The notes below the pieces were generated by a model that saw only the letters and a program-made list of their open reading frames with translations, was not told where the DNA came from and ran no database searches. From an uncultured Acidobacteriota bacterium (lineage in GTDB: Bacteria; Acidobacteriota; UBA6911; RPQK01; JAPXNP01), in the NCBI GenBank assembly GCA_963777605.1, contig CAVZRV010000007.1, forward strand, positions 896,001 to 960,000: a DNA stretch of 64,000 nt, read 5' to 3'. This document shows, one piece after another, positions 1 through 64,000 of the stretch. Positions within the stretch are counted from its first letter, which is position 1; every line of letters begins with the position of its first letter. Both the position numbers and the translations under genes were made by a program.

Positions 1-866
1 AGAATTTCGACCGCGCATTCGCCACCGTGCGCTTCAGCTTCGCCGATCTCTATGTCGGCCGTCAGGCAATCGCCTGGGGATCAGCCCGCGTGGTTAATCC
101 GACCGATGTGATTGCACCATTTAGCTACAACGAACTGGACGTCGAGGACCGGGTAGGAGTTGACGCAGTGAGACTCCGGGCTCCCATCGGACTTCTTGGC
201 GAGTTTGACACTGGCTTCGTTTTTGGCCGGCACTTCGAGTTTGAGAACAGCGCCTTCTTTGTCCGAACCAAGTTTTACTACAGGAAGGCGGACGTGGCTG
301 TCCTGGCAGTTGGGTTCAAGGAGAATCTCATGGCCGGGCTTGATATTGCCCGGTCCCTCGGAGGAGCCGGGGCGTGGTTCGAAGCGGGTCAGGTCTTTGC
401 CGGGCTCCTTTCCGATGGAAGACGGAACCCCAGCCAAGACTACTTCCGCCTCAGCACAGGACTCGATTACACGTTGAGAGACGGAACCTATGTTTTCGGT
501 GAGTATCATTTCAGCCAGGCTGGAAGTTGCGCCCCTTCTCGGTACTTGGACAACCTGGACTCGGTGGCCTTTCGTGACGGAGCTGTTTACCTCCTGGGAA
601 GGCATTACGGGGCGGTTGGAATGACGCGGAATCTCACGCCCCTGGTCACGCTGGGCCTGCAGAGCCTGATCAACCTCGACGACGGGTCCCTGTTTCTGGT
701 ACCCAACCTCGAGTACAACGTGGCCGAGAACATTTATCTTTCAGGCGGGGCTTACTGGGGATTGGGGGCGGCTTCCTCTGTCACTGCTGGCGGCCGCCCC
801 ATCGCTGAATCGGAGTTTGGAAGTTACCCGGACGTCTTCTTCGGTTCGCTCCGGTTCTATTACTGA
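1..866 (+). CDS. Hypothetical protein, probable outer-membrane beta-barrel (5' part outside window)
   Basis: Frame open from window edge (NFDRAFATVRF...GRQAIAWG...NPTD); alternating hydrophobic beta-strand pattern; C-terminal aromatic end LRFYY. Confidence 0.65.
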   Translation, partial: NFDRAFATVRFSFADLYVGRQAIAWGSARVVNPTDVIAPFSYNELDVEDRVGVDAVRLRAPIGLLGEFDTGFVFGRHFEFENSAFFVRTKFYYRKADVAVLAVGFKENLMAGLDIARSLGGAGAWFEAGQVFAGLLSDGRRNPSQDYFRLSTGLDYTLRDGTYVFGEYHFSQAGSCAPSRYLDNLDSVAFRDGAVYLLGRHYGAVGMTRNLTPLVTLGLQSLINLDDGSLFLVPNLEYNVAENIYLSGGAYWGLGAASSVTAGGRPIAESEFGSYPDVFFGSLRFYY

Positions 867-1294
867 ACTTCCGGAGCGGAGCAATACGTCTTGAGTGCTT
901 CGCTCAGATCGTTGGCAATCGCATCGGGATTCCGGCCTTCAATCAGATTTCGGTGCATCATATAAACCAATTTGCCGTCTTTCATCAGGGCAACACTTGG
1001 TGAAGAGGGCGGCTGGGGTTTGAAGTACTCCCGGGCCCTCTCGGTCGCATCGAGATCCTGGCCGGCAAAGACGCTGGCCAATGTGTCTGGCCGAGGCCCC
1101 GCGGCAAGAGCTTTTGCGATCGCCGGACGAGCACTCCCGGCCGCGCATCCGCAAATCGAATTAACGACTACCAGGGCGGTACCCTTATGGTTACTCAATA
1201 CTCGATCCACGTCGTCGGCATTCTTGAGTTCCTGAACACCAATCTGTTTCAGTTCCTCCCGCGCGGGTCGAACCCACTCCTCTGGATACGGCAT
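860..1294 (-). CDS. BrxA/BrxB family bacilliredoxin (YphP/YqiW-like)
   Basis: NSICGCAAGSARP CGC motif, VFAGQD and PPSSPSVAL motifs; GAGGGAG RBS before ATG 1294. Confidence 0.9.
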   Translation of the reverse strand: MPYPEEWVRPAREELKQIGVQELKNADDVDRVLSNHKGTALVVVNSICGCAAGSARPAIAKALAAGPRPDTLASVFAGQDLDATERAREYFKPQPPSSPSVALMKDGKLVYMMHRNLIEGRNPDAIANDLSEALKTYCSAPEVQ

Positions 1295-1496
1295 AATTAT
1301 CTCTCCCTCACTTATTGATCGTGGATGTTTGGACACCCAAGAGAATTACCGGACGGTTTTGCCAGGTTGCTGTCATTATAGGGCAAAGACAGAATCAAAG
1401 CAGAAATCGGCAGTCAATACGCGGGGAGATCGGAACCTCGGGTCGCTGATGGGTTTTCCCAGGAAGTTGTCTTCGGCTCTCTCAGACAGGAGAAGA

Positions 1497-1522
1497 GTAA
1501 CTAAGTTGCGCTTGGTGACGTT
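1497..1522 (+). promoter_or_regulatory. Putative ECF-sigma promoter (GTAAC-N17-CGTT)
   Basis: AAC/CGT ECF consensus with the same spacing as motifs at 20803-20829 and 30788-30815. Confidence 0.5.
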
Positions 1523-1570
1523 TAACACTGTAGTGACTCAGACTATTGTCGCTGGGAGGGATACAAAACG

Positions 1571-3892
1571 GTGAATCGACTCCTCATATTGAGCTTGTTC
1601 ATTGGGTTGGTTACGGCTGCCGATCCTGTCGACAAAGATCGACTGGTCGTCGTGCGAGGTGATCTTGTCAAAACGTTGACCTTGACTGGTGAACTCCGGG
1701 CAGTGGACCGCCTGACAGTCGCAACGCCCAGGATCCGACGTACCCACAACTTGGTAATTTCTTACCTCGCCCCGGAAGGCGCGCAGGTTCAGGCCGGAAA
1801 TACTGTCGTCGAATTTGACGTCTCGGAGTTGGAGACCCGTCGTCTTGAACTGGAACAAAACGTAGAAGACGCCCGAATCAAGATAGCCCAGGCCAAAGCC
1901 GACATCGAATCTCGACGGCAGGACCTGCTGTTGGCCGAGGCGCAGGCAAAGAAGAACATGGATGTTGCCAAGCTATACATCGGAATCGATCCGCAATTGA
2001 TTCCGGCGGCGGACGCCGAAAAGTATCAGTACGACTACGCCCAGGCACAGGTCGAACTGACCAAAGCTCGGGAGCGCCTGAGCACGCTCAAAGAAACCGA
2101 ACAGGCACAGCTCCAGGTTGTCCAGCTCGAATTCCAGCAGGCGGACCTCGAGCTTAAGCAGATCATCAGTGAAATGGAGAAGTTGACCGTGCGGGCGCCT
2201 GGCCCCGGATTGGTAGTCTATGCCGACAATCCGACTCGGGCGGGCAAGATTCAGGTGGGGGACTCCGTCTGGAGCGGAGCGCCGGTGGTTTATCTTCCGA
2301 ATATGAATGCCCTCGAGATCGAGGCCTTCGCCTACGATTCGGACTTCCCCTCCCTTGAGGAAGGCCAACACGCGGAAATCATGCTTGACGCCATTCCGAA
2401 CGAGATCTTTCCCGGTCATGTAGCTTCGATTGCGGAAAGCTCACAACCTCGCGAGTTCCGCTCTCAACTGAAGGCCTTTTCAGTAATTGTGCGGATGGAT
2501 GAAGCAAACATCGACGAGATGAAACCGGGAATGACTGCCAGAGTCCACATTCCGGTGACCAATACAGACGCAGTCGTGGTGCCGCGCGCCGCCATTCTGG
2601 TGCATGCCGACGGGACCGCCGACGTGCGGTCGGTGGACGGACGCACTATTCCGGTCACAATCCTGGATGCAAGCGCTACCGAGGCGGCCGTAGCGGGCGA
2701 TCTGCAGGGAGGCGAGCAACTTGTGGCTCAGAACACCGAGTCACTTTCCACCAACACTACCTCCGATGTCGAATGGTCAACGGCCGAAAGGGACAGCTTT
2801 CGATTTTTCGTTTCCGGATCCGGCACCGTGGAGGCTCAACAGGAGGTTTCCGTAGGCCCCCCAGGATCAGCGCATGGCTGGCGCTTCAAGATCATGAACC
2901 TCGTGCCGGAAGGTACGCAAGTCAAGCCGGGCGATCTCCTGGTCGCTTTTGACCCGACTGAAACCCAAACGCACCTGCGCGACGAGATCGCCGGTCTTCA
3001 AAAGGTAATACAGGAACTGGAGAAAACCAAGGCTTCCGAAGAACTCAGTCTGAAGGATCTGGAAATCCAGATTGAAGATTCGCGAGTCCAGGATGAAAAG
3101 GCCCGCAACAAGTTGACCCAGGCTCGGGAGTTTGAATCCAATCTGACGGTGAAAGAGGCCGAGTACGAGGCAACGTTCGCGTCCCTGCGACTCCAACTGC
3201 TGGAGAAGAAACTCACTTTCGTCAAGGAATCGACCCGGCTCCAGCTGCAAATCCTGGAAGATCGCAAAAAGCTGCACGAGTATCGGATCCAGTCGTTCAA
3301 AGACACGCTTGAAGAGTTGACCATAGAGGCTCCCAAACCCGGGGTGGTCATTTACGAAACCAACTGGAGAAATGAGAAGAAGCAGATCGGCAGCGATGTC
3401 TTTCGCACGGAGAAAGTCCTTTCTCTTCCCGACCTGACGACATTGGTAATCCAGGGACAGGTTGCCGAAGTTGACGCCGGGCGGTTGAGAATAGGTCAGG
3501 AAGTGGAAGTAACGGTTGATGCCCTTCCAGACCGGATCTTCCACGGAAGACTGGCGTCGATTGGGACAATTTTCCGCAGGGCCTCCTTTGACCGGCCGAT
3601 TAAGGTGCTGGATGTAGCCGTCGAGTTTCAAGATGAGGAATTGAATGTTCTCCGTCCTGGAATGGTGGCGAAACTCGAGATCATCGAGAGTCGATTCAAT
3701 GATGTTCTTGCGGTTCCTCTTTCCGCGATACGGGTGGAGGGCGACCAGCCCTTCCTCTGGGTTCGGAAGGCCGAAAAGATCGAAAAGCGTCCCGTCAAAC
3801 TCGGCAAGAATAACGGTATCGTGGGTGTTGTTCTGGATGGATTGAATGAAGGTGAAGAGTTCGCAAGTCGGGCCCCGGAGGTGGCGTCGTGA
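1571..3892 (+). CDS. Efflux periplasmic adaptor with two tandem MFP (HlyD/MacA-like) modules
   Basis: Signal peptide; two repeats of lipoyl-hairpin-lipoyl-beta-barrel motifs (PEGAQVQAG/PEGTQVKPG; APGPGLV/APKPGVV; KPGMTA/RPGMVA). Confidence 0.85.
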   Translation: MNRLLILSLFIGLVTAADPVDKDRLVVVRGDLVKTLTLTGELRAVDRLTVATPRIRRTHNLVISYLAPEGAQVQAGNTVVEFDVSELETRRLELEQNVEDARIKIAQAKADIESRRQDLLLAEAQAKKNMDVAKLYIGIDPQLIPAADAEKYQYDYAQAQVELTKARERLSTLKETEQAQLQVVQLEFQQADLELKQIISEMEKLTVRAPGPGLVVYADNPTRAGKIQVGDSVWSGAPVVYLPNMNALEIEAFAYDSDFPSLEEGQHAEIMLDAIPNEIFPGHVASIAESSQPREFRSQLKAFSVIVRMDEANIDEMKPGMTARVHIPVTNTDAVVVPRAAILVHADGTADVRSVDGRTIPVTILDASATEAAVAGDLQGGEQLVAQNTESLSTNTTSDVEWSTAERDSFRFFVSGSGTVEAQQEVSVGPPGSAHGWRFKIMNLVPEGTQVKPGDLLVAFDPTETQTHLRDEIAGLQKVIQELEKTKASEELSLKDLEIQIEDSRVQDEKARNKLTQAREFESNLTVKEAEYEATFASLRLQLLEKKLTFVKESTRLQLQILEDRKKLHEYRIQSFKDTLEELTIEAPKPGVVIYETNWRNEKKQIGSDVFRTEKVLSLPDLTTLVIQGQVAEVDAGRLRIGQEVEVTVDALPDRIFHGRLASIGTIFRRASFDRPIKVLDVAVEFQDEELNVLRPGMVAKLEIIESRFNDVLAVPLSAIRVEGDQPFLWVRKAEKIEKRPVKLGKNNGIVGVVLDGLNEGEEFASRAPEVAS

Positions 3893-5199
3893 GAAAGGTT
3901 TTGGTCAGTCTGTCAGTTGTCGGCGCAGTTCTCGTAAGCGGGTACTTTTTGTGGGGGCAGATTTCCGAGCGGGTACAACTTCTGATTACTCCCCAGAAGG
4001 GCGATCCTGTACCGACGGTGGTGGTTGAGGGTCGTTCCTATCACCTGTTGGTGCCCAGTTCCGGCGAATTGCTGGGCTTGAGTACCACACCCCTGATGAC
4101 CCCAAGGATTCGCCGAGGTTCACTGAAAGTGAGCTGGTTGGAGAAAGAAGGTCGAATCGTCCAGAAGGGGTCGCCCCTGGTCGAGTTTGACCCAACCGAG
4201 GCCCAACTCAACTTGCAGCAGAGCGAGAACGAGGTCACCTCCTACTCCTATCAGATGGACAAGAGCAGGGGAGACGCGGAAGGGGAAATGTCCGTTCTCA
4301 ACCTGGACGAAGAGGCTGCTGCCGAAGAACTGGCCTACGCCACTGGCCAGGTTCGGAAAGACGAAGAGATCTTCTCGCGCTGGGAGATTCAGGAATCACT
4401 CATGAGCGCCGCCCTTGCTGACTTTCGTAAGTCCACCCTGGGCGACAAAGTTGGCCTGCGCGACACGCTCGACAAGTCCAACCTCAAAATACTCAGCATC
4501 GACCAGCAGCGCGCCCGGGTTGAGATGGAATTGGCCCAGGACACGTTGTCTTCGTTGTCTATCGAGTCGCCCTCTTCCGGAGTCCTGATCTATCAGCGCA
4601 TGGGAATGGATCCGCTGGAAGTCGGTACCGAGGTCTGGCCTGGCCAGCCTCTCATGGAGGTTGCCCAGTTGGACAAGTTCAGGGCCAAGCTCCAGATTCC
4701 TGAGAAAGACGTGCTGGGAATTATTCCGGGCCAAAAGGTCTCGGTTGTCATCGAGGCGTTTCCAACGGAGACCTTCATGGGTGAGGTCAGTCAGGTGGCC
4801 AGGATTGCCCAGCAGGTCGACCGTGAGGACCCTCGCAAATACTTCGAATGTAATGTTCTCCTGGACGTCCCGATTGAGTTCATGGATCGGTTAAAACCGG
4901 GGATGAGTGTCAAGGCTGAGATCGAACTGGGAGAATACTCGGATGCCATCGTACTGCCGCGCAGTTCTCTGTCCAAGCAGGACGAATCGTGGGTCGTCTA
5001 TGTTTCCGAGCCGGCCGGATACCGCGAGCAGACGGTTGAAATAGTCGGCAGCGATCATGGATTCTACCTGGTCAAGGGCATCGATCCCGGCACCCAGGTC
5101 TGCCTTCGCGATCCATTTCAGAATCAGAAACTTAATCTTCCCGACTTCAACGCTCCAGCCGCACCTGCTCGGCAGGAACGCTTCGTCATCTATCGGTGA
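3889..5199 (+). CDS. Efflux periplasmic adaptor subunit (HlyD/MacA-like)
   Basis: N-terminal TM, EGRIVQKG, SPSSGVL, LKPGMSV motifs; GTGA overlap with upstream gene. Confidence 0.85.
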   Translation: MRKVLVSLSVVGAVLVSGYFLWGQISERVQLLITPQKGDPVPTVVVEGRSYHLLVPSSGELLGLSTTPLMTPRIRRGSLKVSWLEKEGRIVQKGSPLVEFDPTEAQLNLQQSENEVTSYSYQMDKSRGDAEGEMSVLNLDEEAAAEELAYATGQVRKDEEIFSRWEIQESLMSAALADFRKSTLGDKVGLRDTLDKSNLKILSIDQQRARVEMELAQDTLSSLSIESPSSGVLIYQRMGMDPLEVGTEVWPGQPLMEVAQLDKFRAKLQIPEKDVLGIIPGQKVSVVIEAFPTETFMGEVSQVARIAQQVDREDPRKYFECNVLLDVPIEFMDRLKPGMSVKAEIELGEYSDAIVLPRSSLSKQDESWVVYVSEPAGYREQTVEIVGSDHGFYLVKGIDPGTQVCLRDPFQNQKLNLPDFNAPAAPARQERFVIYR

Positions 5200-5202
5200 G
5201 TT

Positions 5203-6438
5203 ATGGCCATCTTCGAATCGATCAAAGACGCACTGCTCAACTTGGGTCGCCACAAAATGCGAACCATTCTCACCATGCTCGGCATGATCTTCGGGGTAGC
5301 AGCCGTCCTGGCGATGCTCTCTATCGGAGCGGGAGCCGAGCAGGAAGCGCTCACGGTGATCCAGAAGATGGGGCTCCGCAACATCATCATCCGGGCGAAA
5401 CAGTTTGAGCCCGATGAGTTGATGGTCATTCGTCAGGATAGCCCAGGCCTCTCTCTCAGGGACGCCGAGGCTCTTGCCTACTCGCTGCCCGAGAAGACGA
5501 TTATCTCCGGGAAAAAGGAAGTCAAGCCCTACCAGATCGCTTCGGCCTTCGGAAGAGCCGATTCGCGGGTCCTGGCGGTCACCACTTCCTACCCCGTCAC
5601 AGCCGGCCTTTCCGTCGTGGAGGGATCGAACTTCCTCCCCATTGACGAAGCGTTGCGCCATCAGGTCTGTGTTTTGGGCACGACTGCAAGGAGAAAACTG
5701 TTCGGACTGAACCCGGCCATCGGAGAGCAGATCAAGATCAACCAGGAATGGTTTACCGTAATCGGAATTCTGGCCGATCAACAACTGGGCGGCAAGGAGT
5801 TTGAAGGCGTGAAGCTGGAGAACCCCAATAACGATATCTTGATCCCCCTCCAGACCTACCTGGCCAAGTTCGAACCGGACCCGATTGCAAACCAGCTGGA
5901 TGAAATCGTCGCTCAAGTCCCCACTACCGATGGGATACGGGAACACTCCGCACTGATCTCCGGAATGATGGGAAGCATGCACAACCAGATCGACGACTTC
6001 ACGCTGATCGTCCCTGAGAAGCTCTTGGAGCAGAGCCGGCAGACTCAGCAGATCTTCAATATCGTCATGGGAGCCATCGCCTCTATTTCCCTACTGGTCG
6101 GCGGCATCGGGATCATGAACATCATGCTGGCTTCCGTCCTGGAGCGGACCAACGAAATCGGGCTTCGTCGTGCGCTCGGGGCCCGGCGCCGGGACATCAG
6201 TCGCCAGTTCATCATGGAGTCGGTAACCATCAGCGTCAGCGGCGCTCTGCTCGGAATTGCATTCGGTTTTGCAATTGCGACGCTGGTTTCCGCTTACTCG
6301 GGGTGGCCTACGATCGTCACTCCGATCTCCGTTATTCTGGGAGTAGGCGTTTCGGTTTCAGTGGGGCTGGCGTTCGGCATCTTCCCGGCTCGAAAGGCTG
6401 CCCTTGTTTCCCCGATCGAATCGCTGCGCTACGAGTAG
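5203..6438 (+). CDS. MacB/FtsX-family ABC transporter permease
   Basis: RTILTMLGMIFGVAAV, GGIGIMNIMLASVLERTNEIGLRRALGA, PARKAA..PIESLRYE. Confidence 0.92.
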   Translation: MAIFESIKDALLNLGRHKMRTILTMLGMIFGVAAVLAMLSIGAGAEQEALTVIQKMGLRNIIIRAKQFEPDELMVIRQDSPGLSLRDAEALAYSLPEKTIISGKKEVKPYQIASAFGRADSRVLAVTTSYPVTAGLSVVEGSNFLPIDEALRHQVCVLGTTARRKLFGLNPAIGEQIKINQEWFTVIGILADQQLGGKEFEGVKLENPNNDILIPLQTYLAKFEPDPIANQLDEIVAQVPTTDGIREHSALISGMMGSMHNQIDDFTLIVPEKLLEQSRQTQQIFNIVMGAIASISLLVGGIGIMNIMLASVLERTNEIGLRRALGARRRDISRQFIMESVTISVSGALLGIAFGFAIATLVSAYSGWPTIVTPISVILGVGVSVSVGLAFGIFPARKAALVSPIESLRYE

Positions 6439-6458
6439 TCACCGGGATCCGGCGGGGA

Positions 6459-7460
6459 TTACTCAACGAGAATCCGGCGACAGATGACCCCCGCCTCCCG
6501 AAACAAGTCGAATGAGGTCTCGTTGAGAGGATAGTCCTGGTTGTATACGACCTCTCTGATGCCCGCATTGATGATCATCTTGGTGCACATCAGGCAGGGC
6601 GCAAAGGTCGTGTACAGGGTGGCGTCCTTAACGCTGACGCCGTGATAGGCCGCTTGCGTGATTGCGTTTTCTTCTCCATGGGAGCAAAGACACTCGTCCA
6701 GTCGGGTTCCACTGTCCGCCAGGGAGTTGCATCGCGGGCACCCCCCCTCGTAGCAGTTTCGGGTTCCCCTGGGAGTGCCGTTGTATCCGGTTGAGACCAC
6801 CCGCTTGTCCCGCACAATCACCGCCGCCACCTTGCGCTTCACGCAGTTGCCCCGGAGGGCGGCAACCTGGGCGATTTTCATGAAGTACTCGTCCCAACTC
6901 GGCCGGTCGAAGTGAGCCATCAACTCACGGACCAGTGCCGAGACGCGTTCCTGCAACAGGCTGATCGGCCCATCGTTTTCAACCACCAGGTCTGCTGCTG
7001 CCGCGGTGCCGTCCAGGTCTTGCCCTTCCGCTCGGGAAGCCTCGGTTTCCGCCTGCTCCAGCGCCAGGAATGCCTCCATCGTGATTGGATCCTGCTCGCG
7101 CCCGCGATCTCGAATGCGTTCTAAGCGAGTCTCCGCCTTTGCTTTCACGGCAAGCAGCCGGAAGTTGGGGCGAGATCGAAATACCCGGACTTCATCGGGA
7201 TGGCGAAATGAATCAATGACGTAATTCTTGTCGGGGGCGAGACGCTGAAGAATCTTCTCGGCAAGGTATCCGGTACCATGCTCCGACCGCAGCCGCCGGC
7301 CCGTTTCGACCAGGTTCAGTCTCGTAACTTCGAGTCCTTCACGCGCCAGTTCTTCGCGAATGACATCCGAGAGAGAATAGAAATAGAAGCCTTTGATTTT
7401 GAGGAAACCGGCCACCTCACCCTTGCCCGAAGCGTTTCTTCCAGTCAAACCCAGTATCAT
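6459..7460 (-). CDS. P-loop nucleotide-kinase-like domain fused to dCMP deaminase
   Basis: N-terminal GLTGRNASGKG Walker A; C-terminal RPSWDEYF, TGYNG, HGEENAI and PCLMC zinc motifs; AGGAGG RBS. Confidence 0.88.
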   Translation of the reverse strand: MILGLTGRNASGKGEVAGFLKIKGFYFYSLSDVIREELAREGLEVTRLNLVETGRRLRSEHGTGYLAEKILQRLAPDKNYVIDSFRHPDEVRVFRSRPNFRLLAVKAKAETRLERIRDRGREQDPITMEAFLALEQAETEASRAEGQDLDGTAAAADLVVENDGPISLLQERVSALVRELMAHFDRPSWDEYFMKIAQVAALRGNCVKRKVAAVIVRDKRVVSTGYNGTPRGTRNCYEGGCPRCNSLADSGTRLDECLCSHGEENAITQAAYHGVSVKDATLYTTFAPCLMCTKMIINAGIREVVYNQDYPLNETSFDLFREAGVICRRILVE

Positions 7461-7601
7461 GGTGCCTCCTTTATAACGAGGTCTCCCTCCCTATAACAAG
7501 GGGATCGTTCGGCAGGCCTGAAATGCCTGCCCAAAGATGGCTGAGTTTGCCGCTCCGGTTGGACCTGCCCTGCCGGTTTGGTTAGTGCTATAGTCTCCCC
7601 C

Positions 7602-8771
7602 ATGCCCTTCGAATCTGTCGATTTCTTTAAGCTCGACGACCTATTAACGGATGAAGAGAAGCTGGTTCGAGACAGTGTCCGCGACTTCGTGGAGGAAAGA
7701 GTCCTGCCTTCGATCGAAGACCACTACATGGCCGGAACCTTCCCGCTCGAACTGGTCCCGGAGATGGGCGAACTGGGCTTCTTTGGAGCCAACATTGAAG
7801 GTTACGGCTGTGCCGGCCTGAATGAAATTGCCTACGGCCTGATCATGCAGGAACTTGAAAGGGCAGACAGCGGCCTGCGCAGTTTTGTCTCGGTCCAGGG
7901 CGCGCTCGTCATGTATCCGATCCATTCATTCGGCGGCGAAGACCAGAAGAACCGGTGGCTTCCCCGGCTCCAAAGTGGATCGGCGATTGGTTGTTTCGGA
8001 TTGACCGAGCCCGATTTTGGTTCCAATCCCGGCGGGATGCGCACGCGGGCACGAAGCGACGGCGACTCCTACATTCTCAACGGTAGCAAGGCCTGGATCA
8101 CCAATGGCACGCTGGCCGACGTTGCGGTCGTGTGGGCGAAATGCGATGACGGCACAGTCCGGGGATTTCTGGTTGAGAAAGGGACTCCCGGCTTCGAGTC
8201 GCGTGATTACCACAACAAGCACTCCCTGCGAGCTTCCGTGACCTCCGAACTCTTCTTCGACAGTTGCCGAATTCCCGGCGACCAGGTTCTCCCCGGAACG
8301 GGCGGGCTCAAACACGCGTTGATGTGCCTGACGCAGGCTCGTTACGGTATCGCATGGGGAGCCGTCGGATCAGCGATGGCCTGTTTTGACGTCGCCCGGC
8401 GGTGGGCTGGGGAACGCAAGCAGTTCGCCGATCGACCCATTGCATCCCACCAACTGGTGCAGGCGAAATTGGCCGAAATGCTGACCGAGATCACCAAGGC
8501 TCAGCTTCTCGTCTATCGCCTTGGACAGTTGAAAGAGGCGGGCAAGATGCGATTCGACCAGGTCTCGCTGGCTAAGCGGAACAACGTCGCGATCGCCTTG
8601 CGGATTGCCAGGACCGCCCGGGACATCCTGGGCGCCAACGGCATCCTCTCGGATTACCCCGTTTTCCGGCACATGGCCAACCTTGAGTCGGTATTCACCT
8701 ACGAGGGGACTCACGACATCCACACCCTGATCCTGGGCCAGAGCATCACCGGCATTCCCGCCTACGAATAA
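7602..8771 (+). CDS. Acyl-CoA dehydrogenase, glutaryl-CoA dehydrogenase-like
   Basis: GCFGLTEPDFGS, NGSKAWITNG, TYEGTHDIH motifs. Confidence 0.88.
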   Translation: MPFESVDFFKLDDLLTDEEKLVRDSVRDFVEERVLPSIEDHYMAGTFPLELVPEMGELGFFGANIEGYGCAGLNEIAYGLIMQELERADSGLRSFVSVQGALVMYPIHSFGGEDQKNRWLPRLQSGSAIGCFGLTEPDFGSNPGGMRTRARSDGDSYILNGSKAWITNGTLADVAVVWAKCDDGTVRGFLVEKGTPGFESRDYHNKHSLRASVTSELFFDSCRIPGDQVLPGTGGLKHALMCLTQARYGIAWGAVGSAMACFDVARRWAGERKQFADRPIASHQLVQAKLAEMLTEITKAQLLVYRLGQLKEAGKMRFDQVSLAKRNNVAIALRIARTARDILGANGILSDYPVFRHMANLESVFTYEGTHDIHTLILGQSITGIPAYE

Positions 8772-9098
8772 CCGGATCGACCGCGATAAGGGGTGGAACG
8801 AAACCTGCGTTTGGCCCAGAATAGAAGGCGAACGGCGGGTCCGTAACACCAATCCGCGGTTAGGAGGGCTGCAACTTCGGTGCGACCCTGCAACAGCTTA
8901 GGCCAGGCTTGGAGGTTCGGTGGAGCGAGGATTCCTGACAGCGGTGGCCCTGATCGGTGGGGCTTTTCACCCCGGTAATGGCGCAAACGGCTCCCTCCAG
9001 CGTAGATTCAGGTCAAAATCCGGTTCAAATTCAAAGGGTCCGCAAGACCGCTTTCCCCACTTCCCGGGACCTCGGACCAACCCCTGGGGAGTAGTCGA

Positions 9099-9677
9099 AT
9101 GATCGAGATCCGCTTTCATGGGCGAGGCGGACAAGGCGTGGTAGTCGCCTCCGAAATTCTTGCCGCCGCCTTTTTCGCGGAAGGCAAGAATGTGCAGGCT
9201 TTCCCCGCGTTCGGTGTGGAACGGCGGGGTGCCCCGGTGTCCGCATTTCTCCGTGTTGATGACCTGCCGATTCGGCTGCGTTGCCAGATCCAACAGCCCG
9301 ACCATGTGATCGTTCTCGACCCTACCCTCATTGGGGCCATCAACGTCACCGAAGGCATTAAACCCAAAGGATGGGTGCTGATTAACAGCAACCATCCGCC
9401 ACACAAGTTTCAGCAGCTGGCCGGCAACATTTGCCAGATCGCTACCGTCGATGCTTCGGCGATCGCACATTCCCACCGGCTCGGGAATCGAACCAATCCG
9501 ATTGTAAACACGGCAATACTGGGTGCCTTCTCGGGTGTCACTCGTCTGGTCTCAATAGACGCGGTGGTTCAGGCCATAAGGGAGGGGGCTCCCGTGCGGC
9601 CGGAGGAGAACGTGGCTGCGGCCCGGGAAGCCGCCAGACGATCTCAGGTTCTGGCATGGGAGGAGGTTGAGCAATGA
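9099..9677 (+). CDS. porG: Pyruvate/2-oxoacid:ferredoxin oxidoreductase gamma subunit
   Basis: MIEIRFHGRGGQG, FGVERRGAPV, PIVNTAILGA. Confidence 0.9.
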   Translation: MIEIRFHGRGGQGVVVASEILAAAFFAEGKNVQAFPAFGVERRGAPVSAFLRVDDLPIRLRCQIQQPDHVIVLDPTLIGAINVTEGIKPKGWVLINSNHPPHKFQQLAGNICQIATVDASAIAHSHRLGNRTNPIVNTAILGAFSGVTRLVSIDAVVQAIREGAPVRPEENVAAAREAARRSQVLAWEEVEQ

Positions 9678-10393
9678 CGCTCAAGGGGCGATTCGACCCG
9701 CGAATCGAGGTGTCCGACGTGGCCGTCTCCCAGGGGACGATGGAGTTCAATCGAACCGGCAACTGGCGCTACCTTCGACCGCTTTCGAAGGAAAAGCTTG
9801 CCCCCTGCAGGCGTCTCTGCCCCGCCGATACCGATATTCCCAGGATGTTGTCCCTGGTGGCAGCGGGGCGTCATGAAGAAGCCTATCGCCTGGTTCGTGC
9901 CACCAACCCACTACCCGCAATCTGTGGCCGGGTCTGTTACCACCCGTGCGAGTTGGAGTGCACGCGCAAGTCTATCGATGAAGGTATTGCCGTCCAGGGA
10001 GTGGAGCGTTTCCTCGGCGAACTGGGCCTCGACCTCCCTGAATTTGTCCGGATGACCCTGGGCACTCCCGACTCCGGAGGCCGGCCAAGGCCGGTGGAGG
10101 TCGCCGGCAGCAATCATTTCCTCGAAGCCGACTCCCTGATCGTGGCAGTAGGAGAGGAGGTCGACCTTGGTTTCTGCCGCCGCGAATCCACCGTCGTTCT
10201 CGGGGGAGATGCCGCGACCGGACCCGGTACGGTCGTTAACGCGATTGCCTCGGGCCGCCGGGGCGCTTCGGAGATCCTCGGTTTTCTCGGTCTGGAATCG
10301 ACGGTCCCGCTGGTTCCCGCGCTTCCCACCAACCGGTTCAGCGCCGAGGAGTGTCCCCGAGGCGTGATCGAGCTGGTCGAGGAGGAATCGTGA
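9674..10393 (+). pseudogene. Internally deleted GltD-like Fe-S flavoprotein/POR delta fusion
   Basis: Keeps TGNWRYLRP, CRRLCP, GRVCYHPCELEC, GDAATGPGTVVNAIASG and final EECP, but lacks the GxGxxG Rossmann region and the ferredoxin CxxCxxC motifs; only 239 aa. Confidence 0.7.
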
Positions 10394-11559
10394 CGACGGC
10401 GGTCTCGCCTGGATTCCACGTCATTACCGGCAATCATGCTGTCTCCCACGGAGCCCGACTGGCCCGGGTCGAGGTGATCGCTGCCTATCCCATAACTCCA
10501 CAGACCCAGGTTTCCGAGCTGCTCAGCCAGTTCTGCGAGGACGGATCCCTGCCGGCCCGGTTCATCAAGGTCGAATCAGAACACTCGGCAATGGCCGCGC
10601 TGGTCGGTGCTTCAAGCGCCGGCGCCCGTGCTTTCACGGCCACGTCGGCCCAAGGCCTCGCACTGATGCACGAAATGTTGCACTGGGCCGCGGGCGCGCG
10701 CCTCCCCATCGTGCTGGCCAATATCAACCGGGCGCTGGGTGCTCCCTGGTCGGTTTGGACCGATCAGAACGACAGCCTCTCTCAGCGAGACACGGGCTGG
10801 CTCCAGATCTACTGCGAAAACAACCAGGAGGTCCTTGACACCGTCCTTCAAGCCTACCGAATTGCCGAGACGGTCCGACTTCCCGTGATGTTCGTGCTCG
10901 ACGCGTTCTTTCTTTCCCACACCGCTGAGGCGGTCGAGATCCCGGAGCAGGAGATGGTCGATTCGTACCTGGGTTCGGTGCGCCCCCAAGGCAGACTCGA
11001 TATCGAGGACCCCCGTGCCCTCAACGGCCTGGCCACTCCCGATCGGTACATGGAATACCGTTTCCGGATGCAGCAGGCCATGGACCGGGCCCTGACCGTG
11101 GCGAAGGACGCGGACGAGGCCTTTCACGAGCTATTTGGTCGGCGGTATGGCCTGGTAGATCCCTATCGGTGCAGCGACGATACCGATCTCCTGCTGGTTA
11201 CCTCGGGCACGGTGTCGAGCACGGCAAAGGACGTCGTCGACGAACTGCAGGAGGAGGGTCACAAAGTCGGCCTGCTCAAGATTCGGCTCTTTCGCCCCTT
11301 CCCCGTCGAGCAGGTGAGGAACTGGGCCGCCCGTGCACGTCGAATCGCGGTGATTGATCGAAATATCGGCTTTGGAGTCGGGGGTATCTTCGCGCAGGAA
11401 GTGCGTGCCGCTCTCCACAACCACGTGCCCGTTCCCGTCTACGGGTTCATCGCCGGCTTGGGTGGCCGGGATATCACGCCGAATACCATTCGGGAGATCG
11501 TGCAACAAGCCCAGGAAGGTCCTGCGGCTGAGAGCACATGGATAGGGGTCAAGGAATGA
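10390..11559 (+). CDS. porA: Pyruvate/2-oxoacid:ferredoxin oxidoreductase alpha subunit
   Basis: AAYPITPQT, ESEHSAM, TATSAQGL, GLGGRDI motifs; GTG start overlapping upstream stop. Confidence 0.9.
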   Translation: MTTAVSPGFHVITGNHAVSHGARLARVEVIAAYPITPQTQVSELLSQFCEDGSLPARFIKVESEHSAMAALVGASSAGARAFTATSAQGLALMHEMLHWAAGARLPIVLANINRALGAPWSVWTDQNDSLSQRDTGWLQIYCENNQEVLDTVLQAYRIAETVRLPVMFVLDAFFLSHTAEAVEIPEQEMVDSYLGSVRPQGRLDIEDPRALNGLATPDRYMEYRFRMQQAMDRALTVAKDADEAFHELFGRRYGLVDPYRCSDDTDLLLVTSGTVSSTAKDVVDELQEEGHKVGLLKIRLFRPFPVEQVRNWAARARRIAVIDRNIGFGVGGIFAQEVRAALHNHVPVPVYGFIAGLGGRDITPNTIREIVQQAQEGPAAESTWIGVKE

Positions 11560-12081
11560 GCCAGACTGCTCTTTCGAGCATTCCCGAGACGGAGTGGATT
11601 ACACCGGGTCACCTCGGCTGCCAGGGCTGTGGAGCGGCGCTGGCGATGCGGTTCGTCTTGAAGGCACTAGGAGAGAAAACCATCATCGTTCTGCCCGCCT
11701 GTTGCTGGTCGATCATTGCCGGCCCATTTCCGTACTCCTCCGTCAAAGTGCCTTTGATTCATACCGCATTCGAGACCGCGGCTCCTGTGGCCTGCGGTAT
11801 CCGCGCTGCGCTCGATTTCCAAGGGGACCACGAGACGACGGTGCTGGCCTGGGCGGGGGACGGCGCCACTTTCGACATCGGCCTTCAGGCTCTTTCCGCT
11901 CTATGAAGTGGAGAACGGCCGGAATTACACCATCATGGAGGTAGCCGATCCGCTACCCGTCTTGGACTATTTGAGGCCACAGGGCCGCTTCAGCAAGCTG
12001 TCACCGGAAGAAGTTGCCCAGGTCCAGGATCAGGTCGATGATCACTGGAACCGGTTGTGTCAACTGGCCTCGCTGGGCTGA
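11556..12081 (+). pseudogene. porB: POR beta subunit with internal deletion and frameshift
   Basis: N-part GHLGCQGCG...AGDGATFDIGLQALS stops at 11906; in another frame the C-terminus FPLYEVENG...DYLRPQGRF follows directly and ends TGA 12081; the middle of the TPP domain is missing. Confidence 0.85.
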
Positions 12082-12171
12082 GTTGTGAGGTTCGCTTTCG
12101 ACTTCGTTTGTCTTGAGAACAGTCCCGCTTTTGCTTTGTTAGAATCTATTTGGTCGCGACGAGTTTGATGA

Positions 12172-12840
12172 ATGGCGAAAGGTAAAATGAGTTCGGAACC
12201 GGTTCGACTCATGGTAGCTGACGATCATCGAATACTCCTGGATTTGCTCCAGGCAACACTGGGCAACGCTCCGGGAATTCAGATCGTCGGTAAGGCCAGT
12301 GACGGACGAGAGGCCGTTCAGGTTGCCCGGGAATGCCGGCCCGACCTGATCTTGATCGACGTAGACATGCCTGGGATGACCGGCATCGAAGCGACTCGTC
12401 AGATTCTCGACGACAATCCCGAGATTCGAGTGATCGCCCTTTCGGTCCACCAGGACTGGACCACGATATCCGCCATGTTCCAGGCGGGTGCTTATGGCTA
12501 CATCCCAAAAGACTGCGGCTTCCAGGAGCTGCTTACTGCGATTCGCGCGGTAATGAATGGTCAGGTCTATATCAGCCCGGCCGTAGGCTCGGCAGTCATT
12601 TCAGGCGGCACCGATTTGGAGCGGGCGTCTCCCCTCGCGAAGCTCACCGAACGGGAAAAGGAAGTTTTCCGCCTGCTGGCGGCTGGACTCAGTACCAAGG
12701 AAGTCGCCTTCGAGCTGAACCTCAGTATCCACACCGCGCACACCCACCGGCGCAACGTTCTCCGCAAACTGAACCTCAATAATGTCGCTCAACTGATCCG
12801 GCTGTCCATTCAGATTGGCGCGGCTCGTATCGACGATTGA
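12172..12840 (+). CDS. NarL/LuxR-family response regulator (orphan; alternative start 12187)
   Basis: ADDH, DVDMPGMTG receiver motifs; LTEREKEV...HRRNVLRKL HTH. Confidence 0.92.
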   Translation: MAKGKMSSEPVRLMVADDHRILLDLLQATLGNAPGIQIVGKASDGREAVQVARECRPDLILIDVDMPGMTGIEATRQILDDNPEIRVIALSVHQDWTTISAMFQAGAYGYIPKDCGFQELLTAIRAVMNGQVYISPAVGSAVISGGTDLERASPLAKLTEREKEVFRLLAAGLSTKEVAFELNLSIHTAHTHRRNVLRKLNLNNVAQLIRLSIQIGAARIDD

Positions 12841-12865
12841 TCCGCCTGACTCTTGTCTTCGTTCT

Positions 12866-12885
12866 TTTGGGGGATCGCCCCCAAA
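12866..12885. terminator. Hairpin TTTGGGGG-ATCG-CCCCCAAA after response regulator
   Basis: Perfect 8-bp inverted repeat about 25 nt after the stop. Confidence 0.5.
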
Positions 12886-13447
12886 CGCCAGCTTTGTGAC
12901 TGAACCGGCTCAGGCTTAAGTCCAGGGCTTTGCTGCCGCTTGATTCCGGCCCCTTGCGCCAATCTCACAATTTTCGTGAGGCGCCCCGCGAAATTTCACC
13001 TTCCTGGTTCCTGATCCTGTCATGCAAAGAATTGCCACAGCAACCGATTGATAGAACATGTGGCCGGAACAAGGAAGCAAATTGGCCGTTCTATCCCGGA
13101 ACGATTTCGCCTCACTGAAAGAAACCCTTCACCAAACCCGAAAGCTTCCTCTCCGGCCACTCCGCTATCACCTCGGACACCTCCTTGAGGTTCTTACCCA
13201 GGGAGCTGGAAGTGCCGGGATGTTGTCAAGACTTCAAGCTCTCCTCAGCAGTTCACCAAATCTTTCGCCCGTTCCCATTTTCAACTTCGTGATCCAGCAC
13301 CACCCCCCGACCCCGTACACGACTGCATCCCGCACTTCCATGTCCGGTCAAGACTTGGCAGACCGGCCGCTCTTTGGTTGAGGGCGCCCTGAGTTGCCGC
13401 GCCGCCATCAGCGGCCCGGCTTAAGAAGCCGAAGGAAAATCGCCCTC

Positions 13448-13482
13448 AAAAAAAAGAGGCCCCCTAGACGGGAGCCTCTTCT
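13448..13482 (-). terminator. Rho-independent terminator of substrate-binding protein gene
   Basis: Minus strand AAGAGGCTCC-CGTCTAG-GGGGCCTCTT followed by T run. Confidence 0.8.
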
Positions 13483-13509
13483 GAAGACACGATGATTGCG
13501 GATTGCGTC

Positions 13510-14676
13510 TTAACCTTTTCGAACCACGACGCCTCCGCTGCTCAGTCGAATAGTGATGGGAACGTTGTCCTTATCGGCGGGTACGATGCTGACCGAAGCG
13601 GAGAAGTTGAACCGCGGTTGAGACAGGGTATAGTTCCCAGGCGGCACGCTTGCTCTTGCCCTACCGACCCGTCCCGCAAAAGTAATCGGCGTAGTCTGAA
13701 TCGTCGCGCCGGTTTCCTGGTTCCGGAACACGAAGGTCAGGTTGGCCAGCTTGTACTGATCAAAATTAAAGTCGGCATCCTTGGAAACTGTAATCGTCAC
13801 ACTCCGAGGAGTCGAGGCCTGTTTCTCTTCTTCAAGTCTGTTGGCACGCCGTTCGTTGATTTCCTGGAGATACCGAATCGCTCCATGCTCTTCCAGCATC
13901 GTCTCGTAGGTATTCTCCTGTTTCATGGTGGAGAGGATCCCATTCACCAGAGTTTGAAGCGGCTTGTCACCCTTCTTTACTGCGACTGCGATATCGATCG
14001 AAGCAATGTCCCCGGGAACGATTTCCATGTACCCGGCACCGGGTGTCGTCGCCAGCGAATATGCAGCCATGTACTGGTCATCGATGACTCCATCGACCTC
14101 ACTGCGGCGCAGGGCCAGGATCGCATCATCCAACGTCTTGTACGGCTCGACCTTGGCGTTCTTGTACTGGCCACGGATCACCTCTTCGACCGCGGTCCCT
14201 TCACGAATGCCGATTTTGGAACTGTCGATCTCCGAGATCTGCACGTCTGTTTGCACCGGGTTAACGACCAAAACCAACCTCGAGGTGTAATAAGTGTCCG
14301 AGAAATCGACTTCCTTCTTCCGCGCTTCAGTGACTCCGAAAACACCCAGGATGAAGTCGATTTCATGGTTTTCGAGAGCGGCGATCAACCCCGGGTAGGA
14401 CCGATTGATCCACATCAGTTTGACGGGGCTTCCACCCTCGGTGTCCCGGGTTTCATCGACCTTCTGGACGATCCGTTTCCCGATTTCGGCATCGGGGCCC
14501 ACCAGTTCCCCTTCTTTCTGGTAAAGCAGTGGTGGTTCGAACGGAACGGTCCCGATATAGGCGATTCGATCCCGCTGCATTTTCGCGATCGTCCCGGTTG
14601 AGTCAGAGCAGGAAACGCTTGCCAGCAACGACCCAACCGCAAACAATCCCAAGACAATAGAGGCTTTTCTCAACAT
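13510..14676 (-). CDS. Family-3 (amino-acid type) solute-binding protein with extra C-terminal domain
   Basis: Signal/lipoprotein-like N-terminus; FEPP, GPDAEI, TEARKKEVDFSDTYY motifs; about 110 aa beta-rich C-terminal extension. Confidence 0.8.
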   Translation of the reverse strand: MLRKASIVLGLFAVGSLLASVSCSDSTGTIAKMQRDRIAYIGTVPFEPPLLYQKEGELVGPDAEIGKRIVQKVDETRDTEGGSPVKLMWINRSYPGLIAALENHEIDFILGVFGVTEARKKEVDFSDTYYTSRLVLVVNPVQTDVQISEIDSSKIGIREGTAVEEVIRGQYKNAKVEPYKTLDDAILALRRSEVDGVIDDQYMAAYSLATTPGAGYMEIVPGDIASIDIAVAVKKGDKPLQTLVNGILSTMKQENTYETMLEEHGAIRYLQEINERRANRLEEEKQASTPRSVTITVSKDADFNFDQYKLANLTFVFRNQETGATIQTTPITFAGRVGRARASVPPGNYTLSQPRFNFSASVSIVPADKDNVPITIRLSSGGVVVRKG

Positions 14677-14807
14677 TGCTTGTCCCCAATCTCGAGCAAA
14701 ATACCGACAAACTATAAAGTTCAGCGCCCGCGAATGCAAATCTAGTGTCCACCACAAGATCTACTTCCCGTGAAAATCAATCAAATTGGGTCGGATTCCA
14801 CCCGAGT

Positions 14808-15440
14808 TCAAGAGTAGAAAGGATTCTCGCCGGAACTGTGATCCGTCGTGTCAAGAACCTCCTCGACCTCCGGAATAAGCTCCCTGATTCTTGCCTCTAC
14901 TCCCTGCTTCAGTGTGACGTCAACCATTCCACAGCCGTGACATCCTCCTCCGAAGGACAGGTAGACCTTATTATCCTTGACACCGGCAAGAGAGATCCTT
15001 CCGCCGTGCGCTGCAACGGCAGGATTCAGTTCCAGATCGAGCAATTGCTGGACTCTCTCTTCCACCGTCCCGTTCAGATCTCCTCGGGGCCCATTGCCTA
15101 CGCTCGGCACTTCCGGCTTGTTCGGATTGTCGAACTTGAACCCGCTACGAACCACACGATCTTCAAAGTCGACCGTCGCACCATTGAGATTGCCGGCACT
15201 CTGTTCGTCGATCAGCAGGGTTAAACCACCCGCGTCGTAACGAAAATCATTGTCGGTCTGCTCGGCGTCTGCGACAAGCCGCATGGCATAACTGAACTGC
15301 GCTGTGCCGTTGGTACGGGCTTCCAGCCGAAGTGCGTTCTTGTCTGACTGCTTTCCGAGCGCCTCCAGGATCTTCTCTTTTGCGACGTCGGTTACGTTGA
15401 TGATGAAACTCTCTCGAGCGTTGTTCGCTAGACTGCTCAT
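14808..15440 (-). CDS. nfuA: Fe-S biogenesis protein NfuA-like (degenerate A-type carrier plus NifU domain)
   Basis: GFKFDNPN A-type domain without Cys; NPAVAAHGG...GGGCHGC...TLKQGVE; DTTDHSSGENPFY. Confidence 0.88.
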   Translation of the reverse strand: MSSLANNARESFIINVTDVAKEKILEALGKQSDKNALRLEARTNGTAQFSYAMRLVADAEQTDNDFRYDAGGLTLLIDEQSAGNLNGATVDFEDRVVRSGFKFDNPNKPEVPSVGNGPRGDLNGTVEERVQQLLDLELNPAVAAHGGRISLAGVKDNKVYLSFGGGCHGCGMVDVTLKQGVEARIRELIPEVEEVLDTTDHSSGENPFYS

Positions 15441-15507
15441 ATTGGAAGTTTAGCAAGTGCGGTCATTTCCTGTAAATAAAGGGTGACAACCGAGACTAGG
15501 AGGCGAG

Positions 15508-15930
15508 ATGAGCAAGATTGTTGCACGTTCCACTAGTAGCCCCTTCACGACCCAACTGTCAACGCGATCTCATACCTGGATTGCCGACGAACCGGATGAA
15601 AGTGGGGGACAGGATATTGGCCCCACCCCTTACGAGCAGTTCCTCGGATCACTTGCCGCTTGCGCCGTTATCACGGCCCAGATGTATGCGAACCGGAAGG
15701 AGTGGCCCCTTGAATCGATCTCGGTGGAAGCCGAACGCCGACTGATCGACGCGCAGGACTGTCCGGACTGCTCCACCCGGAAAGGCAAAGTCTTGGAGGT
15801 GGCGTTCAAAGTACAGATCACCGGACCGCTCACGGAAGAACAGCGGTCGAGAATCTACGACATCGTCGGCCGCTGCCCGGTAAAGCGGGCCGTCGAAGGA
15901 GAGGTCAAGTTCCGCTCGGAGCTTGATTAG
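15508..15930 (+). CDS. OsmC family protein
   Basis: ADEP..GG.D.GPTPYE, LAAC, RCPV; AGGAGG RBS. Confidence 0.88.
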   Translation: MSKIVARSTSSPFTTQLSTRSHTWIADEPDESGGQDIGPTPYEQFLGSLAACAVITAQMYANRKEWPLESISVEAERRLIDAQDCPDCSTRKGKVLEVAFKVQITGPLTEEQRSRIYDIVGRCPVKRAVEGEVKFRSELD

Positions 15931-15964
15931 TGACCTGTCACGCATCATATGGCACTTTCAGCGA

Positions 15965-16122
15965 GCGCAGGATCTGCACCTGGTTTGGGGCTGCCTGCAG
16001 ATTTTGCGCTCGAACTCGCTTCCCCGTCCTCCCCAGTTTGCTTCTCGTCTCCTGTAAAGCCCCGACATTCAATCACTTATAGAAACGTCGCCTCGGATTG
16101 GCCGGGTTGGTCTGCAGCGTGC
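15965..16122 (+). promoter_or_regulatory. Putative sigma54 promoter with paired enhancer sites and IHF site
   Basis: GCGCAGGATCTGCA (15965-15978) and inverted copy TGCAGATTTTGCGC (15996-16009); ATTCAATCACTTA (16067-16079) near IHF consensus; TTGG-N10-GC at 16107-16122. Confidence 0.6.
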
Positions 16123-16187
16123 GTTATGTATCTGCGTTCACAGACACACGATGACAAACAGATAGAGACGAGAAAAGGAGACAATCA

Positions 16188-16592
16188 ATGAATAGCAAAC
16201 TCGGCAAACTGACCCTTTCGGTTGCATTCGCGGCGCTCCTGATGGCCGCTCCTGCATTCGCTCAGGTCCCCACAACCCCGACCAAGGCAAGCTCCGGTCA
16301 ACAGCGCGGCAAGGCCGCTCAGCATCAGAATCGGGACCAGAACAATGACGGCGTCTGCGACACCTGTGGACGGCCCGTCGGCAGCGGGCAACAGAATGCG
16401 AAAGGCCAGAAGGCCAAGAAAGGCTCCCACTACGGCCCGGGCGACGGCACCGGGAACCAGGGTAATGGTCCGAAAGACGGGACCGGCTACGGCCGCAAAG
16501 CAGGAAACGGCGACCCCAACTCTTGTCCTAACGGCCAGGCGGGTCGAGGCAATCGCGGCGGGCGGGGCGGCAACCGCGGTGGACGAAATTGA
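16188..16592 (+). CDS. Small secreted Gly/Gln-rich protein with DxNxDGVCDxC and DGTG motifs
   Basis: AAGGAG RBS, signal peptide ending AFA, DQNNDGVCDTC, GPGDGTG/GPKDGTG. Confidence 0.8.
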   Translation: MNSKLGKLTLSVAFAALLMAAPAFAQVPTTPTKASSGQQRGKAAQHQNRDQNNDGVCDTCGRPVGSGQQNAKGQKAKKGSHYGPGDGTGNQGNGPKDGTGYGRKAGNGDPNSCPNGQAGRGNRGGRGGNRGGRN

Positions 16593-16668
16593 CGACGATC
16601 CACAAGCAAACGACTGAACGGTGAGCAATTTTCCTACGTTTGGTCACCTTCCCTCCTCCTCCTAAATG

Positions 16669-16699
16669 GAAGGGCCGGCGGCAACGTCGGCCCTTCTTC
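16669..16699 (+). terminator. Rho-independent terminator
   Basis: GAAGGGCCGGCG-GCAA-CGTCGGCCCTTC hairpin then TT. Confidence 0.7.
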
Positions 16700-16759
16700 G
16701 GCTGTTAACCCGTTTTCCTTCTCGCACCCAGGATCCCGGCTGTGCTAGTTTCGTCAGCA

Positions 16760-17747
16760 ATGGACGAGATTGACTGGAAGGCCAGAACCGAGGCAGCCGC
16801 AGATTTTCTGAGAGCGCGGATTCGCGAGACCACCCTGGAATACTCTCCGCGCGTTGACCAGGCTTCTTTCAATCCCTGTCTACCTCAAGCTCGAATGCCT
16901 TCAAATCACGGGTTCGTTCAAGCTCAGAGGGGCGCTATGGAAGATGGCGTCGATTCCAGATGAGGAACGTTCCGGCGGGGTCGTAACCTGTTCGGCGGGC
17001 AACCATGGTTGGGCAGTGGCCTATGCCGGCCGGGAAATGTCGGTCCCGGTTACTGTCTACCTCCCGGCATCGGTCGACCCTTCCAAGATGGCCGGTATCG
17101 AGTCAATGGGAGCCCGAACGGTCGTAACCAGGTTCCCGGGTTTCGACGACACCGAGGAATTCGCACTCGCCGAAGCCGCCCGCCTGGAACTTCCCTACAT
17201 CTCCGCCTTTGATGACTTCGATGTCATGGCCGCCAACGGGGGCACCCTGGCCAGGGAGATCCTCTCCCAGTTGCCCTCCGCCCGCAGCTTCGCAGTGCCT
17301 GTGGGGGGAGGGGGGCTTTCGGCAGGATTGTCTGCGTATCTTGCAGCCACGGGCCGGGCGTTCGAACTCTACGGGTGCCAACTTGAGGCTTCCCCCGCCC
17401 TTAGACTCTCGCTGGAGAGGGGTGCGGCCGTGACCCGGCTTCCAGCCGTCGAGACCCTGGCCGGTGGTTTGGAGGGTGGCATCGGAAGAAACAGCTTTTC
17501 GGTGCTTCGTGAACACATCTCGGGAGCGGTGCTCTTAAGGGAAGACGAACTTTGGCGGGCTGTCTCCTGGCTGATCGCTAATCATCACTACCTCGCCGAG
17601 GTGTCGGCTGTTGCCGGCCTGGCTGCCTGCCTCTCCGGGGAGCTGACTCTCAGTCAGGGGCCTCTGGTAGTTGTGATCACCGGCCGGAACATCTCCACGT
17701 CCCGACTGTTGCAAATCCTGGTAGCCAATCCGACCGCGGCCGACTAG
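16760..17747 (+). CDS. PLP-dependent threonine/serine dehydratase-like protein with +1 frameshift near 16850 (error or pseudogene)
   Basis: MDEIDW...IRETTLEYSP in one frame continues as LTRLL..VYLKLECLQITGSFKLRG, SAGNH, PVGGGGL in the next; length is 3n+1. Confidence 0.8.
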
Positions 17748-17858
17748 AATTTGCTCAGTGGCTGTGTTACGAAGAATTGGGATCTGGAAGCGTAGAAGCC
17801 GGTCTTCGACGCACCCGCTGAGGGTTTGCGCTGGCAAGAACCGAACACGGAGCTGGAA

Positions 17859-18230
17859 ATGCAAGTCGATATTCGACATGTGGACGACGTAATCGTAGTG
17901 GACCTGGCTGGCCGCATGGTCGCAGGCGTAGGCGAGAAGATCCTTCACGACATCATGAATCAGCTGGTCGCTGAAGGCTGGAAACGGATTCTCCTCAACC
18001 TCTCGGGGGTGAGTTGGATTGACAGCGGGGGAATTGGAGAACTGGTCGCAAGTTTGAAAATGGCCAAGCGTTTTGGTGTCACCGTCAAGCTGCTTCGAAT
18101 TGGAGACCGAGTCAAACACATCCTCTCAATCAGCCAAATCCTGCCCATGCTGGACGTCTACGAGAGTGAGGAGGAGGCCGTTGTAGCGCTTCGCGCCGCT
18201 TCCGATTCGGGCGACGACGCGGAGATCTGA
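17859..18230 (+). CDS. STAS-domain anti-sigma factor antagonist
   Basis: LLNLSGVSWIDSGGIGEL phosphorylatable Ser motif. Confidence 0.9.
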   Translation: MQVDIRHVDDVIVVDLAGRMVAGVGEKILHDIMNQLVAEGWKRILLNLSGVSWIDSGGIGELVASLKMAKRFGVTVKLLRIGDRVKHILSISQILPMLDVYESEEEAVVALRAASDSGDDAEI

Positions 18231-18349
18231 TCCCGCCGGGCACCTCCAGTTCAGACCCAGTTCAGAATCGTTGCCAGATCCTCCTTCAGCTGTTAGTATT
18301 TCCCTGCCTTGGCGGGGACAACGGGTTCTATCTATCTCTGGAGGAGGTC

Positions 18350-18661
18350 GTGACCATCACACTGGCACACGCCCTGCTGGGTATCCTTATCTCCGCAGTT
18401 GTCCTGGTCGGCGTTTTCTTCTTTACGGCTCGTTCAGCCAAACCTCTCTATCCGGTGCGTTGCGTGCACTGCTGGATGTACAACCAGAAGGAAACGGTGA
18501 TTACGCTGTCAGAGCAACGTGGCCTGTGGGGAATCTGTCCGGAGTGTGTTGAACTTTACTGGCACTTTGCTGAATCCGAGGGCCCGCAGGCGGGAGCCGG
18601 GTATTCAGCTCAAGTTCCAGGCCGGGATCGGGACCGGCAGGAAGTCGGAATCGTTCACTAA
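18350..18661 (+). CDS. Small membrane protein with CxxC...CxxC motif
   Basis: GGAGGAGG RBS with GTG start; N-terminal TM; CVHC and CPEC. Confidence 0.65.
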   Translation: MTITLAHALLGILISAVVLVGVFFFTARSAKPLYPVRCVHCWMYNQKETVITLSEQRGLWGICPECVELYWHFAESEGPQAGAGYSAQVPGRDRDRQEVGIVH

Positions 18662-18714
18662 CACGTCGATCGGGCCACCGTGCCGATAACCTGATTCCCG
18701 ACTTCAGAACCCGG

Positions 18715-19530
18715 CTAGTCGATCCAGAGACGGACAGAACTGCCGTTGGTCTTCACTTCCAGTATCTCACCCGCTTTCGAGAGCATTTCCAGAATGTTGT
18801 CCGGATTTATCCCCTCGTCCTTGAGTTCCTTCCGGGCGGCTTCAGGGAGTGCGTTCAGTGCTAACCGCGCCAGCGAGACGGGCAACGTGAGGCGGATTTC
18901 CTCTCCGTCTTCGTTCCGGAGGAGCAGGTGAAGATTTCCCCCACGGGCTGAAGTCTGGTCGGATTCTTTCTTCTCGAGCAGGCGGGGGTCGATCCTGAGA
19001 AGTGCAAGTGCGGCCTGATTCTGAACCTCCGAGTCGGAATCCCGCGACATCTTCTCCCTCAAGACCGGAATCGCCTTGCGGCTCACGCTCTTGTCGGTGA
19101 AATAGCTCAACTGGACAGCGGCCAGAAAGCGCAGGTCGGAATCGGCAGAATCGAGTGCCTCCACCACCTGGTTCGCATATTCCTTTTTCCCTGTCATGTA
19201 GAGGTGCGCCGCAATTTTCACCTGCGCAAATCCCGCTTCTTTGCGGAGCGAGGGATCGGTAGACGGAGCCTTTAGAAACTGCGCGTACCTTTGGAGAGCC
19301 TTTTCCGGCCTGCCCGACTTCTCGAGCGCTCTCGCCGCGAAGAAGTAGGAACGGGCCTTCAATTCGTCCGGCGCGTCCGACCGCTGGACTTCGTCGAGTT
19401 TTTCCAGCGCCCGTGACCACTTGCCGTCGAACATGTCGAGCATGGCCTGTTGAAAAAGGTCGGTCGGCGATTGGGCGGCAACGATCGCCGTCACGAATAC
19501 GACAAGCACAATTGCGACCGCGTGTCTCAT
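18715..19530 (-). CDS. Secreted TPR/HEAT-repeat protein of ECF sigma operon
   Basis: Signal peptide, TPR-like and HEAT-like helices; ATGA overlap with anti-sigma stop. Confidence 0.75.
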   Translation of the reverse strand: MRHAVAIVLVVFVTAIVAAQSPTDLFQQAMLDMFDGKWSRALEKLDEVQRSDAPDELKARSYFFAARALEKSGRPEKALQRYAQFLKAPSTDPSLRKEAGFAQVKIAAHLYMTGKKEYANQVVEALDSADSDLRFLAAVQLSYFTDKSVSRKAIPVLREKMSRDSDSEVQNQAALALLRIDPRLLEKKESDQTSARGGNLHLLLRNEDGEEIRLTLPVSLARLALNALPEAARKELKDEGINPDNILEMLSKAGEILEVKTNGSSVRLWID

Positions 19531-20231
19531 ATGCGATCCCTTTCCTGGAGGAGATGGAGTTTCATCAGTGCCGATTTGGATTCGATAACCTTCTTCCACA
19601 GGTCCACTTCCTCCTTCTTGAAACAGCCGTTCCCTTCAGCCACGTTCAGGAAGAGAAGTTCCATGTCGTCGAGCAGAGGTTTCAAGTCGGAATACTCCGG
19701 TGAGCTCAATTTCGGTTCCAACAATTTCTTCTGGAAGATCAAGCGCATCGCGATCTGCCGCTTGGCCTGGTCCTCGTCTGTGCATTCCGGGTCATCCTCG
19801 GAGAGGGCCAGCAGGAACAGTTGTGTGCGGTTGACATAGTCGAGGATGTCCGCCCGGGCCGACTCCGTCCCCAGTGCCTGCATGTACTCTTGCAACAGGA
19901 TATCCGGTGATTCCGTCCGGGCCGGGTATCTGCGCGCCACCAGGAAGACCAGCAACAGGGATGCCGCCACCGCGCCCCAGCGAAGGAAACGCCCCAGGTT
20001 GCGAGTCCGTCTCCGGGGCAGGATCATCGGCGAAGCTTCCAGAATCCGTTCCGCTTCCTGGTCAGCTTCAGCCTGATAAATCGCCAGAAGACTGCGCAAA
20101 CGACGCGCTTCAGCGTATTCCTTTCGGCAGGTGGGACACCACCGGGCATGTTCCTCGTTGAACTCCTCGATGCCTCCGAGTCCCACGGCAAAATCTTCCA
20201 GAACCGCACGGTTCTTGTCACAGATTGACAT
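19527..20231 (-). CDS. Zinc-binding (ZAS) transmembrane anti-sigma factor
   Basis: HARWCPTC HxxxCxxC motif, TM WGAVAASLLLVFLV; directly after sigma gene. Confidence 0.8.
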   Translation of the reverse strand: MSICDKNRAVLEDFAVGLGGIEEFNEEHARWCPTCRKEYAEARRLRSLLAIYQAEADQEAERILEASPMILPRRRTRNLGRFLRWGAVAASLLLVFLVARRYPARTESPDILLQEYMQALGTESARADILDYVNRTQLFLLALSEDDPECTDEDQAKRQIAMRLIFQKKLLEPKLSSPEYSDLKPLLDDMELLFLNVAEGNGCFKKEEVDLWKKVIESKSALMKLHLLQERDRI

Positions 20232-20790
20232 AACGTTCTTCCTTGAGGTCAGCCAGGGCGACGCGCAACGACTTGAGCGCATTGTGGAGCGTGGACTTTA
20301 CGCCCCCCAGGCTCAAGCCCATCGTATCGGCAATTTCTTCCAGCTTCAGCTCTGCCAGCAGTCGCAACTGCACCACCTCTTTCTGTCTTGGTGGGAGTTC
20401 CTCGATCGCCTTCTTGACCCGGGCGTTGATCTCCTTGCGCAAAGTCCACTTTTCAGGCCCGGCCGGGCCTCCGAGGCGCCCCGGGCGTTCAACGGCTTCC
20501 AGTGGGACCGCCGCCGAGATCACTCGATACTCTCTCCCCCGGCTGCGATCGATCACGAGATTTCGTGCGACCTTGAAAATCCAGGCTGAGGCTGGAGCCG
20601 CTCCGTTGTAAAGGTGTGCCTTACCACACACCTTGAACAGCGCTTCCTGGGTCAGGTCCAGCGCTTCGTCCGGACTCTTCACCCATCCCAGCAGATATTT
20701 GAACAGACGCTTCCTGTATCGAAGCACCAGCTCCTCCGCGGCTTCTCCATCTCCGGCGCTGACGGCGCTCATGAGCTCCTGATCCGTCAT
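20218..20790 (-). CDS. ECF RNA polymerase sigma factor
   Basis: DLTQEAL, WIFKVARN region 2; LPPRQKEV, EEIA, GVKSTLH region 4. Confidence 0.92.
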   Translation of the reverse strand: MTDQELMSAVSAGDGEAAEELVLRYRKRLFKYLLGWVKSPDEALDLTQEALFKVCGKAHLYNGAAPASAWIFKVARNLVIDRSRGREYRVISAAVPLEAVERPGRLGGPAGPEKWTLRKEINARVKKAIEELPPRQKEVVQLRLLAELKLEEIADTMGLSLGGVKSTLHNALKSLRVALADLKEERYVNL

Positions 20791-20802
20791 TCAACTAGTA
20801 AG

Positions 20803-20829
20803 TACGGAGAGAACGGAGGGAAGGTTTAA
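20803..20829 (-). promoter_or_regulatory. Putative autoregulatory ECF promoter (TTAAAC-N17-CGTA)
   Basis: Directly upstream of sigma ATG; AAC/CGT consensus. Confidence 0.6.
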
Positions 20830-20856
20830 CCGGCCGGACGATCGGGCGTGAAAAGC

Positions 20857-21351
20857 TCACTCCACGATTAGATCATCGGTGTTTATTTTTCGGTATTCGC
20901 GGCCCTTCTCGACAGTATCGAGAATCTGACGAAGCTTTTCGCGGGAGTCAACGGTACCGTGGAGTGCAATCTCCGTGTCGGTTACCGACATGCTCAATCC
21001 CGAAGCGAGCTTCCGCGCCGCGAGGATCTGCATCAGGGTTCTCCCGACTTCTCCATTTGGAACCTGGTTTTCCCCAACCGGCTCGGTGACTTCAGGTGAA
21101 GTCGCCTGGGGGGTGGGTGCTGCGATTGCAGGTCTTGGTTTGGGGGACTTGGCGGGCGACCTGGGAGCCGGTTCCGGTACCTTCGGTTCGGGCAGGTTTT
21201 CGAGGAAATCGAGTGGGTTTTCGGGCCGGCGTTCCGATTGGAACAGAACGTTGACCTCGGGAAGTTGGTAAACGTAATAGCCAGCCGCTCCAAGGATCAG
21301 GACGGCCACAAGCGCCCAGGCATATCGCATTCTTTTATTCGCCGCTCCCAC
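20857..21351 (-). CDS. Membrane protein with Pro-rich linker and BON-like domain
   Basis: N-terminal TM; LSMSVTDTEIALHGTVDS BON-like motif. Confidence 0.65.
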   Translation of the reverse strand: MGAANKRMRYAWALVAVLILGAAGYYVYQLPEVNVLFQSERRPENPLDFLENLPEPKVPEPAPRSPAKSPKPRPAIAAPTPQATSPEVTEPVGENQVPNGEVGRTLMQILAARKLASGLSMSVTDTEIALHGTVDSREKLRQILDTVEKGREYRKINTDDLIVE

Positions 21352-21357
21352 TCCTGG

Positions 21358-21726
21358 CTACATGAAGCCGAGTTCGAGCTTGGCGGCGTCCGACATTTTC
21401 TCCATGCTCCAGGGCGGCTCCCAGACCAACTCGACCTGAACGTCCCTCACGCCAGGCACCGCACGGACGCGGCTCTCGACTTCGCCAGGCAACGAACCCG
21501 CGACCGGGCATCCCGGAGAAGTCAATGTCATGTCGAGAGTCACCAGGCCGGACGTGGCGACTTCGAGGCGGTAAATCAAACCCAGCTCGTAGATGTCGAC
21601 CGGGATTTCGGGATCGTAGACCGAGTGAAGTGCTTCGACGACCGCCTCACGCAGTTTTTCAATCTCTCCGGGGGCCAACTCGCCCGCTTCGTTCCTGATG
21701 TTGTGCAGCCGGGTTTCGTCGCTCAC
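21358..21726 (-). CDS. sufT: SUF system DUF59 (SufT/PaaD-like) protein
   Basis: VYDPEIPVDIYELGLIY, MTLTSPGCP, VWEPPW. Confidence 0.88.
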   Translation of the reverse strand: MSDETRLHNIRNEAGELAPGEIEKLREAVVEALHSVYDPEIPVDIYELGLIYRLEVATSGLVTLDMTLTSPGCPVAGSLPGEVESRVRAVPGVRDVQVELVWEPPWSMEKMSDAAKLELGFM

Positions 21727-22190
21727 GCCTTCTCCTCCGCGGAAATCGACACTTTCGCGCCCTTCTCATCGAGCGCGGAAAGGAGTGCGTGCCAGACCAG
21801 AGTGGCACATTTGACCCGGACTGGATATTCGCTGATCCGGTGAAAAACCATCAACCGCTCCAATTCCTCGTCGCCCGGATCGAGGATAGCTTTCCCCGTC
21901 ACCATGTCATGGAACTTGTGGAACAACTCGTGGGCTTCCGCAAGAGTCTTCCCCTGCAGGACCTCCGTCATGATCGAGGCAGATGCCGTCGATATGGCAC
22001 ACCCCGTTCCTTCAAAGGTGACCGCCGAGATTCGATCCCCGTCCATTTTGATGTAGACCGTGACTCGATCGCCACACAGGGGATTGTGTCCTTCTGCTTT
22101 TCCCGTAGCCTCCTCCAGGGATCCGTAGTTTCTCGGACGCCTGTTGTGATCGAGGATAACTTCCTGATAGAGATCGCTGAGTAAACTCAT
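21723..22190 (-). CDS. sufU: SUF system NifU-family protein
   Basis: LYQEVILDH, NPLCGD, GCAISTAS, RVKCATL. Confidence 0.92.
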   Translation of the reverse strand: MSLLSDLYQEVILDHNRRPRNYGSLEEATGKAEGHNPLCGDRVTVYIKMDGDRISAVTFEGTGCAISTASASIMTEVLQGKTLAEAHELFHKFHDMVTGKAILDPGDEELERLMVFHRISEYPVRVKCATLVWHALLSALDEKGAKVSISAEEKA

Positions 22191-23488
22191 CTGCCAAATA
22201 CCTCGAAAGCCCGTTTCAAGCCCTGAACCAGCAAGTCTATCTCCTCGCGGGTGTTATAGAAAGCCAGAGAGGCTCTCGCGGTGGCCGGAATCCCAAAGAA
22301 GTCCATCACCGGTTGCGCGCAATGGTGGCCCGTCCGGATCGCCACGCCCTCCTGATCCAGAATCGTTCCGAGGTCGTGCGGATGGATCCCTTCCACCAAA
22401 AAGGAAACCACGCTGGCCTTTTGGGCGGCGGTCCCGACGATTGTCACGCCCGGGAGCGCCAACAGGGCATCTTCAGCATACGCGAGCAACTGCGTCTCAC
22501 GTTCTCGAATCCGCCCAATGCCCAGCTCACTCAGGTAGTCGACGGCGGCACCAAGACCGATAGCGCCAGCCATGTTGGGAGTGCCGGCTTCGAACTTGTA
22601 TGGAAGTTCGTTGTAGGTCGTCTTCTCGAAGGTGACCGACGCGATCATGTCTCCTCCACCCTGGTAGGGTGGCATGGCCTCGAGATGTTCTTCTTTTCCG
22701 TAGACAAAGCCAATTCCCGTCGGGCCGTACATTTTGTGTCCCGATGCAACCAGGAAATCGATGTCCAGTTCCCGGACGTCGATCTCGACATGCTGGATTG
22801 ACTGGGCGGCATCGATCAGAACCGGGACACCTGCCGCATGGGCGGTTTCAACGACCTGCCTGATCGGGTTTACCGTCCCCAGGGCGTTGGACACATGGAC
22901 GAGCGCGAGCATACGAGTGTGAGGACCGATGAGCCTCGGCAGCTCATCGAGGATCAGCTCCCCCTTCCGGTTCATGGGGATGACTTTGAGCCTTGCCCCT
23001 GTCTGCTGGCAGAGGAGCTGCCACGGGACAATGTTGGAGTGGTGCTCCATCGCTGAAATCACCACCTCATCCCCGGGAGAGAGACGCATCCTTCCGAAGG
23101 TCTGGGCGACGAGATTTACTCCCTCGGTTGCGCCTCGAACGAAAACGATCTCCCGGCTGGAGCCCGCGTTAATAAAGCGCTGCACCTTACGCCGGCTGGC
23201 CTCAAAGGCCTCGGTCGCGACTTCGCTCAGGTAGTGGACTCCGCGGTGGACATTCGCATTCTCCGCCTCATAGTAGCGGCAAACAGCGTCAATAACAGCT
23301 GATGGTTTCTGTGTCGTTGCCGCATTGTCCAGGTATGCGATACGGCGACCGCGCACCTCGAGACTGAGGATCGGAAAGTCGCCACGTATCTGCTTAATGT
23401 CCAACCCGTCCTCGACAGCCGGATCTTCCGTTCTCACTTGCTCCCAGGTCTTTTCTCCCGCGCCTTGTCCAGCCATCGCCGATTCCAC
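22187..23488 (-). CDS. sufS: Cysteine desulfurase
   Basis: YLDNAATTQKP, SGHKMYGPTG, RTGHHCAQP. Confidence 0.95.
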   Translation of the reverse strand: MESAMAGQGAGEKTWEQVRTEDPAVEDGLDIKQIRGDFPILSLEVRGRRIAYLDNAATTQKPSAVIDAVCRYYEAENANVHRGVHYLSEVATEAFEASRRKVQRFINAGSSREIVFVRGATEGVNLVAQTFGRMRLSPGDEVVISAMEHHSNIVPWQLLCQQTGARLKVIPMNRKGELILDELPRLIGPHTRMLALVHVSNALGTVNPIRQVVETAHAAGVPVLIDAAQSIQHVEIDVRELDIDFLVASGHKMYGPTGIGFVYGKEEHLEAMPPYQGGGDMIASVTFEKTTYNELPYKFEAGTPNMAGAIGLGAAVDYLSELGIGRIRERETQLLAYAEDALLALPGVTIVGTAAQKASVVSFLVEGIHPHDLGTILDQEGVAIRTGHHCAQPVMDFFGIPATARASLAFYNTREEIDLLVQGLKRAFEVFGR

Positions 23489-23521
23489 TTCGTTCCTACC
23501 TTTCCCGCTCCCGCTGCTTAG

Positions 23522-24868
23522 TCAGAAGGCCTCTTTGACCACTCTTCCCATCGGCAACCACTCGAACAGGTACTTGTCGAGCGCCACCCGCAAGGGCTCT
23601 ACTTTGACCCGGTTAACAACTTCGCTGGCAAATGCATAAATCAGGATACTCCGAGCCGCCTCGAGGGAGATGCCCCGAGCCCTCAGGTAAAAGACGCTTT
23701 CCGGGTCGAGTTGACCGATCGTGGCACCATGGGTGCATTTCACATCGTCAGCATAGATCTCCAACTGCGGCTTCGTGTGAATCAGGGCATCGTCCGACAG
23801 AAGCAGGTTGTTATTGGTCTGCTTTGAGTCGGTCTTCTGGGCACCCTTGTGAACCACGATCCGACCCCGGAATGCGCCGGTGGCCTGGTCCATCAGAATT
23901 CCCTTGTAGACCTCCCGGCTGTCGCAATGAGGGCGAGCATGTTCGATGCTCGTGAAGTTGTCGACATGGTTCTTTTTGCCGGCCAGGAACAATCCTTCCA
24001 GTTCCGCACGGCTCCCCTCGCCGTCAAGCGTCGAACCGGTGTTGTTTCTTACCAGGCCGCCCGCCAACGTCACGAGTGTCGTCCGGACGACGGCATCCCG
24101 CTTCTGGCATGACTCCACCGCTCCAATGTGGAAGGACTGCTCCGACTCCTGCTCAACTTTGTAATAGTCCACATGGGCATTGTCGAAGGCCACCAATTCG
24201 GTAACGGGATTGTTGAAATAGCTCCTGCCCTCCACCCCGAGATGGCTTTCGACGACCCGAACCTGGGCATTTCTCTCGGCAACCACGAGTACCCTGGGGT
24301 TGAGGATCGCGGAACTTTCCTCCTGGCCTGCGTTCAGGAAGACCAGTTCGACCGGCACCTCCGACACAGTGTTCTCCTTGACGTGCACCACCGCTCCATC
24401 CTCGAACAGCGCCAGGTTCAATGCGTTGAATGGGTGCTCCCGGAAAGTCGCGTAGCGTCCCAGATGATTCTCGACCAGTTCCGAATTCTGGGCGAGCGCA
24501 GTCGCCAGGCTCATCACCTCGACGCCGTCCGGAAGCCCGGTCAGATCGGAGAGTGACGGTTCAACCCGCCCGTTGGCAAACACCAGTCTCGGACAATCGA
24601 ATCCGGTAAAAAGGTGTTGGTCGAAGATCTCGGCGGCAACCTTCGGCGCAACCACACTGGCGGAGACCAGTTTGGTGCCGACGAGGGGATCCAGATTAGT
24701 GTATCTCCAGCCCTCTTCTTTTCGGTTGGGAATACCCAGCCGCTCAAAACTCGAGGCTGCCTCGCTGCGCAGGTGCGCCAGCCAGTCGGGAGAACCCGGC
24801 GGCGAGGCGGGAGATAATCCGAGCAATTGCGCCGAAGCGCGGCTTCTGTCCAGAGTAGCTTCCATCAT
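23522..24868 (-). CDS. sufD: Fe-S cluster assembly protein SufD
   Basis: EGWRYT, KPQLEIYADDVKCTHGATIG. Confidence 0.95.
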   Translation of the reverse strand: MMEATLDRSRASAQLLGLSPASPPGSPDWLAHLRSEAASSFERLGIPNRKEEGWRYTNLDPLVGTKLVSASVVAPKVAAEIFDQHLFTGFDCPRLVFANGRVEPSLSDLTGLPDGVEVMSLATALAQNSELVENHLGRYATFREHPFNALNLALFEDGAVVHVKENTVSEVPVELVFLNAGQEESSAILNPRVLVVAERNAQVRVVESHLGVEGRSYFNNPVTELVAFDNAHVDYYKVEQESEQSFHIGAVESCQKRDAVVRTTLVTLAGGLVRNNTGSTLDGEGSRAELEGLFLAGKKNHVDNFTSIEHARPHCDSREVYKGILMDQATGAFRGRIVVHKGAQKTDSKQTNNNLLLSDDALIHTKPQLEIYADDVKCTHGATIGQLDPESVFYLRARGISLEAARSILIYAFASEVVNRVKVEPLRVALDKYLFEWLPMGRVVKEAF

Positions 24869-24883
24869 CTCTTCCGCCCTCTC

Positions 24884-25648
24884 CTAGTTGGCCCCTACCG
24901 TGGATTCTTCTTCCACCCAGCCGTATCCGTGTTTCTCGAGTTCGAGCGCCAGGCTCTTGTCTCCCGACTTGACAATCCGGCCCTGGTACAACACATGAAC
25001 GAAATCGGGGACGATGTAATTGAGCAGGCGTTGGTAGTGGGTGACCACCACCAAGGCCCGTTTCGGATTGCGGAGTGAGTTGACTCCGTCCGCCACGATC
25101 TTGAGCGCGTCGATGTCCAGACCTGAGTCGGTTTCGTCCAGGATGGCCAGCTTCGGTTCCAGGACGGCCATGTGGAAAATCTCGTTTCGTTTCTTTTCTC
25201 CACCGGAAAAGCCTTCATTGACAGGCCGATTGAGGAGGCTCTCGTCCACCTTGAGGAGTTTCGCTTTCTCCTTGACCAGGCGGAGGAACTGGATGGCATC
25301 CACCTCTTGCTCTCCACGGTGCTTCCGGATCGCGTTCAATGCGGCCCGCAGAAAATAGGTGTTGCTCACTCCCGGAATCTCAACCGGGTATTGGAAAGCG
25401 AGAAAAACGCCCTCGCGGGCACGCTCTTCAGGAGCCATCTCAAGCAGGTCTTCACCATTGTAAAGGACCTGGCCCTCGGTGATCTCGTAGCCCTCACGGC
25501 CGGCCAGCACGCTGGCAAGGGTGCTCTTGCCTGACCCGTTCGGCCCCATGATGGAATGCACTTCTCCCTCTTTGACCGAGAGATCGATTCCCCGCAGGAT
25601 CTGCTTTCCTTCTGCACTGACATGTAGGTTCTTTATTTCTAACATCAT
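24884..25648 (-). CDS. sufC: Fe-S cluster assembly ATPase SufC (alternative start 25660)
   Basis: GPNGSGKST, FQYPVEIPGV, FSGGEKKRNE, DETDSGLD. Confidence 0.95.
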   Translation of the reverse strand: MMLEIKNLHVSAEGKQILRGIDLSVKEGEVHSIMGPNGSGKSTLASVLAGREGYEITEGQVLYNGEDLLEMAPEERAREGVFLAFQYPVEIPGVSNTYFLRAALNAIRKHRGEQEVDAIQFLRLVKEKAKLLKVDESLLNRPVNEGFSGGEKKRNEIFHMAVLEPKLAILDETDSGLDIDALKIVADGVNSLRNPKRALVVVTHYQRLLNYIVPDFVHVLYQGRIVKSGDKSLALELEKHGYGWVEEESTVGAN

Positions 25649-25671
25649 GTATTTCTCCATCCTCTTACCGG

Positions 25672-27120
25672 CTACCCAACGCTGCCTTCCAGGTTCACGC
25701 TCAGAAGCTTTTGGGCTTCGACCGCAAACTCCATCGGAAGCTCCTTGAAAACTTCCTTGCAGAATCCATTGACGATCATCGACACCGCGTCCTCGGCCGA
25801 AAGCCCGCGCTGCTGGCAGAAGAAGATCTGATCCTCACCAATTTTGGAAGTGGAGGCCTCGTGCTCCATGTGGGCGGTACTGTTCGAGATCTCGATGTAG
25901 GGAAAGGTGTGGGCTCCACACTGATCGCCGATCAGCATCGAGTCGCACTGAGTGTAGTTGCGGGCGTTGGTGGCTCCCTTCGCAATTTTGACCAACCCCC
26001 GATAGGTATTCTGCCCTTCACCGGCGGAGATCCCCTTTGAGACGATATTGCTCCGGGTATTCTTGCCGATGTGAATCATCTTGGTTCCCGTGTCTGCCTG
26101 TTGGCGCTTCTTGGTCAGGGCAACCGAGTAGAACTCGCCGATTGAGTTGTCGCCGATCAAGAGACAGCTGGGATACTTCCAGGTGATGGCCGACCCGGTT
26201 TCAACCTGCGTCCAGGAGATGTGTGAGTTGGCCCCCTGGCACTTACCCCGCTTGGTTACGAAGTTGTAGATCCCGCCTTTGCCCTGATCGTCGCCGGGAT
26301 ACCAGTTCTGGATTGTCGAGTACTTGATACTCGCGTCCTTATGGGCGACCAATTCGACAACTGCGGCGTGGAGCTGGTTCTCATCCCGCATCGGCGCAGT
26401 GCAACCCTCGAGGTAGCTCACATTACTCCCCTCGTCTGCAACGATCAGCGTGCGTTCAAACTGTCCGGTCTTCGCGGCGTTGATTCTGAAGTAGGTGGAA
26501 AGCTCCATCGGACACCTAACCCCTTTCGGGATGTAGCAGAACGACCCGTCGCTGAAGACTGCAGCGTTGAGAGCGGCAAAGAAATTGTCGGAATAGGGAA
26601 CGACCGTGCCGAGGTACTTTCGCACCAAGTCGGGATGCTCCCGTAGCGCCTCACTCATCGCACAAAAGATGATGCCCTGCTCGGCCAGCTTCTTCCGGAA
26701 TGTGGTCGCCACGGACACGCTGTCGAAAACGGCGTCGACCGCCACCCCTGCAAGAATCTCCTGCTCCTCCAGGGGAATGCCCAGCTTGCGGTAGGTGTCA
26801 ATGAGCTCGGGGTCCACTTCTTCCAGGCTCTTCGGCCCGCCCTTCTTCTGCCTGGGCGCCGAGTAGTAAACGATGTCCTGGTAGTTGATTTTCGGGTAGT
26901 GCAGGAATGCCCACCGAGGCTCCTCCATCTTCAGCCACTGTCCATACGCTTTCAGGCGCCACTCCAGCATCCACTCCGGCTCTCCCTTTCTGGTCGAAAT
27001 GGCCCGGATGACGTCTTCATTCAGTCCCGGTGGCAGTGCATCCGCCTCGATGTCAGTGATGAATCCGTATTTATATTCTTCTTCTGCAAGCCGCTGAAGA
27101 TCTTGAGTGTCGATTCCCAT
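25672..27120 (-). CDS. sufB: Fe-S cluster assembly protein SufB
   Basis: [32 protein letters not shown]. Confidence 0.97.
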
Positions 27121-27142
27121 AGTATCTCCTCTACAGTGGTTG

Positions 27143-27637
27143 TCAGGCCACTCCTGCCGTTTCCTTCACGGGGCCATCGGACTCGGAATCTCCGGCGCTC
27201 AGGTCGCCCAAAGTTACCCAGCCGTCCGGCAACGGTTCGATCATGTCCTGAAGAGTAATGGCATCCAGAACATTCTTGATTGCGTAGTTCACTTGTTCCC
27301 AGTTGGCCTTGACTGGGCATACCTTCTGCTGGCGGCATCCTCCGCCGTCATCCAGACACTCCGTGACCGCGATCGGACCTTCAACCGCAATGAGCACCTC
27401 CGCAACCGAGATGTGCTCCGGCTTCCGAGCCAGGCTGTATCCGCCACTCGGGCCCCGATGAGACAGGAGAAGGCCTTCCCGGGCCAGGGCCTTGAGCACC
27501 TTGCTGACCATCGGAAGAGGCAGCCGGGTCTGTCGAGCCAGCTCCCGGGCGCTCAGGTTTCTTTTCCGCTCAACTGAACGAACGAACTGGGTCATCAGAA
27601 CCAGTCCATAGTCAGCCTGTTTGCTCATGCGGATCAC
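27143..27637 (-). CDS. Rrf2-family SUF system regulator
   Basis: [17 protein letters not shown], three Cys (TEC..GC...CP); GGAGG RBS. Confidence 0.9.
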
Positions 27638-27661
27638 GCTCGATCAACCTCCGGGATTATA

Positions 27662-27680
27662 TAGTACCTTTTTGGTACTA
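27662..27680. promoter_or_regulatory. Palindromic operator TAGTACC-N5-GGTACTA overlapping suf promoter
   Basis: Perfect 7-5-7 inverted repeat abutting a minus-strand TATAAT upstream of the Rrf2 gene. Confidence 0.75.
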
Positions 27681-27723
27681 ATTGATGCTACGAGCTTAGC
27701 AATCGTTTCAGAACTTTGTCAAT

Positions 27724-28767
27724 TCAGCGTGCGGTCGGGAGCGAGCCGGGTGCGAAATACCCTTTTCGAGTGCTCACCACCACCCCGCCTCGAGAGACTT
27801 TCACGTCCAGGCTGCGCCAGGAACCATCCCGGTCCTGGTTGGTGGGAACGTAGGAAAGGTAGTACTGATTGCGGAGCTCGTCAGCTACCTGCTGGTAGAG
27901 GTCGGTCAAGTTGTAGAAATCCGAGGTGTCGAGAAGGCGGCCCCCACTCAGGTTGGCCAGCCGGCGCAGCTGGACTTTCCGTTCCCGGATGTAGTCGTCC
28001 TGAAGCTCCTTGGGAATCGGCTGCAGCCTCGACTGCATCTGCTGTCGCGCTTGGATTGCAAACGCTCGGTACTCGTCAACCTTCGAGACGATGTAGACCA
28101 TAGTGTCGGATCGAAGAGCCCGATTCATGGCTTCGTCAAAAGTGGTCATGCTGCCGGTGTCGATTCCGTCCGTAAGGAGAATAACCGCGGTTTTCCCTTC
28201 CTGTCCGGCCAGCAAATCATCGAACGTGACGTAGAGGGCGTCATTCAGCACCGTGTTGCCCCGGGCATAGATAGTCTCAAGGGCCAGTTTGACGTCATCG
28301 AACTTGTTCGTGAAATCGAGGATGAGCTTGGCCTGGGCATTGAAGGTGATTACGGCCACTTGGTCTTCGGGATTGAGCCTCTTGACAAACTCGAGTGCGG
28401 CGTTACGGATGTCGGCCTGGGAGTATCGGGTGCTTCCGCTTGCGTCGATCAAGAGAACAACCTTGACCGGAACTTTCTCGCTGTAGAAGTTGACGATCTT
28501 CTGCAGGCGCCCGTCCTCGAAAACCATGAAATCCTTATCCGTGAGCCCCTGAACGAATCCGCCGTTGACAGAACGGGCGCTGACGGAAAGAAACACCTGG
28601 TTTACCGCGACTCCAATCCGATAGCCCTGGTCCTGGTCGGCCGGCGGATTGGTCTTGTCCGTTTCCTGTGTCTGCTGTTCAGCAGGCGGCTTCTCCTGCG
28701 TCTGGGCAGGTTGTTGCAGTCCAAGAGTTGAGAAGAGCAGCAAAAAGGGAATCAACACAGAAGTCAT
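27724..28767 (-). CDS. VWA-domain protein (Acidobacterial VWFA-related type); alternative GTG start 28758
   Basis: Signal peptide, GLTDKDFMVFEDG, DASGST MIDAS, LTDGID, QYYLSYVP..RDGSWR. Confidence 0.88.
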   Translation of the reverse strand: MTSVLIPFLLLFSTLGLQQPAQTQEKPPAEQQTQETDKTNPPADQDQGYRIGVAVNQVFLSVSARSVNGGFVQGLTDKDFMVFEDGRLQKIVNFYSEKVPVKVVLLIDASGSTRYSQADIRNAALEFVKRLNPEDQVAVITFNAQAKLILDFTNKFDDVKLALETIYARGNTVLNDALYVTFDDLLAGQEGKTAVILLTDGIDTGSMTTFDEAMNRALRSDTMVYIVSKVDEYRAFAIQARQQMQSRLQPIPKELQDDYIRERKVQLRRLANLSGGRLLDTSDFYNLTDLYQQVADELRNQYYLSYVPTNQDRDGSWRSLDVKVSRGGVVVSTRKGYFAPGSLPTAR

Positions 28768-28833
28768 TATACCTGTCCCGCGGGCACTGCCCGGCAGGTC
28801 CGTCCCGCCGTTCGCGCGCTTTGTCCCAACTCC

Positions 28834-29307
28834 TCACGTCGCCGGCCGGGTTTCTGTTTCATCCGGCTCTTTCGTCTTTTCCAGAAGCCGAATGCCGGTG
28901 ATTTCCATTTCCTTGTCCACCGCCTTGCACATGTCGTACAGAGTGAGCGCCGCTACTGACACGGCGGTCAGCGCCTCCATCTCGACGCCCGTTGCCCAGC
29001 GACAGCTCGTCGAGGCCTGAACAAAGAAATGATCGGAAAGCAGTTTGATCTTCACATCGACATGGTCGAGGTTCAGGTTGTGGCAAAGGGGGATTAACTC
29101 CGAGGTTCGTTTCGCGGCCTGAATGCCTGCCAGTCGCGCCACTTCCAGGGGATTCCCCTTGGGTACCTGAAGTTCTTTCACAAGCTGGGCCGTTTGCGAG
29201 GAGATCTTGACCTTTCCTTCCGCGACAGCCCTGCGCCGAGAGAGCTCTTTCCCACTGATATCGACCATTCGGGCAACACCCTGCCCATCGTAGTGAGTGA
29301 GTTTCAT
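28834..29307 (-). CDS. moaC: Cyclic pyranopterin monophosphate synthase
   Basis: LTH..G.ARMVD, AAKRTSELIPLCH, TGVEMEALT, LYDMCKAVD. Confidence 0.95.
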   Translation of the reverse strand: MKLTHYDGQGVARMVDISGKELSRRRAVAEGKVKISSQTAQLVKELQVPKGNPLEVARLAGIQAAKRTSELIPLCHNLNLDHVDVKIKLLSDHFFVQASTSCRWATGVEMEALTAVSVAALTLYDMCKAVDKEMEITGIRLLEKTKEPDETETRPAT

Positions 29308-30518
29308 CGCCAAAGTCCCCCCTGGTCGAGAAGCAGCATATCCACAATCGAGCCTTTCTCAAGTTTTTCACAGTCCGCCGGGACCTGAATTAGGGCATCT
29401 GCCCGCGCCGCGCCAACCAGATCGGCGGAACCCCGAGTTTCCAAGGGTTTCACCGAGAGGTGCTCACTTTCGTGGACCAGTTTCCCCGGCTTGAAGAAGA
29501 GCCGACCAGGCTTCTGGATAACCGCTTCGACCAGGACCGCTCGCACTGGTTGAGGCCTGGCCGCCTGGAATCCCTGGAAGCGGCGCAGCGCCGGATGAAC
29601 AAAAATCTGAAATGTCACGAACGATGAGACGGGATTTCCGGGAAGTCCGAGAATCAACTGTTTCCCGCGGCGGGCTGCCAGAACCGGCTTGCCCGGTTTC
29701 ACCGCAACCTTGTGAAAAAGCAGTTTTCCCTCTCCCTCCTTGATCACCCGGTGAACGAAATCCTTCTCCCCCATTGAGAGACCTCCGCTGATAAGAAGGA
29801 CATCCGCGTCGCGGTGATTGTCCAGAAAGGCCCTCACCGAGTCCGCGGTATCATCCAGGGTCGCGGCCTGAATGACCTTGATTCCCACCGATTCGCCAAG
29901 GCAGGCCAGCATGGGAGTATTCGAATCCCGGATCTGACCCGGACCGAGTGCCTGGCCCGAGACAACCAGTTCATTGCCCGTCGCAGCCGCAACCGCCGTC
30001 GGCGTGCGGTAAACTTTGACGGCGGTACGCCCCACGGCGGCGAGTACGCCGATACCTGCAGGTCCCAGGTGCATGCCCTGCTCCAGGACCTTGGTGCCCT
30101 TTTTCGCTTCGGCACCTGCTTTGAGAATATGCTCGCCTGCCGCTATGTTCGATTTGATGACCACTTCTCGCGGTGAGAGTTCCTCGGTTTGCTCAACCAT
30201 CTGAACGGCGTCGGCGCCCGTCGGAAGCACCGCTCCCGTCATGATCCGGGTCGCTTCCGCCGGCCCTACCGGATATCTGCTGGGTTCTCCCGCGGCCGCC
30301 TCTCCTACGATCGTCAGCCGGTACCAGCCCCGGGCCAGATCCCTGGCCCGCAGTGCGAATCCGTCGACGAGGGACTTGTCGAAGGGTGGCAGGTCGGTGT
30401 CGGCCAGGACGTCCTCGGCAAGACACCTTCCGAGCGCCGACTGAATCGGTACCGTCTCCGGTGTCGGATCAGGGACCGCAGCCAGGAGCACCTCAAGGGC
30501 ATCACTGTATGTCAACAT
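29304..30518 (-). CDS. moeA: Molybdopterin molybdotransferase
   Basis: PPFDKSLVDGFA, IMTGAVLP.GADAV, TGNEL, KPGKP, GLPGNPVSS. Confidence 0.95.
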   Translation of the reverse strand: MLTYSDALEVLLAAVPDPTPETVPIQSALGRCLAEDVLADTDLPPFDKSLVDGFALRARDLARGWYRLTIVGEAAAGEPSRYPVGPAEATRIMTGAVLPTGADAVQMVEQTEELSPREVVIKSNIAAGEHILKAGAEAKKGTKVLEQGMHLGPAGIGVLAAVGRTAVKVYRTPTAVAAATGNELVVSGQALGPGQIRDSNTPMLACLGESVGIKVIQAATLDDTADSVRAFLDNHRDADVLLISGGLSMGEKDFVHRVIKEGEGKLLFHKVAVKPGKPVLAARRGKQLILGLPGNPVSSFVTFQIFVHPALRRFQGFQAARPQPVRAVLVEAVIQKPGRLFFKPGKLVHESEHLSVKPLETRGSADLVGAARADALIQVPADCEKLEKGSIVDMLLLDQGGLWR

Positions 30519-30787
30519 GGTTTCACTTTAGCGCGCCAGCTCTTTCCTAGACAACGATCAACCGGTTTCGAAGCCATCACTTCGGAGGCGCAAGGTCCTG
30601 CCGGAGCTGAAGATTCCTTGAATTGACTGAAACAGAAAGCCGGTCTCAAGCGTTTCTTTCAAAGGGGGCCACCGACATGTAATCCCCTGACACGAGGGCC
30701 TTTGAAACGGCTGCGCATTTTGCTGCTGGTTGGCATTTTGCCATGAATATCGTCTAATCAACGAGCGTAACTTCATTGATTCGAACC

Positions 30788-30815
30788 GGAAACTTTTTGA
30801 GAGCCTGATCCGTTA
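30788..30815 (+). promoter_or_regulatory. Putative ECF-sigma promoter (GGAAAC-N17-CGTTA)
   Basis: AAC/CGT consensus 18 nt before adaptor ATG. Confidence 0.55.
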
Positions 30816-30833
30816 TAGCGAAGTGAGCGCAGG

Positions 30834-32273
30834 ATGAGCACGAGAAAGAAAGTCATTATCAGCAGCGTCGTGGTTGTGATTCTGGGTGCGGTGATCTTTT
30901 TCAGCCTTCGGGCCGGCCGCAAAGACGCAGTTGCTGTCGAAACCGCAAAGGTCGCGCGGAAATCCAAATTGATTGCCATGGTTTCAGCCACCGGCGAGAT
31001 CATGCCCAAAGAATACGTGGAGTTGCAGGCTGAAATCAGTGGCGTGATCACCGACCTCTATGTCAAAGAGGGCGACCACGTCGAGAAAGGGGCCCTTCTC
31101 CTCCGGATCGACCCGGTACAGACTGAGACCGAGCTCAAGGCGCAGGAGGCGGTTCTGAGCGCCACTTCGGCCGAAGCCAGAAATCAGCAGTCCCAGATCT
31201 CTGTACAGGAGACGAATGTGGAACGGGACCTGACCGGCGTCAAGGTCGCCGAAGCTGATCTGGACAAGGCGAAGCAACTCTTCACCATCTCCCAGGCAAC
31301 TTTCGATCGAAAGCAGGAGCTGTTTGAAGACAATCTGCTCTCCCGTGACGCCTACGAGCAGGCCAAGAACGAGGTTGTTACGACCGAGGCCGCTCTCAAG
31401 ACCGCCCAAATGCGGCTGGAACAAGCCGAGGCCCAGTACCGCGTCAGCAAGATGGTTTTGCTACAGTCCAAGGCAAGCTACGAAAGCGCCTTGAGCCGCG
31501 TCCGTCAGCAGAGAGCCTTCCTTGACCGCTCCCAGGATCTTCTCTCCAAGACCACGATCCGCTCTCCTCTCGCCGGTGTCATCACCCAGATGAACGTGGA
31601 ACGGGGCGAGCGCGCCGTCCCAGGAACGCTCAACAATCCGCTGGCGACCCTGATGGTAATTGCTGATTTGTCGGTGATTGAGGCTGAACTCGAAGTTGAC
31701 GAAACGGACATCGTTGACCTGGAACTCGGCCAACTTGCCGTCGTCAAGGTGGACGCTCTTCCGGACACGCCGCTCAAGGGAGTGGTCACCGAGATCGGCA
31801 ATTCCGCCATCCAGCAGAGCTCCGGGACCCAGGAAGCGAAAGACTTCAAGGTTGTTGTCCAGTTGAGCGAACCGCCTGCGTCGCTCCGTCCCGGGTTGAG
31901 CTGTACGGGAGAGATCACCACGGCCACTCGGGAAGATGTACTGGCCATTCCTATCCAGGCCTTGACCATTCGGGAATTCCCGGTGGGCAAAGACGGGGAG
32001 TTGATCCGCCCGAAGAAGGAATCCTCGGAAGCAGAGGCGGAGGCCAACACTGACGATTCCGAGGTCGAGAAGAAGGAGTGGGAGGGTGTCTTTCGGGTCG
32101 AGGACGGCAAAAGCATGTTCATACCGGTGAAGACCGGGATCGTCGGCGACACCGAGATCGAGATTCTCACCGGCGTCAAAGACGGGGATACCATCGTTAC
32201 GGGAAGTTTCAAAACGCTTCGCACATTGTCGGATGGGGATCCCGTCACAGCAGAAACCCGGGAAAGGGGCTAG
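30834..32273 (+). CDS. MacA-like efflux periplasmic adaptor
   Basis: N-terminal TM, VKEGDHVEKG, IRSPLAGVI, VDETDI, LRPGLS. Confidence 0.9.
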   Translation: MSTRKKVIISSVVVVILGAVIFFSLRAGRKDAVAVETAKVARKSKLIAMVSATGEIMPKEYVELQAEISGVITDLYVKEGDHVEKGALLLRIDPVQTETELKAQEAVLSATSAEARNQQSQISVQETNVERDLTGVKVAEADLDKAKQLFTISQATFDRKQELFEDNLLSRDAYEQAKNEVVTTEAALKTAQMRLEQAEAQYRVSKMVLLQSKASYESALSRVRQQRAFLDRSQDLLSKTTIRSPLAGVITQMNVERGERAVPGTLNNPLATLMVIADLSVIEAELEVDETDIVDLELGQLAVVKVDALPDTPLKGVVTEIGNSAIQQSSGTQEAKDFKVVVQLSEPPASLRPGLSCTGEITTATREDVLAIPIQALTIREFPVGKDGELIRPKKESSEAEAEANTDDSEVEKKEWEGVFRVEDGKSMFIPVKTGIVGDTEIEILTGVKDGDTIVTGSFKTLRTLSDGDPVTAETRERG

Positions 32274-32276
32274 ATA

Positions 32277-32990
32277 GTGTCAGAGGCATTAATCCAAACC
32301 GAAGATCTCTGGAAAACCTATGAAATGGGTTCGGAAATGATTCACGCCCTTCATGGGGTTTCCTTTTCCGTAATGCGAAATGAGTACATTGCAATCATGG
32401 GTCCTTCCGGCTCTGGAAAATCAACCTTGATGAACCTGATCGGGTGCCTCGACACACCCAGTAAAGGCAAGTACTTCTTGAACAGCAAGCTCGTCAGCGA
32501 CATGGATGATGACGAACTGGCGTACATCCGTAACCGGGAGATCGGTTTCGTATTCCAGACGTTCAACCTTCTACCTCGGGCAACCGCCCTTCAAAACGTG
32601 GAACTTCCGTTGATCTACTCCGGAATGCCGGCCGCCGAACGAAGGCAGCGCGCCATTGCCACGTTGGAGGAAGTTGAACTTGCCCACCGCATGGGGCACA
32701 AACCGAGCGAACTCTCCGGGGGACAACGACAGAGAGTTGCCATCGCAAGAGCGCTCGTCAACAAGCCGTCGATCATTCTCGCCGACGAACCGACCGGAAA
32801 CCTCGACTCGAAGACCGGACGGGAGATCATGACCCTTTTCGAGCGCTTGCACGAGCAGGGAAACACGATTGTGCTCGTCACGCACGAGGCTGAAATCGCA
32901 CTGCACGCTCACCGGGTCATTCACCTGCTCGATGGGTGCATCAACACCGATGAGAAGGTGCCTAACCGGGTGGTGCCGGAAGCCGTCTAG
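32277..32990 (+). CDS. MacB/LolD-like ABC transporter ATP-binding protein
   Basis: [38 protein letters not shown]. Confidence 0.93.
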
Positions 32991-33047
32991 GTGGCTTCTG
33001 GGAGAGGATTCCGTGCGATGCACCGGCTTTTGCCCCCCTGGCTCATC

Positions 33048-33878
33048 TCATGAGGCGGCCCAATGCCCAGGCTCGACCTCTCTCAGGTCCGGGATCGGCC
33101 CGGACTCTAACGCGGGTTCGTCTTTCATGGCCGCCGCGGCAAGCAAGAGCTGAGTGTACGGGTGGAGAGCCCGGCGGAACAACTTCGCTGTTGCGGCTTG
33201 CTCCACCAGCCTACCTCTCCACATCACTGCACATTCTGCGCACGCGGAACGGACGACGTCCAAATCGTGGCCGATCAGCACCAGCGTGTGCCCCAACTCT
33301 CCAGCCAGTTCCATCAACAGGGACATCACGGCATCCCTGGTTTTCGGATCCAGTGAAGAAACCGGCTCGTCTGCGATCACGATCTCGGGATTGAGGGCAA
33401 TTGCCCGGGCGATTGCCACGCGCTGTCGTTGACCGCCCGACAGTTCAGCCGGGCGCCTCTCCGATAACCCGAATCCCAGTTGCACCTGATCGAGCAGCTC
33501 GAAGGCCCGCCTGCGCCGGGAATCTGCATTCCAACCGGCAATCAGCAGAGGTTCCTCGACAATTTCCCGGATCGTCATGACCGGATTCAGCGAGGAGTAC
33601 GGATCCTGAAAGACGATTTGGATCTTTCGGCGGGCACGGCGGAGTTCCCTTCCATTGACAGAGAGCCAGTCTTTCCCATCGAGCAGGATTTGTCCGGTCG
33701 TTGGTTCGATTAAGCGGGCGAGCATGTAGGCCAGGGTGGTCTTGCCACCCCCTGATTCTCCTGCGATCCCGAGTGTTTTTCCCCGCATGATCCGAAGGCT
33801 GACCCGGTCCACCACAGGCCGATTGTCGAACAGCTTGGTCAAGTCAATTGTCTCAAGGACCGCTTCTTCACACGCCAT
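33048..33878 (-). CDS. Oligopeptide-type ABC ATPase (OppF/DppF-like)
   Basis: [34 protein letters not shown]. Confidence 0.85.
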   Translation of the reverse strand: MACEEAVLETIDLTKLFDNRPVVDRVSLRIMRGKTLGIAGESGGGKTTLAYMLARLIEPTTGQILLDGKDWLSVNGRELRRARRKIQIVFQDPYSSLNPVMTIREIVEEPLLIAGWNADSRRRRAFELLDQVQLGFGLSERRPAELSGGQRQRVAIARAIALNPEIVIADEPVSSLDPKTRDAVMSLLMELAGELGHTLVLIGHDLDVVRSACAECAVMWRGRLVEQAATAKLFRRALHPYTQLLLAAAAMKDEPALESGPIPDLREVEPGHWAAS

Positions 33879-34623
33879 GGGGTTGGTTTCCGTTGCTGAG
33901 GAGGCTGCCGCCAGTGAGAGTACAAGGAAACTCAACGGTTCGGTCGGAAAAAGCCTCAACCAATTTTAAGTCTTGTGAAATCAGAAGGATAGAAAGATTG
34001 TGGAAAGTCCTTAGCTGATCCAGAAGCCGTAGAATTCGGAGCCGATTAGGCCCGTCCAGAGCAGATGTGGGTTCATCACAGATGAGAAGGGAGGGCTGTG
34101 CTGCCAGGCACGCCGCCAACAACGCACGCTGGCATTCTCCAACAGAGAGTTGATGTGGATAGAGCGACATCACCGGATTGGGCTCCGCAAAGCCAACCTC
34201 GATCAGTAATTCAATCGCTCGGCTCCGTGCTTCTTCTCCTTTGAGGCCCTGGTGCAAGCGAAGTGGTTGGAGGAGGTGGGTGCCTGCCGTCAGCAGTGGA
34301 TCGAGGGCGGCCCTAGGCTCCTGAAACACCATCCCGATTTCCTTTCCCCGGACCTCTCGCATTTCCTTCTGACTGAGCTGGAAAAGATCCTGCCCTTTGA
34401 ACCGGATCACACCATTGGCCTGGGCAGTCCCGGGAAGCAGCCGGAGAATCGCCAGTGCCATGGTGGTCTTTCCGCAGCCGGACGGTCCCTCAACGGCGAG
34501 GATTTCCCCTGGAAACAGATTCAGCTGAATTCCATTCAGTACCGGGCTTACGCCCTTCCGGGAGCGGAAGCCCACGGTGAGCTGTTCAATTTCCAGCATT
34601 GGACTTTGCTTTGGTGCGCTCAT
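33868..34623 (-). CDS. Oligopeptide-type ABC ATPase (OppD/DppD-like), divergent
   Basis: GPSGCGKTT, FQEPRAALDP, YPHQLSVGECQR, CDEPTSALD; H-loop reads ISQD; short C-terminus. Confidence 0.8.
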   Translation of the reverse strand: MSAPKQSPMLEIEQLTVGFRSRKGVSPVLNGIQLNLFPGEILAVEGPSGCGKTTMALAILRLLPGTAQANGVIRFKGQDLFQLSQKEMREVRGKEIGMVFQEPRAALDPLLTAGTHLLQPLRLHQGLKGEEARSRAIELLIEVGFAEPNPVMSLYPHQLSVGECQRALLAACLAAQPSLLICDEPTSALDGPNRLRILRLLDQLRTFHNLSILLISQDLKLVEAFSDRTVEFPCTLTGGSLLSNGNQPHGV

Positions 34624-34753
34624 ACGACGCTGGACTTGAACCCAGAAGGTAATTTCACTTCCCTGGGGACTTTGCTATGATGGCCCAAGGATCGATGAAG
34701 ACGGTTCAGAATCGATGCCGTCGAATCATAACAGACCCGGAAAAATGCGTTCA

Positions 34754-35017
34754 ATGCTCGATGACGAACTGAAAGATCACCGGAAGGAATTGGAAGCCGC
34801 CATCAACGAGGCGTTGACTGAGTCCCCCGAAGTTGGTCAGGTGATTCACGCAATACGGGAAAAGGGGTACGACGTTTTCATCATCATTGAGGCGACGGTT
34901 GGGTTCAGCCGTCGCGACGAGGGGCCTTTCGAAAGTCTCCGCCTTCCTGCCGCGCGCCTGGAGCTGACAACCCAAGATGAGAGCTTCCTCCGCTCCCTGA
35001 AGATCAAACCTGAATAG
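34754..35017 (+). CDS. Small hypothetical protein (alternative start 34715)
   Basis: Protein-like ORF ending TTQDESFLRSLKI that fills the gap between minus-strand genes; TGCTATGAT -10 upstream. Confidence 0.65.
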   Translation: MLDDELKDHRKELEAAINEALTESPEVGQVIHAIREKGYDVFIIIEATVGFSRRDEGPFESLRLPAARLELTTQDESFLRSLKIKPE

Positions 35018-35032
35018 CCGCGTATTCCTCAC

Positions 35033-36052
35033 CTATTCAAATCGCAGCAGATGGCTGCCCTTTGGCTCAACTCTACCCACCTGTTTCGCGTATGCCCGGA
35101 GCTTATCCGCGGAGCTTTCGGAGACACTCAGAAGGAGCCCTCCCGAGGTTTGAGGGTCCAGGAAGATGTGCTGATGCAGTTCATCCACGGTACCCCAAGC
35201 CACAGTATCTCCCACGTAGGCCCGGTTCGTCATAATCCCTCCCGGTAAAAGGCCACGCTCAGCCAGATCCTCAGTTCCGTTCAGAATCGGGAGGGCCTGG
35301 GCGTCGATGCACAGAGTCACCCCACTCCCTTTGGCCAGTTCGAAAGCGTGGCCCGCGAACCCGTACCCGGTGACATCGGTTGCGCCGTGTACAGTCACTG
35401 TCCGCGCTACATCCGCCACCTCACGGTTCAGTCGGACCATGACCTCGACCGCGCCAGCAAGAACCGAAGGACTTGTCTTTCCGTATTTCACTCCCGTGGT
35501 AATGATGCCCGTTCCCAGCGGCTTGCTGAGGAAGAGTAGATCGCCCGGTCTCGCACCGGTGTTGGTCCAGATCCTTTCCGGGTGAATCGTTCCGGTCACA
35601 CAGTAGCCGAACTTGATCTCGGGATCTTGTACCGAGTGCCCGCCAATGACCGGTACGCCTGCTTCAACCATCTTCTCCGCTCCACCGCGGACAATTTCTC
35701 TCAAAATCGATGTCTCGAGCTTTCCAGAAGGGAATCCAACGACGGACAACGCGAAAAGTGGTTTTGCTCCCATCGCATACAGGTCACTGAGAGAATTGGC
35801 TGCTGCTACGGCACCGTAGGTTCGAGGATCATCTACAACCGGAGTGAAAAAGTCCACGCTCTGAACAATTGCCTGGTCCTGGTCGAGCAAGTATACTCCG
35901 GCGTCGTCGGCACTTTCGAAGCCAACCAATACATTGGGATCCCTGCTCTGAGGCAGATCCTCCAAAACGGTTGCCAGCACCTCCGGTGCCAGCTTAGACG
36001 CTCACCCCGCGCACTTGACCATCTCGGTCAAGCGCTTCTTCTGAAACAGCAT
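35033..36052 (-). CDS. selD: Selenide, water dikinase; selenoprotein (Sec17 encoded by TGA at 36002-36004)
   Basis: MLFQKKRLTEMVKCAG-TGA-ASKLAPE in frame with DDAGVY, VDFFTPVVDDP, DPQTSGGLL. Confidence 0.93.
35973..35993 (-). promoter_or_regulatory. Candidate bacterial SECIS hairpin
   Basis: GCUGGCACC-GGA-GGUGCUGGC starts 8 nt after the UGA; G-initiated apical loop 17 nt from UGA. Confidence 0.7.
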
Positions 36053-36087
36053 GCTGTGATTATAGCCGGAGCGACCGGCTCTTCGGG

Positions 36088-36924
36088 CTAGCGATCGGTG
36101 AGGGCCTCGTAGATCCGGTCGAGTTCATCCGAGGAATGATAGTGGATCACGATTTGTCCCGACTTGCCACGCTGCCGGATTTCGACCCGCGTCTGCCAGT
36201 GCTCTTCCAGTTTCTCTTCGGCAGCCCGCAGGTTGGGATCCTTTGTCCGGCGTGCCGGGACCTTTTCCCGGTCGGTTTTAAGAAGGCGCTGCACCCGCGC
36301 TTCCGTCTCCCGGACCGAGAGTCCCTTCGCCACCACCATTCGGGAAAGTTCGAGCTGATCCTTATTGCTAAGAGGAATCAGGGCCCGGGCGTGCCCCATC
36401 GAGAGTTCCCCGTTGACCACCATGCTTTGAATGGTCTTGGGGAGTTGGAGCAGTCGAAGCGTGTTGGTAACCGCCGTTCGACTTCGAGAGACCTTCTCCG
36501 CCACCTGTTCCTGGGTCAGGCCAAACTGCTCGATCATCAACTGGTAGGCCTGCGCTTCTTCAATCGGGCTCAAGTCATCTCGCTGGATGTTTTCGATCAG
36601 AGCCAGTTCGAGCATTTCCTGATCAGAGACATCCTGGACGATTGCCGGGATCTGATGGAGCCCGGCACGCTGGGTCGCCCGCCAGCGCCGTTCCCCGGCG
36701 ATGATCTCGTACCCGGTTTCGGTGGGACGAACAACGATCGGCTGCAGCACTCCCTTTTCTTTTATCGAGTTCGCCAGTTCATCCAACTTCTCTCCCGCGA
36801 AGCGAAGCCGCGGCTGAAGCGGGTTTGGGTGAATGCGGTCGATATCGAGCTGCACCAGGCTGCTCTTCTCCCTCGCCTGTGGAAGCAACGCATCCAGTCC
36901 TTTGCCCAAAGCCTTTCGTTTCAT
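36088..36924 (-). CDS. parB: Chromosome partitioning protein ParB
   Basis: ALGKGLDALL, GVLQPIVVR, IAGERRWRA, ENIQRDDL. Confidence 0.96.
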   Translation of the reverse strand: MKRKALGKGLDALLPQAREKSSLVQLDIDRIHPNPLQPRLRFAGEKLDELANSIKEKGVLQPIVVRPTETGYEIIAGERRWRATQRAGLHQIPAIVQDVSDQEMLELALIENIQRDDLSPIEEAQAYQLMIEQFGLTQEQVAEKVSRSRTAVTNTLRLLQLPKTIQSMVVNGELSMGHARALIPLSNKDQLELSRMVVAKGLSVRETEARVQRLLKTDREKVPARRTKDPNLRAAEEKLEEHWQTRVEIRQRGKSGQIVIHYHSSDELDRIYEALTDR

Positions 36925-36950
36925 CGGTATGCCTAACTCCTCAATTCGAT

Positions 36951-37745
36951 CTATCTGGCTGTGTCTCTTCCAGTCAAAGGTGGATTCGTCCTGCTGAGTA
37001 ACTCCCGGGCCAACTGCAAGTACGAGTTCGCCCCGGTAGATCGGGCATCATAGAGCAAGATCGGTTTTCCAAAGCTGGGCGCCTCGGCCAAGCGCACGTT
37101 TCTCGGAATAACCGTTTGGTAGACCTTGCCTCCGAGATGGTTGCGAACATTTTCACTGATTTGGCCCGACAGGTTGAGTCGGTCGTCGTACATGGTCAAG
37201 AGAATTCCCTCAATTCTCAATTGAGGATTGAAACTCTGACGAACCCGGCTTAGGGTACCCATCAAGTCGGATAGCCCCTCCAGGGCAAAATACTCGCACT
37301 GAATCGGAACCAGGAGGGAATCTGCGGCAACCAGGGCGTTCAACGTCAGGATTCCAAGTGATGGCGGACAGTCGATCAGGATGATGTGATAGGTTTCCCG
37401 GACGGGCGCCAAGGCCTGCCGTAAGGCGAGTTCCCGATTTGGAACCTCCAACAGCTCCACGGTCGCTCCGGTCAGGTCCCGGTTCGAGGGGAGAAGATCG
37501 AGATGGTCCAACTCGCTTGGCACAATGCACTCAGTGATCGGGACATCCGACATGAGCGCGTCATACAAAGACCGATTAAGGGTGTTCTTCTCCCGGCCCA
37601 TACCCGAAGTGGTATTCCCTTGCGGGTCGAGATCAACGAGAAGAACGCGTAGATCCGCCGCTGCCAGCGAAGCTGCCAGGTTAATAGCCGTTGTAGTTTT
37701 TCCGACGCCGCCTTTTTGATTCGCGATTGCTATGACCTTGGACAT
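36951..37745 (-). CDS. parA: Chromosome partitioning ATPase ParA/Soj
   Basis: [39 protein letters not shown]. Confidence 0.96.
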
Positions 37746-37790
37746 GGGGCATTAAAAATACCACAGGCGCCTTACATGGAGACAGTCGAT

Positions 37791-38408
37791 TCAGGGATGG
37801 GTTTCACGTGAAACCTTTATCTCCCATACACCCATAAAGCGTTGATTAGAAAGAGGATAGGGTTTCTTTTGCGCGAGATTCCAAGGCGCCGGAAGCGCGT
37901 TGCTTTCTTTCCCCTGAAAGTAAAGCAGCGGTATCTCCAGGTCCACAAGCGGTTTCAGGAGTCTTTGGTCAGGTTTGACAGCCCGCATGACCGCCAGGTC
38001 TACTTCGTCCCAGTGATTCCAGGCTTCGGCTGAAGTTTGGACTATTCTCAGATCCATTTGCAGGCTGGATCGGACGGTTTGCAGAAACACGACCTTCTTC
38101 AGGTTCCGCTCAAGTAGAGTGACGGTCGCCTCAGGCCGAAAGATCTTCATCGCCAACCCGGGGAAACCGGCTCCGCTGCCGATATCCGCAATTCTTTCAG
38201 AGCCGGCCAAGAAGGTTTCACATGCCCAAAAGGCTTCCGCAAAGTGAAACCGGGCCAACTCGTCTGCGTCCGTCACAGTAGTCAGGCTCAACCTGGCACC
38301 CCATTTCGTCAGCAACTCAGCGTAAATCGTGATTTGGGTGAGTTGAACTGGTGAAAGTGACAAACCCAAATCCCCGCAAACAGTAACAAGCGCCTCCCGC
38401 AATTCCAT
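37791..38408 (-). CDS. rsmG: 16S rRNA m7G527 methyltransferase
   Basis: DIGSGAGFPG; position between mnmG and parA. Confidence 0.9.
   Translation of the reverse strand: MELREALVTVCGDLGLSLSPVQLTQITIYAELLTKWGARLSLTTVTDADELARFHFAEAFWACETFLAGSERIADIGSGAGFPGLAMKIFRPEATVTLLERNLKKVVFLQTVRSSLQMDLRIVQTSAEAWNHWDEVDLAVMRAVKPDQRLLKPLVDLEIPLLYFQGKESNALPAPWNLAQKKPYPLSNQRFMGVWEIKVSRETHP
37800..37815. promoter_or_regulatory. parS site GGTTTCACGTGAAACC
   Basis: Perfect 16-bp palindrome matching the parS consensus TGTTTCACGTGAAACA; within rsmG 3' end. Confidence 0.9.
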
Positions 38409-38436
38409 CAAACCCGCCAGTCTATAATTCACCCGG

Positions 38437-40287
38437 TCAAGCCCGTGTCAGATGAATGCTGAGCATCGAGACTGCCGCCGGCGAAATACCGCGAATTCGT
38501 GCAGCTTGCCCCAGGGTCCCCGGCTTGACACGGTTGAGGCGCTCCGCCATCTCCCTGGAAAGGCCGGGAATCGCGTGATAGTCGATGCCCTCCGGAATGA
38601 CCCGTCCCTCCAGGCTCTTCACCCGTTCCATGTCCCTTCCCTGACGCTCGATGTAGCCCTCGTAGCGAAGAGCTGTCACCACTCCTTCCAGTTCTTCCCC
38701 CTGAAGATCGTGTCCCGCTGCAGCCAGGAGGCGGCGGATCTCTCCAATACTAACTTCAGGGCGTTTTGCCCACTGTGAGAGAGACGTCCCCGGTTCGGGG
38801 CCGTTTCCAAACTCGCCCAACCAGCCAATCTCGTCATTCCCGGCGAACCCGCCTCGCAGATAGGCTTCCGCATTGTCCATCCTTCGCCATTTCCCCTCCA
38901 GCAGTGCCATTTCCCCTGAATTGATCAACCCCAGTCGATGACCACTCTCGGCGAACCGTCGATCCGCATTGTCTATCCTGAGAACAAGGCGGTACTCTGC
39001 CCGGGAAGTGAACATTCGGTAAGGTTCGTCGGCCCCCTGCGTTATGAGGTCATCCACCAGAATTCCGATATACCCTTCCTGGCGGCCGACTCTGAAAGGA
39101 CCTTCTCCTTTCGTCTGAAGCGCCGCATTAATTCCTGCCATGATCCCCTGTGCGGCAGCTTCTTCATAGCCGGTTGTCCCATTAATCTGCCCGGCATGGT
39201 AAAGGCCCCGAATCTTTCGAGTTTCGAGACTTGCCCTGAGCTCCCGTGGTTGGATGAAGTCGTACTCGACGGCGTAACCGGGGCGCATCATTTCGGAATC
39301 CCGCAAACCTTCAATAGAATCCAGCATTCCGCGCTGAACATCGATCGGCAGGCTTGTCGACAGCCCATTTACATAGATCGAGTCCGATTCCAGACCTTCG
39401 GGCTCAAGAAAGAGTTGGTGTCGGCTCCGCTCACTGAAACGAACCACCTTATCCTCGATTGACGGACAGTATCGCGGCCCAATCCCCTGGATCTTGCCGC
39501 CGTAGAGGGGGCTTCGGTTCAAATTCGAAAGGATCAACTCGTGTACTTCAGGATTCGTGTAGGTACTCCAACACGGAACCTGGGCCAATTCTGGCTCTCC
39601 CGAGGTCCTGAAGGAGAAATAGACCGGCTTTGCATCCCCATACTGTCGATCAAATCGGGAGAAGTCCAAGCTGTTGCGATGTAACCTCGGCGGAGTTCCG
39701 GTCTTCAACCGTCCCCGGCTGAACCCAAACGATGCGATGTTTTCCGCCAGGCGCAATGCGGCCCGCTCACCCGAACGTCCGGCACGAAACGTCTTGTCGC
39801 CGACGTGACAGAGTCCATTCAGGAACGTTCCAGTCGTCAGAATGACGGCTCGCGCTTCAATAAACGTTCCGTCGGCCAGTTGAACTCCCTGTACTACGCC
39901 GCCCCGTTCCCGAATTTCAGAAACTTCCCCTTCCAACAATTGAAGATTCGATAGGCCTCCGAGGATCCCTTGTAACGTGGCTCGATACCGTTGCTTGTCA
40001 TTCTGACTGCGAGGAGCACGCACCGCGGGTCCCCGGCTTCGGTTCAGGAGACGAAACTGAATTCCGGTCCGATCAGCAACGGTTCCAATCACCCCCCCGA
40101 GAGCATCAACTTCTCGGACGAGGTGACCCTTGGCAATTCCGCCGATCGATGGATTACAGGACATCTGGCCGATCATCGCCAGATTCAGGGTGACCAGCGC
40201 CGTCTTCACGCCGATTCGAGCGGCGGCGGCGGCGGCCTCACACCCGGCATGACCACCACCAATTACGATTACATCAAAACCAGACAT
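38437..40287 (-). CDS. mnmG: tRNA uridine 5-carboxymethylaminomethyl modification enzyme
   Basis: [51 protein letters not shown]. Confidence 0.97.
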
Positions 40288-40394
40288 TGCATCATTATAA
40301 TCAGCAGAACGGCCGGAGCTCGGCTCGGGCCCTCAGATCGTCGATCCTTCGACGCCTGGCGATTCGCCTGAAAGCCCTTCTTCTGGAACAGGAA

Positions 40395-40410
40395 CGTTTC
40401 ACGTGAAACA
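40395..40410. promoter_or_regulatory. parS site CGTTTCACGTGAAACA
   Basis: 15/16 match to parS consensus, between mnmE and mnmG. Confidence 0.9.
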
Positions 40411-40417
40411 TCGTGAA

Positions 40418-41800
40418 CTATTTTCCAATGCAGAAGGTACTGAATATCCGCTCCAGGATCTCATTCGTAGTCGTCTCTCCCATGAGATCCTCAAGCGACG
40501 CCAGCCCCCTCCGAACGTCATAGCTCACAAACTCTTCACTCAGTCCCTCCTCGAGAGCCGCCTGTGCCAGTGCCAGTTCTCGCGCCGCCCGATCGAGACA
40601 GTCCTTTTGACGCAGGTTCGTTACAACCGTCCTGCCCCGTTCAGAAGCTTCCGGCGCCCCGGTAAACTCCCCAATTTTCCGCACTAAGCCTTCAAGATTC
40701 GCCCCCGTCACCGCTGACACCCGTACCGTCCCCGAACTCTCATTTACGACGGCTTCGGGAGGATGCCCTCTTTCCTCCAGATCGCTCTTGTTCACCACCA
40801 TGATGTACGGATGTCCCTCTAACGAATTCCAAACTTCCCGGTCTTCCTCCCGAAAGCCTTCGGATCCGTCCGTAACAAAAAGGACCAGGTCGCTGGCCTT
40901 GATTTCTCTTCCCGTCCGATCCACCCCCAGCATTTCCAATTGATCTCCGGATGAACGAATGCCGGCCGTATCCACAAGGCAAATAGGTACGCCATCGATC
41001 TCTATCCACTCCCTGAGAACATCTCGAGTTGTCCCAGGGATAGCGGTGACAATAGCCCGTTCATATTCCACTAAACTATTGAAAAGACTGGATTTACCGA
41101 CATTTGGACGGCCTGCGATCGCCACTGCGAGACCTTCCCGAAGCAGCCGCCCCACGTTGAAGGAAGCACTCAATTCCTCAAGAGATCGTTTCGCCCCCTC
41201 AAGGCTCTCCCGGATCACTTCACGAGAACCTGCGTCAACATCATCCTCAACAAACTCGAGCCTGGTTTCGAGGTGGCTCACTGCATCAACAAGTTTCTCT
41301 TTGATCGGGGCCACCTGCCTTGAGATGAGTCCCTCCAACTGCTCCCGAGCCACGTCAGCCTGATACCTGGTCTGGCTGGCGATCAGATCCCGGACCGCCT
41401 CGGCCTGAACCAGGTCGATCTTCCCATTGAAAAAAGCCCGCATCGTGAATTCTCCGGGCCCGGCCGGCCGCGCTCCGGCCGCCATGCAGACCCGGACAAT
41501 TTCATTTGCTATTACGGGGCTTCCGTGCGAGGAGATTTCGGCAATGTCCTCCCCGGTGTAGGAGTGCGGCTGCGGGTAGTAACTCCAGAGCACCTGATCG
41601 AGGGCTCTTCCCCACTTATCCACTACGTGTCCAAGTTGCTGGTGACGAGGTTTGGGTGGGATATTTCCCTTCCAGTTAAGTACTTGGCGCAATATCTCGA
41701 TGACACCGGGGCCGCTCACTCGAACAACAGCAAGCGCACCTCTTCCTGGAGGAGTCGCGATGGCGACAATCGTATCGTTATCGATCCCTGGGATTTTCAT
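40418..41800 (-). CDS. mnmE: tRNA modification GTPase
   Basis: DTIVAIATPPGRG, SYTGED, GRPNVGKSS, GTTRD, DTAG, FCIGK. Confidence 0.97.
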   Translation of the reverse strand: MKIPGIDNDTIVAIATPPGRGALAVVRVSGPGVIEILRQVLNWKGNIPPKPRHQQLGHVVDKWGRALDQVLWSYYPQPHSYTGEDIAEISSHGSPVIANEIVRVCMAAGARPAGPGEFTMRAFFNGKIDLVQAEAVRDLIASQTRYQADVAREQLEGLISRQVAPIKEKLVDAVSHLETRLEFVEDDVDAGSREVIRESLEGAKRSLEELSASFNVGRLLREGLAVAIAGRPNVGKSSLFNSLVEYERAIVTAIPGTTRDVLREWIEIDGVPICLVDTAGIRSSGDQLEMLGVDRTGREIKASDLVLFVTDGSEGFREEDREVWNSLEGHPYIMVVNKSDLEERGHPPEAVVNESSGTVRVSAVTGANLEGLVRKIGEFTGAPEASERGRTVVTNLRQKDCLDRAARELALAQAALEEGLSEEFVSYDVRRGLASLEDLMGETTTNEILERIFSTFCIGK

Positions 41801-41807
41801 GAACAGG

Positions 41808-42293
41808 CTAGGCCGGCACAATCTGCACTCGCCGGTAACGCCCCGAACCTTCGCTCTCGGTTCGCACATCAGGCTCGTCGGCCAAGGCGAGGTGGATGAT
41901 TCGACGCTCCCCGGAAGGCATCGGCTGCAGAATCACCTTACTTCCCGATACCCGGACCTTTTCCGCTGCCTTCTCCGCCAGCAACTCCAACTCGGCAACG
42001 CGCTCATTGCGGTAGTTCCCGCAATCCACGAGAAAGCTGTATTCGCGTCCGGCCTGCCGGTAAAAGACCTGGTTCACGAGGTGGTTGATCGCATACAGGA
42101 GACGGGCGTTGTCCGCTAACAACAGGGACTCATCCTCGCCGCTCAACTCAATCGCGATCAACCTGCCTTCAATCTCTGAGTCTACATCCAGATCCAGTCC
42201 ACTGAGCTCTATAAGCTCGCGGACAAACCCTTCAGTCCGTTCCAAAAGAACCTGCGCTTCCGCTTTCTCCATCCCCTGAGTCACTCCACTCAC
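41808..42293 (-). CDS. Jag/KhpB-like R3H-domain RNA-binding protein
   Basis: PMPSGERRIIH, TESEGSG..RRV; canonical position after yidC. Confidence 0.85.
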   Translation of the reverse strand: MSGVTQGMEKAEAQVLLERTEGFVRELIELSGLDLDVDSEIEGRLIAIELSGEDESLLLADNARLLYAINHLVNQVFYRQAGREYSFLVDCGNYRNERVAELELLAEKAAEKVRVSGSKVILQPMPSGERRIIHLALADEPDVRTESEGSGRYRRVQIVPA

Positions 42294-44002
42294 TCTTTGC
42301 TCCGACGCGAACCTCCCGTGCGCGCAACCAATTCCGGCTTCAGGCGCTGTATCCCGAACTGCAACATCATAGCAAAGAGGTTACTGAACAAGAAGTAAAT
42401 GGCCAGGCCGCTCGACACGTTCAGAAAGAAGAACGTAAACACTATCGGCAAAAACATCATCATCCGGCGTTGCGTCGGATCACCGGTTGCCGGCGTCATC
42501 CGTTGCTGTGCCACCATTGTCAAACCCATCACGATCGGAGTCACATAGTACGGATCATGCTGGGAAAGGTCATGGATCCAGAACATGAAAGGAGCTCCCC
42601 TCAGCTCAATCGAGGCATCCAGCATGCGATAAAAAGCAAAAAGTATCGGCATCTGCAGCACCAGCGGAAGACATCCCCCAAGCGGGTTCACCCCGTGCTC
42701 CTTGTAGAGGGCCATGACCTCGCTGTTCATCTGCTGACGTCGCGGATCGTCCCGCTTCATCCGTTTGTACTTGTCCTGAATCGACTTCAGCTTCGGCTGA
42801 ATTGCTGACATCTTCTGCATTGAAGCCATCTGCTTGTACCGAATTGGGAAAAGCGCCAGGTTGATGAAGAAAGTCAGCAGGATAATGGACCATCCATAGT
42901 TCCCGACAAACGAATGGATCCACTTCAAAGCCGCCAGGAGCGGCCGAACCAGAATCCCGAACCAGCCGTAATTGATCAGAGAGGAACTAGTCGACTGGAA
43001 CGCTTCCAGGATCTCGTGGTCCTTCGGCCCCACGAAGAAACGGACATCCCCGGGTGTTTCGATGGTCAGCGAAGCCGTCACCAGGCCGACCACTTCCGGT
43101 TCCGTTTCCGGTTTCTCACTCGGGTAATCATACGTCCTGCGGTCCATCCTCAACCCGTCTACAGTGTCACCGTCCGCCAGGATGAACGTGAAGAACTTGC
43201 TGTCCAGGGCTGCCCACTGGGGTTTGATGTCGAGTTGCACGCTCCCGTCTTCGAGGTTCTTCTCCGCATACCGCGTCACTGAACCATTCGAATAATAGGC
43301 AATCTCCGGGTACTGAAAATCCTTGCTCGCCCGGGAAACCAGTTCACCAATCCCGGTCCCCAGCACCACTCCGATCGGGATCGACCTGCCGTCACTCCGG
43401 ACATCCACCGAGACGTTCAGCTCGTAGCCCTTGGCAGGAATCTCAATCGACTTCTCGACCTGCAAGGAACCTCTCCGGTAGGAAAACACGATACGGGTCG
43501 GGGCAATAACCCGATCTCCGGGATCGCCCTGAACCGAGAAGACCGCGTTGTTCAGTTCTTTCCGAAGGGCGTCGTCGGAACTGTAAAGACTCAGCGGCCG
43601 CAGGTAGTCCGACGGCGGGGTTTGTGGGACCAGTTCGAGACCTTCTTCATCGCGGCCGACATACTTCAGCAAGTGTGCTCCCACCAGACGTCCCCCGACA
43701 TTGCTGAACCGCAAAGCAAGCGAGTCGTTTTCGACCAGGATCTCTCTAGCGTCGGCGACTGTCTCGGGCATCTCCCCCATTCCCTCGGATGCAGCCACCG
43801 CCGGGGGCTTCTCAACCGGTTCTACGGGGGGCTTCTCGGGACTCTCACCTTGCTGGCTGACTTCAGTAGCAGCCGCTGGCGGGGCGGGTGGGCTTGGAAA
43901 GAACCGCTCGTACAAGTACGGAGCTCCAAACAGAATCGCCATCGACAGAAGAATCGCCAAAAGTAATCTTCGTTCGATCTCTACATCTTCCTGGCTTTTC
44001 AT
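42290..44002 (-). CDS. yidC: Membrane protein insertase YidC
   Basis: NYGWSIILLT, GVNPLGGCLP, WIHDLS.HDPYY. Confidence 0.96.
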   Translation of the reverse strand: MKSQEDVEIERRLLLAILLSMAILFGAPYLYERFFPSPPAPPAAATEVSQQGESPEKPPVEPVEKPPAVAASEGMGEMPETVADAREILVENDSLALRFSNVGGRLVGAHLLKYVGRDEEGLELVPQTPPSDYLRPLSLYSSDDALRKELNNAVFSVQGDPGDRVIAPTRIVFSYRRGSLQVEKSIEIPAKGYELNVSVDVRSDGRSIPIGVVLGTGIGELVSRASKDFQYPEIAYYSNGSVTRYAEKNLEDGSVQLDIKPQWAALDSKFFTFILADGDTVDGLRMDRRTYDYPSEKPETEPEVVGLVTASLTIETPGDVRFFVGPKDHEILEAFQSTSSSLINYGWFGILVRPLLAALKWIHSFVGNYGWSIILLTFFINLALFPIRYKQMASMQKMSAIQPKLKSIQDKYKRMKRDDPRRQQMNSEVMALYKEHGVNPLGGCLPLVLQMPILFAFYRMLDASIELRGAPFMFWIHDLSQHDPYYVTPIVMGLTMVAQQRMTPATGDPTQRRMMMFLPIVFTFFFLNVSSGLAIYFLFSNLFAMMLQFGIQRLKPELVARTGGSRRSKE

Positions 44003-44022
44003 AAGCTGTCGATCTCGCTCTC

Positions 44023-44244
44023 TTAAGGCACCGGATCGTTACCGCCGGGATTCCACGGATGACACCGCAGCAAACGCTTCAATCCCAGCCATCCCCCGGC
44101 CAGGAGGCCATATTTTGTGATCGCCTGGTACATGTATTCGGAACAGGTCGGATGAAACCGACACGCAGGAGGAAGAAACGGTGAGACAAACCGCTGGTAG
44201 CCACGAATCGAAAGGGCCACCGCCCTTACCAACCACCGTCCCAT
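44023..44244 (-). CDS. yidD: Membrane protein insertion efficiency factor (alternative start 44259)
   Basis: [30 protein letters not shown]. Confidence 0.93.
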
Positions 44245-44594
44245 TTTTCGTTCCACCACGTGGTCGCTTTGAGATACTCCTCCTCGAGCAACTGATATGA
44301 GGCGAGACTCGCCGAGCGACGTGCATTGATGACGATATCACAGGGTGGGACAAGTTGATTTTTGTGCAAACGGAAGATCTCCCTGAGTCTCCGCTTGATC
44401 CGATTGCGGACAACTGTCTTTCCGATCTTCCTGGAAACCGTTAAACCCAAACGGTTGATTGGTAAACCGTTGCGAAGGAAATAGCTGAAGAAAACCCGTC
44501 CGGCCAGTTTCTCTCCCTTTTCGTACACTTCGAGGAACTCTCTCCGCTTGCGAAGACGTTCCCCTTTCCGAAACCGGACATCCTCCCTAACCAC
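44226..44594 (-). CDS. rnpA: Ribonuclease P protein component
   Basis: [28 protein letters not shown] motif. Confidence 0.95.
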
Positions 44595-44727
44595 TCACCG
44601 AAAGCCTTTTCCGTCCCCGGGCACGCCGCCGTTTGATCACAGCCTGTCCAGACTTTGACTGCATCCTCGTTCGAAAACCATGCGTTTTCCGCCGGCGTCT
44701 ATTGTTCGGTTGAAAAGTCCTCTTCAT
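44587..44727 (-). CDS. rpmH: 50S ribosomal protein L34 (46 aa, absent from ORF track)
   Basis: Manual translation [46 protein letters not shown]. Confidence 0.97.
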
Positions 44728-44784
44728 GATCTTTCCTCAAGGTGATCGTAAAGCGAGAGATACTAGCAGTTTTCAAAATTTCGA

Positions 44785-45819
44785 TCAACTCTGCTCGGGC
44801 TCGCCGCAGTCAGCCGGCCAGACCCGCATTTGTACCTCTCGCGTCCTCTCCACGTTCTCTTCGTACCCCAGATCTTCCCGCTCCTGGAACTCCCCGGGGC
44901 GAAACCAGGTCTTCTGATACATCGGGTGGGCTTCCGACCGCAGGTGGAGCAGCATTTGATGCGCAGAGCGAACCGCTCGCTCCTTCCTCAGCAATGTTAC
45001 ATCCACCGGGCCAACGGTAATCTTCTCGCCGTCTCCGGGGGTTGCCTGAGCCACGATTCGCCCATCGTAATCAACTATCATGCTCCCACCCGGCCATGAG
45101 AACGGCGGATAGTGTCCCAGGCTCGCAGCCTGGTTGGCGGCTACCACATAAGCGGTGTTCTCGAGTGCCCGACAGCGATTGACCACCGTCCACCAGTCAT
45201 TCGGCGACGTCGCCCCAAAGGGATCCATATAGGCGGAAACTCTCAACAAAACCTCAGCCCCGTTGGCGCTCAACTGGCGAAGGGTCTCAGGAAAAAGCCA
45301 GTCATAACAGATCGCAGTCCCCAGCTTCCCTATCTCGGTATCAGCAACCGGAAACAGCGGTTCCTCGTAGTCCGCTATGTCATGCGGACTCGTGTGAACC
45401 TCCCACGGCAACCACGGGTAGACTTTCCGATACTTGTACAGAATTCCTTCGGGGCCCACCAGGCAAGCCGTGTTGAAAAGGGCGTTCGGGTACTTCCTGT
45501 CAACCTCGAGCATGGAGCCCATCTGAACAAAAACTCCCAACTCCCTGGCCTTCTTCGCCACCTGCTCAGTGTGCTCATTTGGTATTTCCACTCCCAGTTT
45601 CTGGCGAAGAACCTTCAATGAATCGTAGGCCGGGGCCGCGTGCGAGAATTCCGGGAACACCACCAGTTTCAGGGGAAGGAACGGCTTGTACCCAACTACT
45701 GCCAACTCGATCAGCTCGACGATCCGGGCGGTGTTCTTCTTCATGTCACGCCGGGAGAGAGGATTCGAAAAATCAGTCTGGATCGCAGCCGCGTTGTACT
45801 GCAGATGGTTTTCTTTCAT
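44785..45819 (-). CDS. Nitrilase-superfamily carbon-nitrogen hydrolase
   Basis: Glu-Lys-Cys triad motifs VFPEF, YRKV, ICYDWLFPE; RALEN. Confidence 0.9.
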   Translation of the reverse strand: MKENHLQYNAAAIQTDFSNPLSRRDMKKNTARIVELIELAVVGYKPFLPLKLVVFPEFSHAAPAYDSLKVLRQKLGVEIPNEHTEQVAKKARELGVFVQMGSMLEVDRKYPNALFNTACLVGPEGILYKYRKVYPWLPWEVHTSPHDIADYEEPLFPVADTEIGKLGTAICYDWLFPETLRQLSANGAEVLLRVSAYMDPFGATSPNDWWTVVNRCRALENTAYVVAANQAASLGHYPPFSWPGGSMIVDYDGRIVAQATPGDGEKITVGPVDVTLLRKERAVRSAHQMLLHLRSEAHPMYQKTWFRPGEFQEREDLGYEENVERTREVQMRVWPADCGEPEQS

Positions 45820-45887
45820 CGCCTTACCGTCTCTTTCCTTACCGAGGGGAGGATTCTCCATCCATTGGAGCTTCGCCGCGGAGCCGA

Positions 45888-46748
45888 CTAGAGCCCCCGT
45901 TTCACGATACTCTCATCGCGGGGGTAACAACCGAGGACCTCAACAAAATCGGTAATTTCACGCAGGTGGTTCAGCGCGTTGACCACTCGTTCCTCTTCAA
46001 GACTACCCATGAAGTCCACATAGAAAAGATAGTCCCACGGCCTACCCTGCTGGGGCCGCGATTCGATCTTTGACAAGTCGATATCCCTCAGAGCAAATAC
46101 GCTGAGCGACTTGAAAAGAGCCCCGGCAACGTTCCTCAGGCTGAAAACAATCGAAGTCTTGTTCCCTTTTCCCTGCCTCTGGTCCCTTGAAAGGTGGACG
46201 AACCGGGTGAAATTCTCTTCGCTGTCCTGAATTCCCTTCATCAGGACCTCCCCGCCGAAAATCTCGCCGGCCCGACGACCCGCTATCGCCCCGACCGATC
46301 TCAGATTCCGCTCGAACAACTCCCGGACACTCCCGGAGGTGTCGTAGGACGGCTCCATCTTCAAATGGGGATGCTTCTCAAAGAACCGTTCGCACTGACC
46401 CAAGGCAACCGGATGAGAAATGATCGTGGTCAAATCCTCGAACTTCACCCCAGGCAGGACAAACAGGTTGTGCACGATCGGAAGGTACAGTTCCCGGCAG
46501 ATTCTCAGCTTGTGGCGACGCAAAAGATCGTAGTTCCGATGGATCGAACCGGTCAGGGAGTTCTCCAGTGGAACAACACAGGCATCCAACTCGGTTTCGG
46601 CAGCCCGAAACACTTCCTCGAAATGGCGGAAACTGACAATCTCAATCCCCGAGCCAAGAAGTCGTGATGCCGCTTCCTCACTGAACGATCCAAGTTCGCC
46701 CTGGATACCAACCGTCCCAACGAAACCTTTCTCCGTCATTTCTTCCAT
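45888..46748 (-). CDS. pheA: Prephenate dehydratase
   Basis: QGELGSFSEEA, PLENS, SHPVALGQC, NFTRF, LSKIESRP ACT domain. Confidence 0.93.
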   Translation of the reverse strand: MEEMTEKGFVGTVGIQGELGSFSEEAASRLLGSGIEIVSFRHFEEVFRAAETELDACVVPLENSLTGSIHRNYDLLRRHKLRICRELYLPIVHNLFVLPGVKFEDLTTIISHPVALGQCERFFEKHPHLKMEPSYDTSGSVRELFERNLRSVGAIAGRRAGEIFGGEVLMKGIQDSEENFTRFVHLSRDQRQGKGNKTSIVFSLRNVAGALFKSLSVFALRDIDLSKIESRPQQGRPWDYLFYVDFMGSLEEERVVNALNHLREITDFVEVLGCYPRDESIVKRGL

Positions 46749-46797
46749 GCCTCCTGCAGAAATCCGATCTCGCTGAGAGTTTCTTCGGAGAAATTTG

Positions 46798-46896
46798 TGG
46801 CGGAGGTACATGGGAATCGAACCCACCAACCACTGTTCGCACAGCAGTCCGACTGGTTTTGAAGACCAGGCCCGTCACCAGACGAGAAGTACCTCC
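46798..46896 (-). tRNA. selC: tRNA-Sec (anticodon UCA)
   Basis: 8-bp acceptor GGAGGUAC/GUACCUCC, anticodon loop CUUCAAA, long variable arm, GGUUCGAUU T-loop, encoded CCA; TGaTATAAT upstream. Confidence 0.93.
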
Positions 46897-46964
46897 GCAG
46901 CGGATTATATCACCCGCATTTCAAGCGGATTTCCGAGGGATTTCATCGCTCTGGTGGGGGTCCT

Positions 46965-47245
46965 GACTTAATTCTCCTTCTAGAATTGTTTCTTTATATC
47001 GTAGTAGTAGATAGTAGTGCCGGTGGATTTCTGAATTCCCGTACAACTTGTTCTGTAAAGGTCTGTTAGAGGGAACAGCCGAAGGTGGAAAAGTCTCTGG
47101 AGGCCATCTTGCCGGCCGGTGGAAAAAGACTCCTCTGCAGTTTTCCACTTTCCATCCTGACGCGTATCTGTGGATTGTGTGGAGGAAGACGCAGATCAGG
47201 AGCAGGCACCAGGAATTGCGCCAGAGGCACGCCTGTGGAAAGGCG
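46965..47245. other. Probable replication origin oriC
   Basis: AT-rich tract, TAG trinucleotide run 47002-47017 (DnaA-trios), GC spacer, then DnaA-box-like 9-mers at 47022, 47084, 47118, 47141, 47169, 47178, 47234; gene orientation switches here; parS, mnmG and rpmH nearby. Confidence 0.78.
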
Positions 47246-47308
47246 ACAGGCTGGTGAGGCGGATTTCTGGCCTGTCTTCCCAATGCTTCGCTATACTCGA
47301 AAGTTCGC

Positions 47309-48202
47309 ATGAGAGTCATCGTGAACGCGACGGCGGGAAAGGGAACCGCCCGGCGCCTCCTTCCCGAGGTCCGGGGTCTCCTCGACCGTGAGTTTCCCGG
47401 GTATGAGTTGGCGACAACCGAAGGTCCCGGTCACGCAGAGGTGCTTGCCCGAGAGAGCGCCGCGCGCGGAGAGTCCCTTGTAATTGCCATGGGAGGGGAC
47501 GGAACCCTATCGGAGGTAGTCAATGGACTCGCGGGTTCAAAAACCGCCCTGGTGATCGTACCCGTTGGCACGGGGAATGATGTAGCCCGCACGTTGAAAA
47601 TCCCGGTCAACCGCCCGGTTGAGGCCCTAAAGGTAATTAGTAACGGCGCTCCCCGTTCCATCGATCTGGGCTGGGATGGTTCTCGTTACTTCGTTTCACT
47701 GCTCGGTGTGGGCTTCCCCGCTGTCGTCGCAGCCGAGGCGAATCGGCAACATCACTTTGGTGGCACCCTCGCATTCAGCTTCTCCGTTTATCGCAGAATT
47801 TCCGAGATGCGGCCTGCCAGGGTAGAAATCGTGATTGACGGAAACAGGGTTGAATTGGAATGTACTTCGATCTTGGTCCAGAATACCCCTTTCACGGGAG
47901 GTGGCCTGCGGGTGGCTCCCCACGCCAGGGTGGATGATGGTCTGTTGGACGTGGTGGTTGTGGACAATATCGGTAAGATGAATCTTCTGTGGAACTTCCC
48001 ACGGTTATACAGGGGAACGCACGTGGCCAATCCGCATTTCCATATGTTTCGTTGTCGCGACCTTGAACTCGCAACAGAACCCCCAATGGCCATGACGCTC
48101 GATGGTGATCCCTATGGTGTTTCCCCGGTGCGCGTGCAAGTCGTTCCTGCTGCCGTGACTGTGCTTGTTCAAAGGGAAAAAGAGGTGAGGCGTGAGAATT
48201 AG
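47309..48202 (+). CDS. Diacylglycerol-kinase-family lipid kinase (YegS/BmrU-like)
   Basis: VNATAG, GGDGTLSEVVNG, PVGTGND, DDGLLDV, LDGD. Confidence 0.92.
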   Translation: MRVIVNATAGKGTARRLLPEVRGLLDREFPGYELATTEGPGHAEVLARESAARGESLVIAMGGDGTLSEVVNGLAGSKTALVIVPVGTGNDVARTLKIPVNRPVEALKVISNGAPRSIDLGWDGSRYFVSLLGVGFPAVVAAEANRQHHFGGTLAFSFSVYRRISEMRPARVEIVIDGNRVELECTSILVQNTPFTGGGLRVAPHARVDDGLLDVVVVDNIGKMNLLWNFPRLYRGTHVANPHFHMFRCRDLELATEPPMAMTLDGDPYGVSPVRVQVVPAAVTVLVQREKEVRREN

Positions 48203-51200
48203 GGAGTACCTCAGTGGGAAGACATTGTTCATCACAGGTGCGACCGGATTTCTAGGCCAGCCCTTCGTCGAAAAGATCCTCTGGACAACCCCGAACGTTG
48301 AGCGCATCTATGTTCTCATCCGCCCGAAACATCATTTTGGGGGCCGGGTTTTGACTGCGCAGGAGAGGCTGGAGAAAGAACTCTACAATTCGAGTGTTTT
48401 CGAGCGTCTCCAGATGCGCTTGCAAGACCGCTTTCAGGATTTCCTGAAGGAAAAACTGATCGCCGTCTCCGGCGACATCGCCCGTCCCAACCTCGGCCTG
48501 AGTGAAAAGGACCAGGCCCGACTCCGATCCCAAGTCGATATTGTCGTCAATAGTGCAGCCGTCGTCTCCTTCGATGCTCCCATTGACCAGTCTCTTGAGC
48601 TCAACGTCTTCGGGGCCAGGCGCGTCGCGGCTTTCGCGGTCAGCTGTGAGAAGGCTGTCCTGATGCACGTCTCAACCGCGTACGTCTGTGGTGCCGCAAC
48701 CGGCTCCGTACCCGAAACCCTCCACCACGCGGCGCGTCCGGATGTCCAACATGAGCCGTTTCCAACCCGGGCTTTCACCGATCCGGAAGCCGATATCCAG
48801 GCGATTCGAGACCTGGTTGAACGCGTTCGACAAGAAGCCGAGGCTCCCGAGCTCCGTCGGAAGTTTGCCTCCGAGTTTCTCCGCACCAAGTCGAAAGGAC
48901 GGCGCCGGGTGCGTCGAGACACTGAAATAGCAAGTCTCCGAAAGCGCTGGCTGGCCAACCGCCTGGCTGAAGAAGGTATGAAGTGGGCCCGACAACGGGG
49001 TTGGAACGACACCTATACCTACACCAAGGCACTCGGCGAGCAGATGGTTTCCCGGCTTCGGGACCAGATTTCGATGGCGATTGTCCGCCCGTCGGTGATC
49101 GAAAGCAGCCTTTCGGAACCAGCGCCCGGCTGGCTTGACGGCCTGCGGATGGCGGATCCTCTGATCGTCGCGATTGGCAAAGGCCGCTTGCGCTCTCTGC
49201 CCCTCGACCCTGACGTAGCCTTAGACCTGGTTCCGGCCGACATGGTTGTCAACACCATGCTGGCAATGCTGCCCAGACTTGAGCAACCTAGTGATGAACT
49301 CCGCATCCTGCAGGTTGCCACGAGTTCAACCAATCCAATCACGCTACGTTCACTCTACGAGCTCATTTTTGAGTACTTTCGCGGCAATCCCATGCTCGAC
49401 AAGACCGGGAACCCGATTGTCCTGAAGCCCCTGCGGTTCCCTAGTCCGACGGCTTTCCGCATCCAGCATCATTTAAAAGCGGTTCCGCTCGGCACGGCGG
49501 AAAAAACCCTGGAACACCTTCCGGCGATGGACGTTACCCAAAAGGCGAAACGCCGAGTCTCGGCCACTCGCGCCGCCTACGAGAAGCTTTACTATTACGG
49601 GGAACTCTACGAACCCTACCTCAACCTGAACTGTGAATTTTCGGTGAAAAACACCCTCAGGCTGTTCGAGGAACTATCCGCCGACGAGCAAAAGGAGTTC
49701 AATTTCGATGTTGGGGCCCTGAACTGGAGACACTACATTCAGAACGTCCACATCCCTGGTGTGAAGAAGCACATCCTGAAGCTGGAGGGATCCGGGGCTT
49801 TTGAGTTGCCCGACGAAGAGCGCAGCGGAGCTATGCCCCGGACTATCCGGGAACTCCTCGAGCAAACCGCCAACCGCCTTCCCGAGAAGGTTGCACTCCA
49901 GGTCAAACGGAAGGATCAGTGGGTCCGATTCAGCTTCCGCGATATCTATCAGCGCGCGTGTGAAGTCGCGGGCCGGCTCCACGCAGCGGGCCTGCGCAAG
50001 GGTGACCGGGTTGTGCTTTTCTCGGAGAACCAGCCGGAGTGGGGAATCTCTTACCTGGGAGCTTCCTTCCTCGGCTTAATCGTTGTCCCCCTTGATTCCC
50101 AGACTTGGCATCGCGAGGTCTGGTCGGTTGCCGAGTTTACCGAAGCAAAGGCTCTCCTTATCTCTCGAAAGTGCCTGGAACGTCTTACCAAGGAAGAGCT
50201 CAAAGAAAACGAGACCGCAAGGAACCCTCGATTTCTCTTTAGTGTTGACAACCTTTGCGCGCCGCTCGGTCTCAAGGAATATCCGAACAGTTCCAACCCC
50301 AAAGTGGAACGGGTGAGCGATTCTTCGGTCCTTCCAGAACTGGACACCAACGATCCCGTTTCAATCATTTTCACAACCGGAACCGCCGTCGACCCCAAGG
50401 GAGCGGTTCACACCCACCGCTCCTTCCTCAACAACCTCCAGGGGGTCAACCACTACCTTTCGGTCGGGGAAAACGATCGCTTGCTCTCGGTCCTGCCTCT
50501 CTACCATGCCTTGGAGTTCTCTTGTGGCTTTCTGATGCCGCTGCATCGCGGGGCCAGTGTCACTTACGTCCACTCCCTGAAGCCCCGCGTTATCCTGGAG
50601 ACCATGCGGGAGACGAAGACGACCTGCATGCTCGGGGTGCCGACCTTGTACGCCCTGATCCGGGAGGACATCGAGCGAAGAATCCTGAGGACCTCCAAGT
50701 CTCCGCTCAAACAGAACGTGATGAGGACCTCGAAGCGACTCAGCGAGTCGGTAGAGGAGCGATTCGGTCACAACATCGGCCGGAGACTCTTTGCGCGAGT
50801 GCATGAGGAGTTTGGAGGACACATCCGCGTGTTCGTGAGTGGGGGTTCAGCCCTTGGCCGGAGCCTTTATCGTGACTTTAGATCGATGGGGCTTCCAATC
50901 TACGAGGGTTACGGTTTGACCGAAACTGCTCCAGTGCTCACAGTCAACCCGCTCCACAGGAGCCGCGAAGGTTCCGCCGGCAGGCCACTGCCGGGAGTCG
51001 AATTGCGACTTTTCCGACCGGATCGGGACGGCATTGGAGAGATTATCGTCCGGACTCCGAGCATCATGGAGAAATACTTCAAAAACCCGGAAGCCACCGA
51101 AGCGGTCTTTCGCGACGGGTGGTTCCACACGGGAGATCTTGGTTGGGTCGATGCGGACGGCTTCGTCTACATAACCGGACGGTGCAAGGACGTGATAGTG

Positions 51201-52527
51201 ACCGGAGCCGGGAAGAACGTCTACCCGACGGACCTCGAAGCGATCTACCGGTCGCTGGATTCGATCGACGACATCTGCGTAATCGGCATTAAGAGCGGCC
51301 TTACAGAGGACGTTCACGCAGTCATTGTTCCGGCCGGCGGAGCGGGTGCTGAAGACGGGGAAGCGCAGACGAGGAAAGAGATTCAACGGGAGATTCAGGA
51401 ACTGGCCAAGGAATTGCCGAGCTATAACCGGCTGCAGCAAATTCACATCCGGCAGGAGGCTCTCCCTTTGACTGAAGAGGGGAAACTGGATCGGGCGGCG
51501 ATCCGGAACTGGGTCACAGCTGAAGTCTCCGGCCTGCCGCGGCCCCAGGTGGCCCGGCCGGGGAAAGAAACGAGCCGCCGGGAAAAGCTTCTCGGGGAAC
51601 TGAGTCGGCTGTCCGGAGTTGACGTGAAGGAGATCGACGACGAGACCAATCTCTACATCGATCTTGGAATGGATTCACTGCTTGCGGTCGAACTGCTCCT
51701 CTTCATCGAAAGGGACCTGGGTATCAGCGTTGCCGATGAGTGGATTCCAATGTTCCAGACGGTGGGCGACGTTCTCGACGAGTTGCGCCGGCAGGGAGTG
51801 AGTACCGGGGCGACCGGGGCCCCGGAGGTCGTTCGTTCGGCCCTTTCCTATGATAAGCGTCCAACCATCGACCGGGCCCTGATGGGCGCGAGTTTCTCCA
51901 CGCTGAAGGCACTGTTTCGAAGTTACTTTCAGTTACAGATCGCGAATCCCCAGATCCTTCCGCTCGATCGCCCTTATATCGTGGCGGCAAACCACTCCAG
52001 CCACCTCGACTCGGTCGCGGTCATTTCGGCGTTGAGTCTGGCCCTCGGCGTAAGGGAGGCGCAAAGGGTTCACATCATTGGAGCACGGGATTACTTCTTC
52101 AATTCCCCACTGAAGAGTTGGCTGTTCAGCACCTGCCTGAATGTCGGTCCCGATCGAGCGAGATGAGGTTGGACTGGCCGGGTTGAGGATGGTTGGGTCG
52201 ATTCTCGGTCGCGGTGAACCGGTCGTGATCTTCCCCGAAGGCACTCGAAGCAGAACCGGCGAACTCCAGGAGTTTAAACCCGGCGTGGGGCTGATCGCGT
52301 GGGAGTACCAGGTTCCGATCGTTCCCGCATTCATCAAGGGAGCCTTTCAGGCCATGCCGGCGGGAAAAAGCCTTCCGAAACCCCACCCGATTGAAGTGCG
52401 CTTTGGTGAACTGGTCCAGATGGGGGATTATCGGGAATACGCGGCCAGCGTCTCGCGCGATGAGGTCTACCGCAAGATTGCCTCGGACCTGCGGTCAAGC
52501 ATAGTCTCCCTGACGCTCGATCAATAG
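48192..52527 (+). CDS. ElbD-like multidomain protein: fatty acyl reductase, acyl-adenylate ligase, ACP and PlsC-type acyltransferase; +1 frameshift near 52147
   Basis: TGATGFLG and YTYTK (FAR); FTTGTAVDPKG, YGLTET, FHTGDLG (adenylation); LGMDSL (ACP); NHSSHLD and, after the shift, FPEGTRS (acyltransferase). Confidence 0.85.
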
Positions 52528-52528
52528 G

Positions 52529-53479
52529 TTATTCCGTTCGAAGAAGTTCGAGCAAACCCTCGCGGGCAATGTTCCCGCCGCTCAACACGCAGGCAGTGCC
52601 GTCGGCAGGGATCTTTCCTTCCAGCACGGCTGCCAGTGTAACTGCGCCGGAAGGCTCCACGAGCAGTTTTTCCTCAAACAGGAGCTGGCGGGTTGCCGCT
52701 GCGATCGCGGTTTCCGAGACCACGACGACGTCTTTCACGAGTCGCTGAATAATCGGAAAAGTGAGACTGCCGGGGCAGGTGACGCGCAGTCCGTCAGCAA
52801 CGGTTCGGGCTTCAGGGATTGAAACCCTTTCGCCCTTTCGATAGGAGAGAAAGGCAGCGGACGACCCTTCCGGCTGGACGCCCCATACCTGAACGTCCGG
52901 ACGCAGCTGCGAGATACTCGAGAGGATCCCGGCAATCAGGCCACCCCCGCTGATCGGAACGACAATGTTCCTTACGGAAGGATATTGCTCGGCGATTTCG
53001 CAGCCGAGGGAGGCATTTCCGAGGATTGCGTCAACGTGGTTGTAGGGATGAATGACCGTCCGGTTTTCCTCGGAGGAAATCCGGTTGACGGTCTCCTCCC
53101 GGGCCTCGAATACGTTCGCGCAGGGAACCACGATCCCACCAAAGGCCCGGGTCCTCTCCTTCTTCAAAGCGCTGGCGGATTCCATCATCACGATTTTGGA
53201 GACGATCCCAAAGCGGGTCGCGGCAAACCCAGCGGCCTGGGCAAAGTTTCCCGAGCTCGACGTGACGATGCCCTGCCTGCGGGCCTCTTCCGTCAGTCGC
53301 GCAACCTGGGCATAAGCGGGCCGAATCTTAAAGGAACCCGTCACCTGGAGGTTCTCAGTTTTGAAAAAGACGGAGGGAACAGAGTGAGACTCCAGCAGCG
53401 GAGTCCGTCGCGCGACTCCGACCAGCAACGCCCGGGTCTGCCGGATCTCCTCGAGTGAGAATTGAAACTCCTTGGGCAT
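52529..53479 (-). CDS. PLP-dependent threonine dehydratase/serine racemase family protein
   Basis: KTENLQVTGSFKIR, SSGNFAQA, PISGGGL, VEPSGA, LSGGN. Confidence 0.9.
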   Translation of the reverse strand: MPKEFQFSLEEIRQTRALLVGVARRTPLLESHSVPSVFFKTENLQVTGSFKIRPAYAQVARLTEEARRQGIVTSSSGNFAQAAGFAATRFGIVSKIVMMESASALKKERTRAFGGIVVPCANVFEAREETVNRISSEENRTVIHPYNHVDAILGNASLGCEIAEQYPSVRNIVVPISGGGLIAGILSSISQLRPDVQVWGVQPEGSSAAFLSYRKGERVSIPEARTVADGLRVTCPGSLTFPIIQRLVKDVVVVSETAIAAATRQLLFEEKLLVEPSGAVTLAAVLEGKIPADGTACVLSGGNIAREGLLELLRTE

Positions 53480-53546
53480 AAACTCATCTAAATGTTAGCT
53501 TGCAAAGAGCCTGTCTGGAAAGGGCTCGGGGAGAAAAGGAGGAACT

Positions 53547-54647
53547 ATGGCGTGGCGGAGGGCATCGGGCGTGATCTTGGCAGCGCTGCTGTTCGCGGGC
53601 TGCGGTTGGTGGTCCGGGAAGACGGACAGCGCCGCCTCAACTGAACAGGAAACGGCGAAAGTCGCGGCGAATGCGACCCCCGCGCAAGAGTTGTCCCCGC
53701 CTGAGTCGGCGAACCGGGAACCAGCACCGCCAGTCGTCGAGGCGCCGGCAGCGGCTGTGACCAGGGCCCCCCGAGCGGAGGCTCCTGAGCGGGCGCGCTC
53801 CCCAGTTCCAGTGCAAAAGGAAAAAGCCGAGCCGATAGCGTCCCCGAACGTCACTGCCGGCAAACCTCAACCCTCGGGGCCTGCAGAGCCGGCGGTGGCA
53901 TCCCGCTCCCAGGAAAGACCGCCTCTGACCAGGACCCCGGCGGCTGCGGAACCGGCGGAAGAATTGGCAACGCCTTCGACCCAAACGTTCGATTCTGCGG
54001 AGGCTTCATTGCCGCCGGCTCCGGCGCGCAGTGGAATCGTTGTTCCTCCGGGACCACCGAGACCGGGCGCGGGTCTTACTCCCTCGAGTTCGCCAACGAT
54101 GGCTCGGGACGTCGCTGCACCAGCCGTATCCGAACCGCAACGACTGGCAGAGGGGACCGTTATCGAGGTGAGACTTGCGGAGAACCTGGGGACGGAGACC
54201 CATCGGGTCGGCGATCACTTTCGGGCCATCCTCGACCGTGACATTGAAACTGAAAGCGGCAGGGTGATCCCAAAAGGCAGCGAAGTCGAGGGCACGATTC
54301 TGGAGTCGATCGAACCGGGTCGAGTCAAGGGACGTGCGAGCCTGACGTTTGCTCTCAGCCGGCTATTGGTCGGAGATGAAGTGATTCCTCTGGAAACCAA
54401 TCCGATTACGATGGAAGCCGAGAGCACTAAAGGGGAGGACCTCAAGAAAGTCGGCATCGGCGCGGCTGTCGGCACAGCCCTCGGGGCGATCTTCGGAGGG
54501 AAGAAAGGAGCCGCCGTCGGCGGGGCCAGTGGCGCCGGAGCCGGTACGGCCGGAGTGCTGCTCTCCCGGGGCAACCCGGTGAAGATCGACAAGGAACGCC
54601 TCTTCAGTTTCCGGCTCGAAAAAGAGGCCGTCGCCGAACCACAGTAG
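53547..54647 (+). CDS. Lipoprotein with long Pro/Ala-rich linker and C-terminal glycine-zipper domain
   Basis: AGGAGG RBS; lipobox LFAGC; GAAVGTALGAIFGGKKGAAVGG. Confidence 0.8.
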   Translation: MAWRRASGVILAALLFAGCGWWSGKTDSAASTEQETAKVAANATPAQELSPPESANREPAPPVVEAPAAAVTRAPRAEAPERARSPVPVQKEKAEPIASPNVTAGKPQPSGPAEPAVASRSQERPPLTRTPAAAEPAEELATPSTQTFDSAEASLPPAPARSGIVVPPGPPRPGAGLTPSSSPTMARDVAAPAVSEPQRLAEGTVIEVRLAENLGTETHRVGDHFRAILDRDIETESGRVIPKGSEVEGTILESIEPGRVKGRASLTFALSRLLVGDEVIPLETNPITMEAESTKGEDLKKVGIGAAVGTALGAIFGGKKGAAVGGASGAGAGTAGVLLSRGNPVKIDKERLFSFRLEKEAVAEPQ

Positions 54648-55210
54648 GTCGAGCGTCCGCGCTTGTCTCCGAAGTCAGAGCGGTCCGCGGCTGGACCATT
54701 CGCAGAGTGAAACTTGCCAAGTCCCAGCCGGAAATCGCGATTCACCCTCATTCGGTACGCGCGTACAGCGAGCGTGTCTTCAGATCTTGATCTACTGCCA
54801 GGCTTGGATCTTGCCTCCATCCGGACGGTTCCGGCCTCCGGCATCACTGCTGGTGACGTGGGAGCATCCGCAGTCGCGCTCGCTTCCCTCGCGTACTGAA
54901 TGCGGGTTTCGTTAGATGAACGCACCAACGGCGCAGGGTCATTTCCAGCCCGGGGCAGCCGCCCCGGGACTTCGAGGCAAAGCGAAATTGCAGCACTGAA
55001 GGTGCGATTCAATCTCACCCCTGTCACGTGGCATACCTACTGGATCCAGCGAACTCATCCAGGTCATCCAAATTGAAGTTTCAGGCTTTGGACCACAAAG
55101 GAGACAGAGGCAGATACTCCCTGGCCTGAGTCCAATGTCGGCAGAGCCGACGAATGGAGCGGGAGTTGCACGGGAGCCACCAATCTCTTAAACTGCACGC
55201 AGTTGACCGC

Positions 55211-55302
<92 letters not shown>

Positions 55303-55318
55303 CTTTCCTCAACCCTAT

Positions 55319-55884
55319 TTAATCCGCTGACGACTCGATGAACTCCTTCAAGTTCCGAACCGTGCCGGCAGGGCTCCAGATTCCCTGGCTGATGTCGAGT
55401 TGGTACATGAAGAGAAGCCGTGGGGTCTTCGTGTTCGTGATCAGGGCCACCGTCTTGCGCTGGACCTGCTGCGGCATCGGCCCCGGTGCCTGACCGGATC
55501 CACTCCCGTCAACGTACGGGATGCGGTTTCCACGGATCGTGTTTGAAAAATCCTCCACGAACGTCTTGGACTGGAAGAAGAGGACGATATCGGCTTCAGC
55601 GAGATTTTCGGATTTGGTCCATCCAAAGGTCTGGTGAATCTCCCCAAGGATGCGGTCGGTTCCTTGTGCATCACCACCGGCGGCAGACAGGTAGAACGTG
55701 CTGACTTTACGGAGCGCATCAATGCGTTCCTGGGCCGGCTGCACGTCGAACAGGTTGTCCCGCATCGTGTCCAGGCTGGTTTTCTCAGCCGGCCGGTCGC
55801 TCCGAAAACCATTCGAATCGCCGCGACCTGAACCAATGCGATCCCCACGATGGCGAGAAGCCTAAAGAATGAGTCACTCTTCAT
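55319..55884 (-). CDS. Hypothetical exported protein with 1-nt deletion near 55798 (error or pseudogene)
   Basis: GGAGGAG RBS and signal peptide (MKSDSFFRLLAIVG) in one frame; body (DRPAEKTSLDTMRDN...) in another; length is 3n-1. Confidence 0.6.
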
Positions 55885-55999
55885 AACCTGTCTCCTCCTC
55901 CAGATACTCTGATGCTTCGCCTGGTCAAGGGTTCACCATTGAATTAGGCCGACACCGTCGGAGATACATGCGATATCTGACGAGATTCTCAGGCGAATC

Positions 56000-56723
56000 A
56001 ACTTATCTCCGACATTTCTGTTGCCCGGCCGGGCAACGCCCGCTAGGAGCCTGACCAAGTTGCGAGAGTTGGATCTCGACCTCACAGGAGTGACCGCAGC
56101 ATTCCTCCAGAGTTCGGAACCGAAGATCTGGAAGTCCTTGCCTCTCCCAGAACAACTGGAGCGGCACCCTCCCCGTCGAGTTGGTCAACCTGGTGAACCG
56201 GAGCAGGTCTGTGCTCGGCCACAATGACTTCACGGGCCTGGTGATCCCGGACGAGTTCGGAAATTTGGCCAGTTTGAAGGCGCTGCAGGCGGGATCGGTG
56301 ACGGTGAGCTCGGATCAACCCATTGCCGGAGTCGTCATCTTCTCGGGCCCGACGGTCGGTGCCGCTGGCGTTGGCAACAGCCTGGAACTGCCGGAAGGAT
56401 TCGTCGCCCCCATGGAGACCAACCAGTCGAGCGGAATCAACACCGGGGTCGCAGTGATGAACCTGGAAGATGCAGACCAGACGCTGGACGCGGACTTGCT
56501 CGACAGCGCCGGCCAGAAGTTGGCGTCGGCCCAGGTATCTCTGGCAGCCCTGGGGCATGCAGCGTTGTTCGTAACCGAGATCCCGTGGAACCAACCGGTA
56601 GAGTTCAACCAGTTCGAAGGGCTCCTGAGGATTCGAAGCGAAGGCAAGACAGCGGCCACCGTAATCCAGACCCGCCCCGGCCAATTCGCCACCATGCCGG
56701 TTGCAGCGAAACCAAAGGATTGA
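56000..56723 (+). pseudogene. Remnant of leucine-rich-repeat protein joined to an intact C-terminal domain
   Basis: Frame-broken LRR units (SIPPEFG, LSQNNWSGTLPVELVNL, HNDFTG..IPDEFGNLASLKAL) running into AGSVTVSSD...NTGVAVMN...FATMPV; no start or RBS. Confidence 0.7.
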
Positions 56724-56772
56724 GATTCTTTACCTGGGGAATCAACGACTACTCATCGACGAGGAGACTCCT

Positions 56773-58687
56773 GTGAAAACGACGCTCCGAAACCTCTTTC
56801 TTGTGGCGATGGTGATTGTGGCCTCGAACATCTCCATGGGCGCCCAGAGTTACACGCTCGGTTACACCCCTGGCCGGACCTATTTCAACGCGGATGCCGG
56901 CCCGATTCGGCCTCCGTTTGAGCTGGTCAAGACGATTCCGCTGACTTCCGGCAACTTTGCCGGCTACCTGGCGGTTGCGGGGGATCGGCTGCTCGTTGAA
57001 AGCATTGAAGAAGATAACGAGGGAAGAAGCCGAGCCGTCTTCACCATGATCAACGAAACGACCGGCGAGACCCTCTGGAGCATCGCCGGCGACAAGTTCC
57101 TCTACGCAGGCGCAGAAGGCTATCCCGCGGCGATCAGTGATGACGTGGTCTTCCTGGCCACGGACCACACCACCGGCGTGCGGGCCGTCTCCGTCTTGGA
57201 CGGGACCGAACTCTGGCGCGACGATTCCGTGGGCCGGCTCAATCTCGTCTCTCCGATTGTCAGCAACAGCCTTGCCCTTTACGGAGGAGGTGATTCCCTG
57301 GTGGCGGCACGCACTCTTACGGGCGATCCCTATTGGCGAATCAATCACGATGGGGTCCGCAGCTTCGAACAAGGCATCGCCGCATCCGGCGGGCAGATTT
57401 ACCTCTTCGACGGCGGGTCGGCCGTTGCACGGAACCTGTTAACGGGAGAAGAAGTCTGGAGCGTCCCCCCAATTCAGGTGGTCGACTACCCGGCCCAGCT
57501 CCTGGTTGGAGAAGGGCGGGTTTTCGTGGCAAGCAGCGCGAATAGCTCGAAACAGAATTTGACGGCTTTGCGCGCCGATTCGGGTCAAGATTGTCTGGCA
57601 GGTCAATTGGGAGGACTGGTCCGAGACCCATGTTGCCTACGCCTACCACAGGGTGTTTGCATTTCAGCGGGGTCGGAGTGGTCTGCGGAACCGGATCGTA
57701 GCGTTGGATCCGGTGACGGGTCAGGAGCTCTGGTCTCACGAAGACGATGGTGCAGGCCTGCCGTATGGTCAGGTCGCAAACAACCTCGTCTTCTATCAAT
57801 GCTGGGATCGAACCCTGGCCCTTGATGCCTTCACCGGGAGGCTGGTCTGGAGCAAGCAGGTTGATGGGCTCACCAATTCCGTGATTGCAGACGGCCGGCT
57901 TTACCTGCTCTTCCCGGAGGAAATCCAGATCTACCAACCGGCGCATGTTCGGCAGTTGCCCCAGTTCGTGGACGGGCTGGGGGCCTCGACGCTGATCTCG
58001 ATCGTCAACCTGTCATCCGCCGCCAACTCGGGAACGCTGGAGCTCTTTGATGACGCCGGTGCCCCCCTTCCGATCGCGGTTGAGGGAGAGTCGGAGCCTG
58101 CCGCGGTGATTCCCTTCTCCCTGGCTCCGTCGGAGTCCCTGCGAATCCGCACGTCGGGCACGTCGGAAACCCTGTCCTCGGGATGGGTGCGGGTCCGCTC
58201 GGCTGAAGCGGTGAGTGCCGCGGCGACCTACCAGGTGATGGTCTCAGGCGGCCTGTATGAAGCGAGCGTCGATGCCGCCGAACCGACCGGTTCTGCGAGC
58301 CTCTCGGTGATTCGGGCGGAGGAGTTCGGGGGGCTGACCAATACCGGCCTGGCTCTGGTCAATGTATCGGACTCAGCGGCGGAAGTTGAGTTGGAATTTC
58401 GGGGGCGTGCGGCTGAGGGGCCAGCAGGGGGTACGGCCAGGAGTTTTTCTGTGGTCACAGACGGGACGTCTGTGCCACAAGCTCTCGGGGTTTTCCATGC
58501 CTCCCTGACGCTCGATCCGGGGCAACACGTGGCCCGGTTCCTGGACGAGCTTTTCGAGGAGAGCGGACAGGCCGAAGCGGAGGGAACGGTCCTGATTCGA
58601 TCCACTCGACCGATCGCCGTGACGGCGCTGCGCACGCACGACGGCCTGCCGGTATCCAGTTATCCCGTCGGATTTCCGGAGCCGTAG
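56773..58687 (+). CDS. Secreted PQQ-type beta-propeller repeat protein with C-terminal domain; +1 frameshift near 57588
   Basis: GAGGAG RBS with GTG, signal peptide; repeated A.D..TG...W blades across both frames; removing one A gives SGQIVW and joins the ORFs. Confidence 0.8.
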
Positions 58688-59028
58688 GGGATCTTCCGGC
58701 CTCCGCCTGGGTGAGGTCATTTCGTGCCGTTGGGGCGGCCGTGGGTTTGATGTTGGGTCGGGGCGACCTTTTCCCGAGTCCGCTCCTCCTAAGTGGCATC
58801 CTTTTCACTTGCTTCCCGCAGTCTCTTGAAACTTTTTCCGTCTTTTTCCGACTATTTCGGGAATTTCCTCGCACTTTTACCGACACATACGTTCTTAATA
58901 GTGGGGTTTGGGGTTTGGCCCCCGCCGGAGGCTTTACCCGGGGGTTTCGTGCGCCCAGCGCTCTTCCACGGCGCAAAAAACCGAGAGAAGAGTTTAGAAG
59001 GTGCATCACAAGGGAGATGACGTGGTGC

Positions 59029-59120
59029 CGGGATTTCGGGATCATGGGATTTCGAGATCTCGTGATCTCGGAAAGGCGGGATGGGACTCAGGGGACGTAT
59101 GGGACCAATGCGACATGGGA
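59029..59120. repeat. Degenerate short tandem repeats (8-mers then about 9-mers)
   Basis: GGGATTTC GGGATCAT GGGATTTC GAGATCTC GTGATCTC; then ATGGGACTC AGGGGACGT ATGGGACCA ATGCGAC ATGGGA. Confidence 0.6.
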
Positions 59121-59147
59121 AACTCCCTGTCTCCTGTCTTCTTCTCC

Positions 59148-59957
59148 TCACCGTTGTTCCTTGACCGCTTTGCCGATCAATCGCCTGGTCAGGCCGGGGG
59201 CGATCCACTGGAGCCAGCGCAGGGCGCCCAGTTTTCGGGGGATGAAGAGCGTTTTTTGGCGCTGATCCAACGCGCGCAGGACCAGCGCGGAGCACTCTTC
59301 CACGGTGACCGACTCGCTGCTGTGTTTCTTGGGAGAGTGTTGGGACCGGCCCGAGCCGCCGAAGGCGTTGGCCCGCAGGCTGGTTCCGCGGATCCAGCCG
59401 GGCATCACGGTCAGGATGTGGATGGTCTCTCCGACCTCGAAGTCGAGGCTCTTGAGAAATCCGTTCAACGCATGCTTGGCTCCCGCGTAGCCGGTGTGGT
59501 TCGGGATCGCCACTTCTCCCTGCAGGGAGGAGATCGCCACGATCGATCCCCGCGCCTTCAGCAATGCGGGAAGCGCAGCGTGAACGCAGTAGACGGCGCC
59601 GAGGTAGTTGACTTCCATCAGCCTGCGAAACATCGAGAGGTCGGTGATTTCGTCGAAGCGGGCCCACATGCTGACACCGGCGCAGAGGATGAGCTGGTCG
59701 ATGCGCTGGAAATGATCCAGGGTCGCGGTCATCGCCGACCGACAGGCGTCATCGTCGGTGATGTCGGTTGGCTGGGTGATCGCGTCGGCGTCGGGGCATT
59801 TCTCGCGGATCAACCGGAGGGTCTCGGTCAGACCTTCCCGATCGCGGTCGATAAGCGAGAGACGACTTCCCCGCCCGGCCAGGTCCAGGGAAAGCTGCCG
59901 GCCCAGGCCCGAGGCCGCTCCGGTCACGACGGCAACGGAAGGGTGTTGGTCTTTCAT
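59148..59957 (-). CDS. SDR family oxidoreductase, coupled to alkyl-DHAP synthase
   Basis: TGAASGLG, VNYLG, YAGAK catalytic motif; ATGA overlap with upstream stop. Confidence 0.9.
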   Translation of the reverse strand: MKDQHPSVAVVTGAASGLGRQLSLDLAGRGSRLSLIDRDREGLTETLRLIREKCPDADAITQPTDITDDDACRSAMTATLDHFQRIDQLILCAGVSMWARFDEITDLSMFRRLMEVNYLGAVYCVHAALPALLKARGSIVAISSLQGEVAIPNHTGYAGAKHALNGFLKSLDFEVGETIHILTVMPGWIRGTSLRANAFGGSGRSQHSPKKHSSESVTVEECSALVLRALDQRQKTLFIPRKLGALRWLQWIAPGLTRRLIGKAVKEQR

Positions 59958-61717
59958 TCCGCGAACACGTTGTTTCGAATGCCGAACACGTTGGTCGGAT
60001 CGCAGCTTTGCTTGACTCCCTTGAGCAGCTCGATCGCCGGTTCCGACATGGTCTGATTTACGAACCGGGCACGCAGCTTGCCGACTCCGTGGTGATGGGA
60101 GATGGAGCCTCCGTGAGCCAGAATCGTTTCCCGCAAAGACTTCTCGATCTCGCCGAACACGACCTCGGGCCGGGCGACGCCCTTGGTATAGAGGCCGTAC
60201 ATGAAGTAGATGCAAACCCCGGTGTGGTAGAGCTGGGTCACGCGGTAGGAGACATAGAACTTTCCGGGCAGCTTGTGGAGCTTGTGCTGCTCGGCGGCGC
60301 GTTCCTCGACGGCATGGCAAACGTCGTGAATCTTTGACCAGGGAACGGAGGTCTCAAAGGTCTCGCCGATGACGTGGAACTGGGAGACGAAATCCCGGAT
60401 GTAGGCGATGGCATAGGTCAACATGTAGCCGCGTCGGCCGGCATCGGAACCGGCTGCAATCCCGTGGTATTTTGCGGCCAGCTTGTTGAGATGCGATTGC
60501 TGGTAATCGACCTCGTCCTGGGTTCCCTCCATGACAATGGTCGCAGCGACCATTTTGTCGGCGTCAAAGCCACGCACCTTGAGAACGTAGAGCTTCTTGA
60601 TCTTCTCCAGCATGGCCGCGAACCCATCGGATCGGCCCTTGAGCGCCATTCCGAACTTGAACTGAACGTTGTCGACCAGGCGGATGCTGGCAGGAATGAA
60701 GTCGGTCTTGGAAAGGGCGTGCAGGAACTCGACGCCCAGCTCGAAATTGGGGAAAACGAGTGAGCCGTAGCGGGTGACGTCCGGGCGTCGGAAAATCTTG
60801 ATGACGGCCCTGGTGATAATTCCGAGCGTGCCTTCGCTGCCGAATGTCAGCAGTTGGGGTTGAATCCCCATGGAAACGCGTGGCAATGCCGCCGAGTGTT
60901 CAACCGTTCCCAGCGGAGTCACCATGGTGACCTTTTCCACCACCTCTTCAATGTTGCCGTAGCGGTTCTTCTTCATGCCGCTGGCATTGGTGGCGATCCA
61001 GCCGCCGAGAGTGGACAGTTCGATGCTGTCCGGCTCGTGCCCGCAGATGAAGCCCTGGCCCCGCAGCTGCTCCTCGAGGTCCATTCCGCGAATCCCGGCC
61101 TGGACACAGGCGCGCATGTTCTCCTTGTCGATCCACTCGATCTGGTTCATGCGCCGCATGTCCACCGACACGATCATCCGCTGCTCGTTTTCCGGAAGGG
61201 TCAGCGACGAGCTCACGCTGGTCCCGCCGCCGTAAGGAACCAGGCAAACGTCGTGGGCATTCGCCAGTTGCACGACCGCTTCCACGTCCGCGTCGTTTTC
61301 CGGATAGAAAACGGCATCGGCACAACGTTCGAGCCGCTCGTAAAGGACCCGGTACACTTCGTCGGTCGTGGTTTGCCCGTGGCTGTGAAGGAGCCGGTCC
61401 GGATCGTCGAAAGAAAGCTGGTCGGCGTTGGTGCGGGTTTCCAGCGCCCGGCAGAAAGCCTCGTTCCGGACCGGAGGGTCGATCGGCTTGTCGGCGAGTT
61501 CCTTCTTGGTGTCTTTGAGATCCAGTGTGACGCCGAGAACGCTTTCCACGTAAGGGAGAAAGTCGTACATCCGGTAGCCGGAGAGGAGGTAGCGCTTGCC
61601 GGTTAACTCGACGCCACCGTCTTCATGAACGACAAACTCGGTGTCGGCAAATCCCCACTTGTGGCCCCACGGTATGTTGTCGAGAGATGTGTTCAAGCCT
61701 TCGCTCTTCTTTTCCAT
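59954..61717 (-). CDS. Alkyl-dihydroxyacetonephosphate synthase (AGPS)-like FAD-linked enzyme
   Basis: LTGKRY, HEPDSIELSTLGGWIATNASGMKKNRYGNIE, PASIRLVDN, GYMLTYAIAYIRD, FETSVPW, RVTQLY..G.CIYF, SHHHGVGKLR, matching AGPS motifs as I recall them. Confidence 0.9.
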   Translation of the reverse strand: MEKKSEGLNTSLDNIPWGHKWGFADTEFVVHEDGGVELTGKRYLLSGYRMYDFLPYVESVLGVTLDLKDTKKELADKPIDPPVRNEAFCRALETRTNADQLSFDDPDRLLHSHGQTTTDEVYRVLYERLERCADAVFYPENDADVEAVVQLANAHDVCLVPYGGGTSVSSSLTLPENEQRMIVSVDMRRMNQIEWIDKENMRACVQAGIRGMDLEEQLRGQGFICGHEPDSIELSTLGGWIATNASGMKKNRYGNIEEVVEKVTMVTPLGTVEHSAALPRVSMGIQPQLLTFGSEGTLGIITRAVIKIFRRPDVTRYGSLVFPNFELGVEFLHALSKTDFIPASIRLVDNVQFKFGMALKGRSDGFAAMLEKIKKLYVLKVRGFDADKMVAATIVMEGTQDEVDYQQSHLNKLAAKYHGIAAGSDAGRRGYMLTYAIAYIRDFVSQFHVIGETFETSVPWSKIHDVCHAVEERAAEQHKLHKLPGKFYVSYRVTQLYHTGVCIYFMYGLYTKGVARPEVVFGEIEKSLRETILAHGGSISHHHGVGKLRARFVNQTMSEPAIELLKGVKQSCDPTNVFGIRNNVFAE

Positions 61718-61764
61718 TTGAAGTACCTCGAGCCGCAACCGGCATCCTGCATTTTGTCGGGCAG

Positions 61765-61794
61765 ATTCTATTGAGGGGCGCCCGAAAGAGTCAA
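61765..61794 (-). promoter_or_regulatory. Putative sigma70 promoter for AGPS-SDR (TTGACT-N18-TAGAAT)
   Basis: Near-consensus hexamers 47 nt upstream of ATG; hairpin at 61801-61830 separates it from pcm. Confidence 0.6.
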
Positions 61795-61845
61795 ACGACT
61801 GAGGCCGAGGAGGCTTCCCGAACTCGGCCTTCGCAGTCGCTTTGG

Positions 61846-62490
61846 TCAACGCTTCCAACCGTATTCACCGATCAGGGGAACGAAAGTGCAGCGTTCCCGC
61901 CGCTCCTCGACCAAGCCTCCGGCCTCCCGCCGAAAGACGTAGAGGACCTGAGAGAAACCGTCCTCGATCGGGATGACCAGCCGGCCCTGGAGAGCCAATT
62001 GTGAGCCGAGCGGTTGGGGCAAACCCGGGGCCCCGGCAGTCACGATAATGCAGTCAAAAGGCGCCTCCTCCGGCCACCCGAGAGTGCCGTCTCCCACCCG
62101 TACCTCGACCGAGTAGCCGAGGGTGTCCAGTACCGCCTGGGCTTCGGTGGCGAGGGTCGCAAGTCGTTCAATCGAGAAAACCCGGGCACCTATTTCCGCC
62201 AGGATCGCAGCCTGGTAGCCCGAGCCGAGTCCAACCTCGAGTACCTTGTCCCTCTCGTGGACCTGGGCGGCCTCGGTCATCGCGGCCACCATGTAGGGCT
62301 GGCTGATGGTCTGGCCCTGTCCGATGGGAAGCGGAGAATCCCGGTACGCTTCTTCACACAGCTTCGCTTTGACGAACTCGTGGCGGGGAACCCGGAGGAA
62401 TGCTTCCAGGATCCGGGGATCGGAGACGCCACGAGCCCTGAGCTGGCTCTCAACCATCCGAAGTCGAGCTGCTTTGAAATCTAAAGGCAT
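61846..62490 (-). CDS. pcm: Protein-L-isoaspartate O-methyltransferase
   Basis: VPRHEFV, GQTISQPYMVA, LEVGLGSGYQAA, GDGTLGWPEEAPFD, FVPLIG. Confidence 0.95.
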   Translation of the reverse strand: MPLDFKAARLRMVESQLRARGVSDPRILEAFLRVPRHEFVKAKLCEEAYRDSPLPIGQGQTISQPYMVAAMTEAAQVHERDKVLEVGLGSGYQAAILAEIGARVFSIERLATLATEAQAVLDTLGYSVEVRVGDGTLGWPEEAPFDCIIVTAGAPGLPQPLGSQLALQGRLVIPIEDGFSQVLYVFRREAGGLVEERRERCTFVPLIGEYGWKR

Positions 62491-62511
62491 TGGGACCAAA
62501 CCCTGATCCAA

Positions 62512-63315
62512 TCATACATCCTTCTCAAATCCCGGCAGAAGAGGCTGGGCGGAGGCGTCATTCTGGCGTTTCCGGAGAAGCGTGTACAGGCGCCGGTACT
62601 CGGCCGCACTCAGTTCCCGCCGGTGGTCCCGCAGGGCCAGCCTGGCGACTTCGATCCGGGCGGGGTCCGAAGCCTCCTCCAGGCGGGCAAGGAGCAAGCG
62701 ATAGGGTTCGCTGGGGTCGCGAGAGAATTCACGAACCGATGGAAAGGACAGCCGGTGGGCAGGGCAGGTCCCGAGCCGGCCAAGTGCATCGCGGTGAAAC
62801 CGCGTAGGATAGCCCATGTGCTGGGCGAATCCGTAGCCGGGATAGAGGCGATCAAGGTCCACCATCATTCGATCCCGCTCCGTCTTGGCCATGATAGACG
62901 CAGCGGCGATGGACACGGAAAGCTGGTCTCCCTTGACCAGGCTGGTCTGGGGAATCGACAGGTCGGCGAGGCGTCGGGCATCGATGAGAAGGTAGTCCGC
63001 CTCAGGGGAAAGGGCCTCAACGGCGCGTCGCATTGCCAGGAGAGAAGCCTGATAGATGTTCAGCGCGTCGATCTCGCGGACGTTGGCCAGCCCAATTCCG
63101 AACGCCAACGCCGTGTGGGAAATTTCGTTCGCCAGGCGTTCCCGCGTCGAGGGGGATAGCTTCTTGGAGTCGTCGATTCCTTTAGGGACACCTTCGGCGG
63201 GAAGAATCACAGCAGCAGCAACGACCGGCCCGGCAAGGGGGCCGACGCCGGCTTCATCGACGCCGGCGATCCGTTGATGACCGCCAGCCCGGAGCTCGCG
63301 TTCGTGAAGGGTCAT
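62512..63315 (-). CDS. rnhB: Ribonuclease HII
   Basis: GVDEAGVGPLAGPV, DDSKKL, KGD..S.SIAAASIMAK. Confidence 0.93.
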   Translation of the reverse strand: MTLHERELRAGGHQRIAGVDEAGVGPLAGPVVAAAVILPAEGVPKGIDDSKKLSPSTRERLANEISHTALAFGIGLANVREIDALNIYQASLLAMRRAVEALSPEADYLLIDARRLADLSIPQTSLVKGDQLSVSIAAASIMAKTERDRMMVDLDRLYPGYGFAQHMGYPTRFHRDALGRLGTCPAHRLSFPSVREFSRDPSEPYRLLLARLEEASDPARIEVARLALRDHRRELSAAEYRRLYTLLRKRQNDASAQPLLPGFEKDV

Positions 63316-63368
63316 GTCCGGCCGCGAAGGCGCCGATTTTCGGCGATAAGAGGCGGCGGATGTTCGAC

Positions 63369-64000
63369 TCAAGAGGAAAGCAGCTCCTCGTTCATGAACA
63401 GGAGGGTCCCGAAGGCGCGCGGAACGTGAAAGTCCGGATCAGGGGTCAATGTCGGCCGCCAGCAGAAGTAGAGCCTCCCGGGTTCGCTGCCGGCCGCGCG
63501 AAACAGGTTGAGTCGCCAGGTCGAACCGGGCCGGGGCCGGTCTGCCTGCGCCTCTTTCTTGAGCATCGGTTCAAATGGGATCCGCAAGGCGGTCAGCCAC
63601 AACCCCTCGTCCTCCCGAACCAGCGTCGCGGATTTCAGTTGAGATCTCCAGTCCCAATCCACGCTGCGACGTGGTTCCAGGACGTGGAGGTCCAGCCACT
63701 GGTTGAGCGGGCTGACTTCGAACTCGAAATAGCCGTCGGCACCGGCGGGCCGGATGAACGCCTCGACAACGTCGAATTCCCACAGCTGGTCGCACGGTCC
63801 GCCGACTCCGAACGCCGGGTTGACGTTCAACCGGGTGAAGGTGGCCGCGAAATAGAGAAAGAGAGCTTCGTCGTTCCAGAGCGATGCCACCGTCATCACC
63901 GGCGGCCGGCCGTCAATGGCCGGAAGCTCCCCGTTCCAGAGGCGATCAACGGGTAACTCACGGTCGGTTTGAAAAGGTTGTTGGGCCGGGTCGAGCAGGT
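63369..64000 (-). CDS. Carbohydrate-binding family 9-like (DOMON-like) protein, 5' part outside window
   Basis: LWNDEALFLYF, LWEFDVVEAFI, YFEFEVSP, WRLNLFR, PDFHVP; frame open to window edge. Confidence 0.8.
   Translation of the reverse strand, partial: LLDPAQQPFQTDRELPVDRLWNGELPAIDGRPPVMTVASLWNDEALFLYFAATFTRLNVNPAFGVGGPCDQLWEFDVVEAFIRPAGADGYFEFEVSPLNQWLDLHVLEPRRSVDWDWRSQLKSATLVREDEGLWLTALRIPFEPMLKKEAQADRPRPGSTWRLNLFRAAGSEPGRLYFCWRPTLTPDPDFHVPRAFGTLLFMNEELLSS

Follow-up and report, generated by a model that had tools for sequence, protein, structure and literature searches.

The window analysed here, a 64,000-nucleotide stretch of DNA from an uncultured Acidobacteriota bacterium, belongs to a 53-contig assembly that is 96.7% complete with 5.68% contamination. 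The seven functions listed for this region by the initial annotation, namely a fatty acyl reductase (FAR), an acyl-adenylating domain, an ACP, a PlsC-type acyltransferase (AT), a DAGK-family kinase, an AGPS homologue and a short-chain dehydrogenase/reductase (SDR), were all recovered where it had placed them by domain matches in Pfam and NCBIfam. Together with their neighbours they are arranged as follows:

47309..48202, plus strand: YegS/BmrU/DgkB-type soluble lipid kinase of the DAGK family (DAGK_cat 1.4e-32, YegS_C 2e-39)
48192..52166, plus strand: ElbD-like protein, first frame, with FAR (NAD_binding_4 and Sterile), AMP-binding (fatty-acyl-AMP ligase), PP-binding (ACP) and a PlsC-type Acyltransferase domain, N-terminal half only
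52146/52147, plus strand: elbD frameshift site, one extra G, the frame changing after CLNV
52147..52527, plus strand, in the +1 frame 52141-52527: ElbD acyltransferase domain, C-terminal half, with an FPEGTRS motif (Acyltransferase profile positions 67-131, E 8.7e-13)
52529..53479, minus strand: PALP-family PLP-dependent threonine/serine-dehydratase-like protein, convergent with elbD (PALP 2.7e-71)
53547..54647, plus strand: Gly-zipper lipoprotein-like protein (weak Gly-zipper_YMGG match, below cut-off)
59148..59957, minus strand: classical SDR of 269 aa, candidate alkyl/acyl-DHAP reductase (adh_short 2e-41)
59954..61717, minus strand: orthologue of AGPS (alkylglycerone-phosphate or alkyl-DHAP synthase), 587 aa (FAD_binding_4 and FAD-oxidase_C)
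61846-62511, minus strand: PCMT (Pfam), a housekeeping gene upstream of AGPS on the same strand
62512-63372, minus strand: RNase HII (Pfam), likewise housekeeping and upstream of AGPS on the same strand

The ElbD-like protein has the four expected domains in order, as the initial annotation had stated, but a one-base insertion inside the acyltransferase domain had been overlooked, so that in the assembly this domain is split by a +1 frameshift. Its FAR portion matches NAD_binding_4 (3.9e-67) and Sterile (5.1e-15) in Pfam, two parts that are typical of alcohol-forming reductases, and at the level of domains it can be classed as such a reductase. It is also the one match to PF07993 above 50 bits in the genome (230 bits; next best 48.7). 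In the FAR region, identity to orthologues is 54-72%, and 54 of 57 relatives have an open frame of 1444-1514 aa. The acyltransferase domain belongs to family PF01553, and ElbD acyltransferase domains show a modest preference for the ATs of AGPS operons (94-107 bits) over a 271-aa PlsC paralogue (47-57 bits); a 285-aa acyltransferase on contig C7 resembles the ElbD domain (86-92 bits) roughly as closely as the AGPS-operon ATs do. No homologues of elbA, elbB, elbC or elbE flank elbD within the window, in contrast to the Myxococcus elbA-E cluster, whose marks we take to be the HAD-type ElbB, ElbC and the NAD-epimerase-type ElbE; the neighbours are instead a prephenate dehydratase, a small ORF, the lipid kinase and the PALP dehydratase. 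The order of FAR, acyl-AMP ligase, ACP and PlsC-type acyltransferase within a single polypeptide, of about 1450 aa, is shared with Myxococcus xanthus ElbD, whose adenylation and ACP activities have been demonstrated in vitro (PMC9131029). The present gene differs from it in being frameshifted in the assembly and in having the YegS/DAGK-type kinase translationally coupled upstream. This kinase scored 176 bits against TIGR00147 (cut-off 118.65), its 3′ end overlaps the start of elbD by 11 nt, and a homologue stands immediately 5′ of elbD in 16 of the 25 elbD loci examined; DAG kinases adjoining elbD have already been noted (bioRxiv 10.64898/2026.06.23.733905; PMC11868695).

The AGPS protein, for which we chose the ATG at 61717 as start codon by comparison with relatives, aligns with guinea-pig AGPS (4bby) over residues 93-656 with 532 bits (E 1.4e-158), a stretch that takes in the AGPS-specific N-terminal domain. 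Dictyostelium AGPS (2uuu) follows with 295 bits, and the next family, D-lactate dehydrogenase (D-LDH), reaches 76 bits. CIYF and SHHHGVGKLR are conserved in the alignment to the solved AGPS, and across 27 bacterial sequences there is no variation in the HHH loop, in an RLVDN motif or in the Tyr by which the 4bca variant differs; Y504, H541-H543 and R346 (numbering of the L026 sequence) are identical in 27/27. The Tyr position was taken from the one difference between the 4bby and 4bca chains, and we assume that the catalytic roles of this Tyr and of the HHH loop are those given in the AGPS structure papers. Paralogues of about 30% identity are common in the phylum and are separated from the orthologues by a clear score gap (E about 1e-50 against E<=1e-160). 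Judged by its sequence, the protein is a true AGPS orthologue, and it is predicted to carry out the acyl-to-alkyl exchange on acyl-DHAP.

The stop codon of AGPS and the start codon of the SDR gene overlap as ATGA. The SDR carries the TGxxxGxG and YxxxK motifs and scored 249.9 bits against NF004825 (cut-off 215); its sequence matches in the PDB are generic SDRs, 11-beta-HSD1 among them, and those in the ESM Atlas are exclusively unnamed bacterial SDR clusters. Our sample of the order comprised 61 genomes, 39 with and 22 without AGPS, and an orthologue of this SDR was found in 38 of the AGPS-positive and none of the AGPS-negative genomes, a result in favour of the initial annotation's inference that the two act together. 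The two genes are adjacent in 33 of the 38 genomes and are co-present without being adjacent in the other five (G305, G311, G315, G318, G322). Gene overlap and strict co-occurrence together establish that AGPS and the SDR are linked. In the literature that we searched we found no description of the AGPS-SDR pair or of a bacterial cluster of AGPS, SDR and FAR, although an earlier record may exist.

ElbD was detected in 58 of the 61 genomes. It is present in 37 of the 39 that encode AGPS, the two exceptions being 90% and 75% complete, and it also occurs in 21 of the 22 that lack AGPS. In a wider sample of the phylum, true AGPS was absent from 41 of 57 genomes with a FAR match. Since ElbD or FAR so often stands without AGPS, ElbD has a complete function by itself, and the 21 AGPS-negative genomes exclude AGPS as the general answer to how ElbD forms the ether bond. 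The initial annotation had proposed co-occurrence and synteny of ElbD, AGPS and SDR as a check; co-occurrence is strong, and elbD and AGPS-SDR lie within 10 kb of each other in 7 of the 37 genomes that have both (G000, G112, G159, G320, G324, G331, G335), in convergent as well as co-directional layouts. In at least nine genomes (G033, G088, G136, G148, G170, G200, G260, G306, G339) the two are separated by long distances or lie on different long contigs. Because the same genes recur together in relatives, the grouping seen in the window exceeds what chance would produce. In large part, the closeness may reflect one inherited ancestral gene order, since the flanking housekeeping genes, of which the PCMT and RNase HII pair served as our synteny markers, are syntenic too; in family f5 this pair is convergent and directly follows elbD, and AGPS-SDR is located elsewhere in the genome.

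Outside the order, AGPS has FAR, AT or reductase genes as neighbours, in other phyla in tight operons, which favours a joint pathway. At locus L036 a FAR-AT-AGPS-SDR series with overlapping genes was found, L033 and L034 carry HMGR-AT-AGPS-SDR, AGPS is followed by a NAD_binding_4 protein at L038 and L041 and by an AT at L021 and L040, and a FAR adjoins AGPS at L022. A 1210-aa frame at this last locus (genome G268) had been considered as a FAR-AGPS fusion and was discarded, as Pfam finds AGPS domains only in it and the FAR lies in a separate frame of 612 aa.

Taken together, the sequence comparisons place two already-known kinds of bacterial ether-lipid module in one conserved syntenic block of this acidobacterial order. 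The locus adds no new kind of system, and the suggestion of a new route had to be dropped: ElbD alongside an AGPS operon is the situation known from Myxococcus, and Acidobacteria, too, have been reported to carry both genes. In M. xanthus, elbD and MXAN_1676 both contribute to ether lipids, ether lipid drops only slightly in the AGPS mutant, and a FAR-AT gene is part of the AGPS operon itself; according to the published view, the two pathways are independent (PMC9131029). The local AGPS operon likewise combines a bacterial AGPS with a reductase, the contribution to ether lipids having been shown genetically in Myxococcus, but its reductase is a classical adh_short SDR and not an epimerase-family protein, and it has no FAR-acyltransferase gene, so that locally the two functions are found in the neighbouring ElbD only. 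Homologues of elb and agps are also known from subdivision-4 Acidobacteria, sponge-symbiont Acidobacteriota, Poribacteria and Latescibacterota, for Acidobacteria with no conclusive link to ether formation (bioRxiv 10.64898/2026.06.23.733905; PMC11868695). These reports share with our case the phylum and the joint presence of both marker genes in a genome; they give co-presence per genome or MAG, and the linkage within the AGPS-SDR pair or with elbD is not described in their text as far as it was available to us, though it may be recorded elsewhere. For the question of how aerobic bacteria, especially ether-lipid-making Acidobacteria, form the ether bond, the side-by-side modules make a shared pathway testable with a compact gene set consisting of an AGPS orthologous to that of animals, a reductase that tracks AGPS over 61 genomes and an adjacent ElbD with the only strong FAR match. 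Such a set bears on whether bacterial AGPS acts as in animals, on the identity of the bacterial alkyl-DHAP reductase and on whether ElbD feeds AGPS.

The animal peroxisomal pathway consists of FAR1, GNPAT, AGPS and the acyl/alkyl-DHAP reductase PexRAP/DHRS7B. Its AGPS is a close homologue of the protein studied here, the local FAR matches the two Pfam domains that eukaryotic FARs have, and the candidate SDR and PexRAP are presumably both classical SDRs and hence members of the same superfamily. In contrast to the animal system, there are no organelles, and FAR and acyltransferase share one chain with an adenylation domain and an ACP, which is why the acyl donor is probably acyl-ACP and not acyl-CoA. 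In the pathway that we infer from the gene content, orthology, catalytic motifs, co-occurrence and synteny observed here, an inference that covers every substrate, the hand-over between the modules and the role of the kinase, lipid kinase and ElbD would form one module and AGPS and SDR the other. The adenylation domain would load a fatty acid onto ElbD's own ACP, the FAR domain would convert the acyl group to an aldehyde or alcohol, the C-terminal PlsC-type domain would transfer acyl groups, and the kinase might phosphorylate an alkyl- or alkylacyl-glycerol. AGPS would make alkyl-DHAP, and the coupled SDR would reduce its keto group to give 1-O-alkyl-glycerol-3-phosphate, which could then enter ordinary phospholipid synthesis. 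Neither an alcohol-forming nor a DHAP-acylating enzyme is encoded in the AGPS-SDR module, which most likely relies on ElbD for the alcohol and possibly for acyl-DHAP; this dependence would be one-way, with ElbD also working where AGPS is missing. We give this reading, in which AGPS and SDR make and reduce alkyl-DHAP from fatty alcohol and perhaps acyl-DHAP supplied by an ElbD that is itself independent of AGPS, a probability of roughly 55%. The initial annotation had already proposed that ElbD feeds AGPS and that the SDR reduces the product, and this proposal is favoured by ElbD being the only strong FAR and by AGPS occurring almost exclusively with ElbD, but weakened by ElbD being common without AGPS.

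Further ether-lipid candidates lie elsewhere in the genome. CarF/PEDS1 (PF10520) gave no genome match, with a model that matched none of 14 control genomes either; the PEDS1/CarF desaturase is needed for plasmalogens only, and given the missing match the expected products are alkyl (plasmanyl) ethers rather than vinyl ethers. An HMG-CoA-reductase-family (HMGR) gene shares a lipid-looking operon with genes for an SDR, an FAD oxidoreductase and an acyltransferase of 579 aa, and its product may be another alcohol-forming reductase, of the FcrA type (PMC11948995). At C15:75068-78583, a protein of 1126 aa from ATG combines two BcrAD_BadFG domains with DUF2229 and so has the BBD core (PMC13159169); by this domain core it is a candidate Ger-like protein, HGD-D (PF06050) had no match in the genome, and the contig in question could belong to the 5.68% contamination. 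As the genome encodes this protein, independence from a Ger-type route, which had been suggested earlier, is not claimable for the organism. The Ger/PlsAR route of anaerobes leads to the same class of end product, sn-1 alkyl ethers, but the genes at our locus are unrelated to it and would put the ether in place while the lipid is still being made, not reduce a finished ester.

There could also be no such dependence. ElbD and the kinase may make alkyl ethers by chemistry of their own, and AGPS-SDR may be fed by others, for example by the HMGR-family (FcrA-like) reductase for alcohol and by another acyltransferase for acyl-DHAP, the two routes merely sharing a syntenic block. The description of M. 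xanthus genetics as two independent pathways, the 21 AGPS-negative genomes with ElbD, the genomes with widely separated modules, flanks that are syntenic so that proximity is maybe inherited rather than selected, the lipid-looking HMGR operon and the HMGR-AT-AGPS-SDR operons found elsewhere all fit this explanation. It accounts less well for the presence of ElbD in 37 of 39 AGPS-positive genomes, with both misses in incomplete ones, and for linkage being retained in two different gene orders; in other phyla, moreover, AGPS without a nearby ElbD has a FAR, HMGR or AT in its operon, and here there is none. We consider two independent routes rather unlikely. A predicted complex of AGPS with the ElbD acyltransferase domain, from alignments headed by the L026 sequence, scored 0.00 and weighs neither way. 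That AGPS and SDR act on other substrates altogether, as in the oxidation of 2-hydroxyacids by their GlcD and D-LDH relatives, is highly improbable: GlcD and D-LDH have the same Pfam domains, the one NCBIfam match is to GlcD and below its cut-off, and paralogues of about 30% identity abound, but the 532 bits with solved AGPS against 76 with D-LDH, the AGPS-specific N-terminal domain, the invariant HHH loop and Tyr, the score gap to the paralogues and the FAR, AT and reductase genes that neighbour AGPS across phyla all argue against it.

The elbD insertion raises the separate question of whether the pathway is inactive in this organism, with elbD a recent pseudogene whose acyltransferase domain has been destroyed. 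In the assembly, a premature TGA ends the first frame after the half of the domain that carries the HX4D motif, the insertion site is GG and not a long homopolymer, and elbD is split as well in G322, another MAG of the order. Both halves are, however, otherwise free of stops, the C-terminal half shares 52-75% identity with the corresponding segment in relatives and keeps FPEGTRS, and relatives read through the site as ...CLNVVPIERDE.... The frame is intact at this position in 24/24 relatives, of which eight (8/8) are uninterrupted and 16 (16/16) have both halves in one frame as judged from HSP coordinates. A scan for indels by means of paralogues, rough and run without a control genome, gave 69 frameshift-like against 299 intact-like loci, and a second broken gene only 5 kb away (56701-58687) has intact paralogues on contigs C15 and C27; the fragmentation into 53 contigs and the contamination of the assembly also speak against a genuine lesion. 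An assembly error is the probable cause, given that the insertion is absent from the 24 relatives and that frameshifts abound in the assembly; we regard a real pseudogene as rather unlikely.

A more far-reaching version of the preferred reading, in which ElbD supplies AGPS and SDR, would make the three proteins an oxygen-tolerant route to the sn-1 alkyl ethers of acidobacterial membrane lipids, among them the monoether and tetraether precursors that serve as climate proxies. The SDR family would then be the bacterial alkyl-DHAP reductase, and the kinase would mark a second, phosphate-free branch with re-phosphorylated alkylglycerol, by virtue of which ElbD would work in genomes without AGPS. 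This extension is speculative, and we think it quite unlikely to hold as a whole.

The description of the locus as near the origin is plausible, since dnaA lies 9.3 kb beyond the window end, although the window by itself does not show it; the cumulative GC-skew minimum falls at about 48-50 kb. The two operons are spaced by about 6.6 kb that hold the PALP dehydratase, the Gly-zipper lipoprotein and a broken PQQ_2 propeller. For the PALP protein, all NCBIfam dehydratase models remained below their cut-offs; its homologue adjoins the elbD or SDR gene in many relatives, and it appears to be a conserved neighbour with no evident lipid role. Homologues of the Gly-zipper lipoprotein lie between elbD and AGPS at loci L042 and L043 and beside the cluster at L026, L051, L060 and L061.

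Domain searches bore out the parts list of the initial annotation, which had read the locus as an animal-type ether-lipid pathway: every listed function is encoded here, in a lipid kinase-elbD module on the forward strand and an AGPS (alkyl-DHAP synthase)-SDR module on the reverse strand.

47309-48202, + strand: YegS/DgkB-type soluble lipid kinase (DAGK_cat, YegS_C; TIGR00147 above cut-off)
48192-52166, + strand: ElbD, first frame (NAD_binding_4 and Sterile, AMP-binding, PP-binding, Acyltransferase profile positions 3-67)
52141-52527, + strand, +1 frame: remainder of the ElbD acyltransferase (PlsC-type; Acyltransferase profile positions 67-131)
59148-59957, - strand: classical SDR, 269 aa
59954-61717, - strand: AGPS
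upstream of AGPS, - strand: PCMT and RNase HII

In Pfam, alcohol-forming fatty acyl reductases (FAR) are made up of NAD_binding_4 and Sterile. The coding regions of the kinase gene and elbD overlap by 11 nt, and an ATGA is common to the AGPS stop and the SDR start; between the operons lie genes for a PALP dehydratase and a PQQ_2 beta-propeller protein, a Gly-zipper lipoprotein-like gene and small ORFs. Only 1 nt separates the ends of the elbD tail and the convergent PALP gene (window 52527-52529), which leaves no space for separate terminators. The placement near the origin was reasonable, with dnaA 9.3 kb past the window end and the cumulative GC-skew minimum at 48-50 kb. The source genome assembly (G000; 6.73 Mb, 53 contigs) is 96.7% complete with 5.68% contamination, and all best-matching public records were MAGs labelled Acidobacteriota.

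Over chain residues 93-656 of guinea-pig AGPS (4bby), the AGPS protein aligned at E 1.4e-158; against Dictyostelium AGPS the E value was 7.6e-87, and the next family, D-lactate dehydrogenase, came at 1.6e-20. The alignment keeps the HHH loop as well as the Tyr by which 4bby differs from the 4bca variant chain, and both, together with the RLVDN motif, are invariant across 27 bacterial AGPS sequences. In a phylum sample of 301 genomes, a clean gap separated AGPS orthologues (E<=1e-160, at least 47% identity) from paralogues (about 30% identity), and a true orthologue was found in 16 genomes, the source genome included. The SDR contains the glycine-rich and YxxxK motifs and passed NF004825; a PDB sequence search and the ESM Atlas returned no specific function for it. 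The pair very probably makes alkyl-DHAP and reduces it as in animals.

We searched an order sample of 61 genomes, including the source genome, with the AGPS, SDR and ElbD proteins, scoring SDR orthologues at E<=1e-65 and at least 44% identity (next-best matches reached at most 180 bits). AGPS was present in 39 genomes, and the SDR tracked it closely, with an orthologue in 38 of these 39 versus none of the 22 AGPS-negative genomes; the sole exception is G309, a genome of 74% completeness in which a contig end truncates AGPS. The two genes were adjacent in 33 of the 38. Family f94 (G305, G311, G315, G318 and G322) has both genes unlinked, 175 kb apart on one contig in G322. AGPS-SDR is present in families f1 and f5 and missing from family f4. 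Matches to the ElbD FAR region occurred in 58/61 genomes: 37/39 with AGPS, the exceptions being G314 (90% complete) and G336 (75% complete), but also 21/22 without it (20/21 when the AGPS-negative, ElbD-positive G049, flagged unpublished, is set aside). In the phylum sample, FAR matches occurred in 57 genomes, among which fall all 16 with true AGPS. Because the genomes are related to each other, these counts are not independent trials. The resulting pattern is nested: AGPS-SDR was found essentially only alongside a FAR-bearing enzyme, and ElbD is common without AGPS. FAR-containing frames of about 786-822 aa were seen in other acidobacterial families, namely in G014, G016, G048, G075, G158, G179, G189, G251, G270 and G291, where true AGPS was not found.

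Using AGPS as query, we also retrieved 25 public loci, in 19 of which an SDR follows AGPS; of the remaining six, L032 stops at AGPS and L037 extends only 1.2 kb further downstream. In L036 (5100-10223), from a MAG labelled Neomarinimicrobiota, genes for FAR, an acyltransferase (AT), AGPS and SDR lie on one strand, overlapping or closely spaced; they represent a complete animal-type gene set as separate genes. Two further Neomarinimicrobiota-labelled MAGs (L033:1687-6426 and L034:8061-12668) have an HMG-CoA-reductase (HMGR)-family gene, AT, AGPS and SDR spaced 2-3 nt apart, and L035 has AT-AGPS-SDR truncated upstream by a contig end. AGPS is followed by a NAD_binding_4 protein in the Chloroflexota loci L038 and L041, lies between an AraC regulator and an AT in L021 and L040, and has a FAR immediately upstream in G268. 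That bacterial AGPS sits with alcohol-forming reductases, acyltransferases and a ketoreductase fits animal-type chemistry, and the same operon pattern fits ElbD supplying what the AGPS-SDR operon of this order lacks. ElbD acyltransferase domains scored 94-107 bits against the ATs of AGPS operons and 47-57 bits against a 271-aa PlsC paralogue; a 285-aa acyltransferase paralogue on contig C7 was about equally close to them (86-92 bits).

AGPS-SDR most likely depends on ElbD for fatty alcohol, and we put the probability of this hand-over at roughly 0.55. That ElbD has no need of AGPS is clear, and AGPS alone therefore does not explain how ElbD forms ether bonds. A PF07993 search of the source genome returned ElbD as the single strong match (230 bits), with nothing else above 49 bits. 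ElbD may nevertheless have company as an alcohol source. An operon-like row on the reverse strand of C7 (G000:C7:425149-432688; L067:3149-10688) encodes an HMGR-family protein, a FabG-like SDR, a FAD amine-oxidase-family protein, a TetR regulator, a 579-aa acyltransferase with a DAGAT-like part and an ABC1 kinase, and its HMGR-family gene is 36% identical to that of the L033 AGPS operon. Published work shows that enzymes derived from HMGR can function as fatty acyl-CoA reductases and suggests a connection with AGPS (PMC11948995). ElbD may therefore not be the sole alcohol source. Rather than serving mevalonate synthesis, the row may be a cluster for an alcohol-forming reductase of the FcrA type.

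The proposed pathway is partly supported: supply by ElbD to an animal-type AGPS-SDR pair fits these data, but ElbD plus AGPS is not a route new to the field. One preprint notes that earlier work had found ElbD and agps homologues in subdivision-4 Acidobacteria without a conclusive ether-lipid link, that elbD and agps occur together in MAGs of Acidobacteriota, Poribacteria and Latescibacterota, and that some elbD genes are flanked by DAG kinases (bioRxiv 10.64898/2026.06.23.733905). In Myxococcus, an operon comprises MXAN_1676 (AGPS), MXAN_1675 (FAR-AT) and MXAN_1674, deletion of MXAN_1676 has a minor effect, adenylation and ACP activities of ElbD were seen in vitro, and FAR, GNPAT and AGPS chemistry in bacteria was posed as an open question (PMC9131029). 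Eukaryotic FAR-GNPAT and PEDS1 have been derived from Myxococcota (PMC13012113), and elb, agps and ger are treated as alternative routes (PMC13159169; PMC11868695). Our literature search found no description of the AGPS-SDR pair or of its linkage to elbD; supplements lay outside this search, and a prior description is possible. The modest added value lies in a candidate reductase that is strictly inherited together with AGPS and in a compact set of genes suited to reconstitution.

The two modules lie at most 10 kb apart in 7/37 genomes with both (G000, G112, G159, G320, G324, G331 and G335) and in public loci L023, L026, L028, L029, L043 and L047, in either a convergent layout (kinase-elbD facing PALP-SDR-AGPS) or a co-directional one (elbD, Gly-zipper gene, AGPS, SDR; L042 and L043); in G100 both halves stop at contig ends, compatible with the convergent layout. 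In at least nine genomes the modules are distant or on separate long contigs. In family f5 the genes convergent with elbD are PCMT-RNase HII, which flank the locus in the window too, and AGPS-SDR lies elsewhere on the chromosome. Since flanking synteny (nitrilase-family gene, prephenate dehydratase, PCMT, RNase HII) extends across the order, the proximity may be largely inherited from one ancestor. The kinase gene lies directly 5' of elbD in 16/25 loci, AGPS-less genomes among them, and thus goes with ElbD rather than with AGPS.

In the window, elbD is broken. Relatives run ...FSTCLNVVPIERDE... uninterrupted in 8/8 loci; here frame 1 runs from CLNV into GPDRAR and a stop, and the sequence from VPIERDE... 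onward is in the +1 frame, which places one extra G at 52146/52147. Arithmetic on HSP coordinates put both elbD halves in one frame in 16 further relatives. The open frame spans 1444-1514 aa in 54/57 order-sample relatives, the three exceptions being the shorter frames of G313 (973 aa) and G340 (1106 aa) and the split gene of G322; in the source genome it spans 1325 aa. Apart from the insertion, the two halves are intact and conserved, and about 5 kb away the PQQ_2 gene (56701-58687, + strand) is likewise divided into two overlapping ORFs in different frames, both parts being in one frame in its paralogues on C15 and C27. A rough scan comparing 350 of the 2863 ORFs of at least 350 aa with the source genome itself, mobile-element copies included and no control genome used, gave 69 loci with consecutive paralogue parts in different frames versus 299 covered by one alignment. 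The assembly looks indel-rich, and apparent pseudogenes anywhere in it call for careful reading. Taken together, this indirect evidence favours an assembly error over a mutation as the source of the insertion. The elbD of another order MAG is also split, inside the FAR region (G322:C22:512237-513836; open frames of 329 and 1245 aa).

The search for ger and carF yielded a Ger/PlsA-like protein of 1126 aa with the BBD core (two BcrAD_BadFG plus DUF2229) at G000:C15:75068-78583 (L048:7066-10446, - strand); PF10520 (CarF/PEDS1) matched nothing in the source genome, nor in any control genome, and no HGD-D match was found in the source genome. Published text gives Ger homologues as undetected in subdivision-4 species, and the C15 contig could be contamination. 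About 4 kb from the Ger-like protein is a B12-binding radical SAM protein with DUF4070 (L048:14303-15787, + strand). The source genome also encodes a second ElbD-like protein, 905 aa long and lacking the FAR part (AMP-binding, PP-binding, PlsC-type Acyltransferase), at G000:C35:199090-201804 (L049:2091-4805, - strand). In one sub-group of the order, a DUF3943 protein of 640-650 aa, absent from the window, is encoded between the SDR gene and elbD (L031:12879-14825, L028:12655-14583). L028 (CAXXFQ010000026.1) comes from a MAG labelled Thermoguttaceae (Planctomycetota), and its order of PALP, AGPS, SDR, DUF3943 gene, elbD and kinase equals that of the acidobacterial L031 and L047 at similar identities, which suggests mis-binning or recent transfer.

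Follow-up and report, generated by a model that had tools for sequence, protein, structure and literature searches.

A conserved AGPS-SDR gene pair in Acidobacteriota as a candidate module for two middle steps of ether-lipid synthesis

We found that, in a 64,000-nucleotide stretch of acidobacterial DNA (the whole stretch that was analysed, hereafter the window), a homologue of alkylglycerone-phosphate synthase (AGPS) is directly followed by a gene encoding a classical SDR, and that the pair is probably a conserved module catalyzing the two middle reactions of aerobic ether-lipid synthesis from DHAP. This reading draws on sequence homology, retained catalytic residues, gene order and co-occurrence, and the conservation of the promoter; the enzyme activities of both proteins, the cofactor, and the lipid product are predicted. 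In the proposed scheme, AGPS, a FAD enzyme, would use a fatty alcohol to displace the acyl chain from 1-acyl-DHAP and so yield 1-O-alkyl-DHAP. The presumably co-transcribed SDR would then act as the acyl/alkyl-DHAP reductase (EC 1.1.1.101), consuming NAD(P)H to reduce the keto group at sn-2 and yield 1-O-alkyl-sn-glycerol-3-phosphate. Both substrates of AGPS, fatty alcohol and acyl-DHAP, would probably come from an ElbD-like FAR-ACS-ACP-acyltransferase gene in the same window, if it is functional. The features concerned are as follows.

47309..48202, plus strand: DAGK_cat/YegS_C lipid kinase (Pfam), whose end overlaps the start of the ElbD-like gene
48192..52166, plus strand: ElbD-like multidomain gene with a FAR (NAD_binding_4 + Sterile), an AMP-binding domain, a PP-binding (ACP) domain, and an acyltransferase domain of which this frame holds the first half (Pfam and own-genome family searches)
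52150..52527, plus strand: remaining half of that acyltransferase domain, read in a different frame, which aligns with intact orthologues
59148..59957, minus strand: classical SDR of 269 aa, candidate acyl/alkyl-DHAP reductase (Pfam adh_short, 143 bits)
59954..59957, minus strand: 4-nt ATGA in which the AGPS stop and the SDR start overlap (GAA TGA; the second frame reads ATG AAA)
59954..61717, minus strand: AGPS homologue of 587 aa with an ATG start
61765..61794, minus strand: sigma-70-like promoter candidate, TTGACT-18 nt-TAGAAT, 77 nt upstream of the AGPS ATG and matching 10 of 12 consensus positions

The AGPS homologue comprises a PCMH-type FAD domain and a cap, as indicated by matches to Pfam FAD_binding_4 (133 bits) and FAD-oxidase_C (131 bits). 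Comparison with the guinea-pig AGPS structure (PDB 4bby) gave 532 bits (E 1.2e-158), with residues 17-582 of the window protein aligned to guinea-pig residues 93-656, the AGPS-specific N-terminal region included. The Dictyostelium AGPS structure 2uuu scored 295 bits, and the best non-AGPS structure, a D-lactate dehydrogenase, only 76 bits. Over 564 residues, the window protein and vertebrate AGPS share 44-46% identity, and the motifs LTGKRY, ASGMKKNRYGNIE, PASIRLVDNVQFKFG, GYMLTYAIAYIRD, and SHHHG are all present and aligned with the same motifs of the guinea-pig enzyme. It also keeps the equivalents of guinea-pig Arg419, Arg515, Thr568, Tyr578, and His615-617, among which we take Tyr578, the His-His-His loop 615-617, and Arg419 to be the catalytic residues of AGPS. 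Across 64 AGPS-type rows, the Tyr is retained in 62, the three His in 62, 61, and 61, and Arg419 in 63. The GlcD-like paralogue of the host genome, which carries a single AGPS copy, has a gap at the Tyr position and L-S-G at the His-His-His positions. PDB entries 4bca and 4bby differ from each other at exactly the Tyr578 position.

These results bear out the sequence-only reading that the match to AGPS extends along the whole chain, beyond a generic FAD-oxidase similarity. Grouping with GlcD/D-lactate dehydrogenase-like oxidases can be excluded, given the 532 versus 76 bits, the retained Tyr and His-His-His residues, and the NCBIfam GlcD models, all of which stayed far under their cut-offs. 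The comparison thus supports, at the level of sequence, a genuine AGPS-type enzyme rather than a GlcD/D-LDH-like oxidase. It resembles the mammalian peroxisomal AGPS (4bby and the human enzyme) in its two FAD domains and AGPS-specific N-terminal region. Unlike the animal protein, it has no ~90-residue N-terminal extension, the alignment starting from animal residue 93, and it is bacterial, cytoplasmic, and operon-linked to an SDR. The AGPS homologues of related loci align from residue 1 of the window protein.

To what extent the SDR accompanies AGPS was evident from related loci and from the genomes of the order. At 20 of 30 assessable related loci, the gene that follows AGPS on the same strand encodes an orthologous SDR (44-61% identity); the SDR likewise follows AGPS directly at 16 of 16 same-order matches in the phylum sample, which partly overlap the 30-locus set. 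Among 76 genomes of the order, scored with presence thresholds of E <= 1e-80 for AGPS and E <= 1e-48 for the SDR orthologue, AGPS was found in 46 and the SDR orthologue in 47, with both present in 45 and neither in 28. In the three discordant genomes (G442, G423, and G431), the gene that was found is cut short or located at a contig start. SDR matches in the AGPS-negative genomes were at paralogue level (96 bits at most). The two genes are unlinked in the five genomes of family f105, and both are kept there. Overall, the SDR stands beside AGPS in at least three phyla.

Some observations count against the module. Nine of the 30 assessable loci have AGPS and no nearby SDR; six are labelled Chloroflexota (L018, L020, L021, L022, L025, and L026), and the others belong to Acidobacteriota (L023), Sorangium (L027), and Deinococcales (L028). 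In addition, no AGPS-SDR fusion or SDR domain was found among 298 proteins searched, including 150 AGPS representatives and long fusions. The linkage of the SDR to AGPS, as claimed from the sequence alone, is nevertheless conserved by both measures, adjacency and co-occurrence, and these fit a role of the SDR as an alkyl/acyl-DHAP reductase. Together with the gene row of a Neomarinimicrobiota locus (L017), in which FAR, acyltransferase, AGPS, and SDR are consecutive on one strand, they support functional coupling of AGPS and SDR in the same pathway. Assignment of the SDR to the next step is thus well supported by comparative genomics, as a prediction from gene content and order.

The ATGA overlap of SDR start and AGPS stop was read directly in the sequence, and both open reading frames are in place. 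The overlap is not kept in relatives, where the AGPS-SDR gaps, as estimated from tblastn coordinates, are ~0-130 nt. The pair had also been credited with its own TTGACT/TAGAAT promoter. The site is present and, taken singly, is no better than shuffled sequence, one such site per 4 kb being the chance level (0.6 +/- 0.7 in shuffles). In 6 of 31 related loci (L004, L005, L007, L013, L023, and L033), however, TTGAC-N17/18-TAGAAT recurs with diverged spacers, 54-89 nt ahead of AGPS. A search of sequencing runs listed no RNA run and, for DNA, only runs with a small share.

Which reaction the SDR catalyzes is less firmly indicated by the protein itself. Its translation shows a legible TGAASGLG (TGxxxGxG motif) and S...YAGAK (Ser-Tyr-Lys centre), and it exceeds the cut-off of NCBIfam NF004825 (251.6 against 215 bits), a model with a generic name only. 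The closest solved structures are likewise generic (levodione reductase, 85 bits; 11beta-HSD1, 64-66 bits), which counts against the module reading, and solved structures, the ESM Atlas, and a search of 5.8 billion proteins returned generic labels and no specific family name. These generic labels speak for the alternative that AGPS is rightly assigned and the SDR does another job in the same pathway, reducing a fatty aldehyde to the fatty alcohol required by AGPS or working on just the acyl-DHAP branch toward ordinary lysophosphatidate. Co-occurrence and adjacency, too, indicate a shared pathway and not the step. We consider this unlikely. At L017, an acyltransferase and a complete FAR of the alcohol-forming type (NAD_binding_4 + Sterile) already stand by AGPS, so keto reduction is the only step left there without an enzyme, and the ElbD-like gene of the window also has a FAR with a Sterile domain.

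The ElbD-like gene lies 7 kb from the AGPS-SDR pair on the opposite strand, and its orthologues occur within the 6-kb flanks of AGPS-SDR at eight related loci. All domains of the ElbD type (FAR, adenylation, carrier, and acyltransferase) are found in the window, although the acyltransferase domain is split between two frames by a 1-nt frameshift at ~52147-52152. The orthologues in L030, L031, and L011 are intact (1446-1456 aa). The frameshift puts the supply of acyl-DHAP in doubt, unless it is an assembly error or another acyltransferase serves; the host genome has six PF01553 acyltransferase matches, two of which are the halves of the ElbD-like gene. The adjoining DAGK_cat/YegS_C kinase may belong to this lipid module, and only one related locus (L011) has it beside the ElbD-like gene. 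In a distant acidobacterial genus, AGPS stands between an AraC gene and an acyltransferase gene, and in L076 an SDR that is not orthologous comes next.

Bacterial agps homologues, acidobacterial ones included, have already been published. Sections of PMC9131029 describe the Myxococcus xanthus operon MXAN_1676-1675-1674, which encodes AGPS (~42% identical to human AGPS), a FAR-acyltransferase, and an NAD-dependent epimerase-family protein, and M. xanthus reviews list FAR, acyltransferase, and AGPS as the only candidates, with this epimerase-family protein left unassigned. The window resembles this operon in grouping a bacterial AGPS homologue with FAR and acyltransferase functions and with a Rossmann protein of the NAD(P) type, and it also carries an ElbD-like FAR-ACS-ACP-AT gene, comparable to M. 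xanthus ElbD; it differs from the M. xanthus operon in that the partner directly behind AGPS is a classical SDR and FAR/AT reside in the separate ElbD-like gene, and from the Sorangium locus, where no such SDR is nearby. According to portions of a sponge preprint (bioRxiv 10.64898/2026.06.23.733905) and of PMC11868695, agps and elbD homologues share Acidobacteriota, Poribacteria, and Latescibacterota MAGs. The main-text portions of these two sources make no mention of an SDR/dehydrogenase partner, the word "dehydrogenase" occurring zero times in those of the preprint. In the literature searched, the AGPS-SDR module was not found as a candidate bacterial alkyl-DHAP reductase.

The eukaryotic enzymes known for alkyl/acyl-DHAP reduction (Ayr1, DHRS7B, and Dictyostelium c2/c3) are all classical SDRs, as stated in part of PMC13256971. 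The window SDR shares with Ayr1, DHRS7B (PexRAP), DHRS7, and Dictyostelium c2/c3 the classical SDR fold and the proposed step after AGPS (sections of PMC13256971 and PMC13200781), and differs in its operon linkage to AGPS, a bacterial feature. It is conceivable, but quite unlikely in our estimate, that the AGPS-linked SDR is both the missing bacterial acyl/alkyl-DHAP reductase and of common ancestry with eukaryotic Ayr1/DHRS7B. If so, all four "peroxisomal" steps (FAR, DHAP acyltransferase, AGPS, and reductase) would constitute one bacterial operon, as in L017, and this block could have passed between bacteria and early eukaryotes together.

A further explanation is that the AGPS homologue makes no ether lipids in these bacteria, the FAD enzyme acting on another substrate and the pair belonging to an unrelated redox pathway. 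No biochemically characterised bacterial AGPS was found in the literature searched, disruption of the AGPS homologue in M. xanthus had a minor effect on ether lipids as reported in part of PMC9131029 (a point against the module as well), and ether lipids were not detected in Pontiella, which has elbD homologues, according to a portion of PMC11868695. Nevertheless, the AGPS-specific catalytic residues are all kept, and AGPS is repeatedly clustered or fused with FAR and DHAP/G3P-type acyltransferases (L017, L070-L072, and the AT-AGPS and FAR-AT-AGPS fusions P0122 and P0136). We therefore hold this explanation to be very unlikely, and favor the AGPS-SDR pair as an ether-lipid module.

The sequence-only reading had also suggested that this clade bears on the origin of eukaryotic AGPS, which our phylogeny did not sustain. 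A FastTree of 110 rows and a quick tree, whose root was a very long GlcD-like outgroup, served as guides only and are superseded by a careful tree. In the latter, the window protein falls in a 19-row Acidobacteriota/Fidelibacterota subclade (support 100/100) nested within a 31-row clade (98/99), which takes in every named bacterium of the main type, with the named eukaryotes all outside it. Few of the 50%-identity representatives could be given a name, most being metagenome proteins, among them those of tree group D (P0134, P0148, P0151, and others) and of the long fusion group. Constraining the 13 eukaryote-type rows to one clade was not rejected (p-AU 0.43). That the acidobacterial clade is specially near animal AGPS, as donor or recipient lineage of the eukaryotic enzyme, is extremely improbable despite the identity to vertebrate AGPS noted above, because the guinea-pig isoform matches Sorangium equally well (44%, 502 bits, against 44%, 485 bits for the window) and other eukaryotes are nearer to it (Pharyngomonas, 616 bits; a nematode, 560 bits). 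The Sorangium value and that of MXAN_1676 indicate that the animal-like resemblance is a general trait of bacterial AGPS, and the question of the origin of eukaryotic AGPS is not advanced by the AGPS-SDR finding.

The reductase step of bacterial DHAP-based ether-lipid synthesis has no assigned enzyme in the literature searched. An SDR that is gained or lost with AGPS across an order, and that also lies beside it in other phyla, is a concrete candidate for this reductase and is directly testable. Bacterial alkyl ether lipids bear on environmental lipid biomarkers, and the AGPS-SDR pair would sharpen their genome-based prediction beyond what agps or elbD matches allow.

We located the alkylglycerone-phosphate synthase (AGPS) and short-chain reductase (SDR) genes in a 6.7-Mb, 53-contig source genome; the closest named relatives of the window proteins are from Acidobacteriota MAGs. 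The locus is laid out as follows:

61794..61765, minus strand: TTGACT-18 nt-TAGAAT, 77 nt upstream of the AGPS ATG
59954..61717, minus strand: AGPS ORF, 587 aa, ATG start, Pfam FAD_binding_4 and FAD-oxidase_C
59148..59957, minus strand: SDR ORF, 269 aa, Pfam adh_short
Upstream of AGPS, same strand: pcm (PCMT) and rnhB (RNase HII)
Downstream of the SDR, convergent: BamB-like PQQ-repeat gene

The AGPS TGA and the SDR ATG indeed share the ATGA overlap claimed in the sequence-only reading, and this overlap is particular to the source genome, the gaps in related loci being an estimated ~0-130 nt. Two overlapping plus-strand ORFs (56701..57825 and 57653..58687, spanning 56701-58687) each match the BamB-like PQQ_2 repeat family and may be one frameshift-split gene.

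A search of all PDB sequences matched the 587-aa protein to guinea-pig peroxisomal AGPS with an E value of 1.2e-158 (532 bits; residues 17-582 against guinea-pig 93-656) and to Dictyostelium AGPS with 295 bits, whereas the best non-AGPS structure, D-lactate dehydrogenase, scored 76 bits, and all NCBIfam GlcD models scored far under their cut-offs. Identity to six vertebrate AGPS was 43.6-45.6% over ~564 residues (BLASTP), and each motif listed in the sequence-only reading was found, aligned with its guinea-pig counterpart. The protein keeps the equivalents of Arg419, Arg515, Thr568, Tyr578 and His615-617, whose catalytic roles we take from structural papers on AGPS; PDB entries 4bca and 4bby differ at precisely the Tyr578-equivalent position. 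In a 64-row AGPS alignment, 62 rows retain the Tyr, and the HHH positions are conserved in 62, 61 and 61 rows; the GlcD-like paralogue of the source genome has a gap at the Tyr position and L-S-G at the HHH positions. AGPS is single-copy in this genome, which also holds two distant FAD-oxidase paralogues, and IMG labels such proteins 'alkyldihydroxyacetonephosphate synthase'. Taken together, these sequence comparisons support the earlier assignment of the protein as AGPS and not as a GlcD- or D-lactate dehydrogenase-like oxidase.

Taken alone, the TTGACT/TAGAAT site proposed as the pair's promoter is no better than chance (1 found versus 0.6 ± 0.7 in shuffles), but it recurs: of the 31 loci examined, 6 (L004, L005, L007, L013, L023 and L033) carry TTGAC-N17/18-TAGAAT at a distance of 54-89 nt upstream of AGPS. 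In the upstream alignment of the three closest loci (mean column identity 52%), TCAATAGAATC is invariant and TTGAC stands at a constant 17-18-nt distance. Such conservation speaks for a genuine promoter among the nearer relatives; a search for RNA data turned up none.

TGAASGLG and a Ser/Tyr/Lys centre identify the SDR as a classical one. Its NCBIfam family, NF004825, is the generic 'SDR family oxidoreductase', among solved structures it comes closest to levodione reductase, at 85 bits, with 11beta-HSD1 at 64-66 bits, and public names are generic as well. These give no specific family assignment; the case for a reductase was built on comparative genomics.

Scanning species-representative genomes yielded 36 related loci, 32 with AGPS and four (L035, L036, L038 and L039) with weak matches to other FAD oxidases, which were excluded from the AGPS count; L013 and L029 stop at the AGPS gene, so that 30 AGPS loci were assessable. 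In 20 of these 30, AGPS is followed immediately, on the same strand, by an SDR orthologue (44-61% identity, at least 189 bits). In L014, from a 'Caldora' MAG, the SDR is a different one, 0.8 kb past AGPS with a Uma2 endonuclease gene (7760-8389) in between. No SDR was found in the AGPS flank of nine loci (L018, L020, L021, L022, L023, L025, L026, L027 from Sorangium and L028 from Deinococcales). At L018 (Caldilineales), an IS605 OrfB/TnpB-type gene (5521-6636) sits between AGPS and a fusion of adenylation (ACS) and fatty acyl reductase (FAR) domains. The genes that directly follow AGPS in L014 and L018 are thus of a mobile or selfish kind. In a preliminary FastTree of AGPS (110 rows), two of the 20 SDR-linked loci stand out: the 'Thermoguttaceae' locus L010 is nearly identical to Acidobacteriota L012, and the 'Anaerolineae' locus L019 to Neomarinimicrobiota L015, which points to mis-binning of the contigs or to transfer in the very recent past. 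With these labels doubtful, the sound phyla for the linkage are Acidobacteriota, Neomarinimicrobiota/Fidelibacterota and Gemmatimonadota; Latescibacterota is present, by name, among the SDR orthologues.

An even phylum sample contained AGPS (E <= 1e-80) in 22 of 401 genomes, mostly from the window's own order, and the SDR adjoins AGPS in 16 of 16 same-order matches, whose genomes overlap in part with those of that scan. Across the 76 genomes of this order, 46 carry AGPS and 47 carry the SDR orthologue (E <= 1e-48); 45 combine the two genes and 28 lack both. The three discordances are explained by fragmented assemblies: the SDR is located at the extreme start of a contig in G442 and G423, and the AGPS match in G431 (74% complete) is partial, covering residues 16-435. 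SDR matches in AGPS-negative genomes reach at most 96 bits, paralogue level only. The two genes are adjacent in 39 of the 45 two-gene genomes, unassessable in one (G434) and unlinked in five, all of family f105 (G444-G448), the sole non-adjacent family, which has nevertheless retained both; in G444 they lie 175 kb apart on one contig. Genus g10 has AGPS in 2 of 7 genomes and g11 in 1 of 3, with the SDR in exactly those genomes, which shows joint gain or loss. No statistic was placed on these counts because kin are not independent. The SDR linkage, whose lack of conservation would have counted against the sequence-only reading, is thus conserved.

The eukaryotic step after AGPS is always carried out by classical SDRs, namely Ayr1, DHRS7B and Dictyostelium c2/c3 (PMC13256971). 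Because of this and of the pathway context, we consider the AGPS-linked SDR somewhat more probably than otherwise an acyl/alkyl-DHAP reductase, which would act directly after AGPS. Sequence and comparative evidence back the proposed partnership, with the SDR as a candidate reductase.

The most telling locus is L017 of Neomarinimicrobiota, a tight four-gene row on one strand throughout:

3497-5188: FAR
5175-5951, same strand as FAR: acyltransferase
5938-7713, same strand as FAR: AGPS
7781-8620, same strand as FAR: SDR

The eukaryotic peroxisomal pathway uses FAR1, GNPAT, AGPS and an acyl/alkyl-DHAP reductase, and this row is its counterpart. A distant acidobacterial genus (L075 in G328, L076 in G301), with AGPS at 47-48% identity, has the order epimerase-family protein, AraC regulator, AGPS and acyltransferase; L076 continues with a non-orthologous classical SDR, an ORF that has no assignment, and then FAD synthetase (RibF) and an ABC1 kinase, and L075 lacks an SDR after the acyltransferase. 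The proximity of FAD synthetase to the FAD enzyme AGPS in L076 is notable. Two fusions, acyltransferase-AGPS in a gammaproteobacterial MAG (P0122) and ACBP-aminotransferase (DegT)-FAR-acyltransferase-AGPS (P0136, 2271 aa), point the same way. Metagenomic proteins of 1300-2700 aa with a terminal AGPS domain include P0136, P0137, P0141 and P0147, among others.

The strongest FAR domain of the source genome also falls within the window, in a gene resembling ElbD, the myxobacterial multidomain ether-lipid enzyme:

47309..48202, plus strand: DAGK_cat/YegS_C lipid kinase, its end reaching 11 nt into the ElbD-like ORF
48192..52166, plus strand: ElbD-like gene with a FAR (NAD_binding_4 and Sterile), AMP-binding and PP-binding domains, then the N-terminal half of an acyltransferase domain
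52150..52527, plus strand: second half of the acyltransferase, in another frame

In its domain order the 48192..52166 ORF matches myxobacterial ElbD. The L030, L031 and L011 orthologues run unbroken for 1446-1456 aa, so the window gene (48192-52527) carries a 1-nt frameshift, at ~52147-52152 between the NHxxxxD and FPEGTR motifs of the acyltransferase domain, which may be an assembly error or real (a pseudogene). ElbD-like genes occur in the 6-kb flanks of AGPS-SDR in eight related loci, convergent in L004, L007, L010, L011, L012 and L037 and same-strand upstream in L030 and L031. The kinase, which might phosphorylate a glycerolipid such as alkylglycerol or diacylglycerol, accompanies the ElbD-like gene in one related locus only (L011).

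The suggestion that this clade may bear on the origin of eukaryotic AGPS was not supported. Against guinea-pig AGPS isoform P0315, the window protein scored 485 bits versus 502 for Sorangium AGPS, with Neomarinimicrobiota and other Acidobacteriota at 484-498, Pharyngomonas at 616 and a nematode at 560; by these scores, likeness to animal AGPS is not special to the window's clade. MXAN_1676 of M. xanthus is reportedly ~42% identical to human AGPS (PMC9131029). In an IQ-TREE phylogeny (LG+C20+F+G4 PMSF, 47 rows, 583 columns; 18 of 65 rows, mostly long or redundant and including a very long GlcD outgroup, left out), the window protein falls in a 19-row subclade (support 100/100) with Poribacteria, Gemmatimonadota, Neomarinimicrobiota, Chloroflexota and a gammaproteobacterial fusion, nested among bacteria in a 31-row clade (98/99) with Sorangium, Deinococcales and two unnamed groups. 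The named eukaryotes (vertebrates, Globodera, Pharyngomonas, Lagenidium, Chromera, Vitrella and Eimeria) are all outside this clade, in a poorly supported branching order. Forcing the 13 eukaryote-type rows together, a group defined after the tree was seen, cost 0.91 log-likelihood units (p-AU 0.43). With the eukaryotes outside and this grouping cheap, the results fit a simple bacteria/eukaryote split whose direction is unreadable. A second AGPS-like group, farther removed at 31-33% identity to the window protein (e.g. the Sulfotelmatobacter cluster P0226), also occurs in Acidobacteriota.

The bacterial ether-lipid gene set is already known: PMC11868695 and PMC13159169 report agps homologues in many bacterial phyla and in some Acidobacteria, and a 2026 preprint (10.64898/2026.06.23.733905) reports that MAGs of Acidobacteriota, Poribacteria and Latescibacterota carry elbD and agps together. 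The word 'dehydrogenase' occurs 0 times in that preprint's main text, and in the literature searched, whose supplements may hold more, no mention of an SDR partner or a bacterial acyl/alkyl-DHAP reductase was found. The AGPS and SDR-partner proposals are thus supported by sequence and comparative evidence and the evolutionary one is not, and the SDR is a soundly based candidate for the missing bacterial reductase step, one that can be put to the test.
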